Source: a virus. Taken from it: a DNA stretch of 64,000 bases. Below the pieces are notes generated by a model, which was not told the DNA's origin, did no database searches, and saw only the letters and a list, made by a program, of their open reading frames with translations. The stretch spans positions 32,001 through 96,000 of IMG/VR virus record IMGVR_UViG_3300046777_001715, one strand, 5' to 3'. This document shows, in pieces, positions 1-64,000 of the stretch. Numbering within the stretch: position 1 is the stretch's first letter; every line of letters starts with the position of its first letter. A program made the position numbers and the translations under genes.

Positions 1-276
1 GGAAATACAATTACAAACCCTACAAACTCAGTTACAGGTGGTGACCAGGTGTTTGCGTTCTATACCGAAAACTCTGGTGGAGATAACCTTTCTGTAACAT
101 CGTTTGATCTTTCAAAGGTACGAGATCTTGGAACATCTATTCTTTCTGGAAATGGTAGCACAACCGCTCCAGGATTCCCAAATGGTCCAGATATTCTTAC
201 AATCGTAGCAACAAACCTTGGTGCTACAACAGGTAACATTTCTTGCCGCTTGTCATGGACAGAGGCTCAGGCTTAA
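1..276 (+). CDS. C-terminal part of a virion structural protein (begins before the window)
   Basis: Frame is open from base 1. It ends ...PDILTIVATNL...RLSWTEAQA, and the SD of the next gene follows. Confidence 0.6.
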   Translation, partial: GNTITNPTNSVTGGDQVFAFYTENSGGDNLSVTSFDLSKVRDLGTSILSGNGSTTAPGFPNGPDILTIVATNLGATTGNISCRLSWTEAQA

Positions 277-290
277 AAAGGAGGGCATAA

Positions 291-962
291 ATGCCTAATT
301 ACTCTACATTATCTGATCAGATTAATGTATTTAAAGACAAGGTAGACGCCTTGTATGCAACTGGCACCCTAGATGCAAACTCGCTCCTACTTTTAGCAGA
401 AGCTCTTGAGACACTATCCACAGCACTTGGTGTAAACGATGTTGTTGGAGCTACAGCAGAAGCAATAGCTCAATTAAATACAGCAAGAGATGCAGCTATT
501 ACAGTTGTAAACGGTACAGCAAACGGTACAGCTGTTACAACTCTTCAGTCTGCATACGACACACTAAATGCTGCTTACAATAATCTGACTCCAAGAGTAA
601 CTTCTCTTGAGTCTTCTATTAATTCGCAGCAATCAGCAATTGCCACAGCCTCAGCGCTTGCAGCTCTTGGTGGATGGAATGCTTGGATTTTGCACACAAG
701 TGGAACAAGACAATTAGCAGTAAATGATAGAGTTCTTGTTATACCAGCAGCAAACATGACTCTTACTCTTCCACTTACTCCGTCTATTGGAAATGAAGTT
801 AGAATTGTTGATGCAGCTGGAACTTCTGGAACAACAAACTTTACTATTGCAAGAAACGGAGAAAGAATTATGGGAACTGCTGAAAATATGACAGTTAACA
901 CTAATTCTGCTAGACTTCATTTAGTTTATGTTGATTCAACAAGAGGGTGGAGGTTAGTATAA
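291..962 (+). CDS. Fibre/adhesin-associated structural protein; N-terminal helical domain plus C-terminal beta domain
   Basis: SD AAGGAG. The C-terminus TLTLPLTPSIGNEVRIVD...LVYVDSTRGWRLV is typical of phage fibre/baseplate proteins. The N-terminus is paralogous to 6757..7089. Confidence 0.6.
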   Translation: MPNYSTLSDQINVFKDKVDALYATGTLDANSLLLLAEALETLSTALGVNDVVGATAEAIAQLNTARDAAITVVNGTANGTAVTTLQSAYDTLNAAYNNLTPRVTSLESSINSQQSAIATASALAALGGWNAWILHTSGTRQLAVNDRVLVIPAANMTLTLPLTPSIGNEVRIVDAAGTSGTTNFTIARNGERIMGTAENMTVNTNSARLHLVYVDSTRGWRLV

Positions 963-1354
963 TGGCACTTTATAGCGATGTTGTTAACGAGACAATGAAT
1001 TTTACAAATATTACAACAACTGGAGCAACTATATCTGGTTATAAAACTGGTAGAACTGATCTAGGAACAGTAAATGGTACTGTTGCTTTAAACCTAGCAT
1101 TGTCAAATGATTTTACAGCAACACTTAATGGAAATACAACTTTTAATATTACAAACACACCATCAACTGGAGTTGTTGGATTTTCTTTGCAGTTAGTGGG
1201 TGGAGGATCTTATACAGTATCCTTTACAAATGCTAAATACCCAGCAGCTACTGCACCAGCCTTAACTTCAGGCGGAATCGATGTAATAACATTTGTTACT
1301 TATGACAACGGTGCAAACTGGCGTGGAACTCTAGCAATGAAGGACTCAAGATAA
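962..1354 (+). CDS. Fibre-associated small beta protein
   Basis: TAATG coupling at 960-964. Paralogous to 8750..9187 (GN.T....N.PS.G ... GGSY ... AP.L ... F.T.D.G). Confidence 0.6.
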   Translation: MALYSDVVNETMNFTNITTTGATISGYKTGRTDLGTVNGTVALNLALSNDFTATLNGNTTFNITNTPSTGVVGFSLQLVGGGSYTVSFTNAKYPAATAPALTSGGIDVITFVTYDNGANWRGTLAMKDSR

Positions 1355-1854
1355 TGTACGCACAAGTTATAGAAGAAGAAATCGTTCAAATTGTTGATGA
1401 GCAGTCTTTAAGAGAGCTTTATCCATCAACACATTTCCCATCACCAATTCTACAGGCACATCTAGAGGGCTTTGACAATTGGTATGTTGTGCAAGATGAT
1501 TTGTCTATCCCAGAGTATGATGCAAAAAATAAAAGAATTGAATTTACTCGTGAATGGAATGCGGGAGCAGTAGTAGGATCATATAAGGTATTAAATTTAA
1601 CAAAAGCAGAAAAAGACGCTCTAGTAGAGTCTAGATGGAATGAAGTAAAGTACCACAGAAATAACACAATTAATGCAACAGACTATTTGGTTCTTCCAGA
1701 TGTTTTTGCTTCATTCTCAGAATCAGATAAGGCAAAGATTGTTTCTTATCGTCAAGCACTAAGAGACCTTACAAATCAAGAAGACCCATTTAATATCTCA
1801 TGGCCGTCTCTTGGAATTGATTCTATTACAGTAAAATATAATGTGGAGATTTAA
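1354..1854 (+). CDS. Tail fibre assembly chaperone-like protein
   Basis: C-terminal W..V...RN......D......D ... YRQALRDLT..EDPFNISWP signature. Confidence 0.75.
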   Translation: MYAQVIEEEIVQIVDEQSLRELYPSTHFPSPILQAHLEGFDNWYVVQDDLSIPEYDAKNKRIEFTREWNAGAVVGSYKVLNLTKAEKDALVESRWNEVKYHRNNTINATDYLVLPDVFASFSESDKAKIVSYRQALRDLTNQEDPFNISWPSLGIDSITVKYNVEI

Positions 1855-2772
1855 ATGCCATTTCCACAAACTAGATATATGCGAGGCGGAGCAGGCCCAG
1901 TATCTTTTCTTTTAAGACAAGTCATTACAAAAGGATACGTTCTTGCTGGATATAGAAATAGCTCTCCTTGGACAAGCGTTAACGAAGTAACACATTCAAC
2001 TGATACAACTATAGATTTAGGAAGTCCTTTAAATAACTCTACTGCATATCCAGGTGGAATGTCAGACGACACATTTGCTTATGTTCTTAAAGCCAATAAT
2101 ACAGTCGGAGGATCAAGTTCACAAACTAATCGGTACAATATGAGAACAAATGTTTCAAATGTTGGACCGTCAGCTCCATATAACGTTGCAAATGCTGGAA
2201 CAATAATGCATCAAGAGCAATCATTTGCATACGGAAAACCAGCAGATGGATCAGCAGCAATTATGAAATTTAATTTTACAACACAGCAATGGATGAGCTC
2301 TATTGGTTCAGCCGCTGGTCCAAACTCAGACACAATGTCTGCTGTTTATCACGAGACAAAAGGTTTTCACTATGGAAACAACTCAGCGTTAAAATTTGTT
2401 TTTGCAACAGAATCTCAGTCTAGCTCTTCAGTATCTGGTGTTCATGGTCAGCAAAAAGGAATTTCTTCTAAGTTGACATATCTTTACGCTGGCAATGAAG
2501 GAGACTACGCTGGAGGCAACAACCTAAGAAGATGGAGCGTTGCTACAGAGACAAACGTAGGAAATGTTGGAAAGCCAATTACAAATTGTGGCGAAGAAGA
2601 TTTTGACATGGGGCAAGATCGTCAATTCATGCTTGGAAACTATAACGGAGAGCAAAATAATAGATCTTGGAGATTTAATTATGCTACAGACTCTGGTTTT
2701 GAAGGCAGCAGCACAATGCAGTCTAAGGGAGTTCCAGGCAGAAGCTCTGCCTACTCAGCACAACGTTCTTAA
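1855..2772 (+). CDS. Putative beta-propeller receptor-binding/virion protein
   Basis: Ser/Gly/Asn-rich, with repeated K/R-F-x-F/Y-A/T-T-E/D/Q blade ends (KFNFTTQ, KFVFATE, RWSVATE, RFNYATD). Confidence 0.5.
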   Translation: MPFPQTRYMRGGAGPVSFLLRQVITKGYVLAGYRNSSPWTSVNEVTHSTDTTIDLGSPLNNSTAYPGGMSDDTFAYVLKANNTVGGSSSQTNRYNMRTNVSNVGPSAPYNVANAGTIMHQEQSFAYGKPADGSAAIMKFNFTTQQWMSSIGSAAGPNSDTMSAVYHETKGFHYGNNSALKFVFATESQSSSSVSGVHGQQKGISSKLTYLYAGNEGDYAGGNNLRRWSVATETNVGNVGKPITNCGEEDFDMGQDRQFMLGNYNGEQNNRSWRFNYATDSGFEGSSTMQSKGVPGRSSAYSAQRS

Positions 2773-2787
2773 TAGATAGGAAATAAA

Positions 2788-3519
2788 ATGAGATATATAA
2801 ACGATTTAACGTCGGATGTTTCTGGCTATACAAAATCACAAAAAGACATTCTTCTTTACGCTACAAATAGACACTGGGGAGTTCCAGTATTTAAAATAGA
2901 TAACTTTGTCGGCGGGGCACAGTTCACACCATTTGGAAAGTTAAGACAGCTTCTGCTAGAGCTTGGTTCAAGAGAAAATATGATCTCAGATCAGGAGCTT
3001 AAAATAGAAAGAACAAAGCTAGAAATTGAATTAGAAAAAGAAAGAATTCAGCTTTCAAGCTCTCCTGTAGAAATAAAAATTCACGAACTTAATATTAAGG
3101 AAAAAGAAAGACTTCTATTAACTCAAAAAAATTCTGTTAGCTTGATATACGAAGAAAGAGATAAGTATATGATGTTAATAGATAAGTTTAATAATTCAGA
3201 AGAAGGCAAGCTTCCAGATGGCAGACTTATTATGGATATTATTGGAAACCATGAGGAAGAAGAAAGGCTAGAGGCAGAACTTTGGGGCATTAGACTTGGT
3301 GCACAAGCGGCATACGATTTAATGTTTTACGGAAGAGTTAATGGCGGAAACATGGAGGCAATTGATCAACTTCCAAAAGAAGTAAGAGAGATAGCTTTGG
3401 AGCATGCTGTATTTAAAGCAATTGAAACAAATAAGCAGCTAGACTCCCTACAGATAGAGGTTAAGAAAAGGCTGGAGCTTGCAGATTCAGAAACAAACTT
3501 GTGGGAAGAGCTTGAGTGA
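2788..3519 (+). CDS. Hypothetical coiled-coil protein (U32 cassette)
   Basis: 243-aa ORF with SD and a Glu/Lys/Leu heptad region. Confidence 0.6.
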   Translation: MRYINDLTSDVSGYTKSQKDILLYATNRHWGVPVFKIDNFVGGAQFTPFGKLRQLLLELGSRENMISDQELKIERTKLEIELEKERIQLSSSPVEIKIHELNIKEKERLLLTQKNSVSLIYEERDKYMMLIDKFNNSEEGKLPDGRLIMDIIGNHEEEERLEAELWGIRLGAQAAYDLMFYGRVNGGNMEAIDQLPKEVREIALEHAVFKAIETNKQLDSLQIEVKKRLELADSETNLWEELE

Positions 3520-4064
3520 TTTATTTTTTATTTGATGTAGAGGACAACGCCTCTTATATAGAGGAGGTTGGATCATGGGGCAATGTAATGGTTGGAGCGG
3601 TAGATGAAAGTCTACTTTTGTATATAAACCTTCCATCTATTACAGTCGTGCCAAAAGATGTGGCGTATGCCTGGAAATTTGCTGGCAAATACAAAGGCTC
3701 TATTAGCGTAAGAGAGAATACAGTCCCTTATAATCAAATAGACAAATCATTGCTTGAGCCATACAAAGATAAGTTTAAGTATACCTTGTCTGATTTAGAT
3801 AAAGAAAATAGTTGCCTCTTTCATAAAGCCATAATGCATTTTCTTTTAAATAAATATTATGCCAATAAAATTTTAATTTCAAACTCTACACCCGTTGAGC
3901 TAAGGAATGACAAGTGGGAGTCTGAGGTAGAGCTAATAATTAAGAAAAATAAAATAATTGCAGAGATAGAGTCTTGTCAAGATTGGCAAGAAACTGGTAT
4001 ACTAATATCTGATAGATTTGGAGTTGGGCATAATCCTGACGCCGTAGCCAAAATAGATTTGTAG
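3516..4064 (+). CDS. Hypothetical protein (U32 cassette)
   Basis: GTGA overlap with the upstream gene; 182 aa. Confidence 0.6.
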   Translation: MIYFLFDVEDNASYIEEVGSWGNVMVGAVDESLLLYINLPSITVVPKDVAYAWKFAGKYKGSISVRENTVPYNQIDKSLLEPYKDKFKYTLSDLDKENSCLFHKAIMHFLLNKYYANKILISNSTPVELRNDKWESEVELIIKKNKIIAEIESCQDWQETGILISDRFGVGHNPDAVAKIDL

Positions 4065-4068
4065 GAAA

Positions 4069-5733
4069 ATGTTTAGTGTACCATTAAACCCAAAGTTAAA
4101 TGAAAAGCAAACAATTGAGTTTATCCAGTTCCTAAAGGAATATAGTAAATACATTTATGATTTTTATTTTACTTGCAGAATCCCCCCATTTACACAAGAT
4201 GCCATGGGCGACATTTTTGAGGGCAAAGAAGAAGACTATTCTTATTTAATTAATCTAGCTCTCCACATTCAGGCTGAGACTGGAATTACAGCATCAGCAG
4301 TATTTAACAATACAGAGGTAAGGCCATCACAACAAAACCTAGATTTGTTTATTGAAAGTTTTGCACCACTCTATGATTTAGGAATTAGATCTGCAACAAT
4401 ACCACATACTCATTGGATGGCTACTGGACAGATAAAAAAAGCTTTTCCAGAATTGTTTGTTAAAAACACAATCCTTAGAAATGTTTCAGAACCTAGAGAC
4501 ATAGAGAAGCTGGCTAAGGCTGGCTTTGATTATATAAATTTAGACCGTGATCTAATGAGGGACCACGAAAAGCTAAAAAGATTTAAGAAAGCCAAGCAAC
4601 AATTTGGGGTAAAGCTATCTTTGTTGGCAAATGAAGGCTGCTATGGCGGCTGTATAATGATGGACGAACACTATCAGTTTAACAATACCCGTACAGATGG
4701 GCCTCAATATTTTAATGATCCTATAAGCAGAGTGTCCTGCCCAAAATGGGATCATGAAGATTTTGCGGTATCATTAAAAACAGCCAATTTCCCACCATGG
4801 CGTGAAGACTGGCAAGAGTTTTTAGACGACCTTGGAATTGATGTTATTAAGATGCATGGGCGGGAATCCCATACAAGGCTAAAAGAAACCATGGATATAA
4901 TCAGGAGGTATGCCAACAATGAAGAAATTCTATTTGACAGCTTTAATGATTTTATTGAAGAAACTAATATGGTTGACAAACCGATTACCATCTGGCGTAA
5001 TAAGATCAAAAATTGTAAATTTGATTGCTGGGATTGTGGCTATTGTGACAAAATAATGGCTGCCAAATATGGCAACCACATAAATCCAAAAGTTGCTATG
5101 GTGGCAAAAGAATTAGTTGATTCTGTAAATAGCCCAATTGAAATTAATATTCCAGGTCTTACTTCTACTAGGGTTCAATCCCTTATAAATGGTTTAGCAA
5201 AGAACTCTTCTAGGTACCTTGAGATTGGGTCTTATCAGGGTGCTACAGCGTCTGCCGCTTTAATGGGTAATAGATTGGATGCGTACTTTGTAGACATGTG
5301 GCAGGAAGCTCCACAGGCCGTTAGAGAAGGGTGGGAAACTCCTACAACAAATACCTTGCAAGAATTTAAAAACAATATAGCTCCATACAAGGGTAACAAT
5401 AAGGTATTTATATCTAACTCAGATATGTTTAAAGTTAATTTATCAAAGATCTCAGATATTGATTTATTCTTTTATGATGGCCCACATGATTTTGAATCAA
5501 CAAAAGATGCGGTTAGATATTACTCTACAACCTTTGCAGATCAATCTATTTTAATATTTGATGATGCAAATTGGACGGAAGTGGTTCAGGGTGCACACAA
5601 AGGCATAATTGAATCTGGGCTAAAAATATTGTATAGTAAGAAGATACTGAATTCCTTAGAGTCGGAAAAAGACTGGTGGAACGGTATTTATATAGTTGTA
5701 GTAGAAAAGGAAAATAATGGAAATCACAACTAG
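4069..5733 (+). CDS. Peptidase U32-family (Fe-S hydroxylase-like) domain fused to a class I SAM methyltransferase (Methyltransf_24-like)
   Basis: U32-like motifs INLDRDLMRD, LLANEGCYGGC, SC, IKMHGRE and CKFDCWDCGYC. Methyltransferase motifs YLEIGSYQG, VDMW, DLFFYDGPHDF and IFDDANW. Confidence 0.75.
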   Translation: MFSVPLNPKLNEKQTIEFIQFLKEYSKYIYDFYFTCRIPPFTQDAMGDIFEGKEEDYSYLINLALHIQAETGITASAVFNNTEVRPSQQNLDLFIESFAPLYDLGIRSATIPHTHWMATGQIKKAFPELFVKNTILRNVSEPRDIEKLAKAGFDYINLDRDLMRDHEKLKRFKKAKQQFGVKLSLLANEGCYGGCIMMDEHYQFNNTRTDGPQYFNDPISRVSCPKWDHEDFAVSLKTANFPPWREDWQEFLDDLGIDVIKMHGRESHTRLKETMDIIRRYANNEEILFDSFNDFIEETNMVDKPITIWRNKIKNCKFDCWDCGYCDKIMAAKYGNHINPKVAMVAKELVDSVNSPIEINIPGLTSTRVQSLINGLAKNSSRYLEIGSYQGATASAALMGNRLDAYFVDMWQEAPQAVREGWETPTTNTLQEFKNNIAPYKGNNKVFISNSDMFKVNLSKISDIDLFFYDGPHDFESTKDAVRYYSTTFADQSILIFDDANWTEVVQGAHKGIIESGLKILYSKKILNSLESEKDWWNGIYIVVVEKENNGNHN

Positions 5734-6634
5734 TTTGATTACAGATAATCAACAGTACTTGTTGCTTTTGGCAACGGTTATGGGGTTGTCTTTTTGGGCA
5801 AAAAAGACTCAGGTATTTTTGCCAGTTTATAAGTTCATTGCTGATAGAGTAAAGTCAAAAAGAGCAGTCGTTGCACTAATCTCTTTGATCTCAGGAGTTC
5901 TTCCAGTTAATGGTAGAGCATCAATTTCTGCAGGAGCCCTAGATACAGTTGCTCCAAACAATGAAAAAAGAAAAGTTTTTGGAATTATTGATTACCTTTC
6001 AACGCACCACTATTATTTCTGGTCTCCACTAGAGGCTACAGTTTTGGTTCCAATGGCGGCATTAAGCATTTCTTATGCAGAATTTATGGGACGCATTTGG
6101 CCATTGTTAGTAACAGCCCTAATTATAATTTTGTATTATATCTTTAAGGTTGTAAAAGAAGACGAAGTTGAGATTAACATTAACAAGTCGCTAACCCCAA
6201 CAACATGGAAAGAAGATAGAAAGCAGATTAGGTCATATGCAACCACCCTTCTTTTTGTTGGTTTGGTGATTATTCTTAGCAACATCGTAAAGGCAAATTT
6301 TGATCAAATTAATGCATGGGTAAATTCAGCACATGATGAAGGTCTTTTGGTTCTAGTAGCTTTGGCTGGATTCCTTGCCAGCTTTGCTTTGGGAAGTAGC
6401 GGAAAGTTTGCTGGCTTTACTTCTCTGTCTGCAACGGTTTATGGGGTAGAGTACCTACCTCTGTTCTTTGCAATAGACTATGCTGGCTACATGTTGGCCC
6501 CAACTCACAAATGCCTAATTATTACAAAGTCCTATTTTGATACCCCAATCAAGAAGCACTACAAAGCAGTCTTCGCCCTAGTGGTGCCGATTGTCCTTGT
6601 GGGAATTTTGACCTATTTAACAATAGACAGCTAG
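5717..6634 (+). CDS. Multi-pass membrane protein, DUF401 / ion-transporter-superfamily-like
   Basis: About 8-9 hydrophobic segments. HHYYFWSPL and GYMLAPTHKCLIITKSYF resemble the DUF401 C-terminal SPxHxCL motif. Confidence 0.55.
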   Translation: MEITTSLITDNQQYLLLLATVMGLSFWAKKTQVFLPVYKFIADRVKSKRAVVALISLISGVLPVNGRASISAGALDTVAPNNEKRKVFGIIDYLSTHHYYFWSPLEATVLVPMAALSISYAEFMGRIWPLLVTALIIILYYIFKVVKEDEVEININKSLTPTTWKEDRKQIRSYATTLLFVGLVIILSNIVKANFDQINAWVNSAHDEGLLVLVALAGFLASFALGSSGKFAGFTSLSATVYGVEYLPLFFAIDYAGYMLAPTHKCLIITKSYFDTPIKKHYKAVFALVVPIVLVGILTYLTIDS

Positions 6635-6646
6635 TAATTCTAGTCA

Positions 6647-6681
6647 ATACCCCAGTGGCTTCAAGAAGGTCACTGGGGTAT
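6647..6681 (+). terminator. Strong stem-loop closing the U32 cassette
   Basis: ATACCCCAGTGGC...GTCACTGGGGTAT inverted repeat 12 nt after the stop codon. Confidence 0.65.
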
Positions 6682-6730
6682 AATTAAGAGTGTTATAGGC
6701 AGGGCGGAATCCTAAACAATAAAACGATTA

Positions 6731-6739
6731 TGCTATAAT
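6731..6739 (+). promoter_or_regulatory. Extended -10 promoter TGCTATAAT
   Basis: Exact TGnTATAAT upstream of SD AGGAG and ATG 6757. Confidence 0.7.
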
Positions 6740-6756
6740 TTATACAGGAGAAAAAT

Positions 6757-7089
6757 ATGCCTAGTTATGACAGTTTATCAAGCCAGATCACTACTTTTAA
6801 AGCTAAAGTAGATGCTCTAAGCAGCAGCACCCTTACTGCACAAGAGATTGTATTCCTTGCAAAAGCACTAGAATCAATGGGTAATCTATTAGGGGTAAAT
6901 GATATCGTTGCTGCAACTTCAGCTAGCATCAATTCAATTCAAACATCAGGATCTGGACAGGTAACAACAGTTCAGACAGCTGGTGCAACTCAAATTGCTG
7001 CTGTTAACACAGCAGGAACACAAAACATTGCTAACTTGGAAGGCCAAATTAGCAATTATACTTTATACACAAACATGGGAGTGATTTAA
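6757..7089 (+). CDS. Fibre-associated protein, paralog of the 291..962 N-terminus
   Basis: MPSYDSLSSQITTFKAKVDAL versus MPNYSTLSDQINVFKDKVDAL; LGVND shared. Confidence 0.65.
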   Translation: MPSYDSLSSQITTFKAKVDALSSSTLTAQEIVFLAKALESMGNLLGVNDIVAATSASINSIQTSGSGQVTTVQTAGATQIAAVNTAGTQNIANLEGQISNYTLYTNMGVI

Positions 7090-7090
7090 T

Positions 7091-7408
7091 ATGGCAGTAG
7101 TAAGCTTACCAGCTCGTTTCGCAGCAGGAACAGCAACAACATCAGAAGTCACAGTACTAACAGTTCCTGGTGGAGAGACAGATATCGTTACTTCAGTAAC
7201 ATTTGACAACATCACAGATGTTGCAAATCAGGTTACATTGAAGATGGCAGGCGTAAACTTTGCCAAGAACCTTGATCTCGCACCAAGATCTCTAGTTGTA
7301 CTAGATTTCAAGCAAGTTTTAAACACAGCAGAGACAATTACAGTACAGGCATCAGTTAATAACGGTGTCACATACTTTATCTCTGGTGTAAAAGTCACAA
7401 GTATTTAA
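7091..7408 (+). CDS. Small virion beta protein, paralog of 11324..11680
   Basis: Shared D..QV and ISGV C-terminal motifs. Confidence 0.6.
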   Translation: MAVVSLPARFAAGTATTSEVTVLTVPGGETDIVTSVTFDNITDVANQVTLKMAGVNFAKNLDLAPRSLVVLDFKQVLNTAETITVQASVNNGVTYFISGVKVTSI

Positions 7409-7425
7409 TTAAAGGAGTTTAACAA

Positions 7426-8394
7426 ATGGCTGTAGCAAATTCAACTACACAAATCATAATGCCAGGTTTAGATGCGGCAATTCAGACAAATCTAAACACA
7501 GCGCTTAATAGCAATACTACACTTCAGAGCGTTTTGGCTTCTGTAGGAAATATTCCACTAAAGGTAGTTAAGCCAGTTACAGTTAAGTTGAACACAACAC
7601 AGTACTGGGTAAGACCAGCTGACACACTTTCTTCAGTAGAAGTTATTCTTGTTGGCGGCGGTGGCGGAGGCGGTCAAGGCCACTCATCAAGTCACGCAGG
7701 TGGCGGAGGTGGCGGAGGCCAAGTAGTTAGAAGAAATGTTGATATTGCATCAGTTGCTACAGGGCAAGGAATTCTTGTAACTATTGGTGCTGGTGGAGAT
7801 GCTCGCTCAGGAAGCGGAAATACTAATGGCGGAAATGGTGGACAATCAACTTTCGGTACATTGCTAACTGCAGGCGGTGGTGGTGGCGGTGGAGCTTATG
7901 GACAACACTCACCACAATCAGTTGGTTCAACTGGTGGCGGAGGTTCACGTAGTGCTCACTCAGGAGCAGGCGGTGGCGGTGGCGCAGGTGGCGCAGGTGG
8001 ACATGCATTCTGCTCACACAATCATTACAACTGGTATATTCGTGCAGGACACTCTTCACACTCTCCAACTGGAGATGAAGGTGCATCAGCTGGTGGACAA
8101 GGGCAGTCAGCAGACAGCTCTTCCGATCAAGGTTGCTGCGGTGGCGATGGAGGTCCAGGACTTTACGGCTTCGGCGGAGGCGGAGGTGGCGCAGGCTATC
8201 ATGGCCCAGGAAATGGAGCTAACGGTGGAGGAAATGGCGGTAACGCTACAAACTATGGCGGAATTGGATGTAACGGAGCTCAGGGAATTGACGGCACAGG
8301 CGGTGGCGGTGGTGGAGCAGACAATGGCTGTACATCAGGACGTGGTGGAAATGGAACATGCGTTATTACATATTGGCTAAAGGAGACAGCATAA
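7426..8394 (+). CDS. Glycine-rich adhesin-like protein (copy 1)
   Basis: W.RP ... VEVILVGGGGGGG ... VTIGAGG ... STFG ... GGNGTCVITY, a polyglycine domain common in phage fibre tips. Confidence 0.7.
   Translation: MAVANSTTQIIMPGLDAAIQTNLNTALNSNTTLQSVLASVGNIPLKVVKPVTVKLNTTQYWVRPADTLSSVEVILVGGGGGGGQGHSSSHAGGGGGGGQVVRRNVDIASVATGQGILVTIGAGGDARSGSGNTNGGNGGQSTFGTLLTAGGGGGGGAYGQHSPQSVGSTGGGGSRSAHSGAGGGGGAGGAGGHAFCSHNHYNWYIRAGHSSHSPTGDEGASAGGQGQSADSSSDQGCCGGDGGPGLYGFGGGGGGAGYHGPGNGANGGGNGGNATNYGGIGCNGAQGIDGTGGGGGGADNGCTSGRGGNGTCVITYWLKETA
7864..7904 (+). repeat. 41-bp exact direct repeat, copy 1 (copy 2 at 9639..9679)
   Basis: CTAACTGCAGGCGGTGGTGGTGGCGGTGGAGCTTATGGACA occurs in both Gly-rich genes. 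Confidence 0.85.
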
Positions 8395-8750
8395 TGACAC
8401 AAAGAAGAGTTGCACTTGTAAAAGATTCTATTGTTGAAAATATCCTCATTATTGATGAGGAAAATATGGAATCATTAAAGGCAGACATCGAATCACAATT
8501 TGGTGGGGAGTTAATTGACTCAACAGATTGGGTAGATGAAGATACTGAAACTCCAACACTACAGGTAGGTATAGGATTTTCTTATGTTGGTGGAAAATTT
8601 GTAAAGCCAGAGCCAACACCAAACACAATTACAGCAGAAGATATTGAAAGATCATTGGCAAAGTTTGCAGCAGACGTTGCAAGGGGAGAGAATCCAGATC
8701 TAAACTCATTGCCAGAAGGGGCAACAGGCCCACAGGAGGAAAATAACTAA
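8394..8750 (+). CDS. Small acidic fibre-associated protein
   Basis: TAATG coupling and SD AAGGAG. ALVKDSIVENIL ... VGIGFSYVGGKFVKP is typical of partners of Gly-rich fibre genes. Confidence 0.6.
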   Translation: MTQRRVALVKDSIVENILIIDEENMESLKADIESQFGGELIDSTDWVDEDTETPTLQVGIGFSYVGGKFVKPEPTPNTITAEDIERSLAKFAADVARGENPDLNSLPEGATGPQEENN

Positions 8751-9187
8751 TGCCAATTACATCGATACCAGAGTCCATTGCCCCAGCGCTTTGGACATAC
8801 ACATACGTACAGGCACCAATTGATGGTCAGGGAAATACCTATTTCAACATTCCATCAGCAGTAGAATCAAAAGGAAACATTGCTGCAAATGGAACAGCTA
8901 CATGCAATATTGCAGCGTTTAACGTTTTTGCATTTACAGTTCTAGGTAATGCAACAGTAGCTTTTTCAAATATTCCATCAACTGGCAAAGCAGCATTTTG
9001 GCAAGTTGAAATTAAAGCTGGAGGATCATACTCAATTACATGGCCAGCAGCAATAAAGTGGGATGGTGGTGGAGCTTCTAACGTAGCACCACTTCTTTCA
9101 ACAAATACAACAGTACTTAATTTTTACACAAGAGACGGTGGAAACACGATTTACGGATCATACGCTTTCGCTGATCTAAACGTATAG
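8750..9187 (+). CDS. Fibre-associated beta protein, paralog of 962..1354
   Basis: GGSYSITWPAAIKW..G...AP.LS ... FYTRDGG. Confidence 0.6.
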   Translation: MPITSIPESIAPALWTYTYVQAPIDGQGNTYFNIPSAVESKGNIAANGTATCNIAAFNVFAFTVLGNATVAFSNIPSTGKAAFWQVEIKAGGSYSITWPAAIKWDGGGASNVAPLLSTNTTVLNFYTRDGGNTIYGSYAFADLNV

Positions 9188-9200
9188 GAGAAAAAAATAA

Positions 9201-10181
9201 ATGGCAGTCAATTCCACCACTAAGTTAACAGTTCTACCAGGTCTAGATACAACCATGCAGACAAACATGCAGGTTGCTTTAAACTCAAATGCTACATTGG
9301 CATCAGTTATTTCTGCAACTGGTGGAGTTTCGACAAAGCTACTTAAGCCAGTAACTGTAAAGTTTAACTCTACAGGAAACTGGACTCGTCCAGCAAATAC
9401 AATGTCTTCAGTTGAAGTTATTCTTGTCGGCGGTGGCGGAGGAGGCGGAGGCTGCCATGCTTCAGGTCACTCAGGCGGTGGCGGAGGAGGCGGACAGGTT
9501 ATCCGACGCTTTGTTGATATCTCAGCAACTGCTCCAGGACAGAACATCCTTGTCACAATCGGTGGCGGAGGAACAAACGTTTCTGGAAACTCAAATACAA
9601 ATGGCGGAAATGGCGCAAACTCAACATTTGGCACATATCTAACTGCAGGCGGTGGTGGTGGCGGTGGAGCTTATGGACAGGTTGGTGCACAAGGCACAGG
9701 AGGCTCATCTGGTGGTGGAGGATCTCGTGGAGACCACGCAGCAGGCGGTGGCGGTGGCGGAGCAGCCCAGACAGGCCAAAGAGGTTATTGCTTTATGAAT
9801 CATGCTTATTGGTATGTAAGACCAGGATATGGATCTTATACACCAACTGGTGCAAACGGTGGAGATGGTGCATCTTCTGGAGGAACTGGAATGGAATCTG
9901 GTTCTTCTTCAGATCAAAATTGCTGTGGCGGAAATGGCGGATACGGTCTTTACGGCTTCGGCGGAGGCGGCGGAGGCGGCGGAGACTACGGAGTTGGTTC
10001 AGGTTCTAACGGTGGTGGAAACGGTGGATCTCGTGTATCTTACTCACCTTATGGAAGAAGCGCTTCTCCAGGAATTAACGGTACAGGCGGTGGCGGAGGC
10101 GGTTGTTCAGACGGCGCTACTTCTGGCGTAGGTGGATCTGGAACCTGCTTAATCACATACTATATAAAAGAGAGCTCATAA
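9201..10181 (+). CDS. Glycine-rich adhesin-like protein (copy 2)
   Basis: Colinear paralog of 7426..8394. Confidence 0.7.
   Translation: MAVNSTTKLTVLPGLDTTMQTNMQVALNSNATLASVISATGGVSTKLLKPVTVKFNSTGNWTRPANTMSSVEVILVGGGGGGGGCHASGHSGGGGGGGQVIRRFVDISATAPGQNILVTIGGGGTNVSGNSNTNGGNGANSTFGTYLTAGGGGGGGAYGQVGAQGTGGSSGGGGSRGDHAAGGGGGGAAQTGQRGYCFMNHAYWYVRPGYGSYTPTGANGGDGASSGGTGMESGSSSDQNCCGGNGGYGLYGFGGGGGGGGDYGVGSGSNGGGNGGSRVSYSPYGRSASPGINGTGGGGGGCSDGATSGVGGSGTCLITYYIKESS
9639..9679 (+). repeat. 41-bp exact direct repeat, copy 2
   Basis: Identical to 7864..7904. Confidence 0.85.
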
Positions 10182-10182
10182 C

Positions 10183-10587
10183 ATGTACGCCGTAGTAAAA
10201 GACAATAAGGTTGTCGCATACGGCACAGTAGAACAGATACTTAATGTTTCTATTGGTGAGGCTGGGATTAAGGACGTAATCAAGGACAACGATCTAGTTG
10301 AGGTTGTAACCACAATTAAGTATGATTCTAACACAGAAAGATTGCTTTCAGTAGAGCCATATGTAGATGGAAAGAAAGTGTATTCTGTTAAAAAAGAAAA
10401 GCTTTCTCAAGAAGACATTAAGGCAAATATTGAAGCCCACGTAAATTTTGAACTTCTTTCAATGGAGGGCAGAAAAGACAAGGCAGCCAAGGACTATATA
10501 AAGGCGCTTGAATCTATTAAAAAGTCAGCAGAGACAATCTCAGAGATTGAATGGCCAAACAAGCCATTGGAGGAATCAGCAGAATAA
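10183..10587 (+). CDS. Fibre assembly chaperone-like protein
   Basis: MYA.V start and YIKALESI...IEWPNKP end parallel 1354..1854. Confidence 0.55.
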   Translation: MYAVVKDNKVVAYGTVEQILNVSIGEAGIKDVIKDNDLVEVVTTIKYDSNTERLLSVEPYVDGKKVYSVKKEKLSQEDIKANIEAHVNFELLSMEGRKDKAAKDYIKALESIKKSAETISEIEWPNKPLEESAE

Positions 10588-11315
10588 TGTTAGGTAATCA
10601 AAGATCTGTTTTTAGAAGAAATCGTTTTACACAAAGAGGACTACAGCTTTGGGTAGATGCAGCATTGCCAGGAACAGTTACAAGAGACGGTTCTAATAAA
10701 GTTTCTGTTTGGAGAGATAAGACTCTTAACGCTAGAAACTTTTCTCAACCTACAGCAGCTCAGCAGCCAACATATCTTCCTACTGGAATTAATGGTTTGG
10801 GAGCAGTTTACTTTGATGGAGCTGCATTTAATATGCCATTCTCAGACCAGGCCATGCCTTACATTGCAAACAGCTCATTTACAATTGCATATGTTGCAAC
10901 AAAAACAGCTGGAACAGCAAACCAATACGTAATTGGTGGACAAGGAACTGGAACAAGAAACAACCTTATTATGGGATATGTTTCAGCTAACACATATAAG
11001 TTTGGTCTAGGAAATGATGATCAGAACGCAATTGTTAACGTTGTTAATGCAGGTGTTCCAGAACTTTATCTAGTAACATTTGACTCAACAACATTTGAAA
11101 GAAGAATTAGAAGAAATACAGCAGACGAAGGTCTTGGAGCAGCATCTGGAGCACTTTCAGGAATGTCTGGACAAGCACTTGGAAAGTATCTATCATCATT
11201 TGGAAACTTTGCACTAGGAGAACTTTTAATTTATAACAGAGTGTTGACTGCATCTGAAATTTCAGGCGTTGAGCGTGACATGATGTCAAAGTGGTCAATT
11301 TCTTACGGTAGCTAG
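10587..11315 (+). CDS. LamG/concanavalin-A-like lectin-fold virion protein
   Basis: GLQLWVDAA ... VSVWRDK ... GAVYFDG ... GELLIYNRVLT ... MSKW; TAATG start at 10587. Confidence 0.7.
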   Translation: MLGNQRSVFRRNRFTQRGLQLWVDAALPGTVTRDGSNKVSVWRDKTLNARNFSQPTAAQQPTYLPTGINGLGAVYFDGAAFNMPFSDQAMPYIANSSFTIAYVATKTAGTANQYVIGGQGTGTRNNLIMGYVSANTYKFGLGNDDQNAIVNVVNAGVPELYLVTFDSTTFERRIRRNTADEGLGAASGALSGMSGQALGKYLSSFGNFALGELLIYNRVLTASEISGVERDMMSKWSISYGS

Positions 11316-11323
11316 GAGGGGCA

Positions 11324-11680
11324 ATGACAGTATCATATGAGTACTATTCTCCACAAAGATTTGGAGATCCTACTACACTTACAACAACCCCAGTAAATAT
11401 TTATACATTTGATGAAAAATCAATTATTAAGCAGCTACTTGTTTCAAATATTTTTAATGGCTTGCTAACGTTTTCTTTATATCTTGTACCTTCTGGCCAA
11501 GTTCTAAAAGAGCAGTACAAGCTTTTTGGAGATGTGCAGGTTGATGCAAATACAGTTTTAACAATTGACCTTAATCAGGTTGTATATGATGGTGAGGCTT
11601 TATATGCTCACGCAAATGTTGCTAATGGTCTAAACATGATTATTTCTGGAGTGGAAATATTTAATCCAGTTGAGTTATAA
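11324..11680 (+). CDS. Small virion beta protein, paralog of 7091..7408
   Basis: IKQLLVSN ... TIDLNQV ... ISGVE. Confidence 0.6.
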   Translation: MTVSYEYYSPQRFGDPTTLTTTPVNIYTFDEKSIIKQLLVSNIFNGLLTFSLYLVPSGQVLKEQYKLFGDVQVDANTVLTIDLNQVVYDGEALYAHANVANGLNMIISGVEIFNPVEL

Positions 11681-11704
11681 ACTAGGGTTAAATGGTGAAT
11701 ACCC

Positions 11705-13996
11705 ATGGCATACAGACAATATGGAAACGTAATAAATACACTAAATATAAAAGCTAAAAATATATTTAATTGGAACACTAATTATCCAGATACATACGGA
11801 TACACAAATTTAAACTCAGTAAATGCCCACACAATTATTAAAAGATCTGGAATTAAAGTTGCTACTGGTACAGGGCAACTTCTTGGATTCGTGCCTTCTT
11901 TAATTGGACTAAATTTTGACACAGCATCACTTATTCTTAGAAATGCTGGATTCACACCAGACCCAAACTATATATTTTCAAATAGTATAGGCTTTCAGCA
12001 ATATCTTGCTCAGGGTGGTTATGTTTCTGCACAGGCCCCCGCACCTTCATCATCTTCTGGAACACTTCTGGCTTTTGGTTCTAGCGTTAGAATGGACGTA
12101 ATCCTTTATACAACAAATCCAATTGATAACAGCACTGTTCCAAATGCACCGTTATGGTCAAACGCAACATCTGGAGATTCTTCTGTTACTTTAACATTTT
12201 TAACACCAGCAAACGGTGGCTCACCAATTACAAGATATGAATATTCTATAACAAACGGAGCAACTTGGATAAATGTAAATCTTCCAATAGATAACACGTT
12301 TACGGTTTCAAGTTTAAGTAATGGAGTTAATTACACTTTTTATATTAGAGCAGTTAATGCTAAAGGAAACTCTGCATCATCTTCTGGTGTAACTAAAGCT
12401 CCTAGCAGCGGAAGTGGTGGAGGTCAGCTAACTGTTCCAGGCGCACCAACATTTACAGTGTCATTTATTACCAACACATCATTTAGAATTGATTTAACTC
12501 CACCAACAAATAACGGCGGAGCAGAAATTATTAGATACCAGCATACATTAGATAATGGAGTTAGCTGGACAAATGATTTTACAAATACAGGACCAATTAC
12601 AGTTTCTTCATTAAGCCCAGGTTCAACTTTTCAGGTTGGATTAAGAGCTGTTAACTCTGTTGGAAGCGGAAATTCAAGTCCTATACAATCTGTATCAACA
12701 ACACAAGTAGTTCCAGATCTTACTGGTATATCTGTAAACTCAGCCAAATCAATTATTACAGCTTCTGGTTATGTATATGGAGATGGAACAATCTCTGCTT
12801 CAAATAACCAATTTTTTCTTGATTATCCTGGAGGGTATGTTACAGCACAATCTCCAACGGCAGGAGCAACCTTAGCTGGCGGCGGAACAGTAAGACTTGA
12901 CTTTACTCAATATTTGTCAGCACCATCTTTTGGAACGGTTCCAAACGTTATTGGCCTAACTCTTTCAGAGGCAGTTACAAGAATACAGCAGGCTGGATAT
13001 TCAAATATATCTTATGTTACAACTTCAGATCCAAACAGAGTCTATCAACAGATTTATGCACAAAACCCAGTTTCTGGAACAGCAGCACTTGTTAATACTC
13101 AAATTACAATTAGTTATTCAGATTATACTGGATCAATTGCAATTCCAACTAATACAGTTCTTCCAAGTATTACATATGACAATCTTTATATTGGCTCAAG
13201 ATTTGCTGCCGTTCCTGGATCTTGGACAGACAGCCCTACATCCTACGCATATCAGTGGTTTGACTCAAACGGAAACAATTTTATAAACGCCACAAGCGCA
13301 ACGTTTATTGCAGGTGCTTCAGCAATTTCTAGATCGGTAAGATTAAAGCTTGCAGCAACAAATGCAGTTGGAACAAGCTCATACGTTTCAGCATTAAATT
13401 CCTACGGACCAATTAAAGATTTATTTCAGCCAACATCAATTGAATATGGACTAACAAATCCAAGACAAAAAACACAGCTTAATATAAGATGGTCTGGAGG
13501 AGACGCTCCATTTTATTTTGTTGGTGTGTATAAACCAGGCACCTCTTCTTATGTAACAACTAGAATTGTTACAACAGAATCAGCTTCAATAACAGGACTT
13601 TTTGAAGGGACAAATTATTACATTCAAATTTTTGCCAACAATAACAATGAATATTCAACTGGTTCAAAAACAAGTCAAGTTTTGTCAACTGTGTATCCAG
13701 CCGCCTCAGCAACACCAGTTCTAAATACAGCCACAAAGTCTGGAAATGCAATTAATTTTACAGCAACAAAAGGTTCTAATACTGGAGCTCTTTATATGAT
13801 ATTGGAAACAACATCTGGGGGTTCCGTGTCTAATGCAGTTGCTCAATATTTTGGATATGATCAGTCCACAAACAGTGTTTCTGGTTCATACGATATAACA
13901 AATATTGAATCTGGAACATACAGGCTAACTGCTTATGGATGGAATGAAGACTACAATACTTCATTAGCTGGTTCTTCTGTACAACTTACGATATAA
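11705..13996 (+). CDS. PASTA + fibronectin type III multidomain virion-type protein
   Basis: Three PASTA-like repeats (VPSLIGL..., VPDLTGI..., VPNVIGL...AQNP..G) and FN3 motifs (P.NGGSPITRYEYS ... YTFYIRAVNAKG). Confidence 0.75.
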   Translation: MAYRQYGNVINTLNIKAKNIFNWNTNYPDTYGYTNLNSVNAHTIIKRSGIKVATGTGQLLGFVPSLIGLNFDTASLILRNAGFTPDPNYIFSNSIGFQQYLAQGGYVSAQAPAPSSSSGTLLAFGSSVRMDVILYTTNPIDNSTVPNAPLWSNATSGDSSVTLTFLTPANGGSPITRYEYSITNGATWINVNLPIDNTFTVSSLSNGVNYTFYIRAVNAKGNSASSSGVTKAPSSGSGGGQLTVPGAPTFTVSFITNTSFRIDLTPPTNNGGAEIIRYQHTLDNGVSWTNDFTNTGPITVSSLSPGSTFQVGLRAVNSVGSGNSSPIQSVSTTQVVPDLTGISVNSAKSIITASGYVYGDGTISASNNQFFLDYPGGYVTAQSPTAGATLAGGGTVRLDFTQYLSAPSFGTVPNVIGLTLSEAVTRIQQAGYSNISYVTTSDPNRVYQQIYAQNPVSGTAALVNTQITISYSDYTGSIAIPTNTVLPSITYDNLYIGSRFAAVPGSWTDSPTSYAYQWFDSNGNNFINATSATFIAGASAISRSVRLKLAATNAVGTSSYVSALNSYGPIKDLFQPTSIEYGLTNPRQKTQLNIRWSGGDAPFYFVGVYKPGTSSYVTTRIVTTESASITGLFEGTNYYIQIFANNNNEYSTGSKTSQVLSTVYPAASATPVLNTATKSGNAINFTATKGSNTGALYMILETTSGGSVSNAVAQYFGYDQSTNSVSGSYDITNIESGTYRLTAYGWNEDYNTSLAGSSVQLTI

Positions 13997-14005
13997 TGGA
14001 GAGAT

Positions 14006-15760
14006 ATGTCATACTATCTAAATGTAATAAAAGATAATCCACTAGGCCTCTGGCCACTGGATGAGTCTGTATTTACAACAGCAAATGATATCTCTGGGTG
14101 CGGAAACCACGGATTGTACAACGGAACATTTAATTCAAATATAATGCCACTGGTGTATGGAGGATCCTTTGCTACAAAAATTACCAACACCTCTTCTATT
14201 TCTTATAACACAAATAAAAACTTTTATAAAAACGTTGGATTTGGAGGCTTTGCAACATCCGAATATTCAGACAATGATTTTTCTTTAGAGATATGGTTTA
14301 AGCAGAATATATCTACCTCTGAGCTTACTCCAATTTTGGGAGATCCTACAAATTCTATCGGCTTGTTTTATAAAGACGGAAATATAATTTTTTCTTTAGG
14401 TGTGGAGTCTTTAACCCACAAACTTTCTTTTTCACAAAAATCAATGCATATTGTTGCCAAATATAATGTTCGCACAATGGAAATTTATATTGACGGTACA
14501 CTTGTGTCCTCAAAGTCTTTGTATAACTTTAAGTTTGCTAATACCTCGGTTTCATTTATTTCTGGCCCAACAACAAACGTTCTAGATAGCTTTCTTGTAG
14601 ATGCTCCAGCAATTTATAGATATGGACTTTCAGAAATGCAAGTCTACAAGCATTACTATGCTGGCCTAGATCATACTCAGCCAGTCCATGTTGTTGCTCC
14701 AGACGATGGTTTGCTTTTGGGATTGCATGGCCAAAACATTGCACCAATATTTGTTTATGAATATACTAAAGATTCTCAGTGGCAATTATTCTTAGATGAA
14801 AATACATATTATGACGAAAAGAAAAAATATATAGGATTTAATCAAACAGAAGCTGCAGAGCCTAAGCAATTTACAATTAATGATGTTTTCCACATACCAG
14901 CTGGAATACCAATTGTATCTTCCAAAGTTGAATGGAGGGGGGATAAAAATGTTTCTGTGGAAACATCTTTAGATGGCATAACTTATGAACCATGCATAAA
15001 TGGATCATCTCTTCCACAATTTAATAAAGAATCATACACTGGCAGCAACATACTTTATGTAAGAATAACTATGGTTACACAGGATGCTTCAAAAGATTTA
15101 CCAAGACTGTCTTTGTTTAAGATTTCTTTTTATTCTAAAAAAGAGTCCTATGCACATAATTATGGGTATTACGCAGAATCAAGCAAAGAATACGACCTTG
15201 CTAATTTTAGCTACCCAGTTTTACTTAGACACCCAAATGTAGGATTAAAGACAAAAGGAACTGGTGGATTTAATGTGTCTGTAGACCAAGAGATAAGATC
15301 AATTGAGTTTATGTTTACTCCGTCTTCTATTTCAAATAATACAGTTTTTTACTCTTCCCTATCTGGCTCATACCCAGAAACTAAATTTGGCTGGAATGGG
15401 TCTGGATCCCTTAAGTCTAATATATCTAAGGTTTATATAAATGGGGTAGACAAAACATCAGCCTCAAATATTCAAAATGAGTTTGTTGTGAATGAGCCAC
15501 ACCACCTAGTCCTTGTTTTTACAGACCCAATTTTAAATGTATTACAGTTTAATTATTTATCTTCCTCAAGTTATGGGCCAGCATGTAATTATCAGAACAT
15601 AGCTTTGTATAAATATGACCTATCTCAGGCATTAGTCTTAAATCACTACAACCTATATTGTGGCAAACCTGCTATCTCGTCGTCAGATTCGTCACTTCAG
15701 CTGACAGAATCTTCAGTATCAACCTACAACCAAGACTATTTAGTAGTCTCTAGCGCCTAA
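14006..15760 (+). CDS. LamG-domain minor structural protein
   Basis: DNPLGLWPLDE ... FSLEIWF ... HIVAKY ... IYIDG ... PAIYRYGLS, plus a second LamG-like C-terminal domain. Confidence 0.7.
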   Translation: MSYYLNVIKDNPLGLWPLDESVFTTANDISGCGNHGLYNGTFNSNIMPLVYGGSFATKITNTSSISYNTNKNFYKNVGFGGFATSEYSDNDFSLEIWFKQNISTSELTPILGDPTNSIGLFYKDGNIIFSLGVESLTHKLSFSQKSMHIVAKYNVRTMEIYIDGTLVSSKSLYNFKFANTSVSFISGPTTNVLDSFLVDAPAIYRYGLSEMQVYKHYYAGLDHTQPVHVVAPDDGLLLGLHGQNIAPIFVYEYTKDSQWQLFLDENTYYDEKKKYIGFNQTEAAEPKQFTINDVFHIPAGIPIVSSKVEWRGDKNVSVETSLDGITYEPCINGSSLPQFNKESYTGSNILYVRITMVTQDASKDLPRLSLFKISFYSKKESYAHNYGYYAESSKEYDLANFSYPVLLRHPNVGLKTKGTGGFNVSVDQEIRSIEFMFTPSSISNNTVFYSSLSGSYPETKFGWNGSGSLKSNISKVYINGVDKTSASNIQNEFVVNEPHHLVLVFTDPILNVLQFNYLSSSSYGPACNYQNIALYKYDLSQALVLNHYNLYCGKPAISSSDSSLQLTESSVSTYNQDYLVVSSA

Positions 15761-15805
15761 TTTTGTCATTTTAGTTGACAAGATATGGACTTATATAACA
15801 TGAAA

Positions 15806-15814
15806 TGGTAAAAT
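15806..15814 (+). promoter_or_regulatory. Extended -10 promoter (TGGTAAAAT), leaderless transcript
   Basis: ATG 15821 lies 7 nt after the -10; no SD. Confidence 0.6.
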
Positions 15815-15820
15815 AAAACA

Positions 15821-16156
15821 ATGGACATTAAAAGCATGAAGAAGCAGATCGTCGAAGAGACGACTTTGGGCATTTACGTATGGGAAATGCCAGATGGACG
15901 ATGGATTGGTGACGACGACGGCAACTTCCTTTCTGTTACTTCAATGAAGGGCAACCGTGTAAAAATGGACATGCTTGCCAGAGAAGTCCGATCTTACGGA
16001 ATTTATGAGGGGCAGCCAAAATTTCTTTCTGGTCGCAGAAAAATTGACGACGAAGAATTTGAGTATCAAAAGCAAAGACTTGAGTGGGGCCTAGTTCCAG
16101 ATCAGTTAGATATTGGCGTCTATAAAGACGAAATGAAAAAGGCAGGAAATAGATGA
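15821..16156 (+). CDS. Hypothetical protein preceding portal
   Basis: 111 aa; ATGA-coupled to the portal gene. Confidence 0.65.
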   Translation: MDIKSMKKQIVEETTLGIYVWEMPDGRWIGDDDGNFLSVTSMKGNRVKMDMLAREVRSYGIYEGQPKFLSGRRKIDDEEFEYQKQRLEWGLVPDQLDIGVYKDEMKKAGNR

Positions 16157-17745
16157 AAGCTCAATACGAAGAAGACACAGAGTCCCTAGAAAACGAAATC
16201 AGATTAAGCACATATGCTGACATGGTTCGTTTTACAAAAGCTCAGGAGTCTGGATCTCCAGACGAGTTTAAGATTTCTGCAGAAGAGATGCAGAAGATGT
16301 CTGGAATGTCTCCAGCGTTTAGAAGAAAGCTTAGCAGAGAACTTTCAAAAGCTTTTACTGGAAAAGATGGGGCGGAAACACAGCAGAGCCTTTTAGCACA
16401 AGCAATCACAGGGTATGCATTCCTTGATGTTATTGAGCCAGTATATAACCTAGAATACCTTTCAAGACTTTACGAAATCTCTACATATAATTATGCAGCA
16501 TGTAATGCTAAAACCTCAAACATTGTTGGTCTAGGATATCAATTTTTAGAAACAAGAAAAACAAACGATGCGCTTGATGGAATCAGCGATGAGAAGCAGT
16601 TGGAAAGAGCACGTAGAAAGCTTTCAAAGCTTAAGCAAGATCTTCAAGACTGGCTAGATCAGTGCAACAGTGAAGACACATTCCAAGAAACTCTGATTAA
16701 AGTCTGGACAGATTACGAAGCAACAGGTAACGGATACTTAGAAGTTGGCAGAACTGTTCGTGGAGACATTGGATATATTGGACATATTCCAGCAAAGACA
16801 ATGAGAGTCCGAAGACTAAGAGACGGATTTGTTCAGCTTCTTTTTGGTAAGATTGTTTTCTTTAGAAACTATGGAGACCAAGAAACCCCTAATCCAATTT
16901 TGGGTGGGAATGACAGGCCTAATGAAATTATTCACCTTAAGAAGTACACTCCAGTAAATCAATACTATGGAGTGCCAGACATTGTTGCAGCCCAAAACTC
17001 TTTGGCTGGAAATGAATTTGCTGCAAAGTACAACCTTGACTATTTTGAGAATAAAGCGGTTCCAAGATATATTATTACAGCAAAGGGAGCAAAGCTTTCA
17101 CCAGAGTCAGAAAGAAAGCTTCTAGAGTTTTTCCAAGTTGGACTTAAGGGAAAAAATCACAGATCCCTGTATATTCCTCTTCCAGCAGATACTCCAGAAT
17201 CTAAGGTTGAATTTAAGATGGAGCCAATTGAGGCTGGCACACAGGAAGGCTCATTTGATAAATACCGTAAGGCAAATAGAGATGAAATGCTATTGGCTCA
17301 CCGTGTTCCAATTAACAAGGTTGGAACTCCAGAGGGGGTTAATTTAGCGGTAGCCCGTGATGCAGATAAGACATTTAAAGAGCAGGTATGTCGTCCAGCA
17401 CAGATGAGACTTGAAAAGAAATTAAATGCAATTATCGAAGAAAAGACGGATGCTCTAGTAATTAAATTTAATGAGTTAAGTCTTACTGATGAAGATACTC
17501 AGTCTAAGATTGACGAGAGATATTTGAGAATGCAGGTAATTACCCCTAATGAAGTTAGAATTAGAAAGGGTATGATCCCTCTAGACGGAGGAGACGAAGT
17601 CGTAGATTTAAAGGGTGAAGCTGCTGCAGAGCAAACAGCTCAGGCTGGAAAAACTAGAGCCAGAGATGGAGAAAGAGCAGCAAATTCCCCAGATAAATCT
17701 GGAGAAGGTAGAAATGCAAAGGGCGACGGAAGGCAAGTAGAGTAA
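16153..17745 (+). CDS. Portal protein
   Basis: DYEATGNGYLEV ... NEIIHLK ... YYGVPD ... YFENKAVP ... ITPNEVR motifs; upstream of protease and capsid. Confidence 0.92.
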   Translation: MKAQYEEDTESLENEIRLSTYADMVRFTKAQESGSPDEFKISAEEMQKMSGMSPAFRRKLSRELSKAFTGKDGAETQQSLLAQAITGYAFLDVIEPVYNLEYLSRLYEISTYNYAACNAKTSNIVGLGYQFLETRKTNDALDGISDEKQLERARRKLSKLKQDLQDWLDQCNSEDTFQETLIKVWTDYEATGNGYLEVGRTVRGDIGYIGHIPAKTMRVRRLRDGFVQLLFGKIVFFRNYGDQETPNPILGGNDRPNEIIHLKKYTPVNQYYGVPDIVAAQNSLAGNEFAAKYNLDYFENKAVPRYIITAKGAKLSPESERKLLEFFQVGLKGKNHRSLYIPLPADTPESKVEFKMEPIEAGTQEGSFDKYRKANRDEMLLAHRVPINKVGTPEGVNLAVARDADKTFKEQVCRPAQMRLEKKLNAIIEEKTDALVIKFNELSLTDEDTQSKIDERYLRMQVITPNEVRIRKGMIPLDGGDEVVDLKGEAAAEQTAQAGKTRARDGERAANSPDKSGEGRNAKGDGRQVE

Positions 17746-17765
17746 GGATTTTAGTCAATCATTAT

Positions 17766-17794
17766 TTGCCTTTTTAAGCACAGATTGATAAACT
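17766..17794 (+). promoter_or_regulatory. Housekeeping-sigma promoter TTGCCT-17-TAAACT (with TGn extension)
   Basis: Intergenic, 17-bp spacer, ATG 10 nt downstream with no SD. Confidence 0.5.
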
Positions 17795-17803
17795 TTATAC
17801 AGT

Positions 17804-19132
17804 ATGAACATTGAAAAAACAAATTGGTCTAGTAATGGCAATCGCCTGTCTATAGGCGTCCCATTTAGCAAGGTCAATAAAGAAAATAGAACTGTTTCAG
17901 GTTTTGCTACATTGAACAATGTAGACCAAACAGGCGATGTTGTCACAGCGGAAGCGAGCCTTAAAGCGTTTGAAAACTTTAGAGGCAACATTCGTGAAAT
18001 GCATCAGCCAATTGCCGTAGGCAAGATTTTGTCATTTAAGTCAGAGACATTCTTTGATCCAATCTCAAAATCATTCTATGATGGAATTTGGGTGAGTACA
18101 TACATTTCAAAGGGTGCTCAAGCAACTTGGGAAAAAGTGCTTGATGGCACTCTTTCTGGTTTCTCTATTGGCGGCAGAATTAATGATGCAGACACAGAGG
18201 TAAACAAGTCAAACGGTGAGTCTGTAAGATTTATTAAAGATTACGATCTTGTCGAGCTTTCTCTTGTAGACTCTCCAGCAAACGAACTTTGCAATGTTCT
18301 TTCAATTGAAAAGGTAAACGGTCAATTGGTATTTAAAGGTCTTGCAGCAGAAACATTGGCGGCTAATGTATTTTTCTGTTCATCAGACAACATCGTTGTT
18401 TCAGAGACTGTTGAGTCTCGTGATTGCACAGCGTGTGGCAATTCAATGGAGATTATTGGTTGGGTTGAAAACAATGAGGTTAATAAGGCGGACGCAGTTC
18501 GTTACGTATACGAACAACATATAAATAAGATTTCTAGTTCTGCAAATGAACTTGAAAACAACACCGAAGTAAATAAAGGAGGTACAACAATGTCAGAAGA
18601 AACAACAATGACAGAAGAAACAACAGTTGATGCACCAGTCGCAGAAGCAGTAGCAGAAGCTCCAGTAGCAGAAGCACCAGCAGCAGAAGAGGCGCCAGCA
18701 GTTGCAGAAGAATCAGCACCAGCTGAGGATTCAGTTGCCGCCGATACCGCAGGAGAACCAGCAGCAGAAGCAGCTTCAGAAGAGCTTGATTTTGCAAAGA
18801 TGCTAGGGGACCTTAAGGGCTTCTTGTCCGATACACTTAGCAAGGCAGCAGAAACAAATGCAGCACAGGTTGCAGAAGTTAAAAACACTGTGGAGTCCTT
18901 TAGCAAGAGTGTTGAAGCAAGAATCGTCGATTTGGCAGAACAGCACAATAATTTAAGCGAGACCGTAAAGGGTATTCGTGAAACAATCGGTTCAGTAGAA
19001 AAAAGAATCGACGCAGTAGAGGGCGAGACTGCAATTAAGAAGTCTGCTGACCTTGGCGGGTCAACAGAGTTTGTAAAGAAATCAAAATGGAGCGGCGCTT
19101 TCCTCGGTTCCGTGAACGACATTCTAAATTAA
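17804..19132 (+). CDS. Prohead maturation protease fused to scaffold
   Basis: VSGFAT..NVDQTGD, REMHQ, GFSIGG and ELSLVDSPAN (HK97-type protease), then an acidic A/E/P linker and a coiled coil. Confidence 0.85.
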   Translation: MNIEKTNWSSNGNRLSIGVPFSKVNKENRTVSGFATLNNVDQTGDVVTAEASLKAFENFRGNIREMHQPIAVGKILSFKSETFFDPISKSFYDGIWVSTYISKGAQATWEKVLDGTLSGFSIGGRINDADTEVNKSNGESVRFIKDYDLVELSLVDSPANELCNVLSIEKVNGQLVFKGLAAETLAANVFFCSSDNIVVSETVESRDCTACGNSMEIIGWVENNEVNKADAVRYVYEQHINKISSSANELENNTEVNKGGTTMSEETTMTEETTVDAPVAEAVAEAPVAEAPAAEEAPAVAEESAPAEDSVAADTAGEPAAEAASEELDFAKMLGDLKGFLSDTLSKAAETNAAQVAEVKNTVESFSKSVEARIVDLAEQHNNLSETVKGIRETIGSVEKRIDAVEGETAIKKSADLGGSTEFVKKSKWSGAFLGSVNDILN

Positions 19133-19152
19133 AAAGGCAGGTGAAAAAATAA

Positions 19153-20202
19153 ATGAGCAATGAACTATTAGAAAAGGCAGTAGCAGCAAATACTACTGTA
19201 TCTACAGGCATGAACGGTGGATCCATTACAGGATCTGGCATTCACGTCGGAGCTACCCAAACAGGTGGTCTCCTCAACCCAGAGCAGTCAGCTCGCTTTC
19301 TAGATTATGTATTTGATGCAACCGTTATCGGTAAAGTAGCACGTACAGTTAGAATGAAGGCAGACACAACTGAGATTGATCGTATCGGAGTAGGCGAGAA
19401 GTTGATGAGAGTCGCTTCAGAAGCTGAAGATACAGGATCAAACGCAGGCGTTACATTCTCCAAGATTTCTTTGACCACAAAGAAGCTTCGTCTTGATTGG
19501 GAACTCTCAACAGAGTCTCTAGAAGACAACATCGAAGGTCCAGATCTTGAAGATCATATTGCACGTCTTATGGCAACACAGGCAGGTAACGACATTGAAG
19601 ACCTAGTCCTCAATGGAGATTCCTCACTATCATCAGATAACCTATACAAGGCATTTGATGGTGTTGTTAAGAGAGCAAAGGGCAATGGACATGTTGTAGA
19701 TGCAGCGGGAGCTAATATCTCTCGTGCAGTATTCAACAGCGCACTTAAGGCACTTCCACGTAAGTACAAGCAACGTCGTACAGACCTACGCTTCCTTGCA
19801 GGATCTAACCTTATTCAGGACTTCCTATACCAGCAAAGCATTGGTACAAATCAGACAATCCCACAAGATATCGCATCAAGCGTTATCCGTGGCGATGTGG
19901 CTCCACTTGGTGGACCAGCTGGTTATGTAGCACCATTTGCATTCGGTATTCCAATTGTTGAAGTTCCACTTCTAAAGGAAACTCAAACTGGTACACATAC
20001 AGGTGCATCAGGAGATCATGGTGACATCCACCTTTCATTCCCAAATAACGTAGTTATTGGAATTAAGCGTGATGTAACTGTATACAGATTCTTCTGGCCA
20101 CGTAAGGACTCAGTTGAGTACACACTCTACACTCGTGTAGGCGTTCAGATTGAACAAGCAGATGCTTGGGTAGTCGTAAAGAACGTTAAGGTAGCTTCTT
20201 AA
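19153..20202 (+). CDS. Major capsid protein
   Basis: GGLLNPEQSARF ... LSTESLEDNIEG ... GIPIVEVP; HK97-fold position; followed by a terminator. Confidence 0.92.
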   Translation: MSNELLEKAVAANTTVSTGMNGGSITGSGIHVGATQTGGLLNPEQSARFLDYVFDATVIGKVARTVRMKADTTEIDRIGVGEKLMRVASEAEDTGSNAGVTFSKISLTTKKLRLDWELSTESLEDNIEGPDLEDHIARLMATQAGNDIEDLVLNGDSSLSSDNLYKAFDGVVKRAKGNGHVVDAAGANISRAVFNSALKALPRKYKQRRTDLRFLAGSNLIQDFLYQQSIGTNQTIPQDIASSVIRGDVAPLGGPAGYVAPFAFGIPIVEVPLLKETQTGTHTGASGDHGDIHLSFPNNVVIGIKRDVTVYRFFWPRKDSVEYTLYTRVGVQIEQADAWVVVKNVKVAS

Positions 20203-20219
20203 TTTAAGGAATTACTATT

Positions 20220-20252
20220 AAAGACCCCTGGAATTTAATTTCGGGGGTCTTT
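20220..20252 (+). terminator. Rho-independent terminator after capsid
   Basis: AAAGACCCC...GGGGTCTTT stem followed by a pyrimidine-rich tract. Confidence 0.75.
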
Positions 20253-20269
20253 ACCTTTTAACATTCAAA

Positions 20270-20278
20270 TGCTATAAT
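20270..20278 (+). promoter_or_regulatory. Extended -10 promoter TGCTATAAT
   Basis: Upstream of SD AAGGAG and ATG 20301. Confidence 0.7.
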
Positions 20279-20300
20279 TAATGAGAACAAAGGAGAATGT

Positions 20301-20699
20301 ATGTCATTCACGACATTAAAAATTGCTGAGCTTCGTCAAATTGCCGAAGATTTTGCAGTTGATTTACCAAACTCAAAGAACAAAGCGGAAATCGTTGCAG
20401 CCCTCGCAGAAGAAGGCGTTACATGGGATGTATACCAAAAAACAATTAAAAATATTGAAGAAGAAGCAGTAGAGATGGAAGAGGTCCTTCCAAAGTTTGA
20501 CCCAAAGAAGGAGCAGCCAGAGAATACTGTTCTCGTAAAGATGACAAGAGCTAACTTTAGATATGACGCCCTTGGATTCACATTTACAAAGGAACACCCA
20601 TTTGTGGCAATGCCTTCAGAGCAAGCAGAAGAAATTTTTGAAAAAGAGGAGGGTTTTCGTTTAGCAACAGCAACAGAGGTTCAAGACTTCTACGCTTAA
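20301..20699 (+). CDS. Hypothetical protein with N-terminal Rho_N/HeH-like motif
   Basis: LKIAELRQIAEDF.V......KAEIVAAL. Confidence 0.6.
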   Translation: MSFTTLKIAELRQIAEDFAVDLPNSKNKAEIVAALAEEGVTWDVYQKTIKNIEEEAVEMEEVLPKFDPKKEQPENTVLVKMTRANFRYDALGFTFTKEHPFVAMPSEQAEEIFEKEEGFRLATATEVQDFYA

Positions 20700-20711
20700 C
20701 GAAAATTTAAA

Positions 20712-21704
20712 ATGGCAGAATTATATGTAAACAGTAACGGAGCAATTCGTCAAAAAATTTACTGGGGAGGTCAGCCAGTAGATGCAGACGGAAACGTAAC
20801 CGTTACTGTTTACGATATAACCGAAGATCCAGCCATTAGCCCATCAATTAATCCAGCAGTGGCAATTGGAACATATACTGCTACTAACCTAGAAACAGAT
20901 AATGGCAACTATGAGCTGGTTATGCCTTTTTCAATTACCTCTAGAAATAGAAAGTTAAAACTTGTTTGGTCGTACCAGGTTCAAGGAAACGCTGGTTCAA
21001 ATACAACTCATGTAGATGTTGTTACGCCGTATGTAAATATTTCAGAAGCAATAGATGCTCTTGGAATTGGCGTTGACCCAAGCGATGAAAATTACAAGTC
21101 ATACGAAGAGCTAATGCTTGCAGAAAAATATGCAAGAAAGCTAATTGAAAGCTATACAAATGATTTATTCTATACTTATGATGATGCTGTTACAGTATAC
21201 GGCGGCGGAGATGATTCATTACAGACCCTTTATAAGGTTAACGAGCTTCATGAAGTGTATGCAAATGACATATTGTTAATTGACAATCCAAACAATGTTA
21301 ATAATATTGGATACGATTTAATTCCAGTTTCTAGCGGATATGGAATTAAGGTTGATCGTGGAGCGGCTTTAAATAGAGACAACACAGTCTATCTTGCAAA
21401 CGGAATGGTTTCTCCAACCGTGTACGATATCGGATTTCAAGGGTTCTTTCAAAAAAATGTAGCATATAGAATTCAGGGTAAATTTGGCTGGGACTATGTT
21501 CCAGACGAGGTATCAATTGCAACAATTGAATTGATGAAAGATTTCTTTAATAAAGATACTCAATGGAAGCACAAATACGTAAAAAATATACAGACATTTG
21601 ACTGGCAATTTGAATTTGACCCACAGGTCTATAATGGAACAGGAAACTTTTTTGTAGATAATATCCTTTCTGGATATGTTATCAAGCAGATGCTGGTGAT
21701 CTAA
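20712..21704 (+). CDS. Head-to-tail adaptor
   Basis: A..LIESYT ... GKFGWDYVPDEVSIATIEL; gene position. Confidence 0.7.
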   Translation: MAELYVNSNGAIRQKIYWGGQPVDADGNVTVTVYDITEDPAISPSINPAVAIGTYTATNLETDNGNYELVMPFSITSRNRKLKLVWSYQVQGNAGSNTTHVDVVTPYVNISEAIDALGIGVDPSDENYKSYEELMLAEKYARKLIESYTNDLFYTYDDAVTVYGGGDDSLQTLYKVNELHEVYANDILLIDNPNNVNNIGYDLIPVSSGYGIKVDRGAALNRDNTVYLANGMVSPTVYDIGFQGFFQKNVAYRIQGKFGWDYVPDEVSIATIELMKDFFNKDTQWKHKYVKNIQTFDWQFEFDPQVYNGTGNFFVDNILSGYVIKQMLVI

Positions 21705-22132
21705 TGAGCGTAGACCTAGTTGGCTCAATTCTGTCAATGAAGGCAGATGTTTACTCTCAGATGGATTCTCAAGATGAAGACACTGGCGCACTCAGAAAAA
21801 CTTGGGCTTTTACAAAAACAGTCTCGTGCTTTGCCAAGGGAAGTATCAGCTCTACTGGTGGTCGTGGGTCGGATAAACAAAAGTATGCAACCAGATTTAA
21901 AGACACTGAGGCTATTCAAATTCGTGTAGATCAATTTGTTTCGCATAGAGATAAAATAACTAATATTAGAAATAATGAAGGCAAGGTTATTTGGTTTGAA
22001 TTAAATTATCCAACGAATACGCCAACAGTATTTGAGATAGTTGGGAATACCCCAATTACTGATCCATTTGGAAATGTGCTTGGATATAATCTTTTAGCAC
22101 AGAGATCGGAGAATCAGACAATTGGCGAGTAA
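21704..22132 (+). CDS. Head closure/stopper protein
   Basis: Position and size. Confidence 0.55.
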   Translation: MSVDLVGSILSMKADVYSQMDSQDEDTGALRKTWAFTKTVSCFAKGSISSTGGRGSDKQKYATRFKDTEAIQIRVDQFVSHRDKITNIRNNEGKVIWFELNYPTNTPTVFEIVGNTPITDPFGNVLGYNLLAQRSENQTIGE

Positions 22133-22916
22133 TGCAGCGGCTCTACAGTCAGCTTCTAACGCCCTAGGAGGCCTTATGAGAGGCTCAAAGCCGTCTGGGG
22201 TCATAGACCATGGGGGAACTGTCCAAAAAATTTCTGCGGCCCTTTATTACCAAACACAAGTAATGTCACACATGGTAACAGAAGCAACAATTCAAGAGGG
22301 TTTTGTTAATAGGATATATAATCAGATAAACAAAGATCTTGGAAATTACATTGATATGCAGGCAAGATCAAAGCCAAAATATCTGCACCATGTTTATGAG
22401 TGGGGAAAAACTGGAGAAAAGTCTGGCAGATTGTTTGAATTAACAAAAGAAAATAAAGGCGGATTTAATTTTTCAATGTCTTACAAGTTTAAGATGTCTA
22501 AAACATCAGTTCCAAAACAATCAACTAAAGGAAAGAATTACGTATTTAAAAATAAAGCATTTGTTATGGAAGCTGGAAATCCAGTTTTAATTACCCCAAG
22601 GACTCCAAGCGGAAGACTTGCTTTTGTTATAGACGGCAAAAATGTTGTTCTTCAGCCAGGCAGATCAGTAAGGGTGCAAAGCCCAGGAGGTAAGTACGTA
22701 AAGATGGGATTTGGAAACACATACAAATTCTTTGTCCGTGGAAACCTTATTCAAAATTCAATTAAAAGCTCTGGCGTGGAGCAGGCATTCCACCTTGTAA
22801 CCAGACAATCTATGATGTTGCCACCACTGGTAAGAGCAAAGGCTTATAGCTATTCTCCAGCATCCGTAAGAAATCTTGCACAGGCAGCAGTTCAAACAAA
22901 CGGGAGGAACATGTGA
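22122..22916 (+). CDS. Neck/tail completion protein (basic)
   Basis: Lies between stopper and terminator; LHHVYEW motif; TTG start. Confidence 0.5.
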   Translation: MASNAAALQSASNALGGLMRGSKPSGVIDHGGTVQKISAALYYQTQVMSHMVTEATIQEGFVNRIYNQINKDLGNYIDMQARSKPKYLHHVYEWGKTGEKSGRLFELTKENKGGFNFSMSYKFKMSKTSVPKQSTKGKNYVFKNKAFVMEAGNPVLITPRTPSGRLAFVIDGKNVVLQPGRSVRVQSPGGKYVKMGFGNTYKFFVRGNLIQNSIKSSGVEQAFHLVTRQSMMLPPLVRAKAYSYSPASVRNLAQAAVQTNGRNM

Positions 22917-23425
22917 TGGCAAACTATAAGCTAGATGCAGTAAATGAGCTTAGAAAATTCCTATGGAACGAATTTAAAGAGGCAGAGATTTTTGATGAGA
23001 CAGACTATTACTCAGACAATATAAATGAGACCATTGTCCCGCTTATCCCAGTTCAGCAATTACCAGAGCTCAATCAATTCTTGAGCGGGAAGAAGCACAT
23101 AGTCTATGATAAAACTGGAATTACCTATGATGATACATGGCTTATATGCAATGAGCAGGTTATGTTTACCCTATATTCAACAGACATCTCAGAAATCAAT
23201 GAAATGAGAAACTTTATCATTGATTTATTTAGAAGATCAGACGAATCTGCCAGAGATATTAACAATTTTATTGGAAATTCTTCAAAGTTTAGATTTCATA
23301 CTGTCTATATTGGAGATATTTCACCAACTGCCCCATCAGATGAGGTCCTAGGGTTCCTTTCTACAGATGTAATAGTAGAAATCAAGTATTCTAGGGATGT
23401 ATCTGTCAGTGGCAGGTTCAACTAG
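22913..23425 (+). CDS. Tail terminator-like protein
   Basis: Acidic 170-aa ORF directly before the tail tube gene. Confidence 0.55.
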   Translation: MMANYKLDAVNELRKFLWNEFKEAEIFDETDYYSDNINETIVPLIPVQQLPELNQFLSGKKHIVYDKTGITYDDTWLICNEQVMFTLYSTDISEINEMRNFIIDLFRRSDESARDINNFIGNSSKFRFHTVYIGDISPTAPSDEVLGFLSTDVIVEIKYSRDVSVSGRFN

Positions 23426-23427
23426 CC

Positions 23428-23456
23428 TTGCTTTATGAACCAATTTGGCCTATTAT
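23428..23456 (+). promoter_or_regulatory. Promoter TTGCTT-17-TATTAT for the major tail gene
   Basis: 17-bp spacer, intergenic. Confidence 0.55.
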
Positions 23457-23529
23457 TGTACTAAGAGGAAACCCGCCTAGCCAGCATTGATTTTACAAAA
23501 ATTTTTAACTTTCCAGGAGGTGGAAATAA

Positions 23530-24171
23530 ATGGCATTTGAAGCTAAGAATATTATCGTTGGAGCAGCACCTATGTTCCTATCAAAGAAGGATTCAACAGA
23601 ATCAACTTACGCAACTGTTCTTCCAGAAGGATCAAACGTAACAGCTAACACATCAATCTACGACCCAGCAACCCGTGAACTCACAGGTGCACTAGGTACA
23701 GCTTATGCAAACGTTGGTTACACAAATAACGGTCTTCAGATTACTTACAACCCAACATACGGTTCAGTAACAGTAGATCAGCTTCTTGATACAGCAAAGT
23801 TGTTCAAGGAGTCTATGGAAGTTATGCTTGCAACTGAATTCACTGAAGCAACACTTGAGAACGTTCTTAAGGTATTTGGTCAGGGAGCAGCAACTCTTTC
23901 AAACGACGCACTCGGATTGGAAGCAGGAGCTCTTGGACAGGAGCCTACAGAGCGTCAGCTAATCGCTGTCGGTCTTGCACCACGTTCAGCAGCTAACAAG
24001 AAGCGTGAGCGTGTATATTATGCACGTCGTGTACTTTCTGTACAGCAATCACAATTCACACTAGCACGTAACAACCCAACAGTATTTCCAGTAACCTTCC
24101 GTCTTCTTCCTGATGCAGCATACGCAGGGGCAGAATACGGTAAGATTATTGACCGTTTGATTGAAGCGTAA
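23530..24171 (+). CDS. Major tail tube protein
   Basis: NIIVGAA ... VGYTNNGLQITYNP ... VDQ ... EATLENV ... PVTFRLLP; strong SD and downstream terminator. Confidence 0.85.
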   Translation: MAFEAKNIIVGAAPMFLSKKDSTESTYATVLPEGSNVTANTSIYDPATRELTGALGTAYANVGYTNNGLQITYNPTYGSVTVDQLLDTAKLFKESMEVMLATEFTEATLENVLKVFGQGAATLSNDALGLEAGALGQEPTERQLIAVGLAPRSAANKKRERVYYARRVLSVQQSQFTLARNNPTVFPVTFRLLPDAAYAGAEYGKIIDRLIEA

Positions 24172-24200
24172 TTACAATTAAATAACAATTTAATATTGAG

Positions 24201-24232
24201 AGCAGACCCCCAGAAATGGGGGTTTGTTATTT
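24201..24232 (+). terminator. Rho-independent terminator
   Basis: AGCAGACCCCCA-GAAA-TGGGGGTTTGTT followed by ATTT. Confidence 0.75.
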
Positions 24233-24258
24233 GCTTATGCTGGTATTTTTGCTATAAT
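24231..24258 (+). promoter_or_regulatory. Promoter TTGCTT...TGCTATAAT
   Basis: Extended -10 at 24250-24258. Confidence 0.7.
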
Positions 24259-24284
24259 GATAAGGACGATCCTAGGAGGATAAA

Positions 24285-24617
24285 TTGGCAACAACAGTGT
24301 ACGACGTACAAGAAATTGAACTACAAAATGGCGCAAAGGTGAAGTTAAAGCCACTCACAATTAAGGAACTTAGAAAGTTCATGACTGTCATTCAGAAGAC
24401 AGCAGAAGTTACAGGAGAAGACGATACTCTAAACATTCTTATTGAAGCATGTGGTGTCGCACTAGAGAAGCAGCTACCAGAGCTTGTCGCAGACAAAGAT
24501 GCATTTGAAGATGCGTTGGATGTTCCAACCATTAATCGCATTCTTGAAGTTTGTGGCGGAATGAAGATGGACGACCCAAATCTTCTGGCGGCAGCAGTTC
24601 TGGCTGGTCAGAACTAG
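24285..24617 (+). CDS. Tail assembly chaperone (gpG-like)
   Basis: TTG start after SD AGGAGG; lies between tail tube and tape measure. Confidence 0.8.
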   Translation: MATTVYDVQEIELQNGAKVKLKPLTIKELRKFMTVIQKTAEVTGEDDTLNILIEACGVALEKQLPELVADKDAFEDALDVPTINRILEVCGGMKMDDPNLLAAAVLAGQN

Positions 24618-24955
24618 ATCTAGCCGCCTTAGAAGCGCAAGTTTTTCTAATTGGTAAATGGAAAAACTTTGAAGAGTTAGAAGATAGTCTTTCTATGCCA
24701 GAGCTTGTACAATTATTAAAGGGTATAAGTAAAAAGGAAGATGAAGATAGAAAGTTCCAAGCTTCATTGCAAGGAATAAATCTAGGGGAGGATGCAACGG
24801 TTGAGGAAGAAAGTGAACACCCAACTTTTGAAGAGATTCAGATGAGAGCACAAGGAATCAACGGACTGCAAAACGATATCATCGGACTTCGTGGTCAAGC
24901 CGCTGCAACAAAAGGTTTCGGTATAAATCAAGGACTGGGGTATACCGAGGAGTAA
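24575..24955 (+). CDS. Tail assembly chaperone extension (gpT-like), reached by -1 frameshift
   Basis: In-phase slippery heptamer C CCA AAT at 24575-24581. The -1 frame is open to 24955 and has no credible start of its own. Confidence 0.8.
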   Translation, partial: PKSSGGSSSGWSELDLAALEAQVFLIGKWKNFEELEDSLSMPELVQLLKGISKKEDEDRKFQASLQGINLGEDATVEEESEHPTFEEIQMRAQGINGLQNDIIGLRGQAAATKGFGINQGLGYTEE

Positions 24956-24958
24956 TAA

Positions 24959-27900
24959 GTGGCAGAGAATATTAATACTAATATAACCGCTAATGCTGAT
25001 TTTTCTGGCTTAATAAGTCAGATACATAAAGCAGTATCACAGCTCACACTTTTACAGCAAAAATTAGGGTCTTCAAATGTTGCGCTTACTCAACAGATTG
25101 CTGCAACAAACAATGCTTTTTCAGACGTACTTAGAAAAAGCAATCAATTTAATACCCACTTTGTAACACTAGCAAGTGACACTGAAAAGTTTGGCAAAGC
25201 TTTAGATTCAGGAAAATTAAAATTAAGAGATTACTATCAGCACTGGCAGCAATACCATCGCCAGGCTGGTGGTATGATCCGTGATCTTGCTAAGCAACAG
25301 ACAGCTCTACAAAACGCAATTGTTCAGCCAATGGGAAGAAACCAAAAGGGACAAATGCAGTTCAATGTTCATGTTCCAACTGGAATTGACGAGCTGGCCA
25401 ATAAGACAAAACTTGCAAGAACCGAAATGTCTATCCTTAATAAGGTTATGCAAGATGGATCAAACAGCTTAATTAACTGGGGTAAGAATACGCAGTGGGC
25501 TGGACGTCAGCTGACTGTTGGCCTTACGGTTCCAATGGCAGCATTTGGCGCTGCAGCTGCTAAGGCTTTTAGAGAAGCAGATCAAGAGCTGGTAAGACTT
25601 ACAAAGGTTTACGGCGGACTTTCAAAAACTTCAGACGCAGAGCTTGGTAAAGTAAGAGCAGATGCAGTTGCAACAGCAAGAGAGCTTTCTTCAGCATATG
25701 GTGTTTCTTTTAAAGAGACATTGTCTTTAGCAGCAGATATTGCTGCTACAGGAAAAACAGGCAACGAGCTTTTGGGTTCTATTCGTGAAACTACAAGACT
25801 TACCGTGCTTGGTGAAATTGACAAGCAAGAGGCAATGAAAGCAACTCTTGCAATTCAGAATGCTTTTAAGCAGAACACAGACGAGCTTGCAAAATCAATT
25901 AACTTCTTGAACGCAGTAGAAAACCAAACATCTACAACACTTGAAGATTTGGTTGAAGCAATTCCTAGAGCAGGTACAATTGTTAAAGGTCTTGGCGGCG
26001 GAGTAGAAGATTTAGCTTTGATGATGGTGGCGATGAAAGAAGGCGGAGTTGATGCAGCTTCAGCAGCTAACGGATTAAAGTCAGCACTTGGTTCTCTTAT
26101 TAATCCAACAAAAGTTGCAAAAGAACAGTTTGCTGGATTTGGAATTAATTTAACTCAAATTGTAGAAGGAAATGCTGGCAACATTACAGCAACAATTATG
26201 GAGTTGCAAAAGGCGATGGAAAAGCTTAATCCATTGCAAAAGCAACAGGCCATTGAAACTCTTTTTGGTAAGTACCAGTTTGCTCGTATGGGAGCTTTGT
26301 TTGACAACCTAGGAAAGCAAGGAAGCCAGACACTACAAGTATTAGATTTAATGAAGGCAAGCACAGACGATCTTGCTCAAGTAGCAGGTCGAGAATTAGG
26401 GATGATTACAGAGTCTGCTTCTGGTAAATATAGAAGAGCCCTAGAATCTTTGAAAGCAGATTTAGCAACAGTTGGAGAACAGTTCTTAGGAATTGCAACA
26501 GGCCTTCTTAATTTTGCTAATGGGGTTGTAAACGCATTTAATAAAATGCCAGAACCAATTAAAAAGATGGTTACTTTATTAGGCGGACTTACAGCAGTAG
26601 CTGGTCCAATCATCATGTTGACTGGTGTATTTGCTAACTTCCTTGGATATGTGATGAAGGGCTTTTCAGCAATTAGAGCTTTCTTTAGTCACGCAGAAGG
26701 ATTTAAATTACTTACTCCAGAAATGATGGCAGCTAATCAAGCTGGTACATTAGTAGAAAAAACATTTTATTCAGATGCAACAGCCGCAAAAGTTTTAACA
26801 ACCGCATTAAACGGAATGCGTTTAGAAATGCAACAAATTGCAACTCTATCAAGAAGCGGTACGGTTACAGCAAAACCAATTATCGCAGGTGCAGCCGAAG
26901 GAGTCGGCATTGCTTCCTATGACTTTGCACACTATAACCCTCAATCTAAGTTATCCGAAGAAGCAAGACTTGCACAGACATTCCACACATCAGTTCCTTT
27001 AGACCCTTCAACAAATAAAAAGATTGGTCAGAATCCACAAATGATGGCAATGCCTGGAACAACTCTTCCAAATGTTCCTGGTCTTACAACAATCAATGGC
27101 GCAAGCACAGCAATTAATGCTAAAGAGGCAGCAAAATGGCATACTCAAATGACCGTTATGGCAATGCGTTCAAAAGATGAAATTATGGCAGTGGAAAAGA
27201 TTATTGATTCAACTGGCAAGTTGCCAGCAGAATTTATGGCAGACTTTAGCCACATTCTCCCAAAGATGGAAGCAATTACTTCAACAGCAGCTGCGTCAAG
27301 TGCTCGTGTAGCGGCAGCAGCACAAGCTGGAATACTTACAGTAGAAAAATCACAAGCAGCACTTACAGCAATCAATGCAAAGATGATTGAAAGAATGAAT
27401 GCTTTGTCTATTGCTTCTGGTGTACCTTTAGATAGAATGACAGTTGTTCCTGGAACAGGAACTACAATTGCAACTGGTACAGCAATTGATAAAAATACAG
27501 ATTACAATATGCGTTCAACTCTTCGCTCAGGCGCAGGAAGAGCTGGATCAATTACAAGTAAAATTGCTAAAGCAGTAGGAACATCTGTAAGAAGAATCAA
27601 GTTTGCAACTGGTGTAACAGCTTTAGGCAAGTTCTTGCCTAAGTTTACAGACATGAGAAAAGCAGCAGCTGCTGCAAAAATGTTAAGAGAATATTCCACA
27701 AGATCTGGTGGAATTGGTGGAACAAGAACTCCAAACTTAAGGCCACCAAAGCCTGGTAAGCGTGGAAGGAGTGGTGCTTCAACTGGAAAAGCTAGCGAAT
27801 CTGGCATGGGAACATCCTTTAGAGACTTTTCAAAAAGAGATAGCGATTTGTATGAAGATTCTTGGTGGAAGGAAGTTGGTGTAACTCCTACAGCTAAAGG

Positions 27901-30900
27901 TATAGGAGCTGATGATGAATATCTAGTTCACGCAATTACTCCTGCATTTAAAAAGAGAACAGCAAGCTTACCAGTTATGGGAAAGCAGTCCACCCCGTCA
28001 TTACCTAGAGAAAGATTTGATGAATTTAATATTTCAACAACATCAAAAGCTCCTTATCTTCAAGTTCTCCCTACAACATTTATAAAGAATACAAAAAGAT
28101 TTAATGATGCATTAAAAACTGGAGCAAGTCCAGATGATTTTAGAGAAGTAACTGGATCCGATATGGTCAGCTTCTTGGCCTTTTTAAAGGATCAAGGATT
28201 AAGGCCAGCACAAGCAAAAGCTTTAGCAGACAGAGCTGCAACACTTTTAAATCAAAAGGTTAAAAATTCCACAAACCCTATAACAGAAGAAGTATTTGGA
28301 GCAATGTTTAACCAATCAACTGTTAGAGCATTGCGTTCTGGGTTTATGCCTTCAATGCGTCCAGTAGTAAATACTTTTGGTTACGATAGACATTCAAGAA
28401 ACCGTGGACTTGAGCCAATGCCTTTCCAAAATGGAGTTACAAGACTTCCTGGTTATGGCGGAGGAGATACAATCCCAGCACTTCTTGAGCCAGGAGAGTC
28501 TGTTGTTACAAAAACAGCAACTGCTGGTAACGAAGGCGCAATTGCATTTATGAATGCTGGAGGAAAGATCCCTGGATTTGCTGGAGGAATTACAGCAATT
28601 GGAACTAAGATTAGTGCAATGAGAGCATCAAGAGCGGAAAAGCTTGCAGAGAATCCATTCTATAAGCCAATGGGAATGGGTGGAAATATTGCTGGATCTA
28701 TTGGCGGAGGAATAGCTGGAAGAATGACTGGGCTTCCAGGAGGAGAAATTGTAGGTTCAATAATTGGACCAGCAATTCTTTCAAGAATTATGGGTGTAAC
28801 AAAAGCTCTTTCTCTTGGAATTAAAACGGGAGCAGGATTTGTAAATACTCTTAAGATGATGGGAACTGCACTTAGAATAACTCCATGGGGATTGGCGGCA
28901 ACTGGTGTTGCAGCACTAGGACTTAAATTATTTAATATGTGGAAAACAGCTAAAGCGCAAAGCGATGCCGCAGCTCAATCATTTAAGGTAAATGAAAAGC
29001 TTGCAGGCCAATTGGGAATTAAATACACCACTTTGTCTGGAAAAATAAAATCTGCACAAGAAGATGCTAAGAGACAAAAGCAAATACTTCAAGCCGTTCT
29101 TGAAACCAATAGATTGGCAGGCGGAACAGGCGGACTTTCTATGACTATTAAAGAGCTTAAGGATATGCAGGCTCAAGCAAAGAAGTCTCAACCAGACGTA
29201 ATCAAGCTATTTGATGCAATGGATAGAAAAGATGTTGTTGCTAATGCTGCAGCAATGAAAGCACAATTAGTTGCAGGAGGAATGGCTGCAGATAAAGCAG
29301 CAAAGATGATATTTGCAATTATTACAGAATCTAATAAAGCATCTCAAGCAGTTGCTGCAATTTCTTCTAAGCCGTTTATGGAAATTAAAGATAAGGTTTC
29401 TGCAGCAACAGTTTCAGTAAGCACATTTAATAAAGCTATGGGCGTATATGGTGTAAATGGAAATGAATTGGCAGCAGCATTTGAAGGATCAATGGATGCA
29501 ATTGATGCTTACTACAATAGCTTAGTTGGGTCAAAAGACGAAACTGGAAAGATTATAACAGAAACAGAAGCTTTAAGAATGACAATGGAAAAGCTAAATG
29601 GTTCTGCTGCAACGAATAGGCAACTTGGACAATACAATTTAAATCTTATCCTTAAGCAAAAGCCAGAGCTTAAGGGAATTCTTTCTGCAACAGATTCAAC
29701 TGCAGATGCATATGCAAAGATTAAGCTATACACATCTGGAGTAGTAGATGATCTAAGCAAGATAAGTGGAATGCAAGCTCAAGCAATGCTTGCAGTTCAA
29801 AATGCTGTATCTCAAAATGCTACCGCTATGACAACAGATACCTCTATTAAGAATAACCCACTAGCTAGCTTAGCAGGACTCGGTGCAGAAGCAGCAAAAG
29901 CTTCTAAGACAGCTGCAGCACAAGCAGCCGCAGCATCAAGAGCTGCACAAAGAGATATCTCAAAAGAAGCAGCACTAATTGATAAGAAGATTGCTGCAAT
30001 TAAAAAAGAGGCGGATGCAAGAAAGAAAGCGCTTCAAGAGCAGCAAGATGCTGCAGACGTAGGACTTGCAATACAAGAACAGCAGCTTAGGTATCAAAAT
30101 GCTTTAGCAACTGGCAATATGAATGAGGCAGCTTCAGCTCAAATTGAAATTCAAAGACTTAGTGGTCAACATCAAAATAAGTTGGCTCAAACAGCAATTG
30201 AAGATAAGGCAAATAAAGATACAGAAGCTCTTCAAAATAAAAAGGCTGGACTGGAAGCATCACTTGCAGCTGCACAAAAAGCAGCAGCAGCAGCGGCAGA
30301 AAAAGCTTCTCTTGCTGCTGAAAGAGATTCAACAATTAAAACAATTCAGTCAACAATTGGAACTCTTATTACAAATGCTGGTCTTACAAACGATAAGGAC
30401 AAGATTGAGGCATACGGATACCAACTAAGAGATCAACTAGATGCACTCAGAAAGCTTGGAAAGGCTGGTGTAGCAGCAGCTAACGCTATTGCAATGCCAA
30501 CAACAATGTCTTACAACGGTTCATCATTAACAACAAAGCCACAGGATTATTCAAAGGTCATACAAGAACTTGCAAAGAAGAATCTTGAGTCTACAGCGGC
30601 AACTGGAAAGTTTAGTGGTTCTGTAGACGACTTTAAAAAAGCTGTTTCAGATTTCCAAATTGCAGCAGGTGGCGGAACATCAAAGTCAAGCGCTATCTCA
30701 ATTGATTACAATGCTAAGTATAGAAAAGACCCTAAAAAACAAAATATTCTAGATGATGATTCAAAGAAAGCAATTGTAAAAGATTATGGATTTAAGGCTG
30801 GACAGTATTTTGAATACGACGGAAGAGTTTATCGTGTTAAGTCAGCCACAGATATTGTGGCACAAAATTACGCAGAAGGTGGAGCAATTTACGGAGCAGG

Positions 30901-31249
30901 ATCATCAACATCAGATTCAATTCCAGCAATGCTTTCAAACGGAGAATTTGTTGTAAAGGCTTCAGCTGTTCAAAAGTATGGTGTCGGAACAATGGAAGCA
31001 ATTAATTCTATGAAATATGCTGCTGGAGGAATGGTTTCTTCATACGGTAGCGCAAATAAATATGCTACTGGAGGAAGAATTAGATTCAACGATGGCGGTA
31101 TGGCAGGAAATGCTATTGGAACTAATGTGGTAATAAATAATGACATTACTGTTAATGGAACTAATTTGACTGGACAAGAAATTGCACAGGCTATAATGGT
31201 AGAACAAAACAGACAAATTTCAATGTCTGGAAAGCAGAGGAACTTCTAA
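24959..31249 (+). CDS. Tape measure protein
   Basis: 2096 aa, Ala-rich and helical; TP901-like core and DSIPAMLSNGEFVV motif. Confidence 0.93.
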   Translation: MAENINTNITANADFSGLISQIHKAVSQLTLLQQKLGSSNVALTQQIAATNNAFSDVLRKSNQFNTHFVTLASDTEKFGKALDSGKLKLRDYYQHWQQYHRQAGGMIRDLAKQQTALQNAIVQPMGRNQKGQMQFNVHVPTGIDELANKTKLARTEMSILNKVMQDGSNSLINWGKNTQWAGRQLTVGLTVPMAAFGAAAAKAFREADQELVRLTKVYGGLSKTSDAELGKVRADAVATARELSSAYGVSFKETLSLAADIAATGKTGNELLGSIRETTRLTVLGEIDKQEAMKATLAIQNAFKQNTDELAKSINFLNAVENQTSTTLEDLVEAIPRAGTIVKGLGGGVEDLALMMVAMKEGGVDAASAANGLKSALGSLINPTKVAKEQFAGFGINLTQIVEGNAGNITATIMELQKAMEKLNPLQKQQAIETLFGKYQFARMGALFDNLGKQGSQTLQVLDLMKASTDDLAQVAGRELGMITESASGKYRRALESLKADLATVGEQFLGIATGLLNFANGVVNAFNKMPEPIKKMVTLLGGLTAVAGPIIMLTGVFANFLGYVMKGFSAIRAFFSHAEGFKLLTPEMMAANQAGTLVEKTFYSDATAAKVLTTALNGMRLEMQQIATLSRSGTVTAKPIIAGAAEGVGIASYDFAHYNPQSKLSEEARLAQTFHTSVPLDPSTNKKIGQNPQMMAMPGTTLPNVPGLTTINGASTAINAKEAAKWHTQMTVMAMRSKDEIMAVEKIIDSTGKLPAEFMADFSHILPKMEAITSTAAASSARVAAAAQAGILTVEKSQAALTAINAKMIERMNALSIASGVPLDRMTVVPGTGTTIATGTAIDKNTDYNMRSTLRSGAGRAGSITSKIAKAVGTSVRRIKFATGVTALGKFLPKFTDMRKAAAAAKMLREYSTRSGGIGGTRTPNLRPPKPGKRGRSGASTGKASESGMGTSFRDFSKRDSDLYEDSWWKEVGVTPTAKGIGADDEYLVHAITPAFKKRTASLPVMGKQSTPSLPRERFDEFNISTTSKAPYLQVLPTTFIKNTKRFNDALKTGASPDDFREVTGSDMVSFLAFLKDQGLRPAQAKALADRAATLLNQKVKNSTNPITEEVFGAMFNQSTVRALRSGFMPSMRPVVNTFGYDRHSRNRGLEPMPFQNGVTRLPGYGGGDTIPALLEPGESVVTKTATAGNEGAIAFMNAGGKIPGFAGGITAIGTKISAMRASRAEKLAENPFYKPMGMGGNIAGSIGGGIAGRMTGLPGGEIVGSIIGPAILSRIMGVTKALSLGIKTGAGFVNTLKMMGTALRITPWGLAATGVAALGLKLFNMWKTAKAQSDAAAQSFKVNEKLAGQLGIKYTTLSGKIKSAQEDAKRQKQILQAVLETNRLAGGTGGLSMTIKELKDMQAQAKKSQPDVIKLFDAMDRKDVVANAAAMKAQLVAGGMAADKAAKMIFAIITESNKASQAVAAISSKPFMEIKDKVSAATVSVSTFNKAMGVYGVNGNELAAAFEGSMDAIDAYYNSLVGSKDETGKIITETEALRMTMEKLNGSAATNRQLGQYNLNLILKQKPELKGILSATDSTADAYAKIKLYTSGVVDDLSKISGMQAQAMLAVQNAVSQNATAMTTDTSIKNNPLASLAGLGAEAAKASKTAAAQAAAASRAAQRDISKEAALIDKKIAAIKKEADARKKALQEQQDAADVGLAIQEQQLRYQNALATGNMNEAASAQIEIQRLSGQHQNKLAQTAIEDKANKDTEALQNKKAGLEASLAAAQKAAAAAAEKASLAAERDSTIKTIQSTIGTLITNAGLTNDKDKIEAYGYQLRDQLDALRKLGKAGVAAANAIAMPTTMSYNGSSLTTKPQDYSKVIQELAKKNLESTAATGKFSGSVDDFKKAVSDFQIAAGGGTSKSSAISIDYNAKYRKDPKKQNILDDDSKKAIVKDYGFKAGQYFEYDGRVYRVKSATDIVAQNYAEGGAIYGAGSSTSDSIPAMLSNGEFVVKASAVQKYGVGTMEAINSMKYAAGGMVSSYGSANKYATGGRIRFNDGGMAGNAIGTNVVINNDITVNGTNLTGQEIAQAIMVEQNRQISMSGKQRNF

Positions 31250-31707
31250 TGGCTACAGTATATCTTCCACAAGGGTCAGTATTGTTTATTGATAATTCAA
31301 CATCTGGCGCTGCAACATGGCAAAAGGTTACAGAGCATAATAGGTCTGCAATTGCAATGGATACAGAAAGATTTGAAAAGGTTCAAAGAATGTCCAACGG
31401 AACATTGAGAAAGATATTTATAGCTGACAAAAAAACATTTAATACTGCCTGGTCAATGTTGCCTTCATATAGTACAATGACAGTAGATGGTGGTTGGGGA
31501 GCAGAAGACATTAGGTCTTTCTATCATAGCGCAAAAGGTCAAGGAACATTTAAAATTAAGATTGCATATAGTGCAGCAAGAACTGAAGAATTTACAGTTT
31601 CGTTTACATCGGCTAACTTTACTATTGTAAAAAGAAACGTTAAGGCAAAAACATCTGACGCTGCACAAGAATTCTGGGATGTTAACTTTGCACTGGAAGA
31701 GGTATAA
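31249..31707 (+). CDS. Distal tail/minor tail protein
   Basis: Directly after the tape measure; ends W.V.F.LEEV. Confidence 0.65.
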   Translation: MATVYLPQGSVLFIDNSTSGAATWQKVTEHNRSAIAMDTERFEKVQRMSNGTLRKIFIADKKTFNTAWSMLPSYSTMTVDGGWGAEDIRSFYHSAKGQGTFKIKIAYSAARTEEFTVSFTSANFTIVKRNVKAKTSDAAQEFWDVNFALEEV

Positions 31708-33689
31708 TGATTCCAGTTGTGCAAGGGGTAAAAGACCTACTAAATAAAAATACATCTTTATCCATAGGGGCTGGTGCCACAATGGATATTAATGTCAACT
31801 CCATGGTTTCATTTACACCCACATCAATTACTGGAACAGAGTATCAAACAATTAATGGGCGTCAGCCATTTAAAAAGTTATTTCCTTTAGATACAATTAT
31901 TAAGCCTTCAAGACCACAGCTTGCTGGAATTAAATATGGAATTTCTGGAGACATTCAAACTAAAACATATGCTGATCCAAAATCGGTTGACTATAAGCCA
32001 TCTGCTCAATCTGCAAATGTTATTAAGTATAGAACTTACTTTCCAGGAAATTCTGTATACTATAAGTATTGGCTTACGCCTTTAAATACACCAGCATCAG
32101 TTTCAATTACTTACCCCAAAACAGTATACGCAAACAAGGTAACCCTTAAGTTTGAGATCAGCCACGCAACACCATCTGCTTGGACAATTAATATTGGCGG
32201 GACAACAGTGTCTGGTACTGCTGCAGACATTAAAAGCTTTACAAGTACTGGAAATGATGCAGGAACAGTTTCAATATATTACAATGGAACAACATGGTCA
32301 AAGAATGTTTCAGACTTAAACCTATCATCATTTAAATCATTTACCACTTTGGCTATGACAGCCACAAACCCAGGCGGATACATTGGGGTAATTGAACTGG
32401 CACCACATTATGTAACAGACATTTCCCAGTACATAGTGGACTTTGACCTAAGAAAAGAATCTTCTGCAAGTACAGAAGCGCTTGTTCCAGTTGGAAATAT
32501 TACTGCAAACTCACTAACCTTGAACTTAAACGCATATAGGGGAACAACTTCTTCAGGCACAATTCCATTTAAATCGTATTCCAAATCAGATGTGATTGAT
32601 ACATCAAATATTTATTTTCACAAAAATGCTGAAGTAAATCTATTTATTAAGCTGTATGATGCAGCAGGAGAGTCTTTAGATACTCGTGGAAAATATTATA
32701 GAATTCAGCAAGGAATATTCTATTTAGATCAATGGAGTATATCTGAGTTTGGAGATGCAACACTAGACTTACTAGATGCTGCAAAAACTTTGCAAGACAC
32801 ACTTGCTCCAGATTTATTGTGTGAGGGATACTCATCTATTGCGATTATTAGAAGGCTATTGGATTCTGTTGGATTTACAAATTACACTTTTAAGTACAAA
32901 GAAAATGATAACTCTATAATCTCTCCAAATTATTGGTGGTCGGATAGCACAGCAACTGTTTGGGAAAATCTTCAATCGTTGTGCAGGGACTCACAAATGA
33001 GTGCCTTTGTTGATGAATTTGGAACACTTCAGTTCTACACAAGGGAATACCTTTTTGGCACAGCTGACACATCCTGGACTTTTAGATATGATGCACTTAA
33101 AGATGCACAGCAAAACATATTAGAACATGCCAACATTGAATCTTTTAACAAGGTAGATCTTCCTTCAGCAAATCAGGTAAAGGTTGTTTACTACAGCACA
33201 GTTACATCTTCTTATGAGCAAAGCAGCGCACCTCTTTGGTCTTCTGGCACTTCTTGGCTTGCGGCGGCGGCCCTTACAGAAAATTTATTGGCAACAGACT
33301 TACCTACAACTACAACAAAAGTTTATATGACAATTAAACCAATAACATTAAATACACTTTCAGAAGAGCAGACTGTTTATAGTTTTTCTGGACATTTCCT
33401 TTTGGGGTCAGAAGTAATTGAATATGACGCAATTCAATATCAGTACACTGATATATCAACTGGATTACCAGCAACAATAGATGTTACTGGAGAGTCAGAT
33501 TTGTTAAAATATCGTGGCAAGGCAGCGATTGTACAAAATGGTCCAAAGTTTTCAACTACATTTGTCCCAAGCGGAAAATACAGAGTTAAAACAAGAGGAG
33601 CATTTGGAACAACAGTTGAAAATCACTATGTGAATGCAAAACAAGAAGCAGCTGGCTGGGTAGGAAAATCAGGGGCGGTGTGGAAATAA
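31707..33689 (+). CDS. Tail tip/hub protein (N-part)
   Basis: TVWENLQSLC.DSQMSAFVDEFG.LQF hub-like motif. Confidence 0.65.
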   Translation: MIPVVQGVKDLLNKNTSLSIGAGATMDINVNSMVSFTPTSITGTEYQTINGRQPFKKLFPLDTIIKPSRPQLAGIKYGISGDIQTKTYADPKSVDYKPSAQSANVIKYRTYFPGNSVYYKYWLTPLNTPASVSITYPKTVYANKVTLKFEISHATPSAWTINIGGTTVSGTAADIKSFTSTGNDAGTVSIYYNGTTWSKNVSDLNLSSFKSFTTLAMTATNPGGYIGVIELAPHYVTDISQYIVDFDLRKESSASTEALVPVGNITANSLTLNLNAYRGTTSSGTIPFKSYSKSDVIDTSNIYFHKNAEVNLFIKLYDAAGESLDTRGKYYRIQQGIFYLDQWSISEFGDATLDLLDAAKTLQDTLAPDLLCEGYSSIAIIRRLLDSVGFTNYTFKYKENDNSIISPNYWWSDSTATVWENLQSLCRDSQMSAFVDEFGTLQFYTREYLFGTADTSWTFRYDALKDAQQNILEHANIESFNKVDLPSANQVKVVYYSTVTSSYEQSSAPLWSSGTSWLAAAALTENLLATDLPTTTTKVYMTIKPITLNTLSEEQTVYSFSGHFLLGSEVIEYDAIQYQYTDISTGLPATIDVTGESDLLKYRGKAAIVQNGPKFSTTFVPSGKYRVKTRGAFGTTVENHYVNAKQEAAGWVGKSGAVWK

Positions 33690-35089
33690 TGGGAGTAGCA
33701 TGGGATGTACTAGATGGCGGTTACGCAGGATATACTTCTGCTGGTTCATATGGAGTAACTGATACTTCTTCTGCAACATATGATGGGGTTGAAGAAATTT
33801 CTTCTTATAATATAGACAAAGAATTTACTGTAGAAAGATCTTTGCTAACAGTAAATACAGATCAATCTGATAAAACAGTTTCAATTGTTTCTAAGGCTAC
33901 GTCTATATCAACAACAAGCCAGTACTACGCATTTGGAACAACAATGTTCTTTAAGCCTACACTAGAAGACTTAAAGCAGAATGCTGGGTTAGGATTTTTT
34001 ATTAGCGGGTCAGGAACAACTGGTTACTATGTTCAGATCAAAACCACATCTACTGCTGCAGCTCAAGGCGGTAACGAATTTAAATTTTTAAAGGTCTACA
34101 AAGGCAATATAACTCCTTTAGAAGATTCTCAGGGAGTTAAGGATGCCCAAAAATTAACTGCAGTATACAGTGGCTCTGCATATAAAATAGATGTTTACGT
34201 AAAAGTATCAGCAAATAGAATTGATTTTGTTGGATATGTAAATGGATTTAAAATAACAGCATCTGATACTGGAACAAAGTATACTGCTGCAGGAGTTACT
34301 TCTACAATAGCAAAGTTGCCAACCACTTCAAATGTTGGAATTTATGCAAGACAGGGTTCAGCGTCATTTGACTATGTTTACGCAATTCCAATTACAAAAG
34401 ACCAGTACGAAAATGCAGAGCTGTTTAATGTTTACCAAAGACAGTTCGCTAATACCGCAGTAACAAATTCATACGGCGACCTTTTTGTTACTGGAATTGG
34501 AAAGGTTGAACAAACAGAAAAGGGATACATAGAAGAGTTTGGCCCAGTTGCAAGAGAAATCAGAACCGTTAAAGTAAGGTATGATGCTACACCAGCGTAT
34601 CCAAAATATGCAACAACTGGAGTAAATAAAGCCGTAACAGTTATTGCTTCAAATCTTTCAACTTTTACTGGAGAAATGTATGTCCTAAATAATTCTGGAA
34701 CCTATGTTCCTCTGGATGATTCAGCAGGCACCTCCTTTGCTATTATTGGAAATAGCGTTGTTCAGTCTAGCCCACTTACATATACTGAGGAGACTTCAGA
34801 CCCATATTCTCCAGTAGAGCCAGTATCTTTTGATTCTCAATGGATTCAAAAAATAGATGACGCTAAAAATTTATATGACTGGATTACAAATCAGTGGAAA
34901 AATAAGCAAAGCGTAGTAAAGATAAAGACCTTTGCAAACCCACTAATTTCTGTTGGGGATGTAATATCGGTTAATTATCCATTTAATGGTTTAGACGGAA
35001 CTCAAAAATTTGTAGTAACAAATGTAACTCAATCATGGGGGGATGGATTAAATACCGAATTAGTAGCTAGATCTATTTATAGCTCATAA
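33689..35089 (+). CDS. Tail tip protein (C-part)
   Basis: TAATG coupling; C-terminal ANPLISVGDVISVNY hub motif. Confidence 0.6.
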   Translation: MGVAWDVLDGGYAGYTSAGSYGVTDTSSATYDGVEEISSYNIDKEFTVERSLLTVNTDQSDKTVSIVSKATSISTTSQYYAFGTTMFFKPTLEDLKQNAGLGFFISGSGTTGYYVQIKTTSTAAAQGGNEFKFLKVYKGNITPLEDSQGVKDAQKLTAVYSGSAYKIDVYVKVSANRIDFVGYVNGFKITASDTGTKYTAAGVTSTIAKLPTTSNVGIYARQGSASFDYVYAIPITKDQYENAELFNVYQRQFANTAVTNSYGDLFVTGIGKVEQTEKGYIEEFGPVAREIRTVKVRYDATPAYPKYATTGVNKAVTVIASNLSTFTGEMYVLNNSGTYVPLDDSAGTSFAIIGNSVVQSSPLTYTEETSDPYSPVEPVSFDSQWIQKIDDAKNLYDWITNQWKNKQSVVKIKTFANPLISVGDVISVNYPFNGLDGTQKFVVTNVTQSWGDGLNTELVARSIYSS

Positions 35090-35090
35090 A

Positions 35091-35099
35091 TGGTATAAT
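35091..35099 (+). promoter_or_regulatory. Extended -10 TGGTATAAT, leaderless transcript
   Basis: ATG 35106 lies 7 nt downstream; no SD. Confidence 0.65.
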
Positions 35100-35105
35100 A
35101 AAAAA

Positions 35106-35546
35106 ATGGCCAAAGATAATGTTTCAAGTAATGAAGTCGGGAAGAATGCCCCGATATTCCTTGTTGAAGGCTCCCCAGAATTAGTAGATATTGATCCTTT
35201 ATTTGTTAGAATAGTAGGATCTGGAAAACTAAAAAACTATGGTGGAGACGCATATTGGGGAAGCGGAGAATCTCTTGGCGGAAGTAGCGGTAACCCAAGC
35301 CCAATTCCAGTTCCAATTCCAAGCCCAGGTGAACCACCAGTAGACCCTTGGTTAGACCCAGATCCAGGAAAAGCAGATTACGTAATTACAGTAGTTGGTT
35401 TTCCGCCAGATCTTTCAGATATACAAATAAAAAGCCAGGAGGTTGATTTCAGCGTTACACCACCAAGAATTAATGTAACATTTAGAGTACGTAATTCAAC
35501 TGGAAGACAAGTCGTAGGACTGAATGCGCTGGTGCCAAAACAATGA
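35106..35546 (+). CDS. Minor tail protein with Pro-rich linker
   Basis: PSPIPVPIPSPGEPPVDP linker; tail module. Confidence 0.55.
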   Translation: MAKDNVSSNEVGKNAPIFLVEGSPELVDIDPLFVRIVGSGKLKNYGGDAYWGSGESLGGSSGNPSPIPVPIPSPGEPPVDPWLDPDPGKADYVITVVGFPPDLSDIQIKSQEVDFSVTPPRINVTFRVRNSTGRQVVGLNALVPKQ

Positions 35547-36418
35547 TAACTAAATTTGGAAAAAGATTTTTAGCACAATACTTAGCTGGCAATGTTAGAT
35601 TTCCTGCACAGGATCTAGCCGTTGGAATTGATTCAACTGCAGCAAACACAAACGGTAATGATACAAGGCTAGGATTTGAATTTTACAGGCTGCCAGTAAC
35701 ACTGGGTACAATTGACATTCAGACAGACGAAAATGGAAATAGTACATACGCTGTAGTTTATAAAACAACACTTCCTCAAGACGTTGCTGGTAAAATTACA
35801 GAGATAGGGCTATATCCTTCATCAAGAGATTCCATAAATAACTTCGACAGCAAGTTTATTTCAGACTTTGAGAATAATTTGGTTTGGGTAGACGAGAATG
35901 AAATTAATCCAGAAATTGTAAGTACACCTTCTCCAAGAATTGGTGCAACAATGTTTAAGGTTGAAGCACCTTCATCTTCAAGTAAGGAATATAAATCAAA
36001 ATATGATTCATTCAATATGTCTGGGTACAGCACAAACGACACCGTCACCCTTGCATTTAATCAGGCGGATTTAAATCTTTTATCTATTAAGATTAAGTTC
36101 TATAGTTCAGATACAAGCTATTTGTATGCAACATTAAATAATCTAACAACAGTTGGCGAAAATATAAAAAGCATTAGCGTTGGTTCTTTGTTGACTTCTG
36201 GAACTCCAGACCTAACTTCTATTACAAAAGTTGGCTTAGAAGTAACGGCAAAAAGCACTGGCACCACAGTTGTTTATTTAGATGGATTAAGAATTAATGA
36301 CGAGGACACCTTTGACCCAAGATTCGGATTGATTGCACGTTCTGTTTTATCATCAACTTTAGAAAAGAAAGCTGGAAGACCAGCAGACATTGAATATAGA
36401 ATGGGACTTAATTTCTGA
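35543..36418 (+). CDS. Minor tail/baseplate protein
   Basis: MITKFGKRFLAQYLAG ... DTRLGFEFYRLP ... ITEIGLY. Confidence 0.65.
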   Translation: MITKFGKRFLAQYLAGNVRFPAQDLAVGIDSTAANTNGNDTRLGFEFYRLPVTLGTIDIQTDENGNSTYAVVYKTTLPQDVAGKITEIGLYPSSRDSINNFDSKFISDFENNLVWVDENEINPEIVSTPSPRIGATMFKVEAPSSSSKEYKSKYDSFNMSGYSTNDTVTLAFNQADLNLLSIKIKFYSSDTSYLYATLNNLTTVGENIKSISVGSLLTSGTPDLTSITKVGLEVTAKSTGTTVVYLDGLRINDEDTFDPRFGLIARSVLSSTLEKKAGRPADIEYRMGLNF

Positions 36419-38784
36419 TGGCAAATGTAACAGTCCCAGCGGATCTAAGTTTTAGCGGAACACCAGATCCGTCAGATAAAAACTATTGGGATGTAAAGAT
36501 ACCAGGACTTAAGCCAAGCCAGCTCTACGGAATTCAATTTCAGTGGCTGTTTGCCGATGGAACAAAAAGCGGTTGGTCTGCAAACAGAGAAATTTTAACT
36601 TCTCAGATTACAGCCCCTGGTCAACCAGCAATGACGGCGGTAGGTGGCCCAGGTTATATAGCGGTTAGCTATTCTGGGCTAGATAGCAGCGGCGGCACAA
36701 TCAAAGACGTTTCAAGAGTTGATGTTTATATAAGCGGAGCACCATTTGATGGATCAAAGCCAGCAGACTCATTTACTTCGCCTGGAACAAAAACTATCAC
36801 AGCTCCAGCAGGTGATTACATTGTTAAGCTTAAAGCCGTAAGACCAGACGGAACAACAACATCTTTATTTAGCTCAACTTCTACAGTAACAGTTCAAGGA
36901 GTTGGAACAGTTGTACAGAAGCCGACATTGCCAAGCGGCCTAGCCGTTACTCCAGTAGCATTTGGAGTTAGAGCCACATGGGACGGATCTTATGCAGATC
37001 AATCATTTGCAGGGTTTCAGTCTATTATTATTAACGCTTCTACATCTAATCTAGGACCATCAGTCACAACAGAACCAGGTGCACCAGTTGCACAACTATC
37101 GGTTAACAATTCTTTTAATGCAGCAAATATTGGTTTAAGCGCCTTTGTAGGATATGATTTTGATACTTACTTTTATTACATTGCATCCAATACAGACGGA
37201 ACTTTATATAAAGATGAGTCTAATGTAACAAGGTGGACAAGAATTAATGCAGTTGGTGTTAGACCAATTAAAGCAAATATTGTTGATCTTGCAAATGGGT
37301 TGATTTCTATTGAAAATCTTGTTGCTGGAAACGGAAACTTTACAACCTATTTGTTGGCAGGAACACCAGGCGGGGCAAGAGTAACTCTTAGTGGACTTAC
37401 AACAACATATAATGGTGTAGAGCCTGGATTTAGAATATATAAATCAAATGGAACAACAGAGGCATTTAGTGCAGACCTTGCTGGTAACGTTAAGTTTGGC
37501 GGAGAACTTACAGGGGCAACTGGAACATTTACAGGTGCTTTAAATGTTGGCGCAATATCAAATAATAAATATCCTTTTAGCGTAAGTTCTAGTGGAGTAC
37601 TCAGAGCAGTCTCTGGCGCTATTGGTGGATTTACAATTGATGAAACTTCTCTTCAAGCAAACAATAATACCTTTCAGTTGGACAGCACCAACGGAAGACT
37701 TTCTACTGGAACTTTAAGCGGATCACATATTGAGATAGATGGAACAAATGGAATTATCCACAAGAGCAGTTCCAGTGCTACTGGTAATTTTCAATTAACT
37801 CCTTCAGGAACACTTACATTAGGAACAGACCAAGGAACAAATCATTACTTCCAATGGAATGGCTCTACCTTAAATATTAAGGGAGCAATGACTATAACTA
37901 GTGGTACAACATATGACGATATCCAGTACTCAAAAAATAATGTAGGAGGAATTGTAACTCTAACTTCTGCTCTTACAGAAAAAAGTAAAACATTACAAGG
38001 TCTTGTAAACTTCTATGATGGACTAGACACCCTTCTTTATGGCGACTATACAAAAATTGATGGCGGAAGAATTACAACTGGAATAATTAAATCAACACAA
38101 AACATTACAATTGACGGAGCTTCATATCCAGTGAGCCAAATTAATTTAAATACTGGAGAGTTTTTATTTGGCGGAGGATCATTAGCTTTTAATGCAGACA
38201 CAACATCTGCTTCGCTTGTATTTAATAAGCAGCACATGAACCCATTTGAAATTAGAGCAATGGCTGGAACTGGATTTAGTTCTTCTTATGACTATTTCAA
38301 TTGGGATGGAACTTCTGGATTTTCTGAAGATGATGAAACAGATATATCTACAACAATTTCAACAGTTGCAAATACTTCGGTAACATTGGCAAAATCAGAA
38401 ACAATAGGAATTATTAAAAGTGGCAGTAATGGAACAGATGGTCCGTACATGCTGATGTCATCTGGAAATGGAGGCCTTGCAAAATTTGGTGCAACAGATG
38501 GAACATATAACTCTTATATAAACTTTAATAGTGGAGTAATATCATTGTATACAAACAGAACTGGCGGAATTAAGATCTACGGTCTTGGTTCAACTCCACA
38601 CTATAACTATAGCTATGTTGATATTCCAACTACACTTAATATTAATTCTCAGGGTACACTTAGCAGAGGAAGAACTTTCTTTAGATCTAGAAATTCAGAA
38701 ACAAACATTTTGACTGGTTATGGTGGCAGTGGCTACGCATGGATTGGTCAATCTGGAGACATTATATTTAGCACGTCGGATTAA
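36418..38784 (+). CDS. Minor tail/fibre protein with FN3-like N-terminus
   Basis: Gly/Ser/Thr-rich; SGAIGGFTI and TKIDGGRITTG fibre motifs. Confidence 0.65.
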   Translation: MANVTVPADLSFSGTPDPSDKNYWDVKIPGLKPSQLYGIQFQWLFADGTKSGWSANREILTSQITAPGQPAMTAVGGPGYIAVSYSGLDSSGGTIKDVSRVDVYISGAPFDGSKPADSFTSPGTKTITAPAGDYIVKLKAVRPDGTTTSLFSSTSTVTVQGVGTVVQKPTLPSGLAVTPVAFGVRATWDGSYADQSFAGFQSIIINASTSNLGPSVTTEPGAPVAQLSVNNSFNAANIGLSAFVGYDFDTYFYYIASNTDGTLYKDESNVTRWTRINAVGVRPIKANIVDLANGLISIENLVAGNGNFTTYLLAGTPGGARVTLSGLTTTYNGVEPGFRIYKSNGTTEAFSADLAGNVKFGGELTGATGTFTGALNVGAISNNKYPFSVSSSGVLRAVSGAIGGFTIDETSLQANNNTFQLDSTNGRLSTGTLSGSHIEIDGTNGIIHKSSSSATGNFQLTPSGTLTLGTDQGTNHYFQWNGSTLNIKGAMTITSGTTYDDIQYSKNNVGGIVTLTSALTEKSKTLQGLVNFYDGLDTLLYGDYTKIDGGRITTGIIKSTQNITIDGASYPVSQINLNTGEFLFGGGSLAFNADTTSASLVFNKQHMNPFEIRAMAGTGFSSSYDYFNWDGTSGFSEDDETDISTTISTVANTSVTLAKSETIGIIKSGSNGTDGPYMLMSSGNGGLAKFGATDGTYNSYINFNSGVISLYTNRTGGIKIYGLGSTPHYNYSYVDIPTTLNINSQGTLSRGRTFFRSRNSETNILTGYGGSGYAWIGQSGDIIFSTSD

Positions 38785-38786
38785 TT

Positions 38787-41700
38787 ATGCCTGGTAAATC
38801 ATATATAAAGACAGGAAGTACCTGGAAAAAAATTAAACGGATGTATATTAAAACAGGCCCAGCCTGGTCATCCATTAAAAAAGCATATATAAAAACTGGT
38901 AGCGTATGGAAAAAAGTTTTTGATAGCACAAGTAGTGCTCCATACTCTACAGAGGTTCCAACAATTAGATTAGATTCATATACTGGAACAATTAAGTCTG
39001 CTGCCTCTATAAGCATATATGACCCAACTGGAGAATCTAGAGTTGGAATAAAGCTTTATGGAAGAGAGAATCCAAGTTCTTGGCGGAATGGTCCATTTAC
39101 ATCTCAAAAATATCAATGGTGGATATCAAGCTTTGCTAATGGTCAAGATGGATACATGATTAAAGAAACAACGGATACTTTCTATTCCTTATCATCAGAA
39201 CTTGATGATTACTACGATGGCATGTATTTATTTTTTAGAGCAATTTATACCAATACTGCTAATAAAACTGGAACGGCAAATAGCTTGCCAGTTTACCTAC
39301 GTAAAAACTCTCCATCTAAATATACAGCAAGTGGTGGCTGGTCTACAAATGGAATAACCTCTACTCTTACTCAAACTGGAACACCTATAAAGTTTAACTA
39401 CTCTTGGAAAAACGAATATTATAGATCTATAGATAGATATGATTCTGTAATAGAATGGTATAGAGGTTATCCAGCAAACGATAAAAGCAATTTAATTCAG
39501 TCTACAGAATTTATTTATACAACAAATGAATATGACGACGGCACAGAATATTCTGGATATGATGAATATGTTCCAGTAGTTGCAGATGTTGGGTCATATA
39601 TATATGTAAAAACAACGGTAACCAACTCTTATACAAAAGCTCCTATGTACGGATCTCCAATTCAAGATATATATAGCACAACTAATGCAGTTACAGCAAG
39701 ACCAGTAATTGTCACAATGCCATCTATTTCAAAGGTTGATGGATATCAAACTGTAAATTATTTAATTCGTGGAAATACTGGAACTTATAACATAACTCCA
39801 ACAAGAGTTTATTGGGGTTTTCAATATGCATCCTCAGCAACTGCAGCAAATAATCAATGGTCAACATTTCAAACTAGAGTTTATAACCCAATAACATTTA
39901 GCTATACATATGTAACTCAAGGAGGAAATGAAACTTCTCAAAATGTAAATCATGACCTGTATCTCCCCTCTTCAGTTTGGGTAAATGGAACTCAGATAAG
40001 TTTAATTGGAAAATATTTAAGGTTATACTCCATTGCAGATGGGGCTGGAAGCCAGTCTGACACATACTATTCAGAGGTAATAGGGCCAATATATGATTAT
40101 CCAACTGCCGCAGGAACCCCATCTTTCTTATTTGGTTCTCCTTACAATAGCTCTTATGCATACATAAGGGCATATTGGGATCCAGCAACATGGACACTAG
40201 ATTACACACTTCAGTATAAATCTGGATCAAATTGGATTGATCTGGGAACAACTGTTACTGCACCCCAGTACCTATCTCAAGACTACTTGGTTCCTACTGG
40301 AAACCAAACTTTTAGAGTTAGAACAAGAAATGAAGAAAACATCTATGCTTATTCTGCAGAAGCTACATTCAACGTTCCAAACTCGTACTCTTTTGCATTT
40401 GGAAATTATTTATATCCAAATACAAATGGTCAAATTGGACTAGATAATGGAACAACTTCAATTACTCCTTCTGGAGGAAGGCTTATAGCTGTATATCCAA
40501 AAGATTTAGCAGAAACAACTACTGGATACTATTCTGACGGAAGATATTATTATATTCAGTTTTCTGGACACCAGTATGATCAAGTTGGTGTTGGCGCATA
40601 TGCTCTAAGATATCAAGTTAGATTTGACTCCTTGAATCCAGGATACGCAGACGTTTTAATATGTAATAGAGGGTCATCCCTTACTTTAAGCGGATCAATA
40701 GGCTTATATAATGGATCAACTCAATTGTCTGGATTGCCAGGCCCATACGTTATTTCCACAAATACGACTTACAGAATTCCGTTAGATGGATCAACAGGAA
40801 GCTTTGGTCATACTCAAGCACAAATTCCTTCAGCAAATTTTGTAACCCACGCAAGAGATTTTGGCACCGCAGACGATGGATACCACAGCATTTTGACACA
40901 AACAAATCAGTATCAAACAAACATGCTCTCAGTAACATCAGCAACAGTAAATTCTTCTGGAATATCAATATCGTTTAATGGATTGAATGGGTATTCATAT
41001 TACAATTACGAAGTTAGAACTGGAAGCTACTTTGGATCACTTTTTTCTTCTGGTAACTCACAGACTGCAAACCCTTTAACTGTTGGAAGCTTAACTGGTG
41101 GAACAAGATATTATGTAACAATAACTCCATACAATTCATTAAATCAATCTGGTGACCCATACCAGAACTTCTTTGATGCCCCAAGTGCACCAAGTGCTTT
41201 TACAACAAGCTCTGGTTCCAAAGGATTTCCTTCTGGTGCAATACAAAGCTCTTCTCAGCCAACTGGCAATAGAACCCTTAATGTTTATTGGAACGCTTCT
41301 ACAAATGGACCAAACTATGAAGTACAATACGAAGGAAGTAATGATAACTCTACATGGACAGTTTTACAAAGTTTAGCTGGTTCAACTTATAAAACAGTCA
41401 CATATGATACTTATACTGCAGCATATTATAAATTTTATAGATTTACTGTACGTGCAAGAGGAGCAGATTTAGCACTTGGTAACGCTGCATACTCCGACGG
41501 AGGAACTTCAGCAAGTTACGTTTATAGAACAATTGATGGAACAGCTCCAAGTGCACCTACGATTAACTCTGTTGTAGTTGGGACTGGATCTTCATATAAC
41601 ACAGCAACGGTTAACTTTACAATAACTTCAAGTCCAGGCTCAAATACAATTGACTGGAATCAATATTCTTTAGATGGATCAAACTGGTCAAACATATATA

Positions 41701-42896
41701 CTAGTCCAATATCTTTATCTGGGTTGTCAGCAAGTACAGGGTATTACATATATATGAGGTCTTTAAACTATGACGGACTATATTCTGGAACCACCTCACA
41801 ATATTTTGTAACAAATGCTGCACCAGTTTATTTAACAGCTCCTACTCCAAGTAGCGTAGTTAAAAGTGGATCTGACTTCTTGCTTTATTTTTCTGGTGGA
41901 TCTGGTCCCTACTATCAGGCTTGGTGGGTTGGTACTCCTGGGCAACCTACTGCTACTGGATATGATGCTTCTAGATCCTTTTCTCCAATTATTATTACAA
42001 ATTTAACTTCTCCATCTGGAGGAACAACTTATTACTTTTCGGTAAGATCTGTTGATTCTTTAACAACTACTGGAACTGGAACTACAACATCTTTATCTAT
42101 AAGTCCATGGTCAACAACTCAAGCAACTTACTATGCCCCAATTACCCCAACAATAACTACACCAACTGTTACTGGAATTACTCAAACACAAGCTACAATT
42201 AACTGGACATCAACAAACCAATCTTATGCCTATGTAGATGGAACATATGTTGGAAACGTAACAAGTTATACAAGAACTGGTCTTAGTGCATCAACTCCTT
42301 ATAGTGGAACTGTTACAGTTTATTCTACTGATGGTGTTACAGCTTCTGCTAACTATAGCTTTACAACCGCATCATTAGTCTCTTATACAATCACATACAG
42401 CGGTAATGGAAATACTGGAGGAAGTACAACATCAACAACTGGAAATGGATCAGTTACATTAAGGTCAAACGGATTTACAAGAACCAACTGCACCTTTGCA
42501 GGATGGAATACAAATGCAGCGGGTACAGGTACAAATTACTCAGCTGGAGGATCCTATAACTTAACTTCAGACGTTACTCTATATGCAAGATGGACAGCAG
42601 ATACAGTTACGTGGACTAACCCAACTGTAACTTTTACTGGAACATCTGGATCTGGATCAACTACACAAAGAAGCTGGTCATGGACAACTGGATCAGTATC
42701 TGGAGCAACTGCCGTAGGATATCAGTGGGCAATAAGCTCAACAAGCTCAACCAGTGGTTTTGGTGCATTTTCTGCCACAACTACAGCGAGAACATTGACG
42801 GTGACAGCCAGCACACCAAGATGGCTAAAGGTTAGAAAGGTTGCTACAGACGGACTTGGAGCAACAGTAGTTAGCGGTACAAATAACGGAGTTTAA
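38787..42896 (+). CDS. Large tail fibre/adhesin with FN3/Ig repeats and a Listeria-Bacteroides (Flg_new) repeat
   Basis: N-terminal 3x YIKTG..W repeat, several FN3-like units, and YTITYSGNG...FAGWNT...TLYARW near the C-terminus. Confidence 0.7.
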   Translation: MPGKSYIKTGSTWKKIKRMYIKTGPAWSSIKKAYIKTGSVWKKVFDSTSSAPYSTEVPTIRLDSYTGTIKSAASISIYDPTGESRVGIKLYGRENPSSWRNGPFTSQKYQWWISSFANGQDGYMIKETTDTFYSLSSELDDYYDGMYLFFRAIYTNTANKTGTANSLPVYLRKNSPSKYTASGGWSTNGITSTLTQTGTPIKFNYSWKNEYYRSIDRYDSVIEWYRGYPANDKSNLIQSTEFIYTTNEYDDGTEYSGYDEYVPVVADVGSYIYVKTTVTNSYTKAPMYGSPIQDIYSTTNAVTARPVIVTMPSISKVDGYQTVNYLIRGNTGTYNITPTRVYWGFQYASSATAANNQWSTFQTRVYNPITFSYTYVTQGGNETSQNVNHDLYLPSSVWVNGTQISLIGKYLRLYSIADGAGSQSDTYYSEVIGPIYDYPTAAGTPSFLFGSPYNSSYAYIRAYWDPATWTLDYTLQYKSGSNWIDLGTTVTAPQYLSQDYLVPTGNQTFRVRTRNEENIYAYSAEATFNVPNSYSFAFGNYLYPNTNGQIGLDNGTTSITPSGGRLIAVYPKDLAETTTGYYSDGRYYYIQFSGHQYDQVGVGAYALRYQVRFDSLNPGYADVLICNRGSSLTLSGSIGLYNGSTQLSGLPGPYVISTNTTYRIPLDGSTGSFGHTQAQIPSANFVTHARDFGTADDGYHSILTQTNQYQTNMLSVTSATVNSSGISISFNGLNGYSYYNYEVRTGSYFGSLFSSGNSQTANPLTVGSLTGGTRYYVTITPYNSLNQSGDPYQNFFDAPSAPSAFTTSSGSKGFPSGAIQSSSQPTGNRTLNVYWNASTNGPNYEVQYEGSNDNSTWTVLQSLAGSTYKTVTYDTYTAAYYKFYRFTVRARGADLALGNAAYSDGGTSASYVYRTIDGTAPSAPTINSVVVGTGSSYNTATVNFTITSSPGSNTIDWNQYSLDGSNWSNIYTSPISLSGLSASTGYYIYMRSLNYDGLYSGTTSQYFVTNAAPVYLTAPTPSSVVKSGSDFLLYFSGGSGPYYQAWWVGTPGQPTATGYDASRSFSPIIITNLTSPSGGTTYYFSVRSVDSLTTTGTGTTTSLSISPWSTTQATYYAPITPTITTPTVTGITQTQATINWTSTNQSYAYVDGTYVGNVTSYTRTGLSASTPYSGTVTVYSTDGVTASANYSFTTASLVSYTITYSGNGNTGGSTTSTTGNGSVTLRSNGFTRTNCTFAGWNTNAAGTGTNYSAGGSYNLTSDVTLYARWTADTVTWTNPTVTFTGTSGSGSTTQRSWSWTTGSVSGATAVGYQWAISSTSSTSGFGAFSATTTARTLTVTASTPRWLKVRKVATDGLGATVVSGTNNGV

Positions 42897-42904
42897 AATA
42901 GGCA

Positions 42905-42933
42905 TTGACCTGTTAGGGTTAATTTGCTATAAT
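42905..42933 (+). promoter_or_regulatory. Promoter TTGACC-17-TATAAT (extended)
   Basis: Consensus-like, followed by SD AAGGAGG. Confidence 0.75.
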
Positions 42934-42950
42934 ACTAAAGGAGGAAACAA

Positions 42951-43184
42951 ATGACAACACTACTAACAACTGAGGATAAACTTAATATCCTTAATCAGCA
43001 CATCAAAAATATTGAATATGCAACCTATGGTTTGCAGTTAGATATTCTTGAGTATGAAGCATCAGATGAAATTGAAGCATCTTATTTAGCTAAGCTAAAT
43101 GCCAGACTTGTAGATCTAAATTCAAAGAAGGCAGTATTGGATGCAGAAAAAGATGCTCTAAACGGAACAGCAACAGGAGCATAA
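42951..43184 (+). CDS. Hypothetical coiled-coil protein
   Basis: SD plus ORF. Confidence 0.65.
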   Translation: MTTLLTTEDKLNILNQHIKNIEYATYGLQLDILEYEASDEIEASYLAKLNARLVDLNSKKAVLDAEKDALNGTATGA

Positions 43185-43185
43185 A

Positions 43186-43386
43186 TTGGATAAATCACAG
43201 CTTGTGATAACTGCTTTACAGCAAAGAATTGGCGAGATTGTCTCAAATTATGAGACACAAATTGCAGTTCTTAGAGCAGAAATAACAACACTAGTGCAAG
43301 AAAAAGAAGATAAGGCCTCGGCAGTTGCAGAGTATAACCAAGAACTGTTAGAGCAAATGGAAGCAATTGCTGACCTGGAGGTATAA
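43186..43386 (+). CDS. Hypothetical coiled-coil protein
   Basis: TTG start with SD AGGAG. Confidence 0.6.
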   Translation: MDKSQLVITALQQRIGEIVSNYETQIAVLRAEITTLVQEKEDKASAVAEYNQELLEQMEAIADLEV

Positions 43387-43817
43387 TGGCAGACACATTT
43401 AACTTTGAGGATGGTGCACCAATTAGTGCATCTGAATTAAGAAAGCTTGTAGAGTATGTGAATAAAGTTAATTCACAGGCTTTATCCCTGCCAGGACAGT
43501 TTGGAACTTTAGCAGACAAAGCAATTGCACAAAAAATGACAATGGGAACAGTTTCTGTTCCTGGGCTTAACCTTACATCTGGATTTAAGGAAGTTCCAAT
43601 TTCTTTTACCCCGCCTCTAACTGCTGCACCAGCATCAATTCAATTAACGGTTGAAACAAGTTCCACAGATTCAGAAATCATTGTTTTCCTTAAAAGTGGA
43701 GCAACATCAAGTGGGTGTACAGCAATATTGACTAGATCAGCTAATGCTACTGGAAAAGCAATTACATCTCCATCTGGAGTAAAAGTACACTATTTTGCAA
43801 TAGCAAAGTCCTCTTAG
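43386..43817 (+). CDS. Hypothetical structural protein (fibre-tip-like C-terminus)
   Basis: ISFTP.L...P.SIQLT ... VHYFAIA. Confidence 0.5.
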   Translation: MADTFNFEDGAPISASELRKLVEYVNKVNSQALSLPGQFGTLADKAIAQKMTMGTVSVPGLNLTSGFKEVPISFTPPLTAAPASIQLTVETSSTDSEIIVFLKSGATSSGCTAILTRSANATGKAITSPSGVKVHYFAIAKSS

Positions 43818-43820
43818 GGC

Positions 43821-43848
43821 TTGACAAACCAGTAAATAATAGTAAAAT
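43821..43848 (+). promoter_or_regulatory. Promoter TTGACA-16-TAAAAT for the replication module
   Basis: Perfect -35 at the module boundary. Confidence 0.6.
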
Positions 43849-43857
43849 AATATAACC

Positions 43858-43882
43858 AAAGTCACGGACTCGTGACTTTTTT
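43858..43882 (+). terminator. Terminator-like hairpin
   Basis: AAAGTCACG-GACT-CGTGACTTT plus TTT. Confidence 0.7.
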
Positions 43883-43897
43883 CGTGTTAGGAATATA

Positions 43898-44701
43898 ATG
43901 AGTAATGATTTAAAATGGATGTTATCATCCGACCAGCAGTTCCCTTATCAAGATGATAAGATGATTGCTTTGTGGTTTAAGGTAATGAAGTGGTTTAAGC
44001 CAGACGTTGTTGACTATTTAGGAGACACGGATGATCAGGCATGCTACAGCAAGTATACAGAAGGCCGCTCAGCAGAGTTTTTACAACTACATAAGGACGA
44101 TAGTCGTGATCTCATTGTTCCTATGATGCGACATGAGGCCAAGGGCGCAAGAGATTTCTACGCTAAAACTAGAGAGATGCTTCCAGACGCACAATTATTT
44201 TCTGCTCTTGGAAATCACGACGTAAGAATTTTTAATTATGTTGATGCAAAGCTTCCAGACTATCTAAAAGAAGTTACGCCAGAATCATTGTGGTCTTTAG
44301 ACTCACTGGGCTACGACTATATTTATTACGACTCTTTGCCTAAGCGCAGGTTTGGAGACATTCACGTACACCATGGAATTTCAATTTCAGCAACTGGCTC
44401 AGTGCGAAAAGATATGGAAGACATGCAGGTTTCTTTGATTCGTGGGCACTCACACAGAATTGCTTCGCACATGGTTACATATGAGTTAAGAAATAATGGA
44501 GAGGGAGAAACTCTTCGTGGATATGAGATTGGACACATGTGTGATGAAAAGGGTCCAGGAATGAAATATACACAACACCATGATTGGCAAAAGGGCTTTG
44601 CAATAGCTCACATTGAGAACGGAGAATACCCTCACGTACAAATGATTCACGTTTCGCCAAACTATACATGTGTAGTTGACGGAAAGTTGTTCTCGCTATG
44701 A
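43898..44701 (+). CDS. Calcineurin-like metallophosphoesterase
   Basis: SDQQ, GDTDD, GNHD, HHG and GHSH motifs. Confidence 0.8.
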   Translation: MSNDLKWMLSSDQQFPYQDDKMIALWFKVMKWFKPDVVDYLGDTDDQACYSKYTEGRSAEFLQLHKDDSRDLIVPMMRHEAKGARDFYAKTREMLPDAQLFSALGNHDVRIFNYVDAKLPDYLKEVTPESLWSLDSLGYDYIYYDSLPKRRFGDIHVHHGISISATGSVRKDMEDMQVSLIRGHSHRIASHMVTYELRNNGEGETLRGYEIGHMCDEKGPGMKYTQHHDWQKGFAIAHIENGEYPHVQMIHVSPNYTCVVDGKLFSL

Positions 44702-44886
44702 TGACCTGTAAAAATTGTGGAGGGAGAGTATTTGTAGATAGAGTATTCTCTCAAAAGTTGCACATGGAAGTCTATTGCTTGTTGTGTGGAAAACGTTGGA
44801 TGATAAATAAAGAAACGAGTGCTTTTGGAAAATGGCTAGACAAAAGAGAAGCAGACCACAGAAAAGCTTTCGGTATTTCTTCCTAA
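44698..44886 (+). CDS. Small zinc-ribbon protein
   Basis: CKNC ... CLLCG. Confidence 0.7.
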   Translation: MMTCKNCGGRVFVDRVFSQKLHMEVYCLLCGKRWMINKETSAFGKWLDKREADHRKAFGISS

Positions 44887-45320
44887 ACGGAAAACTACAT
44901 AAAGTTTTAAAGTCTTCCAGGGTTAAGGATCAAATGATTGCTTGGTCATATCAAGATAAGTCTAGGGTTCTTTATTCTAATGCTGACGTAATTAAGTATA
45001 TGCAAAATGCCTACACTATGACTCAGGTTTCAACGATGATTGGAAAGCATAAGGTTACTATAGAGGATTATATTTTAGAGGGCAAAATAAAAGCCCCTCA
45101 AAAAGTATATCCAATTGGAAACTCAGAAAGCAAAGCTTGGTCTCAGTATATGTTTAGCGAGGATGACGTGCTTGACTTGCATGAATATATTCTTTCTGCA
45201 GGAAGAGAGATTGAAAAATTGCCTACAAAAAATGAGCTAAAGGCCTTGATGAAACACAACGTTATATTGTATACTAAGACAACATCAGGGGAATTTGTTC
45301 CAGTCTGGAAAGCAGAATGA
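44832..45320 (+). CDS. DNA-binding protein with MerR/excisionase-like HTH
   Basis: YTMTQVSTMIGKHKVTIEDYILEGKI..P ... FSEDDV. Confidence 0.6.
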   Translation: MARQKRSRPQKSFRYFFLNGKLHKVLKSSRVKDQMIAWSYQDKSRVLYSNADVIKYMQNAYTMTQVSTMIGKHKVTIEDYILEGKIKAPQKVYPIGNSESKAWSQYMFSEDDVLDLHEYILSAGREIEKLPTKNELKALMKHNVILYTKTTSGEFVPVWKAE

Positions 45321-45634
45321 ACGAAGAAGAAGATTTTGATATATTGAGTGAAAGTACTGCGCTAGAACGTGCAGCAGCCAACCTTGACCTTGCATCAGTG
45401 CATGCAAATAAAAGGAAGGACATAGAGGGTTTAATAACTGTAGCAGCAGCTTGGATGCAGGTTGCAGACAGATTGTCAGAAGAGTTTATGCCAAAGAAAA
45501 AACATTCTTTGGGCTTTGGAATAGAGGAAGAGGAAGAGGATGACAGAATCATCACCAACAAGAGTAAAGGTAGATCTTCAGTTCACGAGAAACCTGGGGA
45601 ACTACGAGAGCATCAGAATAGGTATTGGCGTTGA
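45317..45634 (+). CDS. Hypothetical protein
   Basis: ATGA-coupled; the 3' end overlaps the next gene. Confidence 0.55.
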   Translation: MNEEEDFDILSESTALERAAANLDLASVHANKRKDIEGLITVAAAWMQVADRLSEEFMPKKKHSLGFGIEEEEEDDRIITNKSKGRSSVHEKPGELREHQNRYWR

Positions 45635-45755
45635 GGATATTGTTCGTCAGGGTGAAAATGCAGACTCAGCTACAGACAGAGTGTATAAGTTTGTAGAGGA
45701 AAAGCTAATTGAAAAAACGGCGGAAATGGAAGAGGAATTAAAGGGTGGCAAGTAA
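45540..45755 (+). CDS. Hypothetical protein
   Basis: SD GAGG; TRNLGNYESIRI motif seen in actinophage replication modules. Confidence 0.65.
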   Translation: MTESSPTRVKVDLQFTRNLGNYESIRIGIGVEDIVRQGENADSATDRVYKFVEEKLIEKTAEMEEELKGGK

Positions 45756-46122
45756 GGCAGATAATAAGCAACCACACTCCTTGCTAACATTTTATATATC
45801 TTTATATAAGGATAGATATAGCAAAGACCCAGTCCTTAATAGATTTAGGGAAAAGTGGGGAATGCAAGATGTTATTGATACCGTAGGGTATGAACGTGCA
45901 AGGGATTTGATTGAATATTATTTTACCTTAAATAAATTTGGTCACCCACTACAGTGGTTCTTTTATAATTTTGATAAGCTTGATAAGCTTTGGAAAGATA
46001 TAGAAGATGACAAAGTGCATAGAGATATGCTAAGATCTAAGACTAAGGCAATGGTGGAAGAAAGAGAAAGGCGGTTAAGTGAACACGGAAGCAACGCTGA
46101 TATCAGCAATCTGCAAGAATAA
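45745..46122 (+). CDS. Hypothetical protein (possible helicase loader/initiator)
   Basis: Immediately upstream of and overlapping dnaB. Confidence 0.5.
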   Translation: MASKADNKQPHSLLTFYISLYKDRYSKDPVLNRFREKWGMQDVIDTVGYERARDLIEYYFTLNKFGHPLQWFFYNFDKLDKLWKDIEDDKVHRDMLRSKTKAMVEERERRLSEHGSNADISNLQE

Positions 46123-47305
46123 AGACATATCAACAATACTTGCAGACAATGTTGATGACCTATTTACTTCCCACAAAGACGTCTGGGATGGGCTTAAGTC
46201 TTATTACTATAAATTTAAGGCAGTTCCAGAAGTTGGCGTACTAACAGATAGATTTAGAGACTTTGAATCTACAGAAGTAAAGGCAGAAACTGGATACTAC
46301 CTAGAGCAACTTAAGGCAGAGTATTTAACAAGTAAGCTTAAGACTATTATTTTGCGTTCAGGCGCAGGACTAAAAGAAGATGCTCCTTCAAGAGTTATTG
46401 CACAAATGCAAGCAGACCTTGCAAGTCTTTCTAAGTTTACAAGTAATGTTAGAGATTTAGATGTAACAGATTTTGAGTCTGCAGAAAAGTATTTTGAGCA
46501 AGTTAGACAACGTGCCAGCATAATGGGAGGAAGCCCAGGAATCCCAACAGGATTCAAGGCAATGGATACTGCATATGCAACTGGTATGGCACCAGGACAT
46601 TTAATTGTTGCAATTGGTTGGCCAGGTCGTGGTAAGACATGGTTCACATCATACCTTGCATGTAAAGCTTGGGAACAAGGATTCAAGCCGATGATCATTT
46701 CCCTTGAAATGTCACCAGAAGACATGCGTAACCGTATCTATACAATGATGGGTTCTGGTCTGTTTAAGGCTAGTGATTTTTCAAGAGGTGACGTAAACGT
46801 TGACGACTTCAGATCATGGAGTAAGAAGAATTTTGAGGGCAAGAACGGATTTGTTCTTGTCTCAAATGAAGGAATGGGTTCTGTAAATGCTAATACTGTT
46901 CAAGCAAAAATTGACCAGCATAAGCCAGACCTAGTAATTCTGGATTACCACCAGCTATTCTCAGATACCAAGGGAAGCACTGGGGCTACAGAGAGAAATA
47001 TGAACGTTTCTCGTGAATTCAAGATGCTTGCAATGAACAATAATATTCCAATTATTGATATCACTGCAGCAACAATGGACGATGTCTCAGACCAAGACAA
47101 TCCACCAATGCTTTCGCAGGTGGCATGGTCAAAGGCTATTGAATATGATGCTGACATGGCAATCGCCATCCATAGATACACTGACACAAATATGATTGAA
47201 ATTGTGTCCAGAAAGAACCGCCATGGAGATGGCTTTGGATTCTATTTGGACTGGGATATCAATCGGGGTATAATTAAGGAGATATATGAAAATATTCAGA
47301 AATGA
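46079..47305 (+). CDS. dnaB: Replicative DnaB-like helicase
   Basis: Walker A GWPGRGKT; SLEMS, ILDYHQL, IEYDAD and KNRHG. Confidence 0.92.
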   Translation: MNTEATLISAICKNKDISTILADNVDDLFTSHKDVWDGLKSYYYKFKAVPEVGVLTDRFRDFESTEVKAETGYYLEQLKAEYLTSKLKTIILRSGAGLKEDAPSRVIAQMQADLASLSKFTSNVRDLDVTDFESAEKYFEQVRQRASIMGGSPGIPTGFKAMDTAYATGMAPGHLIVAIGWPGRGKTWFTSYLACKAWEQGFKPMIISLEMSPEDMRNRIYTMMGSGLFKASDFSRGDVNVDDFRSWSKKNFEGKNGFVLVSNEGMGSVNANTVQAKIDQHKPDLVILDYHQLFSDTKGSTGATERNMNVSREFKMLAMNNNIPIIDITAATMDDVSDQDNPPMLSQVAWSKAIEYDADMAIAIHRYTDTNMIEIVSRKNRHGDGFGFYLDWDINRGIIKEIYENIQK

Positions 47306-47604
47306 CCCATCAGCGTATACAGAGATTCCAGGTCAGAGCACAATTTAATAGTGATGCAGATATCATTAGAGTCCGTGCTCAATATGAGTCACTCTTAATT
47401 CAGGAAATGCGAGATAAAGGATTTGTCAGAGTTCTTGACATTGATCCTACATTCTCTGTATCATATGACCAAGAAGTTTGGTCCTTTATATTAACAATGC
47501 ACAGTGTGCACGTAGGAAAGAAGAAGGCATGGCAATCAGAGGGTATTACGCAAGGAAAATTGATTCCACGAGATACACGCCCTCACACATTAAGTCAATT
47601 TTAA
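47302..47604 (+). CDS. Hypothetical protein
   Basis: ATGA-coupled ORF between helicase and primase. Confidence 0.6.
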   Translation: MTHQRIQRFQVRAQFNSDADIIRVRAQYESLLIQEMRDKGFVRVLDIDPTFSVSYDQEVWSFILTMHSVHVGKKKAWQSEGITQGKLIPRDTRPHTLSQF

Positions 47605-48524
47605 AATCTCTTAATGTTTCAGTGGTGGGTGAGACTGGTAACGATTTTTTGGCATACTGTCCATTTCATTCAAATAGACACAGCTCAAGCTTTAGCGTAA
47701 GCAAAGAGTTTGGCGCATGGTTGTGTTTTAATCCTGCATGCGGAGAAAGTGGAACGTTAATAGATTTAGTAAAAAGAATAACAAACAGAAACGACTATGA
47801 AGCACTTAGATTTATAAGTGTTAAAGAAGCAGAAGTCCTTGCAGACTTTGATGATCTTTTAGAAGACACATTGGAAGAGAAGCCAGACTTTATTGAGTTT
47901 GATTCAACAACAATTGAAAAGCTTACATCTGAAATGAAGCAGTATGATGATGGAAGAGTTTATATGCATGGTCGTGGATTCACAGACGAGACTTTGGAGT
48001 ATTTTAATGTTGGCTATTCTAGCAACCGCAATATGGTTACAGTTCCTGTGCACAGTCCAGATGGGACTTGTGTTGGGGTTGTTGGCCGCAGTATCAAGGA
48101 GAAGGAGTTTAAGAACTCACCAGGACTCCCTCGTAATTCTACTCTTTTCAATATTCATCGTGCTAAACGCATTGGTGCAACTTGTATCATTGTGGAGTCT
48201 AGTTTCGATGCAATGAGAGTACATCAGGCGGGATTCCCAAATGTTGTAGCAACTCTTGGAGGTCATATATCTTCAAATAACCTTTCTTTATTAAATAGGT
48301 ATTTCAATAGAATAATTATAATGACAGATAATGACCAAGCAGGCAGAGCCCTTGGCAATAACATATTTAATAAACTACGTAATAAAGATGTATTGTGGGC
48401 TTCTTATGAATATGGTAAGATATATCCACATGATGCAAAAGACGCAGGAGATATGACTGATCAAGAAATTAAAACCTGTATAAATAACTCAGTGTCGCAT
48501 ATTGAATATGTCAGCTGGGAATGA
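47529..48524 (+). CDS. dnaG: DNA primase
   Basis: CPFH...CFNPAC zinc finger; TOPRIM motifs IIVES.FD, DND and KDAGD. Start chosen at ATG 47529 (uncertain). Confidence 0.88.
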   Translation: MAIRGYYARKIDSTRYTPSHIKSILKSLNVSVVGETGNDFLAYCPFHSNRHSSSFSVSKEFGAWLCFNPACGESGTLIDLVKRITNRNDYEALRFISVKEAEVLADFDDLLEDTLEEKPDFIEFDSTTIEKLTSEMKQYDDGRVYMHGRGFTDETLEYFNVGYSSNRNMVTVPVHSPDGTCVGVVGRSIKEKEFKNSPGLPRNSTLFNIHRAKRIGATCIIVESSFDAMRVHQAGFPNVVATLGGHISSNNLSLLNRYFNRIIIMTDNDQAGRALGNNIFNKLRNKDVLWASYEYGKIYPHDAKDAGDMTDQEIKTCINNSVSHIEYVSWE

Positions 48525-48530
48525 TATAAT
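48522..48530 (+). promoter_or_regulatory. Extended -10 TGATATAAT for ssb
   Basis: Overlaps the primase stop; followed by a small hairpin and SD. Confidence 0.6.
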
Positions 48531-48582
48531 AATTACATAGATGGATATACACCATCAACTACATTAGAAAAAGGAATATATT

Positions 48583-49257
48583 ATGGGTATCGTAAAAGGA
48601 TTAAAGGATTTAAATAAGACATTAGACAAGCCACAGTCTTCAGGTGGCGATAGCGTTAAGGGCCGTTGGGTAAAGCTAGAGGACGGCGAGAGCGTAAAGG
48701 TAAGATTTCTTCAGGAGCTTGATCCTGATTCACCAACATACAACGATAAGTTAGGTCTAGGATTTATTGCAGTAGAACACACAAACCCAAAGGATTATCG
48801 TCGTAAGGCGTTATGCTCAATTGACGACCAAGGAAAGTGCTGGGGTTGTGAGCAACACCGCAAAGACTACAAGGCTGGCTGGAAGGGTCGTTCACGACTT
48901 TACATTAATGTGTTGGTTGATGACGGCAAGGAAGAGCCATACGTTGCAATTCTTTCACAAGGAAGCAGCGGAAAAACAATTACACCTACACTAATTGAAT
49001 ATGCTGGAGAAATGGGAAGCATCACAAATCTCATGTGGCGTATTAAGCGTTCTGGAACAAAGACAGACACAAGCTACACAATCATTCCGCTTGCAAAGGA
49101 TGAGGTTGAATTTGATTCCTCTAAGCTTGAAATCTTTGAGCTAGAAAAGACCGCAGTTCGTGATCTTCCTTATGCAGATCAAGAGTCATTCTATCTGTTT
49201 GGCGACAATGACAAGAGCGAAGGCTCAGAGTCAACTGGTAGCAATTTAGAGTGGTAA
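48583..49257 (+). CDS. Single-stranded DNA-binding protein (gp32-like)
   Basis: WVKLEDGESVKVRF, a C..D...C.GC zinc site, IKRSG..TDTSY and an acidic tail ending in W. Confidence 0.75.
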   Translation: MGIVKGLKDLNKTLDKPQSSGGDSVKGRWVKLEDGESVKVRFLQELDPDSPTYNDKLGLGFIAVEHTNPKDYRRKALCSIDDQGKCWGCEQHRKDYKAGWKGRSRLYINVLVDDGKEEPYVAILSQGSSGKTITPTLIEYAGEMGSITNLMWRIKRSGTKTDTSYTIIPLAKDEVEFDSSKLEIFELEKTAVRDLPYADQESFYLFGDNDKSEGSESTGSNLEW

Positions 49258-49270
49258 TCTTTATAACCTG

Positions 49271-49310
49271 GGGCCAGTCTATTGACTGGCCCTAAGTTAT
49301 TTAGTAGAAT
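49271..49310 (+). promoter_or_regulatory. Hairpin GGGCCAGTC-TATT-GACTGGCCC overlapping promoter TTGACT-17-TAGAAT
   Basis: Perfect 9-bp stem after ssb; -35 at 49282, -10 at 49305, ATG 49318 (leaderless). Confidence 0.6.
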
Positions 49311-49317
49311 TTATCAA

Positions 49318-49524
49318 ATGAGATCGTACGAGATACCAGACCCATTTGAAACATTTGTTTCAAACAAGTATCGTAACTATACTGGAGCGGTATATGATTT
49401 TTTTGCCAGAGAATGGCATATGAAATGTGGCTGCTGCAAAGAAGATTTGTATGCACCAAATAAAAAAACAATGACAAAAATTAGACTTTACCATACAAGA
49501 AATGAATGCACAGGAGGCTACTGA
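49318..49524 (+). CDS. Small Cys/His zinc-binding protein
   Basis: CGCC ... H....C; TGATG-coupled to dnaE. Confidence 0.6.
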   Translation: MRSYEIPDPFETFVSNKYRNYTGAVYDFFAREWHMKCGCCKEDLYAPNKKTMTKIRLYHTRNECTGGY

Positions 49525-52500
49525 TGAATTTTACGCATCTTCATGTTCACAGTTATTACAGCCTAATGGATGGATACAACTCTCCAAAAGAATTGCTTCA
49601 AGCAGCAAAAGATTTAGGTCAGACAGCTCTAGCTGTTACTGATCACGGCACCCTATCGTCTCATAGAGATATGCAGATTGCGGCAAAAGAGCTTGGCATG
49701 AAGCCCATCCTTGGCGTAGAGGCATACATATCTCCAACAGATAGATTTGATAGATCATCTAAAACAGATAAAACAATTCAGGCATACAACCACATCATCT
49801 TGCTTGCAAAAAATCAAAATGGATTAAACAATATTAACAAGCTACAGGAATTAGCTTGGACAGAAGGTTTTTATCACAAACCACGTATTGATAGAGAAAT
49901 CCTTAAAGAGTTTGGCGAAGATATTATTATTTTGTCAGGCTGCCTAAACGGTCTTATAACAAAGGCAATTGAAAAGAATGAGTTTGCAGATGCAAAAATG
50001 ATGCTCAAATGGTTCAAGACAAACTTTGGAGACAACTTTTATGTTGAGGTTCAGCCTGCAAATCCACCTGAGATAAATAAAAAGCTTCTGGAACTTGCAG
50101 ACGAAATTGGAATTAAGCCTGTTGCAACTGCAGATGCACACTTTTCTAAAGAAGAAGAGCGGGTTGTAGAAGAGGCCATGCTTATTCTATCAACATCCCC
50201 TAAAGTAAATAAAGATCTTGATTTTGATAAGTCACGTACATTTGAAAATATGTTTGACAGATTTAATTATCTTTGGCCAGACCGTAGAATTTCATTTGAA
50301 CATTTAGATTTGTATATTATGAGCAGAGAAGAAATGTCTGCTGAATTTAATAAACAAGGAATTACCAGAACTGATATCTATGACAATACTGTGCATATTT
50401 CAAACCAAGTTGAGGAATATTCATTTGGGCAGGGCTTGGACCTGCTTCCAGTCCCAAAGACCAATGCTGATAAAAAGCTTAGGGAGCTGGCTGAGGCTGG
50501 CCTAGAAAGGCTCGGAAAAGCCTCTGAAGGGGTCTATAAGGACCGTTTGGACGAAGAGCTAGGTGTTATCAAGGACAAAAATTTTGCCTCATACTTCCTG
50601 ATTGTTTCAGATATGATTAATTGGGCTAAAGAGCAGGGTATTAAGGTCGGTCCAGGTCGTGGCTCCGCTGCAGGCTCTTTGGTTTGCTATGCCCTAGGAA
50701 TCACAGAAGTAGATCCAATTAAATATGACCTTTTGTTTTTCAGATTTATTAACCCAGAGCGTAATGACTTTCCAGATATTGATACGGACTTTGAAGACCG
50801 TAGACGTAAAGAGGTAAAGGATTATTTAAAGAAAAGATTTAAAAACGTTGCATCTATTTCTACATTTACTTATTTTAAAGATAAGGGTGTAGTTCGTGAT
50901 GCTGCTCGTGTATTTATGATTCCTCTTCAAGAAGTTAACCGTGCTCTAAAGTCCGTTGACACATTTGAAGACTATATGGAGTCTCCAAATACAAAAGAAT
51001 TTAGAATGAAGTATCCAGAAGTTGGCTGGCTTGCAGAAAATTGGCGTGGAAGAATTAGAAGTACAGGTGTTCACGCAGCTGGAGTTGTTGTTGCTAAAGA
51101 TGATTTAAGAAATTATGCGCCAATTGAAACTCGTGAAGATCCAAAAGATAAAGTTTCTGGAAGAATTCCAGTAGTTGCTTATGAGATGGAGACGGTTGCA
51201 GACATTGGCCTTATCAAGATGGATGCTCTGGGTCTAAAAGCCCTATCTATTTTGTCTGACACATTGGCATCTATTAAAGATAGATACGGAAAAGAAATTG
51301 TACTTAACGATATTAATCTTGAAGACCCTGAAGTTTATAAGAATTTAAGTCAAGGTTATACCAAAGGTGTATTTCAGGCTGAAGCAACTCCATACACAAA
51401 CCTTTTAATTAAAATGGGTGTGGATAAATTTGAAGACTTGGTTGCATCAAATGCTTTGGTGCGTCCAGGAGCAATGAACACCGTAGGTGCTTCATACATT
51501 AACAGAAAAAACGGCAGAGAAGCGGTTGACTATACTCACCCGATCATGCGTCCTTTTACAGAAAACACATATGGTGTTATTATATATCAAGAGCAAGTTA
51601 TGCAAGCATGCGTACACTTGGGAGGGATGTCTTGGTCTGAAGCTGACAAGGTTCGCAAGATTATTGGTAAGAAAAAGGATGCAAAAGAATTCGACCAGTT
51701 CAAGGATAAGTTCGTTGCTGGCGCTTCAAAACACATTTCTAAGAAGCAGGCCGAAGACCTCTGGCATGCCTTTGAAGCTCACGCTGGCTATTCCTTTAAC
51801 CGTTCTCACGCCGTTGCTTATTCCATGGTTTCTTTCTACACTGCTTGGCTTAAGACTTATTACCCTCTTGAGTTCATGTTCGCTATCCTTAAGAATGAAA
51901 CAGATAAAGACGCAAGAACAGAATACCTAATTGAATCAAAAAGATTGGGTTTGAAAGTTTTACTTCCACATATTAATGAATCTGAAATTGATTTTTCTTT
52001 ACAGAAAGACTCAATGAGGTTTGGTCTTGCGGATGTAAAATACATATCGGATAATATAGCAAGTAAAATAATTAAGGGAAGGCCGTATTTACACTATGAA
52101 GATTTCATGGAAAAAAGCTCTGTTAAAAACAGTGGCGTTAACAGTCGTGCTATTGGGGCTCTTAATGCTATTGGGGCAGCAGCTTTTAAAGACAATCCAA
52201 GAACAGGATTAGAGCAAGAAAGTTTTTACGAGTATCTTGGTATACCTCAGTTTAATTTGCAAGATTTGCCACCAGTAATTAAAGCTCAGGCAAGACCTAT
52301 TGAAGAGTTTGACGACCTAGGATCTTTTGTTATGTTTGGCATGGTTAAAGGAATTAAACGTGGCACAGGCTGGGCAAGAATTGAATTGGTTGACGAAACT
52401 GGATCAATTGGTTTATTCCATACAGAGCAAACTCAAATTGAAGTTGGCCAAATGTACTTTATTTTGGTTGGAGATAACAGAATTGCAAGGTATGTAAAGG

Positions 52501-52796
52501 TGTCTGAGATCAAACAAGACAGCGAAGATTTGTTTGTAGACTATTTATATCGTCAAGAATATGACAATATTCCTGAAGACAAGTATATGGTTCTAAATTT
52601 TACACCTTATAAAACAAAGGCTGGAAAAACAATGGCTCATATAGTCTTTACAAATAAAGACAAAGAGTTGACAAGAGCAATTGTGTTCTCAACAATGTAT
52701 AAGATAGCTTTAGCAAAGCTAAGAGAAGGAATGGTCTGTGATGTTGTCTTGTCAAAACTAGATGATGGAACACTTATGGTAAAGGAAATAAAATGA
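49524..52796 (+). CDS. dnaE: DNA polymerase III alpha subunit
   Basis: HLHVHSYYSLMDG PHP domain, GPGRGSAAGSL, PDIDTDF and YSFNRSH. Confidence 0.97.
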   Translation: MNFTHLHVHSYYSLMDGYNSPKELLQAAKDLGQTALAVTDHGTLSSHRDMQIAAKELGMKPILGVEAYISPTDRFDRSSKTDKTIQAYNHIILLAKNQNGLNNINKLQELAWTEGFYHKPRIDREILKEFGEDIIILSGCLNGLITKAIEKNEFADAKMMLKWFKTNFGDNFYVEVQPANPPEINKKLLELADEIGIKPVATADAHFSKEEERVVEEAMLILSTSPKVNKDLDFDKSRTFENMFDRFNYLWPDRRISFEHLDLYIMSREEMSAEFNKQGITRTDIYDNTVHISNQVEEYSFGQGLDLLPVPKTNADKKLRELAEAGLERLGKASEGVYKDRLDEELGVIKDKNFASYFLIVSDMINWAKEQGIKVGPGRGSAAGSLVCYALGITEVDPIKYDLLFFRFINPERNDFPDIDTDFEDRRRKEVKDYLKKRFKNVASISTFTYFKDKGVVRDAARVFMIPLQEVNRALKSVDTFEDYMESPNTKEFRMKYPEVGWLAENWRGRIRSTGVHAAGVVVAKDDLRNYAPIETREDPKDKVSGRIPVVAYEMETVADIGLIKMDALGLKALSILSDTLASIKDRYGKEIVLNDINLEDPEVYKNLSQGYTKGVFQAEATPYTNLLIKMGVDKFEDLVASNALVRPGAMNTVGASYINRKNGREAVDYTHPIMRPFTENTYGVIIYQEQVMQACVHLGGMSWSEADKVRKIIGKKKDAKEFDQFKDKFVAGASKHISKKQAEDLWHAFEAHAGYSFNRSHAVAYSMVSFYTAWLKTYYPLEFMFAILKNETDKDARTEYLIESKRLGLKVLLPHINESEIDFSLQKDSMRFGLADVKYISDNIASKIIKGRPYLHYEDFMEKSSVKNSGVNSRAIGALNAIGAAAFKDNPRTGLEQESFYEYLGIPQFNLQDLPPVIKAQARPIEEFDDLGSFVMFGMVKGIKRGTGWARIELVDETGSIGLFHTEQTQIEVGQMYFILVGDNRIARYVKVSEIKQDSEDLFVDYLYRQEYDNIPEDKYMVLNFTPYKTKAGKTMAHIVFTNKDKELTRAIVFSTMYKIALAKLREGMVCDVVLSKLDDGTLMVKEIK

Positions 52797-53032
52797 TTGA
52801 AGTTATATTAACAGAGCAAGAGGCTAAAGAACTTGAAGACGCTCTTGTTTATCACATGGAGCAGTGCTTTAACACTCTTTATGATACCGAAGAGGTTGCA
52901 GAGGACTGGGAGCCATACCAGCCGTTTGACGGTTGCTCAAATTGTGAGACAAGAGAAATGCTTATGAAAACATTTGAGTGGCTTAGAAATAATAAAGATC
53001 TAGCAGTATATGTAGGAGAGAATGATGAGTGA
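52793..53032 (+). CDS. Hypothetical protein (CxxC)
   Basis: ATGA-coupled; GCSNCETRE. Confidence 0.6.
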   Translation: MIEVILTEQEAKELEDALVYHMEQCFNTLYDTEEVAEDWEPYQPFDGCSNCETREMLMKTFEWLRNNKDLAVYVGENDE

Positions 53033-53228
53033 AGATAAAGCAGATATATCTCAGGATATTAATGTAACAAATTTATTGGTGGCTATACTAAAAACAATTA
53101 AAACTGTTGATGTGCCTTCTGAGCTTGTTTTAAATCCAGCAGAAGAAGACACTGGGTTAATGGTTTCATACAATGAGTCTGATAATACATTTACAATTGC
53201 GTTAGGAGAATACAATGGGAGTAATTAA
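53022..53228 (+). CDS. Hypothetical acidic protein
   Basis: SD AGGAG. Confidence 0.6.
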   Translation: MMSEDKADISQDINVTNLLVAILKTIKTVDVPSELVLNPAEEDTGLMVSYNESDNTFTIALGEYNGSN

Positions 53229-53619
53229 AACTGATAATTTTAGAACGCCTCCAAACACAGAAAAGACTACACAGACAGCATCGAGCACACTGCTCGATCA
53301 TGGCTTAGATGAGTTGGCCCACATTCTTCATGAATCTGCAATTGAAAAAGGTTTTTGGGAGGGCGAATACAACTTTGATAAGATTGGAAATAAACTAGCT
53401 TTAGTTCATTCAGAAGTAACTGAAATTTTAGAAGCTATCAGAAAGAGTAAAGGTAGTCGTGAAATTGTTGAAGAAACAGCAGACGTTTTAATTAGATTAC
53501 TAGATGTTTATGCTGCTCTTAAACAAATGGGGCTTGTAGAAGATTCTCTAGACGAGATCCTAGATTTTAAAGTTGATAAAAATAGAGGAAGACCAAGACT
53601 TCACGGCAACCTGTTTTAA
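53215..53619 (+). CDS. MazG-like NTP pyrophosphohydrolase
   Basis: LALVHSEVTEILEAIRK ... VEETADVLIRLLD. Confidence 0.8.
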   Translation: MGVIKTDNFRTPPNTEKTTQTASSTLLDHGLDELAHILHESAIEKGFWEGEYNFDKIGNKLALVHSEVTEILEAIRKSKGSREIVEETADVLIRLLDVYAALKQMGLVEDSLDEILDFKVDKNRGRPRLHGNLF

Positions 53620-53628
53620 TGGTATACT
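53620..53628 (+). promoter_or_regulatory. Extended -10 TGGTATACT for recA
   Basis: Intergenic TGnTAnnnT. Confidence 0.55.
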
Positions 53629-53652
53629 ATCTAGATAATAGAAAGAGTTCAA

Positions 53653-54651
53653 ATGAACATTGAAGAAATTTTAGCTGGGCTAGACCCAAAAACTCGTAAA
53701 CGAGTACAAATTGCAACAGAAGTAGACAATCAAAAACAAAAAACGCCTAGCGTGGGCCTAACACTGGCCTTAAAAGGTGGTTTTGGTTATGGCAGACAAG
53801 TCCTAGTTTGGGGAAACAAGTCTGCTGGAAAGTCATCGTTTTGTTTACAAATGATTGCTTTAGCACAAAAAGAAGGAAAGACATGTGCTTGGATTGACGC
53901 AGAAGATTCATATGACCCAGCATGGGCAGAACTTCTTGGTGTTGACTCAAGTCAATTAATTTATTCTCCAGCCAAGTCTGTTAATGACATGGTGGATATT
54001 GCTACACAGTTAATGGAAGCAAACGTAGACATAATTGTTGTAGATTCAATTTCGGCTCTGCTACCTGCCATCTACTTTGAAAAAGATAGCACTGACTTGA
54101 AGAAGTTAGAAGATACAAAACAAATTGGAGCAGAAGCAAAGGATATGACCCATGCGGTCAAAATGTTAAATTATGCAAACAAAAACACACTACTTGTTCT
54201 CATCTCACAGCAACGAAATCAATTTGGATCTATGCATGCTTCACACATCCCCACAGGTGGCATGGCAGTCAAGTTCTTTTCAACCACTGTTGTCAAGCTT
54301 TGGTCTTCTGAAGCTGAAGCTAATGCTATTAAAGCTGGCGTTAAAGTTGGCGACAAAATTATCGAACAGAGAGTCGGAAGACCAGTTAATTGGATTATTG
54401 ATTACAACAAACAAGGCCCCCCAAATCTATCAGGACAATACGACTTTTACTACCAAGGGGAAACTATTGGTGTAGATGGTGTTGGAGAAACACTAGATGT
54501 TGCAGAGATGTATGGAATTATTGAAAAGGGTGGAGCATGGTACACCATTGGTGAAGAAAGGTTCCAGGGTCGTGCTAAGGCAGTACAATACCTTAGAGAT
54601 AATCCAGAAGTTGTAGAAGAGTTAAGGGAAAAAATTTATGCCAGATCTTAA
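53653..54651 (+). CDS. recA: RecA-like recombinase
   Basis: GNKSAGKS, WIDAE, IVVDSISAL, TGGMAVKF and KGGAWY. Confidence 0.92.
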   Translation: MNIEEILAGLDPKTRKRVQIATEVDNQKQKTPSVGLTLALKGGFGYGRQVLVWGNKSAGKSSFCLQMIALAQKEGKTCAWIDAEDSYDPAWAELLGVDSSQLIYSPAKSVNDMVDIATQLMEANVDIIVVDSISALLPAIYFEKDSTDLKKLEDTKQIGAEAKDMTHAVKMLNYANKNTLLVLISQQRNQFGSMHASHIPTGGMAVKFFSTTVVKLWSSEAEANAIKAGVKVGDKIIEQRVGRPVNWIIDYNKQGPPNLSGQYDFYYQGETIGVDGVGETLDVAEMYGIIEKGGAWYTIGEERFQGRAKAVQYLRDNPEVVEELREKIYARS

Positions 54652-54853
54652 CGATTTTATTAATGATGTTACTTCAGATAAAAAAGAGGTCGTAGAAGAA
54701 TTAGTTATTGATTCTGACCTACCAGTTTTTGGCGGAACATTTCAATGCCAAGAATGTAGCAATGAAGTAAACAGCGCAATGTTTAAGTCTAAGGAGGAAA
54801 AGCTTACGTGGACTTGTCCAGATGGACATGTTTCGTCAGTTCCATTTAAATAA
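54638..54853 (+). CDS. Small zinc-ribbon protein
   Basis: CQEC ... CPDGH. Confidence 0.65.
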   Translation: MPDLNDFINDVTSDKKEVVEELVIDSDLPVFGGTFQCQECSNEVNSAMFKSKEEKLTWTCPDGHVSSVPFK

Positions 54854-55161
54854 TGTCAGAGAGAGCAGAAATTAAAAGAGATGGCGCAAAAGGGCACAAG
54901 AATTCTGGTCGTGGGAATTACCAAAAAGCAGATGCTACCTGGCGTAATTTTGTAGTAGACTATAAAGAATACTCCAAATCAATCTCTATTTCACAAGACA
55001 TATGGGCAAAGATTTGTACAGATACTTTTAAAGTAAGTAGGGACAAAAGCCCAGTACTCAAGCTAATACTTGGCGGAGAAGGCTCTAAAACCAGACTTGC
55101 AGTAATTGAGTGGGCACTACTAGAGCAATTAATAGAATGTTGGGAGACACACAATGAGTGA
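54853..55161 (+). CDS. PD-(D/E)xK Holliday junction resolvase-like protein
   Basis: NSGRG..QKAD ... VVDYKE. Confidence 0.6.
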   Translation: MSERAEIKRDGAKGHKNSGRGNYQKADATWRNFVVDYKEYSKSISISQDIWAKICTDTFKVSRDKSPVLKLILGGEGSKTRLAVIEWALLEQLIECWETHNE

Positions 55162-55489
55162 TAAAAATACACTGGAGCTTATAAGCGAAATTACAGAATT
55201 TAATGACTTGCATGAATTTATGTCTGACGAACAGTTAGATAGAGCCCTTGCAATTCTGGTAAAATTAATTATGAACCCAGAAGTTCCTTCCGCTAAAGCT
55301 CCAATGCTAATTATAGAATTGCAGGCAATTAGTGCCAAACTTGCCATTTTAGCCTCATTTTACTCAACTATTGCCAAAGATAAGGCTGGAACTGTAAACA
55401 ACAACAAAAAGAATGTCTACTACTCAGTCAAAGAAGCTCTGGATAGATTAGTTGATGCACTTAAGTATTCTGCGAGGTATAGCCTTTAA
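55154..55489 (+). CDS. Hypothetical helical protein
   Basis: ORF in the recombination operon. Confidence 0.6.
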   Translation: MSDKNTLELISEITEFNDLHEFMSDEQLDRALAILVKLIMNPEVPSAKAPMLIIELQAISAKLAILASFYSTIAKDKAGTVNNNKKNVYYSVKEALDRLVDALKYSARYSL

Positions 55490-56274
55490 TGGGTAAAGCA
55501 ATTATAAGTAATTTAAAGTTTAAAAAGTATGTTGGAAAATTTGATCCAGCATCTTTTGGCCAGCAACTAGATGACGCCTACCTTGCCACAAAAAGACCAG
55601 ATGGAGAAATGACAAAGTATTCTTTTAGTCCTAGCACAATTGGATATGGTCATGGAAATTGTCCAAGATACTGGTACATGGCATTTAGTGGTGCAGAATT
55701 TATTGATGACAACAGCGCAGTAAATGTTGCTAACATGGCTGTTGGAACACAGTCTCATGAAAGACTTCAAGGTTTAATTAAAACCTTCCCAGAGTTTGTT
55801 GAAGAAGAAAAAGAAATTAAAAACGAATATCCACCAATTCGTGGTTTCATAGACCTAGTTATGAATTACGACGGAGAAACTGTTATTGGAGAAATTAAAA
55901 CTGCAAAGCAGGAGGTCTGGGATACCAGACAAGCAGAGATGAAGTCTTCAACAAACCATATGCTTCAGCTTCTTACTTATATGAAGCTAACAAATGCCAA
56001 AGAGGGATTCTTTTTGTATGAGAATAAGAACACACAAGAGGTGCTTGTAATTCCAATTCAAATGAATGATAGAAACTCAAAGATTATTAACGACACATTT
56101 GATTGGCTATGCAAGGTTTGGGACAACTTTAAGGAAGGAGATCTTCCAGTCATTCCAGACGGGTATACAAAGTCAAAGTCTCCATGCAAGTATTGCCCAT
56201 TAAAGAAGTCTTGCTGGTCAAAAACTGCAGACGAAGGTTCTGTACACATATCTCCAATGGATGTGACAGTGTAA
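55489..56274 (+). CDS. Cas4-like/RecB-family exonuclease
   Basis: SPS...CPR, GT..HE, GFID, EIKT, QL..Y and C..C.....C Fe-S motif. Confidence 0.85.
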   Translation: MGKAIISNLKFKKYVGKFDPASFGQQLDDAYLATKRPDGEMTKYSFSPSTIGYGHGNCPRYWYMAFSGAEFIDDNSAVNVANMAVGTQSHERLQGLIKTFPEFVEEEKEIKNEYPPIRGFIDLVMNYDGETVIGEIKTAKQEVWDTRQAEMKSSTNHMLQLLTYMKLTNAKEGFFLYENKNTQEVLVIPIQMNDRNSKIINDTFDWLCKVWDNFKEGDLPVIPDGYTKSKSPCKYCPLKKSCWSKTADEGSVHISPMDVTV

Positions 56275-56549
56275 TGATTTGTGCAAACGGTGATTGCAAG
56301 CAAAAGTTTGAGCCAAAAACTCATAATCAAAAATATTGTTCTGATGAATGTTGCAGAATCGCAACAAACAAAAGGATTATGGAAAAGTATTATGAAAAGA
56401 AAGCTATTAGAAATGGCGCAGTAAGGCTTTGCAAATGCGGCGGACAACTAAGCAGATACACTGAAAAAACTGTATGCACTATGTGCGTTGATAAGCAAAA
56501 GCGGGAAACAAGGGCAAGACTAAAGGAGATGCTTGATGGGATTAGCTAA
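56274..56549 (+). CDS. Cys-rich zinc-finger protein
   Basis: CANGDC ... QKYCSDECC ... CKC ... CTMC; TAATG start. Confidence 0.65.
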   Translation: MICANGDCKQKFEPKTHNQKYCSDECCRIATNKRIMEKYYEKKAIRNGAVRLCKCGGQLSRYTEKTVCTMCVDKQKRETRARLKEMLDGIS

Positions 56550-57102
56550 TCTTGTTAAGTCTAAAGCCGTAAGAGTTTTAGGCATAGATGCGTCTACAAA
56601 CTCAATAGCGTTTTGTCTCATGGACAATAATGTCCCAATAAAATGGGGCAAGCTTGAACTTAAAGGGCAAGACATATACGAAAAAATATATGATGCCAAA
56701 AGAAAAATGCATGCAATGATAGATGAGCTTAAGGCTGACTACATTGTAGTTGAGGGTGCGGTATTTGTTAAGTCTGCTGACGCTGTGATAAAATTATCAT
56801 ATGTCTATGGAGTTGTTATTGCTGAGCTTATGTCTACTGGTGCTAAGGTTATCACTATTAGCCCATCCTCGTGGCAGGCGTACATTGGCAACAAAAATCC
56901 GACGAAAGATGAGAAGTCTGCAATAAGATTGAAAAATCCAGGTTACGCAGACTCTTGGTATCAAAACCAGTTAAGAAACATGCGTAAGCAAAGAACAGTA
57001 GACTTCTTTAATAACAAATACGGAAATAAGATCACAGACTTTGATGTAGCTGATAGTTTTGGAATTGCATACTACGGGAATCAGGTTTTAACAGAACGAT
57101 GA
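56536..57102 (+). CDS. ruvC: RuvC-like Holliday junction resolvase
   Basis: VLGIDAS, IVVEG and DVADSFGIA. Confidence 0.8.
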   Translation: MGLANLVKSKAVRVLGIDASTNSIAFCLMDNNVPIKWGKLELKGQDIYEKIYDAKRKMHAMIDELKADYIVVEGAVFVKSADAVIKLSYVYGVVIAELMSTGAKVITISPSSWQAYIGNKNPTKDEKSAIRLKNPGYADSWYQNQLRNMRKQRTVDFFNNKYGNKITDFDVADSFGIAYYGNQVLTER

Positions 57103-57245
57103 AATTATATCAAAGTAAAGATTGGCTGCACAGAAGGTACATAGTGCAAAAGAAAACGGTTACAGAAATTGCTGCTGAATGCAAGGTTTCTGCAATGACA
57201 ATACAAAGATACCTAGAACAGTTTGGATTGATTAAAAAAAGATGA
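57099..57245 (+). CDS. Small HTH DNA-binding protein (missing from the ORF track)
   Basis: MKLYQSKDWLHRRYIVQKKTVTEIAAECKVSAMTIQRYLEQFGLIKKR; ATGA overlaps at both ends. Confidence 0.75.
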   Translation: MKLYQSKDWLHRRYIVQKKTVTEIAAECKVSAMTIQRYLEQFGLIKKR

Positions 57246-57805
57246 TACTTTATGGTGGAAGCTACAGTCAGGCTGGGCAGGAGTCTTTTGTTATAAATTC
57301 CCTAAAAGAAAAAAGAAACGGATTTTATGTAGAGATAGGTGCTTATGACTCAAAGATTATGAGCAACACCTACCTACTTGAAACAGAATATGGTTGGTCT
57401 GGCATTGCACTAGAAATCGATCCAGCTAGATCAAATGAGTATAATTCTAATAGGTCTAATAAGTGTGTGACTGCAGATGCTACAACATTTAATTATTTAG
57501 ATTATTTTATAGAAAACAATGTTCCAGAAAGAGTAGACTATTTACAGGTAGACATAGAGCCTGCACCACAATCTTTACAGGCTCTCAGAGCACTACCTCT
57601 TGACAGATACAGGTTCTCTATAGTAACATTTGAGCATGACCTTTACGTGGACCCAAGCAATGCCTTGGTAAAGCAAGAGGCTATAGAAATTTTAACCAAA
57701 TATAATTATAAGCTTGTTAAAGAAAATGTTATGCACGAAGGTAATATTTTTGAAGACTGGTGGATAGACAGAGAGATTCTAGAAGAAGTGGGTGTAATAT
57801 GCTAA
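57242..57805 (+). CDS. FkbM-family (Methyltransf_21-like) methyltransferase
   Basis: YSQAGQE, FYVEIGA, SNTYLLE, GWSGIALE, DYLQVDIE and VTFEHD. Confidence 0.75.
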   Translation: MILYGGSYSQAGQESFVINSLKEKRNGFYVEIGAYDSKIMSNTYLLETEYGWSGIALEIDPARSNEYNSNRSNKCVTADATTFNYLDYFIENNVPERVDYLQVDIEPAPQSLQALRALPLDRYRFSIVTFEHDLYVDPSNALVKQEAIEILTKYNYKLVKENVMHEGNIFEDWWIDREILEEVGVIC

Positions 57806-58128
57806 AGCCAGTATTTGAAGATGTAAGAGACTTTAATTGCTCAGATCTATATTTAAAATCAGTTAGTGCTCCTTCAGGCGCTAAAATTTGGGGAGCATGC
57901 CATGAAATTGCACATCTTTTGATTGAAAAAAATATCTCATATGGTGATTCAGCGCTAAACCCTGCACGTATATTTTCTTCGGCGGATGCAACAGAACAAT
58001 TAAAGGTCCGTATTGATGATAAATTAAATAGAGTTATGCATAATCAAGGCTATGCTGGAGATAACGATATTGATGATTTAATTGGATATTTGGTTTTATA
58101 TAAGATTGCAAAGGCTCAACTCAATTGA
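57799..58128 (+). CDS. DUF1599-like (nucleotide-modification-associated) helical protein
   Basis: KNISYGDS ... VRIDDKLNR ... DLIGYLVL. Confidence 0.6.
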   Translation: MLKPVFEDVRDFNCSDLYLKSVSAPSGAKIWGACHEIAHLLIEKNISYGDSALNPARIFSSADATEQLKVRIDDKLNRVMHNQGYAGDNDIDDLIGYLVLYKIAKAQLN

Positions 58129-58153
58129 CATTTTAGTCGACTAAAAGTATAAT
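58125..58153 (+). promoter_or_regulatory. Consensus promoter TTGACA-17-TATAAT with a palindromic spacer; leaderless
   Basis: Spacer holds TTTTAGTCGACTAAAA; ATG 58160 at +7. Confidence 0.85.
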
Positions 58154-58159
58154 ATAGTA

Positions 58160-58699
58160 ATGGCTGAGATAGAGTTAGCGGATCATTTTGACCGCATGAA
58201 CAAAGTAGTTTCTGAACTACTCAAAGGAAATAACCCCACCCAAATTGCTACCCTGACTGGTTTTAAAAGAGCAGAAGTTGTTGAGCTAATTGATGAGTGG
58301 AAGTCAGTCGTACACAATGATCAGAACGCTAGAGAGAGGGCTAAAGAAGCCGTATCTGGCGCTGATCAACATTATGCAATGCTTATTAAAGAGGCATGGA
58401 AAACTGTTGAGGATGCAGACACCCAAGGACAGCTTAGCGTAAAAGCTGGGGCGCTAAAGCTAATTGCGGACATTGAAACAAAAAGAATTGGAATGCTTCA
58501 GCAGGTAGGACTGCTTGACAATGCAGAGCTGGCAGGGCAGATTGCAGACACAGAACGCAAGCAAGAGATCCTTGTTGGCATATTAAAAGAGGTTACAGCC
58601 ACATGCCCAAATTGCAAAATGGATGTAGCACGTAGACTTTCGCAGATAACTGGAGTAGTAGAGCCTGTACAAATAGTAGAGGAGCGAGATGTCATTTGA
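58160..58699 (+). CDS. Probable terminase small subunit (HTH)
   Basis: N-terminal HTH (NPTQIATLTGFKRAEV); overlaps terL. Confidence 0.6.
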   Translation: MAEIELADHFDRMNKVVSELLKGNNPTQIATLTGFKRAEVVELIDEWKSVVHNDQNARERAKEAVSGADQHYAMLIKEAWKTVEDADTQGQLSVKAGALKLIADIETKRIGMLQQVGLLDNAELAGQIADTERKQEILVGILKEVTATCPNCKMDVARRLSQITGVVEPVQIVEERDVI

Positions 58700-60485
58700 T
58701 TTTAGTGATCTTATTGACATGCTCGATGGCGAAGAGTTTGATGAGCGTCCAGTAGACTTAAGAACATTTGTTACTAGCCCAGACTATTTAGGCTTACCAC
58801 CGTTATCCGAATACCAATACACTTTAATTGAAAAGTCTTCACAGATTTATAAAGAATCAACATTGAAGAAGCTCTTTGGTGAAGAAGAGGGCGGAAGAAT
58901 GTTTAAGCAAACTTGTAATGAAGTTATAGCACAGCTTGGTAAGGGTTCAGGAAAAGACTACTCTTCTACAATAGCAACCGCATATATAGTTTATTTGTTA
59001 CTATGTCTAAAAGATCCAGCAACATATTATGGCAAGCCTCCTGGAGACTCAATTGATATTCTAAACATTGCTATTAACGCACAGCAAGCAAACAATGTTT
59101 TCTTTAAAGGATTTAAAACTAGAATTGATCGCTCACCATGGTTTGCTGGAAAATATGAATCTAAAGCTTCAGAAATGAAGTTTGATAAAGCTATTACTGT
59201 TCACTCAGGTCACTCTGAAAGAGAAGCTTGGGAAGGATATAACGTAATTATAGTTATCCTTGATGAAATTTCAGGATTTGCTACAGAAAATACAACTGGT
59301 CATGATCAAGCAAAAACAGCTGACGCTATATATGACATGTATCGTGCCTCAGTTATGTCACGTTTCCCAGACTTTGGAAAAGTTATTCTTCTATCTTTTC
59401 CACGCTTTAAAAACGACCCAATTCAAAAGTTTTATGAATCCGTAATTGCAGAAAAAGAAACTGTAATTCAAACTAAAGTTTTAAAGATGGACGAAGATCT
59501 TCCAGACGGAATTGAAGGAAATGAAGTAACTGTTGAATGGGAAGAAGATCACATTAAGGCATATAAATATCCAAAAACATATGCGCTTAAAAGGCCAACA
59601 TGGGAAGTGAATCCAACAAAAAAGATTGAAGACTTTAAGGTTGATTTTTATAGAAATCCATTAGATGCACTTGGAAGATTTGCATGCATGCCGCCAGAAG
59701 CTGTAGATGCTTTTTTTAAGTCAAGAGAAAAAGTTGAAAAAGCATTTAGCAATACTGGAATTGCAGTAGATAAGTTTGGAAGACTGGAGAATTGGTTTAA
59801 GCCACAAGAGGGCACAGATTACTTTATCCACGTAGACCTTGCACAAAAGCATGACCACTGTGCAGTTTCTCTAGCACATGTTCGTGACTGGGTTAACGTA
59901 AGGGTTACAAATGAATATTCTCAGCCAGCACCAGTTGTTGAGGTTGATGCAGTAATGTATTGGACCCCAACATCTGATAAGTCTGTAGATTTTACAGAGG
60001 TTAAAGACTATATCTTGTCTTTGAAGAGTGCTGGATTTAATATAAGAATATGTACGTTTGACAGATGGAACTCTCATGATATGATGCAACAACTAAAACA
60101 ATACGGCATCAATACAGAGATTCTATCTGTCGCTAAAAAGCATTACGATGACATGGCAATGGTTGTGCTAGAGGAAAGAGTTAAGGGTCCTCACATACCA
60201 TTGCTTATTGATGAATTGCTTCAGCTTAGAATTATGAGAGATAAAGTAGATCACCCAAGAAAAGGCTCTAAAGACTTGTCTGACGCAGTTTGTGGATCAA
60301 TATACAATGCTATTTCAAGGTCTTTGGTTCCAACGGATAGAGAGATTAGGGTTCATACATATGAATCAATGAGTTATGACGCAGACTTTGGGGAGGCTAA
60401 AGAAGAATCATTTAATCTTATTAAGCCACCTAAATCTATGCCAAATGACTTGCAGGACGCAATAGGAAGAATGATGACAATATGA
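58689..60485 (+). CDS. terL: Terminase large subunit
   Basis: GKGSGKD, VILDE, LSFPR, HVDLA and DHP..GSKDLSDAV. Confidence 0.92.
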   Translation: MSFDFSDLIDMLDGEEFDERPVDLRTFVTSPDYLGLPPLSEYQYTLIEKSSQIYKESTLKKLFGEEEGGRMFKQTCNEVIAQLGKGSGKDYSSTIATAYIVYLLLCLKDPATYYGKPPGDSIDILNIAINAQQANNVFFKGFKTRIDRSPWFAGKYESKASEMKFDKAITVHSGHSEREAWEGYNVIIVILDEISGFATENTTGHDQAKTADAIYDMYRASVMSRFPDFGKVILLSFPRFKNDPIQKFYESVIAEKETVIQTKVLKMDEDLPDGIEGNEVTVEWEEDHIKAYKYPKTYALKRPTWEVNPTKKIEDFKVDFYRNPLDALGRFACMPPEAVDAFFKSREKVEKAFSNTGIAVDKFGRLENWFKPQEGTDYFIHVDLAQKHDHCAVSLAHVRDWVNVRVTNEYSQPAPVVEVDAVMYWTPTSDKSVDFTEVKDYILSLKSAGFNIRICTFDRWNSHDMMQQLKQYGINTEILSVAKKHYDDMAMVVLEERVKGPHIPLLIDELLQLRIMRDKVDHPRKGSKDLSDAVCGSIYNAISRSLVPTDREIRVHTYESMSYDADFGEAKEESFNLIKPPKSMPNDLQDAIGRMMTI

Positions 60486-60733
60486 CAAATATATACCAAG
60501 AGAGAGCAAAAGAATGCAAGTGCTGTGGAAAGCATGTTCCGCTTCCTACAGTTTTACGTGAATTTAATGGAACCATGATGTGTCCTACTACATACGCAAA
60601 CGTGTTGGAGTATACTAGGATATGGAAGCAAATTGGTTCTAGACCAACTGGAAGTATTAGAAAGCATTTTTCTGAATATGTACAGCAAGTTGTTGAATCA
60701 ACTATTGACAAGAGTGATGAGGCAAACGTATAA
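60482..60733 (+). CDS. Hypothetical protein (CxxC)
   Basis: ATGA-coupled; CKCC ... CPT. Confidence 0.6.
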   Translation: MTNIYQERAKECKCCGKHVPLPTVLREFNGTMMCPTTYANVLEYTRIWKQIGSRPTGSIRKHFSEYVQQVVESTIDKSDEANV

Positions 60734-60734
60734 T
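60705..60734 (+). promoter_or_regulatory. Promoter TTGACA-18-TATAAT for the tRNA
   Basis: Consensus hexamers ending 9 nt before the tRNA. Confidence 0.65.
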
Positions 60735-60742
60735 TAAGCTAC

Positions 60743-60816
60743 GTGGTAGTAGCTTAGTCGGTTAAAGCCCCGAACTCATAATTCGGTAATCGTAGGTTCG
60801 AGTCCTACCTACCGCA
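60743..60816 (+). tRNA. tRNA with CAT anticodon (elongator Met or Ile2); no encoded CCA
   Basis: Acceptor GTGGTAG/CTACCGC-A, anticodon arm CCGAA-CTCATAA-TTCGG, T arm GTAGG-TTCGAGT-CCTAC. Confidence 0.9.
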
Positions 60817-60829
60817 CAAGGAGAAAGAA

Positions 60830-61141
60830 GTGGAAGACAATATGTCAGATCTAGATCACTACATTGAAATTGGCGCTATTGAAGTTGCTGGTGTTGATGA
60901 AAGTGGAGAATTTATATTAAGCATTACGGAAGCGGCAAAAGAGTTGGCTCCAGAACTTTGGGCAGCTCATGTTAATCATATAGACGAAACTTTAGTGGCG
61001 CTTTATGAAAAAGGGCTTATGTCTGTAGACTATGACGAAAATCTAGAGGCCACATTTTCCTTGAGCGAAGAAGGCATGAAGGTTGCAAAATCTTTTGGGC
61101 TTCTTCCAATGGATGTAGAAAAAGATATACCAAACAATTAA
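60830..61141 (+). CDS. Hypothetical acidic protein
   Basis: SD AAGGAG with GTG start. Confidence 0.65.
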   Translation: MEDNMSDLDHYIEIGAIEVAGVDESGEFILSITEAAKELAPELWAAHVNHIDETLVALYEKGLMSVDYDENLEATFSLSEEGMKVAKSFGLLPMDVEKDIPNN

Positions 61142-61176
61142 ATGAGTTTTTAAAAAAAACGTAATATAATTATCCT

Positions 61177-61265
61177 GTAGGAGCTAACCCCCCTACGCAT
61201 TCGGGCTCGCTACCTTGGGATGATTATGGTTACGTAAAGGCTAACAGTCGTTAGCCTTTACTTTT
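61177..61265 (+). ncRNA. Candidate structured small RNA upstream of tRNA-Arg
   Basis: TATAAT at 61165-61170, three stems plus a possible pseudoknot, and a terminal 12-bp hairpin followed by TTTT. Confidence 0.5.
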
Positions 61266-61338
61266 GCCCTTGTAGCTCAGCGGATAGAGCGAGACTCTTC
61301 TAAGGTCTGCGTCGGAGGTTCGATTCCTTCCAGGGGCG
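61266..61338 (+). tRNA. tRNA-Arg(TCT); no encoded CCA
   Basis: Acceptor GCCCTTG/CAGGGGC-G, anticodon arm AGACT-CTTCTAA-GGTCT, T arm GGAGG-TTCGATT-CCTTC. Confidence 0.93.
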
Positions 61339-61343
61339 CAAAA

Positions 61344-61352
61344 TGCTATAAT
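61344..61352 (+). promoter_or_regulatory. Extended -10 TGCTATAAT for the lysin
   Basis: Followed by SD AGGAGG. Confidence 0.7.
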
Positions 61353-61380
61353 TAAATTAATCTATTCCATAGGAGGAAAA

Positions 61381-61950
61381 ATGGCAGAAGAAACAAGACA
61401 CCCAAATGCAGTAAAGGTTTTGGCGGCAGCCAGAAAGTATGCTGAAGAAGGGTACACAGAAGGACCAAACAACGATACAATTTTTGGAAAGCGCTATGGC
61501 ATGAACAATCAACCATGGTGTGCAATGTTTGTATCAGGTTGTTTTGATGATGCAGGGCTAGTTCATCTAGTTGCGGCATCTACAAAGAAGGGCTTTGCAT
61601 CTTGCGATGCAGGAGCACAGTGGTTTGCAAAGAACAAGAGAATTGTTCCGATTGGGCAAGCACAAGCAGGAGACGTAGTATTCTTTAACTTTGACAAGAC
61701 ACCAACTGACACAGAGCATGTTGGAATTGTAATTTCAAATGATGGAAAAAATCTTATTACTTACGAAGGAAATACATCTGGAGATTCAAAGGGATCGCAG
61801 GCAAATGGTGACGGCGTATTTAAGAAGAAAAGAGCCTACAGCCTTGTAATGTCAGTTGCAAGACCAGATTGGGATGCACCAGCACCAGCTGCTAAGCCAG
61901 CAGCTAAGAAGGCAGCTCCAGTCAAGAAGGCAGTTGCAAAGAAGAAGTAA
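61381..61950 (+). CDS. CHAP-domain peptidoglycan hydrolase (putative endolysin)
   Basis: PWCAMFVS, GDVVFF, HVGIV and EGNTS; Ala/Lys/Pro tail. Confidence 0.85.
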   Translation: MAEETRHPNAVKVLAAARKYAEEGYTEGPNNDTIFGKRYGMNNQPWCAMFVSGCFDDAGLVHLVAASTKKGFASCDAGAQWFAKNKRIVPIGQAQAGDVVFFNFDKTPTDTEHVGIVISNDGKNLITYEGNTSGDSKGSQANGDGVFKKKRAYSLVMSVARPDWDAPAPAAKPAAKKAAPVKKAVAKKK

Positions 61951-61954
61951 GTTT

Positions 61955-61997
61955 TGCTATAATAATATACGGGTCGCCTTCGGGGGCCCGTATATTA
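61955..61997 (+). promoter_or_regulatory. TGCTATAAT followed by a strong UUCG-capped hairpin
   Basis: TAATATACGGG...CC-TTCG-GG...CCCGTATATTA. Confidence 0.65.
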
Positions 61998-62025
61998 ATT
62001 TATTTGCTTAAAAAGGAGAAATAAA

Positions 62026-62451
62026 ATGGTAACACAATTTGCTATGGATTTTTTTAATGATCCATTTTTTATCGGGTTCAATCGTGATTTTGACAAGTTG
62101 TCAAGAATCCACACCCACGCTACAGGAACAAACTATCCACCTTATAACGTAATTACAACAGATGATGAAGATGTATTCTTTATCGAACTTGCGGTTGCGG
62201 GATTTGCAAAGGAAGACCTTGAAGTTTCAGTAAAAGAACAGGTTCTCACCGTAAAGGGAGAAATCAAGGATACTAAGGATGAGCCAAAATATGCTCACCG
62301 TGGAATTGCAACAAGAAAGTTTACTCGTGAATTTGCCCTAGGTGAATTTATTGAGGTAACTGGGGCGGTTGCAGAAAATGGTATGCTCAAGATTTCATTA
62401 GAGCGTATTGTTCCTGAAGACAAAAAGCCAAAATCAATCAAGATCAAGTAA
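62026..62451 (+). CDS. Small heat-shock protein (Hsp20/IbpA-like)
   Basis: YPPYNV, IELAVAGF, HRGIATRKFTREF and ENGMLKISL. Confidence 0.92.
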   Translation: MVTQFAMDFFNDPFFIGFNRDFDKLSRIHTHATGTNYPPYNVITTDDEDVFFIELAVAGFAKEDLEVSVKEQVLTVKGEIKDTKDEPKYAHRGIATRKFTREFALGEFIEVTGAVAENGMLKISLERIVPEDKKPKSIKIK

Positions 62452-62458
62452 AAAACAC

Positions 62459-62487
62459 TAGACAATCCTATTTACATAGGGTATACT
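62459..62487 (+). promoter_or_regulatory. Promoter TAGACA-17-TATACT with a CCTAT-N4-ATAGG inverted repeat in the spacer
   Basis: Read directly from the sequence. Confidence 0.6.
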
Positions 62488-62493
62488 TATATT

Positions 62494-62553
62494 GTGCACC
62501 ACTTAATGTGGGCATGAGGGACCTGAGCATTGTCCACGTAAACGGCTCATTTT
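62494..62553 (+). ncRNA. Candidate structured leader/sRNA (hairpin plus H-type pseudoknot)
   Basis: CCAC/GTGG hairpin; GGAC/GTCC and TGAGC/GCTCA stems. Confidence 0.4.
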
Positions 62554-62567
62554 AAAATTGGAGACTC

Positions 62568-63290
62568 ATGGAGATTATTGATCTGCAAAAGCCAAATGTG
62601 CTAATCGTTAAAGATTTTTTTGATAAGGATCAGGTTAATACAGTTCTTAATATACTAAAGAGTATATCAGAAGAAGAATGGTATTTTGAAGCAGATAAAA
62701 AAAGAGAGCTTGGAACCAATATACATGAAGAGCTTCGTGAAAGTTCTCACAAAAGTTGGGACGGGATGTCTCTTGGTTTGACATCAAGGGTAGATGCAAA
62801 AAAAATGTATCCAACATTACCACATGAAATGTTGATAGATCAAGAACACAAGATAAAAAAGCTTACAGAAAAAAGATTTAACCAAAATTTGATTTTGCAA
62901 TTGTCTGGATTAAATAGATGGAGACCAGGAAGAGAACAGCTCCCACATATAGACTATTATGATTCTTCAGAAGATCACGACTTTGAAATGCTAGAAAAGT
63001 ACAATCTTCCTAAAAATAGATTAGAGCAGTTTGAAAAAGGTTTTAACGATAAACATTTTTCTTCTTTGGTTTATTTTAACGATGACTATATTGGTGGAGA
63101 ATTGTATATGCCACAGTGGGATTGGGAGATGAAACCAGAGCCTGGAATGCTAATATGTTTCGAGGGAAACGAAAATCATCTTCACGGCGTAAAAATGATG
63201 GAAGAAGGAATCAGATACACTTGGTCTTTATTTTGGACAAAGTTTGATTGGGCAATGAAAAATAAGCTGGAGGCAATGAAAAATGTATGA
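62568..63290 (+). CDS. 2OG-Fe(II) oxygenase (prolyl-4-hydroxylase-like)
   Basis: HID, SSLVYFNDDYIGGEL, HGV and RYT. Confidence 0.85.
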   Translation: MEIIDLQKPNVLIVKDFFDKDQVNTVLNILKSISEEEWYFEADKKRELGTNIHEELRESSHKSWDGMSLGLTSRVDAKKMYPTLPHEMLIDQEHKIKKLTEKRFNQNLILQLSGLNRWRPGREQLPHIDYYDSSEDHDFEMLEKYNLPKNRLEQFEKGFNDKHFSSLVYFNDDYIGGELYMPQWDWEMKPEPGMLICFEGNENHLHGVKMMEEGIRYTWSLFWTKFDWAMKNKLEAMKNV

Positions 63291-63690
63291 GTATAGAGTA
63301 AAAAAGGTATTAAATGTTGTAGACGGAGATACAATTGATGCAGATATCGACCTAGGGTTCGACATCTCTTTGGCTAAAAGAGTTAGAATGGCTGGCATAG
63401 ATACTCCAGAGTCTCGCACCACGGATAAGTTTGAAAAGACACTAGGGCTTGAGTCAAAAGAATACCTAAAGAAACAGTTAAAAGACGCTAAGGATGTTGT
63501 CATTAAAACGGAACTTCCAGATTCTTCAGAAAAATATGGACGCATACTTGGTTGGGTTTACATTGACGGAGCAACAAAGTCTATTAATGAGATTATGATT
63601 GAAGAAGGATATGCTTGGGGCTACATGGGAGATACAAAGGTTAAAGACTTTGCTGCTTTAGCTGAAAAGAGAAAAAAGAGCGGTAAGTAA
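63283..63690 (+). CDS. Thermonuclease (SNase family)
   Basis: VVDGDTID, RVRMAGIDTPE, EKYGRILG and EGYA. Confidence 0.88.
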   Translation: MYEYRVKKVLNVVDGDTIDADIDLGFDISLAKRVRMAGIDTPESRTTDKFEKTLGLESKEYLKKQLKDAKDVVIKTELPDSSEKYGRILGWVYIDGATKSINEIMIEEGYAWGYMGDTKVKDFAALAEKRKKSGK

Positions 63691-63872
63691 TGCCTACATA
63701 CGAGTATTCTTGCATTCAGTGTGATGTGACAAAAGAGATTATAAAGTCTTTTGAACAAGCAGACTCTTTAGAGGTTTGTGAAAAGTGTGGATACAACATG
63801 ACTAAAGTTTACGGATCTTTTGGTATTCAGTTTAAAGGTTCTGGCTTTTATAAAACAGATAATCCTAAATAG
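63690..63872 (+). CDS. FmdB-family zinc-ribbon protein
   Basis: MPTYEYSC..C ... C..CG ... FKGSGFYKTD. Confidence 0.85.
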   Translation: MPTYEYSCIQCDVTKEIIKSFEQADSLEVCEKCGYNMTKVYGSFGIQFKGSGFYKTDNPK

Positions 63873-63877
63873 CTACA

Positions 63878-63913
63878 TGCTATAATTGTAATGTAAACAA
63901 AATTTGCATTACA
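63878..63913 (+). promoter_or_regulatory. TGCTATAAT followed by an 11-bp inverted repeat
   Basis: TGTAATGTAAA-CAAAA-TTTGCATTACA, then SD AGGAGA. Confidence 0.6.
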
Positions 63914-63927
63914 TAGGAGAGTCCTAG

Positions 63928-64000
63928 TTGACTGGAAAGGTTAAACTTCTCTTAACCAGCCTTATTGTTATAGGCTGGCTTTTCCTTTTTGGGCCAACTA
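63928..64000 (+). CDS. Start of a secreted or membrane protein (truncated by the window end)
   Basis: SD plus TTG start; MTGKVKLLLTSLIVIGWLFLFGPT is signal-peptide-like. Confidence 0.55.
   Translation, partial: MTGKVKLLLTSLIVIGWLFLFGPT

Follow-up and report, generated by a model that had tools for sequence, protein, structure and literature searches.

Organization of the locus

The window analysed here is a 64,000-nucleotide stretch of IMG/VR virus record IMGVR_UViG_3300046777_001715 (positions 32,001 to 96,000), whose source genome is a 106-kb siphovirus-like freshwater phage that is not T4-like. Near its start lie five genes and a closing hairpin:

1855-2772, + strand: g1855, Ser/Gly/Asn-rich repeat protein, 305 aa (PHROG 1417; cyanophage T4-GC 351, 'sericin-like')
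2788-3519, + strand: g2788, acidic helical protein, 243 aa (PHROG 1409; T4-GC 353)
3516-4064, + strand: g3516, acidic protein, 182 aa, GTG start (equivalent of cyanophage T4-GC 352)
4069-5733, + strand: g4069, two-domain enzyme, 554 aa
4069-5100, + strand: g4069 N-domain, U32-like (beta/alpha)8 barrel, aa 1-343, with invariant Cys191, Cys195 and Cys224
5014-5046, + strand: four-cysteine cluster CxxxCxxCxxC (Cys316, 320, 323, 326) at the end of the barrel domain, defined by conservation
5101-5733, + strand: g4069 C-domain, COMT-like class I SAM-dependent methyltransferase, aa ~345-554 (PF13578 and fold)
5717-6634, + strand: g5717, multi-pass membrane protein, 305 aa, shortened DUF401/TIGR00529-like (PF04165, phrog_14035)
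6647-6681, + strand: conserved 15-bp hairpin closing the cassette (dG -27.4 kcal/mol, z -5.95), abutting a TATAAT box (6679-6684)

The tight coupling of the five genes described in the initial annotation is evident from their junctions: g1855 abuts the upstream gene (0 nt), g2788 starts after a 15-nt gap and g3516 with a 4-nt overlap, and g4069 follows 4 nt later and is overlapped by g5717 over 17 nt. The upstream gene (1354-1854) had been called a fibre chaperone, which agrees with its matches to Phage_tail_APC in Pfam (E 9.8e-11) and to tail-fibre-assembly families in PHROG. The cassette is indeed embedded among fibre genes: fibre-like PHROG matches lie upstream (291-1354) and downstream (7426-8394, 8750-9187 and 9201-10181), and a virion-structural PHROG family is matched at 10551-11315. 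The products of genes 291 and 6757 have a common N-terminus. The position of the module suggests that it is expressed late.

The strong hairpin reported at the end of the cassette is real by the stability of its stem, which none of 200 shuffled sequences equalled. Most close relatives have it in the same place, with compensatory substitutions in the stem and almost always with a continuation into GGGGTATA(AT). The hairpin lacks a U-tract and is missing from the terminator-scan output. One RNA-library contig (6074-7451) spans the hairpin and others start at 6648 and 6753, which is weak evidence. A new promoter had been postulated after the hairpin. This was not confirmed: TATAAT boxes at 6679-6684 and 6734-6739 and AGGAG at 6746-6750 are present, but a scan found no two-hexamer sigma-70 match on the + strand.

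A mobile accessory module of tailed phages

The five genes constitute a single accessory module that moves horizontally among tailed phages and is probably not part of the fibre itself. Among 50,697 phage records, the g4069 family occurs in 126 (123 T4-like cyanophages and three Ralstonia jumbo-phage records), the g2788 family in 126 with an identical organism breakdown, and the g1855 family in 123, all cyanophage. Of 60 IMG/VR loci, 59 have the enzyme gene preceded by all three partner families. Synteny is kept in about 150 IMG/VR loci, and gene order across 80 closer ones. Three unrelated backbones carry the module, namely T4-like cyanophages, the phiKZ-related Ralstonia phages RP12/RP31 (ORF142-138) and the siphovirus-like 106-kb phage. 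The gene-neighbourhood comparison did not find homologues scattered without synteny, and the cassette is therefore co-inherited. The phyletic counts, IMG/VR synteny and three backbones strongly bear out the earlier proposal of a co-inherited system as opposed to five chance neighbours.

The direct homologues are cyanomyovirus T4-GC 351 (g1855), 352 (g3516), 353 (g2788) and 354 (g4069) (PMC3037559). These genes are contiguous in P-HM2 (PHM2_098-101) and S-CAM4 (gp164-161), and PHROGs 1417, 1409, 1458 and 14035 likewise count as direct homologues. Sullivan et al. 2010 listed T4-GC 351-354 as hypothetical proteins only and proposed neither a function nor a module (PMC3037559). In contrast to the marine cyanophage block, the window phage is not T4-like, the middle two genes (g2788 and g3516) are in reversed order, and a membrane protein is attached.

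The membrane protein g5717 is an optional member of the module. Of the 126 isolate records with the enzyme, 12 contain its family and 114 do not, and its gene lies downstream of the enzyme gene in 36 of 55 IMG/VR loci. In RP12/RP31, as in the window, it directly follows and overlaps the enzyme gene; it is one gene downstream in S-H25 and 56 kb from the module in S-CAM4. g5717 has 8-9 hydrophobic segments and matches phrog_14035 (E 6e-78). The DUF401-like label holds as a partial match, with a PF04165 score of 45 bits (cut-off 24) whose best stretch is C-terminal. Unlike DUF401/TIGR00529 proteins, which have about 390-440 aa, g5717 has 305 aa, and its TIGR00529 score of 49.9 bits is far under the equivalog cut-off of 378. 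DUF401 has no established function, with one incidental mention among the papers searched.

The g4069 enzyme

By fold and by profile comparison, the g4069 barrel is a remote relative of the U32 O2-independent hydroxylases (UbiU/UbiV, TrhP, RlhA). The best Foldseek match of the barrel in the AF2 model (pLDDT 93.3) is the U32 protein Mk0906 (5d88, E 2.9e-7), which is also the best match by VIA-align (Z 16.7, rmsd 3.1 A, 223 residues; runner-up Z 13.3). The next fold matches are methylenetetrahydrofolate reductase, CutC and class II aldolases. Against a U32 profile of 13 sequences, hhalign returned 96.8% probability (E 2.6e-10, 297 columns; controls 0.1-0.4%), and three separate sub-alignments returned 95-96.5% (controls <=0.4%). 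U32 KIEGR has an aligned counterpart, K-x-x-G-R, that follows a late strand. The original U32 label stands as remote homology and falls short in Pfam, where the U32 model PF01136 does not match the g4069 family. PF01136 does detect canonical U32 proteins in genomes that also carry the g4069 family, and it found none in a Dehalogenimonas genome with three g4069-family copies.

Across 62 family members with identity down to 21%, the only invariant columns are Cys191, Cys195, Cys224, Cys316, Cys320, Cys323 and Cys326. The CxxxC...CxxC pattern at the barrel end occurs in 48 of 48 representatives, stand-alone and longer forms included. Seven invariant cysteines would be enough for an iron-sulfur cluster and a second metal site. 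As in U32 proteins, conserved cysteines lie around the C-terminal half of the barrel, and Cys191 is aligned with Cys176 of UbiU; cysteines of this kind bind [4Fe-4S] clusters in UbiU/UbiV (PMC6747719). However, the family has CX3C...C and CX3CX2CX2C in contrast to U32 CX6CX15CX3/4C, and the terminal CX3CX2CX2C cluster is absent from U32. Since this pattern is unlike the U32 motif and only Cys191 is aligned with a U32 ligand, the chemistry of the barrel could differ. g4069 also differs from U32 enzymes in being fused to a methyltransferase and in belonging to a phage module, alongside a repeat protein and helical partners.

The methyltransferase label is well supported. PF13578 (Methyltransf_24) matches the C-domain with 38 bits (cut-off 26.3) and is matched in 16 of 16 homologues. 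The domain has the Rossmann fold of COMT-like/CCoAOMT-type and Methyltransf_24 enzymes, with fold matches to catechol and COMT-like O-methyltransferases (Rv0187, 6jcl; Streptomyces COMT, 8c9s; 3tfw; B. cereus 3duw), although the archaeal RNA methyltransferase 1wy7 scores equally. It shares with COMT-type enzymes the motif-I glycine loop and an acidic residue after strand 2. Its invariant residues are E385, G387, G391, T393, D409, 468-FYDGPH-473 and 498-DDAN-501; D-G-P-H and D-D-A-N lie where the COMT-type Asp/Asp/Asn bind metal and may form the equivalent triad. Unlike the COMT-like enzymes, the domain is the C-terminal part of a 554-aa fusion, and its identity to solved enzymes is 12-17%.

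Of 77 loci, 62 encode the barrel and methyltransferase as one fused protein, and 14 have the methyltransferase in an adjacent, overlapping downstream ORF. Fusion in some loci and split neighbouring ORFs in others make a Rosetta-stone link between the two domains. No methyltransferase was found within 7 kb in RP12/RP31, so methylation is not obligatory.

Distant cellular g4069 homologues have heterogeneous contexts that include reductive dehalogenases, URO-D and an FAD oxidoreductase. One bacterial homologue follows an NHL six-bladed propeller gene at a distance of 44 nt, and two Dehalogenimonas paralogues adjoin B12-radical-SAM proteins that carry a fused PqqD peptide-recognition domain.

The partner proteins and the virion

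g1855 is probably a six-bladed beta-propeller, judging from its internal repeats. Its profile matched itself off the diagonal at shifts of ~48 and ~94 residues (95.7% and 94.8% probability), which gives roughly six repeats of ~47 aa. The repeats agree with the earlier propeller label, but no Pfam propeller family matches g1855. Kelch makes up 22% of one Atlas cluster neighbouring it. The protein matches phrog_1417 (E 5e-48), and RP12 ORF142 matches its family (E 2.6e-7). In other loci, tandem paralogues of this repeat gene stand beside a single enzyme gene.

g2788 is the most faithful companion of the enzyme. It matches phrog_1409 (E 7e-28) and has the conserved motifs FVGxAQxTPFxKxRQxLLEL and WxxRLxxQAAxDxxxYGRxGxGN. 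It had been labelled a coiled coil; its helical character agrees, on the basis of a low-confidence Atlas model that matches helical hairpins only. g3516 has no match in Pfam, PHROG or NCBIfam, and its iterated family HMM reaches P-HM2_099, S-CAM4 gp163 and the S-H25 equivalent (E 1e-41 to 1e-47). The enzyme and the helical partners have a pI of about 5, and g1855 of 8.5. No nucleic-acid-binding domain was found in the enzyme or the helical partners.

The initial annotation had suggested that the module may mature or modify a propeller adhesin, which proteomics might detect in the virion. Neither the adhesin role nor a modification of the repeat protein gained support, and the further suggestions of superinfection exclusion and transport are conjecture. 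Mass spectrometry of RP31 virions detected 32 proteins, including the products of both flanking genes (ORF133 and ORF140) and none of the five module proteins (ORF135-139), by a gel-band method that is insensitive. The enzyme is 81-91% identical to its relatives, and g1855 and g2788 are 45-89% identical to theirs. The identities of g1855 and g2788 co-vary (r = 0.97), which may just reflect adjacency and recombination blocks. The flanking fibre genes co-vary with each other across the cassette. The cassette alleles do not co-vary with them, which argues against a fibre-specific maturation role.

Possible function of the module

The module is built around a U32-like, putatively Fe-S enzyme fused to an O-methyltransferase, which suggests that it probably adds a methoxy group to a target and is not a tail-fibre part. 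We tentatively propose hydroxylation followed by O-methylation of a protein target, a reading that we regard as quite possible. g4069 would be the catalytic core, its barrel placing a hydroxyl on an aromatic or heteroaromatic carbon and its methyltransferase then converting that hydroxyl to methoxy. The fast-evolving g1855 and the helical g2788 and g3516 would contact the enzyme as accessory subunits, either presenting the substrate or being the substrate themselves. The favoured target is the propeller-family protein or its binding partner. The optional g5717 may tether the enzyme to the membrane, or supply or remove a small co-substrate. In the known U32 reactions the hydroxyl group goes onto C5 of U34 or of C2501, or onto the ubiquinone ring, and prephenate has been implicated in all of them (PMC6599085, PMC5727448, PMC6747719, PMC10990095).

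Several features hint at a protein target. The enzyme is conserved as g1855 and g2788 diverge and co-vary, and the repeat protein has tandem paralogues. The NHL propeller neighbour, the PqqD-fusion neighbours and the acidic proteins lacking a recognizable nucleic-acid-binding domain are further hints. The lack of detection of the module in RP31 virions, by that insensitive method, counts against g1855 as a modified fibre-tip protein. Purely as an analogy, the module can be compared to UbiU-UbiV-UbiT plus UbiG, in which anaerobic ring hydroxylation of ubiquinone is followed by O-methylation with accessory lipid-binding factors (PMC6747719). This arrangement resembles the module in combining a U32-type hydroxylase, an O-methyltransferase and small non-catalytic accessory proteins. 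In contrast, no SCP2 domain was found in the module, its partners are unrelated, and its hosts have no common quinone type.

The substrate of the same chemistry might instead be a small molecule, a lipid (a quinone, for example) or part of the cell envelope, with the membrane protein serving for transport or anchoring. In that case the module would serve auxiliary metabolism or envelope remodelling (exclusion, release or host takeover). We consider this somewhat unlikely, despite the precedent of UbiU/UbiV, the best-studied U32 pair, which hydroxylate a membrane quinone before its O-methylation (PMC6747719). It would fit the overlap of the enzyme and membrane-protein genes in the window and in RP12/RP31, their frequent co-occurrence in IMG/VR loci, the cyanophage block's location in plastic regions rich in auxiliary genes (2OG-Fe(II) oxygenases, petE, gnd), and the inclusion of a 2OG oxygenase or Trp halogenase in other loci. 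The greater conservation of the enzyme, as expected for a fixed small substrate, and the lack of detection in virions agree as well. However, most isolate records with the enzyme lack the membrane protein, and 30 DUF401 loci in Planctomycetota genomes have no U32-like neighbour within 1.5 kb. Host quinones differ (plastoquinone, ubiquinone, probably menaquinone), the Trp halogenase has a different phyletic set, and the ever-present repeat and helical proteins are left without a role. Alternatively, the barrel could be a distinct Fe-S/zinc TIM-barrel enzyme (lyase, reductase, peptidase or radical chemistry), with methylation unrelated to a new hydroxyl. The missing PF01136 match, the cysteine pattern unlike the U32 motif (PMC6747719) and the runner-up folds are in its favour, as are cellular homologues beside reductive dehalogenase, corrinoid-type (URO-D) and B12-radical-SAM genes. 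This is unlikely, given that U32 is best by a clear margin for two independent aligners and by profile comparison with clean controls, that the family's K(M)HGR aligns with the KIEGR-type motif, and that an OH acceptor suits a COMT-like methyltransferase. The CX3CX2C of the tail cluster is also radical-SAM spacing, but it follows the barrel and is not at the radical-SAM position.

A lack of any joint function appears distinctly improbable. g1855, g2788 and g3516 would then have structural or assembly roles associated with the fibre or baseplate, while the enzyme and membrane protein would be passengers kept linked by position in a recombination-poor late operon. The block does always adjoin fibre or virion genes, the repeat protein expands in tandem as in receptor-binding proteins, and in S-ShM2 12 annotated genes lie between GC353 and GC354. 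Nevertheless, position alone can hardly account for the matching record counts or for the module having moved as a unit into three unrelated backbones, and neither the RP31 virion data nor the independence of the cassette from the fibre flanks fits structural proteins. RNA modification, as a phage equivalent of TrhP plus TrmR making ho5U/mo5U at the tRNA wobble position or ho5C in rRNA, is very unlikely; it would adapt host translation to an AT-rich phage genome. In B. subtilis, the U32 genes trhP1/trhP2 adjoin the O-methyltransferase gene trmR, and the pairing of U32 with a COMT-like O-methyltransferase mirrors this mo5U pathway; we take TrmR by analogy to resemble the COMT-like/Methyltransf_24 group. 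Some eukaryotic tRNA methyltransferases have beta-propeller partners, another parallel. Two of the three characterised U32 activities are on RNA (PMC6599085, PMC5727448). However, the enzyme and partners are acidic with no RNA-binding domain found in them, a membrane protein would not be needed, and the fast diversification of the partners is a poor fit to a conserved RNA target.

Organization of the Locus

Five consecutive genes of this phage form a co-inherited, mobile module. All five ORFs, on the plus strand, have the positions given in the initial annotation and are tightly coupled, as it had described.

Features of the cassette and of the phage that carries it (window coordinates)
1855-2772, plus strand: repeat protein (g1855), starting 0 nt after the upstream gene
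2788-3519, plus strand: helical protein (g2788), 15-nt gap from g1855
3516-4064, plus strand: acidic protein (g3516), 4-nt overlap with g2788
4069-5733, plus strand: enzyme with an N-terminal barrel and a C-terminal methyltransferase (g4069), 4-nt gap from g3516
5717-6634, plus strand: membrane protein (g5717), 17-nt overlap with g4069
6647-6681: hairpin
24959-31249: 2,096-aa ORF
49506-52796: 1,096-aa DNA polymerase (phrog_405)

The surroundings also agree with that description. Directly 5' of the cassette lies a Phage_tail_APC fiber-assembly chaperone gene (1354-1854), itself preceded by two fiber-like genes, and 3' of it the fiber genes resume, with matches to tail-fiber PHROGs at 7426-10181 and to a virion-structural family at 10551-11315. 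The N-terminus of the product of the gene at 291 is repeated in the product of the gene at 6757. The strong hairpin noticed at the cassette end has a 15-bp stem (dG -27.4 kcal/mol, z -5.95). Most close relatives keep it, and the changes in its stem are compensatory. It has no U-tract and is absent from the terminator-scan calls. Where a new promoter had been proposed to follow it, no two-hexamer promoter was found; the stretch has only two TATAAT boxes and an AGGAG. In close relatives the 3' arm of the hairpin almost always continues into GGGGTATA(AT). Over 6636-6760 and the equivalent regions of loci L005-L035, it almost always abuts TATAAT (GGGGTATAAT), so that a -10-like box shares sequence with a terminator or processing hairpin. 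Four freshwater studies supply RNA-library contigs that overlap each of the five genes in part; since such contigs can contain DNA and show neither strand nor level, they are not taken as evidence for expression. One of them bridges the hairpin, and others begin at 6648 and 6753.

The virus record (106,256 bp, judged ~99% complete) encodes portal, protease and capsid proteins of the HK97 type, along with a DnaB helicase, a terminase and a large DNA polymerase. We take the 2,096-aa ORF to be the tape-measure protein, judged by size and position. On this gene content the virus is a large, siphovirus-like (long-tailed) freshwater phage and not a T4-like one. The stretch turns up in metagenomes of several studies, sampled from fresh water, rivers and plankton, and megablast found no DNA match to the cassette region among isolate phages. 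A homolog 79% identical to the barrel domain of g4069 is filed under a Micrococcales MAG.

Co-Inheritance and Mobility

The initial annotation had proposed a co-inherited system. Scattered homologs without synteny were looked for, and the opposite was found. The order 1855-2788-3516-4069-5717 is kept in nearly all of the 80 closest IMG/VR loci, down to an enzyme identity of 55%. A further and more varied set comprised 77 IMG/VR loci. Sixty of these extend far enough upstream, and 59 of them have all three partner families; 55 extend far enough downstream, and 36 of them have the membrane protein. The g5717-type membrane protein, found in 12 isolate records, is the loosest member of the module.

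A search of 50,697 isolate phage records found g4069 in 126, comprising 123 T4-like cyanophages and three records of the Ralstonia phages RP12/RP31. The g2788 family, with the P-HM2 protein as query, is also found in 126 records with an identical breakdown by organism and host, and the g1855 family is found in the 123 cyanophage records. The cyanophages P-HM2, S-CAM4 and S-H25 carry homologs of the first four proteins in contiguous genes (tblastn, iterated HMMs). These counterparts are PHM2_098-101 in P-HM2, annotated T4-GC 351-354, and gp164-161 in S-CAM4; the GC numbers are those given in the record annotation and in the supplement of PMC3037559. A comparison of cyanophage genomes lists T4-GC 351-354 in five or six of them, as hypothetical (Sullivan et al. 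2010, PMC3037559). An iterated HMM identifies g3516 as T4-GC 352, which means that the middle pair of genes (GC352/GC353) is in swapped order relative to the marine cyanophages.

RP12 and RP31 are phiKZ-related (PMC5468394). Their block consists of ORF142 (repeat protein), ORF141, ORF140 (g2788-like), ORF139 (barrel only, 346 aa) and ORF138 (membrane protein); ORF140 and ORF139 abut, and ORF139 and ORF138 overlap. RP12 ORF142 still matches the g1855 HMM (E 2.6e-7). Another contig, L205 (224 kb, IMG/VR, jumbo-sized), has a stand-alone barrel gene with no partner family detectable at E 1e-4 and may represent a third architecture beside the RP12 type.

A Barrel Fused to a Methyltransferase

The only Pfam match of g4069 is Methyltransf_24, at residues 384-499. 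Its first 343 residues, modeled with 62 diverse homologs (pLDDT 93.3), are predicted to form a (beta/alpha)8 barrel with the Mk0906-type fold. The U32 protein Mk0906 (5d88) ranks first both in Foldseek (E 2.9e-7; TM 0.69, normalized by target length) and in VIA-align against ~48,000 chains (Z 16.7, rmsd 3.1 A, 223/247 residues), where the next barrel has Z 13.3. By hhalign, the barrel-domain alignment matches a U32 profile of 13 domains (UbiU, UbiV and 11 proteins found with PF01136) with a probability of 96.8% (E 2.6e-10, 297 columns), and the KIEGR motif of U32 aligns with K-x-H-G-R of the barrel family. Three barrel sub-alignments (A1, A3, A6) separately give 95-96.5%, and reversed or unrelated controls give 0.1-0.4%. 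Single UbiU or UbiV sequences gave no match; the 13-sequence profile is needed.

Pfam PF01136 does not match g4069 at E<=0.01; at E<=10 it matches none of 16 homologs and nothing in the whole 106-kb genome. Ten distant representatives of the barrel family match no Pfam family at all. Of five bacterial genomes in which the barrel family also occurs, four readily yield canonical U32 proteins with PF01136; a Dehalogenimonas genome that has three barrel-family copies yields none. PDB sequence and profile searches with alignments A1, A2 (barrel), A4 and A5 (g2788) gave nothing meaningful. The fold match and the profile homology, together with the lack of a PF01136 match, place the barrel family on a distant branch of its own within the U32-like superfamily. 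The U32 label of the initial annotation thus survives as a remote, superfamily-level relationship, but it fails for PF01136 and for the U32 cysteine motif. The four cysteines of that motif, CX6CX15CX3/4C, bind a [4Fe-4S] cluster in UbiU/UbiV (PMC6747719). The barrel family lacks this pattern, and C191 is its one cysteine that lines up with a U32 ligand (UbiU C176). Across the 62 sequences the only invariant columns are seven cysteines (191, 195, 224, 316, 320, 323 and 326), arranged as C191-X3-C195-X28-C224 and C316-X3-C320-X2-C323-X2-C326.

The C-terminal domain is a methyltransferase, as first labeled: PF13578 scores 38 bits against a cut-off of 26.3, all 16 of 16 homologs match, and the fold is that of a Rossmann methyltransferase. 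Its Foldseek matches are O- and RNA-methyltransferases (E ~1e-7), with COMT-like O-methyltransferases among the best. A glycine loop, D409, and YDGPH and DDAN motifs are invariant. Invariant D470, D498, D499 and N501 lie in motifs resembling the Asp/Asp/Asn metal positions of COMT, to which they may be equivalent, judging from sequence. A COMT-like methyltransferase is here genetically fused to a U32-like barrel rich in invariant cysteines. The two domains are fused in 62 of the 77 loci and encoded by separate overlapping ORFs in 14; the methyltransferase is absent from one locus, and also from RP12/RP31. The 14 two-ORF loci are either true splits or frameshifts. The two-ORF form is seen in L163 (6923-8005 and 7966-8574), L184, L196, L200-L204 and L214.

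Partner Proteins and the Fiber Genes

The g1855 protein has internal repeats ~47 residues apart, with off-diagonal shifts of ~48 and 94 residues at probabilities of 58-96%, a spacing that is consistent with six blades. One of its Atlas neighbor clusters is 22% Kelch. No Pfam propeller family was matched in 20 members or relatives, and no sequence relative was found in the PDB. In several lineages the repeat protein occurs as two or three tandem paralogs, some of ~670 aa, directly upstream of the module (L047 2611-6193; L054 114-5441; L062 3217-6494; L163 1787-5225). Two strongly conserved motifs mark the acidic, helical g2788 protein, for which an Atlas structure search returned only helical-hairpin matches with TM <0.5. 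The g5717 product resembles a shortened DUF401 protein and has 8-9 hydrophobic segments. It scores 45.1 bits against PF04165 (cut-off 24) over two stretches, the better of which spans profile positions 329-393 only, and 49.9 bits against TIGR00529, far below the equivalog cut-off of 378.4. Beyond this weak TIGR00529 match, NCBIfam gave no name to any of the five proteins, and none matches a PADLOC defense or counter-defense family at E<=0.1.

In the close clade, 17 haplotypes were compared. Their g4069 is 81-91% identical to the copy in the window throughout, and identity is 45-89% for g1855 and g2788. The latter two co-vary with each other (r = 0.97) and not with the fiber flanks (r about -0.2 to -0.4), whereas the flanks co-vary across the cassette (r = 0.62-0.94), which marks the cassette as a unit distinct from the fiber set. 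In the same haplotypes, it is the upstream fiber and chaperone genes (947-1854) that co-vary with the small downstream genes (6757-7408), and an independent insert seems to interrupt what is otherwise a single exchange unit of fiber genes. Virion mass spectrometry of RP31 identified 32 proteins, including ORF133 and ORF140, given as genes flanking the block; none of ORF135-139 was detected by this gel-band method, which is insensitive. In the supplementary files of Sullivan et al. 2010 (PMC3037559), GC351-354 appear only in the gene-cluster listing, which speaks neither for nor against a virion location.

Proposed Reaction and Target

COMT-like enzymes methylate hydroxyls. In the characterized U32 enzymes the hydroxylated carbon is aromatic or heteroaromatic, and prephenate has been implicated as an oxygen donor or requirement (PMC6599085, PMC5727448, PMC10990095). 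By analogy with both, the most economical mechanism predicted for g4069 is hydroxylation followed by O-methylation: the U32-like barrel would hydroxylate its substrate, and the COMT-like domain would then methylate the new hydroxyl. Although the cysteine pattern of the barrel is its own, a different chemistry is unlikely; the best fold and profile matches of the barrel are to U32 proteins. The putative propeller and the helical proteins are always present and evolve fast, which suggests a macromolecular target or a substrate-presenting complex. We tentatively prefer a protein as the target. The same chemistry could, with somewhat less confidence, act on a lipid, a small molecule or part of the envelope, and g5717 would then serve as a transporter or anchor. 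The membrane-protein gene directly follows the enzyme gene in RP12/RP31, is one gene downstream in S-H25 and lies 56 kb away in S-CAM4.

A joint function is missing altogether in a reading that we consider quite improbable; the block has moved among three unrelated phage architectures, which is good evidence for a self-contained function with adaptive value. Modification of tRNA or rRNA appears to be the least probable alternative. RNA-methyltransferases are among the structural matches of the C-terminal domain; the soluble module proteins other than g1855 are acidic, and none of these acidic proteins has a nucleic-acid-binding domain. Returning to hydroxylation and O-methylation of a protein, a fuller picture can be drawn that is speculative and, taken whole, doubtful. 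The module might be a phage-borne machine for post-translational (or envelope) modification, in which an O2-independent Fe-S hydroxylase of a new U32-like family and an O-methyltransferase would place methoxy groups on aromatic residues of the fast-diversifying putative propeller protein or of its bound host target. It might have spread among cyanophages, jumbo phages and freshwater siphoviruses by altering adsorption, exclusion or host takeover.

The genes of the module are catalogued (T4-GC 351-354, several PHROGs), and none has an assigned function. Literature searches found no paper on the module, the U32-like assignment or the barrel-methyltransferase fusion, and nothing useful on the P-HM2 locus tags or DUF401. 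We regard the system as a variant on a known kind of enzyme chemistry, set in a module without a described counterpart. The module is common, being present in ~120 sequenced marine Synechococcus/Prochlorococcus myoviruses, hundreds of IMG/VR contigs and ~1,900 protein clusters, and despite this abundance every member is annotated as hypothetical. Four long-standing cyanophage genes of this kind (T4-GC 351-354) gain a proposed reaction that is testable by mass spectrometry in culturable systems (P-HM2/MED4, Syn19, S-H25/WH8102 and RP12/Ralstonia). The new branch of the U32-like superfamily, with its distinct seven-cysteine signature, is also found in Dehalogenimonas, Planctomycetota and other bacteria, which widens the set of candidate prephenate-type, oxygen-independent hydroxylases.

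Other Lineages and Cellular Homologs

In other lineages, the block includes a 2OG-Fe(II) oxygenase, a DUF6445 protein or a Trp halogenase. A pathway link to the Trp halogenase, which adjoins the block in L083, was rejected because the halogenase phages (Syn9, S-PM2 and P-SSM2 among them) are a largely different set; this indicates a plastic neighborhood rather than a pathway. A cellular link between DUF401 and U32-like genes was looked for and not found. DUF401 occurs in 42 of 301 Planctomycetota genomes, and none of 30 loci from these genomes has a U32 or barrel-family neighbor within 1.5 kb. DUF401 is absent from four of the five genomes holding the barrel family.

The contexts of distant cellular homologs, drawn from one genome-contig scan, are suggestive but heterogeneous. 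Some adjoin a URO-D protein or an FAD oxidoreductase. In a proteobacterial MAG (L089, 5944-8239), the barrel gene lies 44 nt after an NHL/DUF5128 six-bladed beta-propeller gene, a single case that echoes the phage pairing. One Dehalogenimonas chromosome has three seven-cysteine barrel paralogs (L090, L093, L095), of which two adjoin reductive dehalogenase genes and two adjoin genes for 714-aa B12-binding radical-SAM proteins fused to a PqqD domain. Contigs L087, L101, L104 and L105 are binned as Pelagibacterales, Thaumarchaeota, Chloroflexota and Nitrososphaerales. The barrel family lies inside long same-strand gene arrays in L087 and L101, the latter also with a tail-chaperone-like match, and L087, L104 and L105 share the same barrel match. 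These four look like phage contigs mis-binned into cellular MAGs.

Follow-up and report, generated by a model that had tools for sequence, protein, structure and literature searches.

A single phage gene encodes a protein in which an N-terminal β/α barrel, a very divergent relative of the U32 Fe–S proteins, is joined to a C-terminal S-adenosylmethionine (SAM) methyltransferase. We give about an even chance to the reading that this is a two-module enzyme, in which the U32-like barrel hydroxylates a substrate and the methyltransferase caps the product as a methoxy group. The gene lies in the window, by which we mean the whole 64,000-nucleotide stretch of DNA analysed (positions 32,001 to 96,000 of IMG/VR record IMGVR_UViG_3300046777_001715). 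The source is a freshwater phage; it is actinophage-like, with a portal 60% identical to those of Streptomyces phages. The gene and its parts are as follows:

4069..5733, forward strand: fusion ORF (P0001), 554 aa, uninterrupted
4069..5100, forward strand: N-terminal domain (residues 1–344), an eight-stranded β/α barrel, divergent U32-like, with a helical Cys-rich tail
4639..4740, forward strand: codons for C191, C195 and C224 (E-G-C-x3-C just after strand 7, then E200-H201), a proposed catalytic-face metal or Fe–S site
5014..5046, forward strand: codons for C316-x3-C320-x2-C323-x2-C326, an extra four-Cys motif that is not in U32 proteins
5131..5715, forward strand: class I SAM methyltransferase domain (residues ~355–549), Methyltransf_24, with a COMT/TylF-type O-methyltransferase fold

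The ORF and every motif quoted in the initial annotation of this gene are present in the translation, namely NEGCYGGC (residues 188–195), C224, KMHGRE (261–266) and CKFDCWDCGYC (316–326) in the N-terminal half, and LEIGSYQG (384–391), YDGPH (469–473) and FDD (497–499) in the methyltransferase half. That observation is confirmed, and the interpretation built on it is supported in part. Among 8000 candidates tested, 1912 are homologues with E ≤ 1e-3, many of them 85–95% identical, equal in length and from independent metagenomes, so a chance ORF can be dismissed. A sequencing artefact is rejected on the grounds that there are many independent homologues of 547–554 aa and that DNA and RNA-library contigs cross the domain junction. 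The RNA-library contigs come from three studies and cover the fusion gene, one of them across the junction, while parts of the surrounding cassette are uncovered; they offer a weak hint of expression, from which strand, level and true transcription cannot be read.

At least 121 records of cultured cyanophages contain a full-length homologue of the fusion, and relatives turn up repeatedly in freshwater metagenomes. The family phrog_1458 covers the full length of the ORF (E = 6e-165) and represents the fused form, whereas phrog_36869 is the barrel alone; both are listed as hypothetical, with no function assigned. The cyanophage orthologue, T4-GC 354, is likewise listed as hypothetical and has T4-GC 351–353 as neighbours (PMC3037559). 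Sequence searches of the PDB with the whole protein, an N-domain profile or the C-domain return nothing meaningful, and the enzyme matches no NCBIfam family. Our literature searches found no phage U32–methyltransferase enzyme, and as far as they reach the earlier remark that no enzyme of this architecture has been characterised holds.

The N-terminal domain models as a TIM barrel of eight β/α units, as the initial annotation had anticipated (AF2 model, pLDDT 92.2, pTM 0.91), and the closest structure is that of the U32 protein Mk0906. This is the top Foldseek match (5d88, E = 4e-7, TMt 0.70, rmsd 4.2) and also ranks first among 48,161 chains in VIA-align (Z 16.7, rmsd 3.1, 223/247 residues), where the second-ranked structure has Z 13.2, so that 3.5 Z units separate Mk0906 from generic TIM barrels. 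In BFVD the first match outside the family, directly after its own members, is 'Peptidase [Escherichia phage OLB35]' (E = 1.6e-10), and the language-model neighbours of the barrel are Atlas clusters auto-named 'Peptidase U32 (Fragment)'. Profile alignment of the A1 family alignment to the four Escherichia coli paralogues TrhP, RlhA, UbiU and UbiV using hhalign is weak and colinear (probability 32–45%, E 2–5e-4, best 2.2e-4), with the extended version running colinearly for 290 columns. Five independent barrel sub-alignments hit the same region and register of the E. coli U32 proteins with P of 2e-4 to 1e-2, against 0.025–0.43 for reversed controls.

Within these alignments K261-M-H-G264-R265, on the last barrel strand, pairs with KIEGR of TrhP in a high-confidence block, and C191-x3-C195 pairs with cysteines three and four of the U32 motif (C193-x3-C197 in TrhP). 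The phage barrels thus share with the U32 proteins (PF01136; TrhP/YegQ, RlhA/YdcP, UbiU/UbiV and Mk0906, 5D88) the (β/α)8 fold, the last-strand K-x-x-G-R, the C-x3-C after strand 7, and strictly conserved cysteines that point to an Fe–S site. By contrast, the curated Pfam family does not recognise them: Peptidase_U32 (PF01136, curated cut-off 22.4 bits) gives no hit to P0001 at E ≤ 1 and none in a six-frame search of the phage genome, in which control genomes were positive, and only one of 76 family representatives reaches E = 0.033. In U32 proteins a [4Fe–4S] cluster is bound by the four-Cys motif CX6CX15CX3/4C (PMC6747719). That motif is not kept here, its first two cysteines (CX6C) being missing and C224 present instead, and a cluster may therefore be ligated differently from that of U32 proteins, with a corresponding change in chemistry. 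The assignment of the N-terminal half to U32 consequently stands for the fold and the two aligned motifs and fails for Pfam membership and the canonical cysteine motif; the family is probably a remote, phage-rich offshoot of the U32 Fe–S proteins. It further differs from them in its C-x3-C-x2-C-x2-C tail, in lacking the U32 C-terminal domain, and in being mostly viral, with fibre-gene neighbourhoods and a coiled-coil partner.

The fusion protein contains eight cysteines, of which seven, all in the N-terminal part, are conserved; the eighth is C36. The resulting pattern, C-x3-C-x28-C plus C-x3-C-x2-C-x2-C, is a family-wide feature, in agreement with the conservation that the initial annotation had claimed. 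In 36 stand-alone homologues (A1, 26–47% identity) F41, C191, C195, C224, C316, C320, C323 and C326 are invariant. The four tail cysteines are also invariant in 76/76 cluster representatives, at least 90% of which keep C191, C195, C224, E189, E200, H201, K261, G264 and R265. The first three cysteines are kept in the distant subgroup A6 as well, and all seven, together with E189, E200, H201, K261, G264 and R265, persist down to 20–25% identity. The conserved residues of the barrel would sit at the C-terminal ends of its strands. Most likely the seven cysteines provide two sites: C191, C195 and C224 would hold one [4Fe–4S] cluster on the catalytic face, and C316, C320, C323 and C326 a second cluster or a Zn ion, a site that could replace the cluster of the second subunit in U32 heterodimers.

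The same cysteines are the starting point for a possible, though unlikely, alternative in which the barrel is not a hydroxylase at all. It would instead be an Fe–S or Zn enzyme of another kind (radical-SAM-like, a reductase, a dehydratase or a 'U32 collagenase' peptidase), with the methyltransferase acting independently on the same substrate. The pattern is unlike that of U32 and includes the radical SAM spacing C-x3-C-x2-C beside a SAM-binding domain, and in most lineages the barrel has no methyltransferase. U32 chemistry itself is unproven in vitro. The presumed reaction is an O2-independent hydroxylation with prephenate as oxygen donor, but no member has been reconstituted or shown to hydroxylate in vitro, and as of that report the term 'established' used in the initial annotation is too strong (PMC10990095). 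Against this alternative, the fusion protein has no match to the radical SAM family (PF04055), and no radical SAM enzyme, IspG or ThiC appears among the best 50 of the 48,161 chains, where U32 comes first. The C-x3-C-x2-C segment (residues 316–323) lies behind the barrel, at its C-terminal side and with a fourth cysteine, rather than after strand 1, and K-x-x-G-R and C-x3-C align with U32.

The identification of the C-terminal domain as a class I methyltransferase is secure. Methyltransf_24 (PF13578) matches residues 384–499 (E = 3e-9), its 38 bits exceeding the cut-off of 26.3, and the full-length AF2 model shows alternating β/α elements over residues 382–547 with a pLDDT of about 93. The overall pTM of that model is 0.59, with a low-confidence Cys loop, and the orientation of the two domains is not fixed. 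Foldseek on the full-length model returns only generic methyltransferase and TIM-barrel matches, and VIA re-ranking was used for the neighbours of the C-terminal domain. All its top matches are class I methyltransferases; ranks 1–12 and 14–27 are cation-dependent catechol or sugar O-methyltransferases (Z 16.7–15.3), with an unnamed methyltransferase at rank 13. These include TomG and Streptomyces avermitilis COMT (both Z 16.7), MeT1 (16.6), SafC (16.3) and TrmR (15.6). The score falls slowly from 16.7, and C- and N-methyltransferases still reach about 15; because this gradient is shallow, methylation of oxygen is likely rather than certain.

Residues E385, G387, G391, D409, D470, D498, D499 and N501 are nearly invariant. 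H473, three residues past D470, occurs in the fusion protein and most aligned homologues and is absent from that list. D470, H473, D498, D499 and N501 come after strands 4 and 5, the arrangement seen in COMT, and their putative match to an Asp/Asp/Asn metal-binding triad and a catalytic base is judged from motif position only. Like the cation-dependent O-methyltransferases (COMT, CCoAOMT, TomG, SafC, MeT1 and MycF/SpnH; Methyltransf_3/24, TylF), the domain has a Rossmann-like fold, with LEIGSYQG as motif I and D409 as the acidic residue that follows strand 2; judged by position, D470, D498-D499 and N501 would lie where those enzymes bind metal. It differs from them in identity, which is below 18%, and in being fused to a putative Fe–S barrel.

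The two modules are linked in some lineages and not in others. They are fused here and in the cyanophage records, and in a split lineage they are separate, overlapping, adjacent genes in 79/80 loci. The fusion is nevertheless found in only about 4/76 clusters at 50% identity, and the Ralstonia phage RP31, 10 bacterial loci and 80 loci of the distant subgroup carry the barrel without this methyltransferase; in one bacterial locus the second gene downstream of the barrel gene encodes a different O-methyltransferase (Methyltransf_2). The link to a methyltransferase on which the initial annotation leaned therefore holds for particular lineages and not for the family. Since most barrels are neither fused to nor next to this methyltransferase, the barrel reaction does not require methylation. 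Searches for related loci starting from P0140 found none, and those from P0195 mostly recovered the P0131 lineage again.

Under the preferred reading, module 1 (residues 1–344) would be a cytoplasmic (β/α)8 barrel that hydroxylates an sp2 carbon independently of O2, and module 2 (residues ~355–549) a metal-dependent COMT/TylF-type SAM O-methyltransferase that would methylate the new hydroxyl to give a methoxy group. Hydroxylation followed by O-methylation is the most likely order by analogy with TrhP then TrmR, and UbiU/UbiV then UbiG. The first precedent is the Bacillus subtilis operon trmR (yrrM)–trhP2 (yrrN)–trhP1 (yrrO), which makes tRNA mo5U34 (PMC6599085, PMC6158493) and was described correctly in the initial annotation (PMC6599085). 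There, as here, a U32-type module is tied to a COMT-like O-methyltransferase with an expected hydroxylate-then-O-methylate logic. The phage system differs in being one polypeptide, or two overlapping genes, with a single barrel rather than a TrhP1/TrhP2 pair, in having no RNA-related domain, and in sitting in a phage structural module with coupling to a membrane protein; its methyltransferase belongs to Methyltransf_24, and the likeness to TrmR that is shown is a structural one. The second precedent, UbiU–UbiV with UbiT and UbiG (PMC6747719, PMC10990095), shares two metal sites per unit (one per subunit there, possibly two in one chain here), hydroxylation followed by O-methylation, and a membrane context. 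It differs in its UbiT/SCP2 partner and UbiG-type methyltransferase, both lacking here, whereas the phage enzyme has a DUF401-like partner and hosts without a common quinone type.

The enzyme would work within a conserved late-gene cassette of five tightly packed genes, whose other members are:

1855..2772, forward strand: 'propeller' protein, Gly/Ser/Asn-rich (phrog_1417, E = 5e-48), first gene of the cassette
2788..3519, forward strand: coiled-coil protein, equivalent to cyanophage T4-GC 353 (phrog_1409, E = 7e-28)
3516..4064, forward strand: 182-aa protein of no family, its start overlapping the previous stop by 4 nt
5717..6634, forward strand: polytopic membrane protein, DUF401/TIGR00529-like, its start overlapping the fusion ORF by 17 nt

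The cassette lies in the tail-fibre module, not among replication or nucleotide-metabolism genes, and a scan for promoters and terminators gave no clear operon boundaries. The propeller protein has a cyanophage homologue in T4-GC 351, described as 'sericin 1 precursor-like'. With phmmer, 82 loci as well as P-SSM4, P-HM2 and S-CAM4 show a propeller homologue upstream of the enzyme, and the split lineage has up to 3–7 tandem copies. No partner accompanies the U32-like gene as constantly as the coiled-coil protein; propeller proteins, the DUF401-like membrane protein and, in sister cassettes, a SPASM-like radical SAM enzyme are frequent companions. A homologue of the coiled-coil protein immediately precedes the enzyme in 80 split-lineage loci, in locus L016 and in RP31 (ORF137), P-SSM4, P-HM2 and S-CAM4, and T4-GC 353 and 354 co-occur in the same 5/16 cyanophages. 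The coiled-coil protein belongs to no Pfam or NCBIfam family, and its Atlas look-alikes share only an uninformative coiled-coil-hairpin resemblance. The 182-aa protein has no Pfam, PHROG or NCBIfam match, and homologues occupy the same position in 80 loci, L016 included. The membrane protein matches PF04165 (E = 1e-11), phrog_14035 (E = 6e-78) and TIGR00529 (E = 3e-13), the last being the only NCBIfam match among the partner proteins; homologues follow the enzyme in 56 loci, and in RP31 one lies directly downstream and overlaps. Searches of the whole of P-SSM4, and of the region up to 6 kb from the fusion in P-HM2, S-ShM2 and S-CAM4, recovered no homologue of it. Because the cassette belongs to the tail-fibre module, tRNA is a less likely target than something specified by the phage or associated with the envelope (either a protein or peptide, or a small molecule linked to the membrane).

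Sister cassettes carry further genes. In the split lineage and in L016 a radical SAM gene lies directly upstream of the U32-like gene and overlaps it; the encoded protein has CX3CX2C at residues 9–16 and a Cys-rich, SPASM-like C terminus. P0132 has a Cys-rich (C-x2-C-x5-C) N-terminal extension on the same chain as the U32-like domain, which may be a SPASM remnant. Searches with phmmer using this extension and the odd C termini of P0126, P0127 and P0151 found no homologues in the collected loci. The split lineage also encodes a 334-aa protein that weakly resembles outer-membrane channels of the Phenol_MetA_deg family, with a score below the cut-off (E = 5e-4). PDB sequence searches with the sister radical SAM protein, the 334-aa protein and the DUF401-like protein gave nothing meaningful. 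In the distant subgroup the commonest neighbours are fibre proteins of phrog_863/21412.

These surroundings raise the question of whether the cassette modifies a phage protein post-translationally, the propeller or fibre or a small partner, with barrel and methyltransferase acting on an aromatic or other side chain and the SPASM-type enzyme of the sister cassettes adding a further step. SPASM radical SAM enzymes act mostly on peptides or proteins, and both their overlap with the U32-like gene and the joining of a Cys-rich extension to the U32-like domain in P0132 fit this idea. So do the tandem propeller paralogues upstream and the presence of the family beside fibre or propeller genes in very different phages (actinophage-like, cyanomyoviruses, the split lineage and the distant subgroup). 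Nonetheless, proteins are not known as substrates of any U32-type enzyme, fibre genes are often surrounded by variable 'moron' genes that have no functional tie to them, and the radical SAM gene is absent from the phage in the window. Published cyanophage virion proteomics does not cover T4-GC 351–354 (PMC3037559). On balance we regard protein modification as unlikely, if worth weighing. A specific version, an O2-independent protein-tailoring system in which the barrel (with the SPASM enzyme in sister cassettes) hydroxylates propeller or fibre side chains and the methyltransferase caps them, tuning receptor binding or virion stability, is distinctly improbable; if true, virions would prove to be modified in a new way, and a U32-type enzyme would be seen acting on a protein for the first time.

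A pathway at the membrane is rather unlikely. Here the enzyme would hydroxylate and methylate an aromatic small molecule or lipid, such as a quinone-like compound or an envelope precursor, as UbiU/UbiV and UbiG do, and the DUF401-like permease would provide the substrate, carry the product out or hold the enzyme in place. The translational coupling of the fusion ORF to the membrane protein through the 17-nt overlap, repeated in RP31, speaks for it, as do the Phenol_MetA_deg-like protein of the split lineage and the use of polyprenyl-phenols by UbiU/UbiV, which need the O-methyltransferase UbiG (PMC6747719, PMC10990095). Yet the hosts (Actinobacteria-like, cyanobacteria and Ralstonia) have different quinones, no DUF401-like partner turned up in the cyanophage loci examined, and no lipid-binding (UbiT/SCP2-like) partner was detected.

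Least favoured is a phage version of TrhP plus TrmR that introduces bases of the 5-methoxyuridine type into tRNA or rRNA, or a new methoxy-pyrimidine into phage DNA, which we consider very unlikely. In its favour, RNA is the substrate in two of the three characterised U32 systems, the methyltransferase domain closely resembles TrmR in structure, both activities are adjacent in the B. subtilis operon and the phage carries tRNA genes, but these are tRNA-Met and tRNA-Arg(UCU), outside the xo5U-bearing families Ala, Leu, Pro, Ser, Thr and Val (PMC6599085). TrmR is moreover not the top structural match, there is no TrmR-type NCBIfam hit, and Pfam and NCBIfam searches of the enzyme detect only Methyltransf_24, with neither the C-terminal motif or domain of U32 (the motif is carried by TrhP and TrhP1; PMC6599085) nor any other RNA- or DNA-binding domain. 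The tRNA or rRNA target proposed in the initial annotation also runs against the context, a fibre module with a coupled membrane protein and a coiled-coil partner, and tRNA in particular is an unlikely target.

Hydroxylation followed by methylation remains our preferred account of the enzyme. The U32 family is large and mechanistically still unsolved, and the phage proteins are a compact, single-chain and very abundant U32-like variant of it with a distinct seven-Cys signature, in which the O-methyltransferase built in by several lineages points to the chemistry of the product. Homologues are present in cultured phages of Prochlorococcus (P-HM2 and P-SSM4), Synechococcus (S-CAM4 and S-ShM2) and Ralstonia (RP31). 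Identifying the substrate could reveal a new modification of the virion or host during infection, or provide a tractable model for U32 chemistry.

The barrel-methyltransferase fusion gene at 4069-5733 (+) is a single uninterrupted frame of 554 amino acids. The motifs on which the initial annotation relied, NEGCYGGC, C224, KMHGRE, CKFDCWDCGYC, LEIGSYQG, YDGPH and FDD, are all found in the protein (at residues 188-195, 224, 261-266, 316-326, 384-391, 469-473 and 497-499, respectively). It contains eight Cys residues, seven of which make up the conserved set; the C-terminal domain has none. Homologues at E ≤ 1e-3 number 1912 among 8000 scored candidates, and many are 85-95% identical, 547-554 amino acids long and from independent metagenomes. 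About 15 studies of freshwater and riverine metagenomes contain the gene, which is also covered by contigs from RNA libraries (three freshwater studies), one of which spans the domain junction (4799-5228), with DNA carry-over possible. The fusion gene is real and widespread. The phage family phrog_1458 spans the whole protein (E 6e-165) and phrog_36869 matches its N-terminal part only. Homologues are present in 126 phage records, at full length in 121; these are T4-like cyanophages nearly throughout, together with three Ralstonia phage records, and in the one of these three examined, jumbo phage RP31, the N-terminal part alone matches. In cyanophage P-SSM4 the deposited annotation of the orthologue PSSM4_035 (L007 6127-7692) omits about 40 codons at its start and truncates the first barrel strand; the tblastn match runs from locus position 6001 rather than the annotated 6127. 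phrog_1458 has a similarly late start, at residue 46.

For the N-terminal domain, a Pfam search returned no family and no Peptidase_U32 match at E ≤ 1, and PDB sequence and profile searches gave no match. Searching the entire phage genome in six frames for Peptidase_U32 was also negative, with control genomes positive. An AlphaFold2 model built with the family alignment (pLDDT 92.2, pTM 0.91) has eight beta/alpha units followed by a helical tail at the C-terminus, in which the four-Cys motif lies. By the secondary-structure map of this model, the conserved residues lie at or just past the C-terminal strand ends, where TIM barrels usually have their catalytic face. The U32-like TIM barrel proposed initially is borne out by structure searches, in which the U32 protein Mk0906 (5D88) ranks first in the PDB both by Foldseek (E 4e-7, TMt 0.70, rmsd 4.2; generic barrels, rmsd about 8) and by the independent VIA-align ranking of 48,161 representative chains (Z 16.7, rmsd 3.1, 223/247 residues aligned; runners-up MetF, Z 13.2, and CutC, Z 12.6). 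In BFVD the first match beyond the barrel family is 'Peptidase [Escherichia phage OLB35]' (E 1.6e-10), which beats generic barrels by five orders of magnitude.

We compared family profiles with the four E. coli U32 paralogues TrhP/YegQ, RlhA/YdcP, UbiU and UbiV. The barrel family matches these in hhalign with a probability of 32-45% (E 2-5e-4), and at relaxed threshold the two are colinear across 290 columns. Residues ~46-159 of TrhP are matched by five separate family sub-alignments (P 2e-4 to 1e-2; reversed-sequence controls, 0.025-0.43). GIDVIKMHGRE is aligned at high confidence to the GVHSLKIEGR block of U32 and, at lower confidence, C191-x3-C195 to TrhP C193-x3-C197, which holds the last two of the four Cys in the U32 motif CX6CX15CX3/4C (PMC6747719). 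Most language-model neighbours of the barrel in the Atlas are viral clusters with the automatic name 'Peptidase U32 (Fragment)'; in some of these, 20% of members carry PF01136. The U32 likeness of the domain is supported by its nearest fold and by a weak, colinear profile match, but the domain falls outside Pfam Peptidase_U32 and its Cys pattern differs. We read the family as distantly derived from the U32 superfamily, largely viral and outside the Pfam family. On this reading, compared with U32 it has lost the first Cys pair, using C224 in its place, and has gained an invariant four-Cys tail. The seven Cys could ligate two [4Fe-4S] clusters, or one cluster and a Zn site.

A whole-library phmmer search with residues 1-344 found 315 relatives, most of them stand-alone proteins of 330-460 amino acids without a Pfam family. 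When 36 relatives (26-47% identity) are aligned, F41, C191, C195, C224, C316, C320, C323 and C326 are invariant. All of 76 cluster representatives have the four tail Cys, and at least 90% retain the remaining signature residues. A distant subgroup of 394-474 amino acids retains the signature E-x-C-x3-C-x4-E-H, C, K-x-x-G-R, C-x3-C-x2-C-x2-C in that order. One of the 76 representatives bears DUF7483 (E 1e-51) where the methyltransferase would be, and is probably P0126, a family member whose C-terminus departs from the others. In another member, P0132 (579 amino acids), the barrel is C-terminal and follows a 234-residue extension with a C-x2-C-x5-C stretch that looks like a SPASM-domain remnant, which would make this protein a radical-SAM-to-barrel fusion. 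A groundwater Deltaproteobacteria MAG has three barrel paralogues on three contigs (L010, L011 and L012). In Halarcobacter and Bacteroidales the barrel lies on long chromosomal contigs, beside response regulators or AraC-type regulators, and genuinely cellular family members therefore exist.

The C-terminal domain is a class I methyltransferase, as initially annotated. Residues 384-499 match Methyltransf_24 (38 bits; cut-off 26.3), and in a full-length model the domain has a pLDDT of about 93, with the domain orientation not fixed (pTM 0.59). Foldseek on the full-length model gave unspecific matches. VIA re-ranking of the domain placed cation-dependent O-methyltransferases at ranks 1-12 and 14-27, with an unnamed methyltransferase at rank 13. 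These O-methyltransferases are headed by TomG and the catechol OMT of S. avermitilis (both Z 16.7), with MeT1, a sugar O-methyltransferase, at 16.6; SafC, Rv0187, PFOMT, SpnH, B. subtilis TrmR (15.6) and a cation-dependent OMT from Synechocystis also belong to them, and C- and N-methyltransferases come next (Z about 15). E385, G387 and G391 (motif I), D409, D470 and D498-D499-x-N501 are near-invariant, a pattern consistent with a SAM site plus a metal site of the Asp/Asp/Asn type; by their position, the putative metal-site residues would correspond to the COMT ligands. H473, three residues past D470, is retained in most aligned homologues.

Linkage of the two domains recurs without being general. 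Fused barrels are a handful among the 75 representatives (50% identity) with a near-complete barrel, and Methyltransf_24 is carried by 4 of 76 aligned sequences, the window's protein included. In the P0131 lineage, where the domains are separate genes, a 346-residue barrel gene is directly followed and overlapped by a homologue of the methyltransferase domain (220-232 amino acids, E ~1e-45 to the fusion's own domain) in 79 of 80 IMG/VR loci, the 80th ending too early to judge. These loci represent one evolutionary event because all 80 are close relatives. The expected linkage is supported by fusion and, in the P0131 lineage, by adjacency, but RP31 has the barrel and lacks a methyltransferase homologue in its entire genome, ten bacterial MAG or chromosome barrel loci (Victivallales, Deltaproteobacteria, Bacteroidales, Halarcobacter, Bacillota and others) yielded none, and in the distant subgroup it is present at 1 of 80 loci. 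Consequently, the methyltransferase is a recurrent accessory and not obligatory. One of the ten bacterial loci has a Methyltransf_2 O-methyltransferase two genes downstream: at L014:8673-9800 this enzyme's gene comes after those of the barrel and a solute-binding protein, which may be an independent pairing of the barrel with another O-methyltransferase family.

The fusion is the fourth of five closely packed plus-strand genes.

Genes of the cassette in the window
1855-2772, + strand, propeller-like protein (phrog_1417)
2788-3519, + strand, coiled-coil protein (phrog_1409)
3516-4064, + strand, protein of no assigned family
4069-5733, + strand, fusion ORF (phrog_1458)
5717-6634, + strand, polytopic membrane protein (DUF401/TIGR00529-like), 17-nt overlap with the fusion

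This cassette is conserved. phmmer found homologues of the propeller at 82 loci, the coiled-coil protein at 83, the 3516-4064 protein at 80 and the membrane protein at 56. One gene order, propeller (T4-GC 351), 352, coiled-coil (353), fusion (354), is shared by cyanophages P-SSM4, P-HM2 and S-CAM4, and RP31 has overlapping coiled-coil, barrel and membrane protein genes in that order. T4-GC 353 and 354 co-occur in the same 5 of 16 cyanophages (Sullivan et al. supplement). In S-ShM2 (L197 236-4288) they are set apart by inserted auxiliary genes, a stretch of about 5 kb that contains three 2OG-Fe(II) oxygenases, petE and gnd.

The cassette is preceded by genes for fibres and fibre assembly (291-1854), and Gly_rich_2 fibre-like, lectin-like and fn3/PASTA proteins follow it, ahead of the portal at 16153. 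A paralogous Gly_rich_2 (PF21722) pair (7426-8394 and 9201-10181) flanks small genes just past the cassette, and a 763-residue protein with fn3 and three PASTA domains is encoded at 11705-13996. This protein and the Streptomyces-like portal (16153-17745; about 60% identical to Streptomyces phage portals) suggest a Gram-positive, probably actinobacterial, freshwater host. The virus record is 106 kb and 99% complete (IMG/VR), and carries tRNA-Met (CAT) and tRNA-Arg (TCT) genes at 60743-60817 and 61266-61339.

Directly upstream of the barrel gene, and overlapping it, the split lineage and contig L016 carry a radical SAM gene whose product, of 332-341 residues, has PF04055, CX3CX2C at residues 9-16 and a Cys-rich SPASM-like C-terminus.

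Sister radical SAM genes (PF04055)
L029:5004-6029
L080:5010-6008
L016:4990-5997

This gene is absent from the genome of the window phage. A 334-residue gene product between methyltransferase and DUF401-like genes in the split lineage (L080:7680-8684) has a weak likeness, below cut-off, to the Phenol_MetA_deg outer-membrane channel family (E 5e-4). The 80 distant-subgroup loci (L116-L195), which retain all seven Cys, have none of the propeller, coiled-coil, membrane or radical SAM partners; their commonest neighbours are fibre proteins (phrog_863/21412) of PHROGs shared with the window gene 7426-8394. Other neighbours include a regA-like translation repressor, MazG, a tryptophan halogenase and a 2OG-Fe(II) oxygenase. 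Their setting is a T4-like variable region.

The best-supported reading is that the U32-like Fe-S barrel would carry out an O2-independent oxidation or hydroxylation, after which the fused COMT-type domain would O-methylate the product. There is precedent for oxidise-then-methylate pairs in TrhP1/TrhP2 with TrmR (PMC6599085) and UbiU/V with UbiG (PMC6747719, PMC10990095). We hold this reading with roughly even confidence because the Cys ligation differs from U32, the methyltransferase is missing from most relatives, O-specificity is judged from fold neighbours and U32 hydroxylation itself rests on genetics. As to the target, a protein or peptide is conceivable though unlikely, and would accord with the repeated proximity to fibre and propeller genes and with the SPASM radical SAM partner. 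The coupled permease-like protein points to a membrane-linked small molecule, which we consider improbable. tRNA or rRNA is disfavoured and most doubtful, given a fusion protein with no RNA-type domain, the wrong genomic setting and coupling to a membrane-protein gene.

The family is catalogued as 'hypothetical' only (phrog_1458/36869, T4-GC 354), and our literature searches found no study of it. It combines the U32 superfamily with a class I O-methyltransferase, and is set apart by its own seven-Cys signature and by a cassette conserved among phages.
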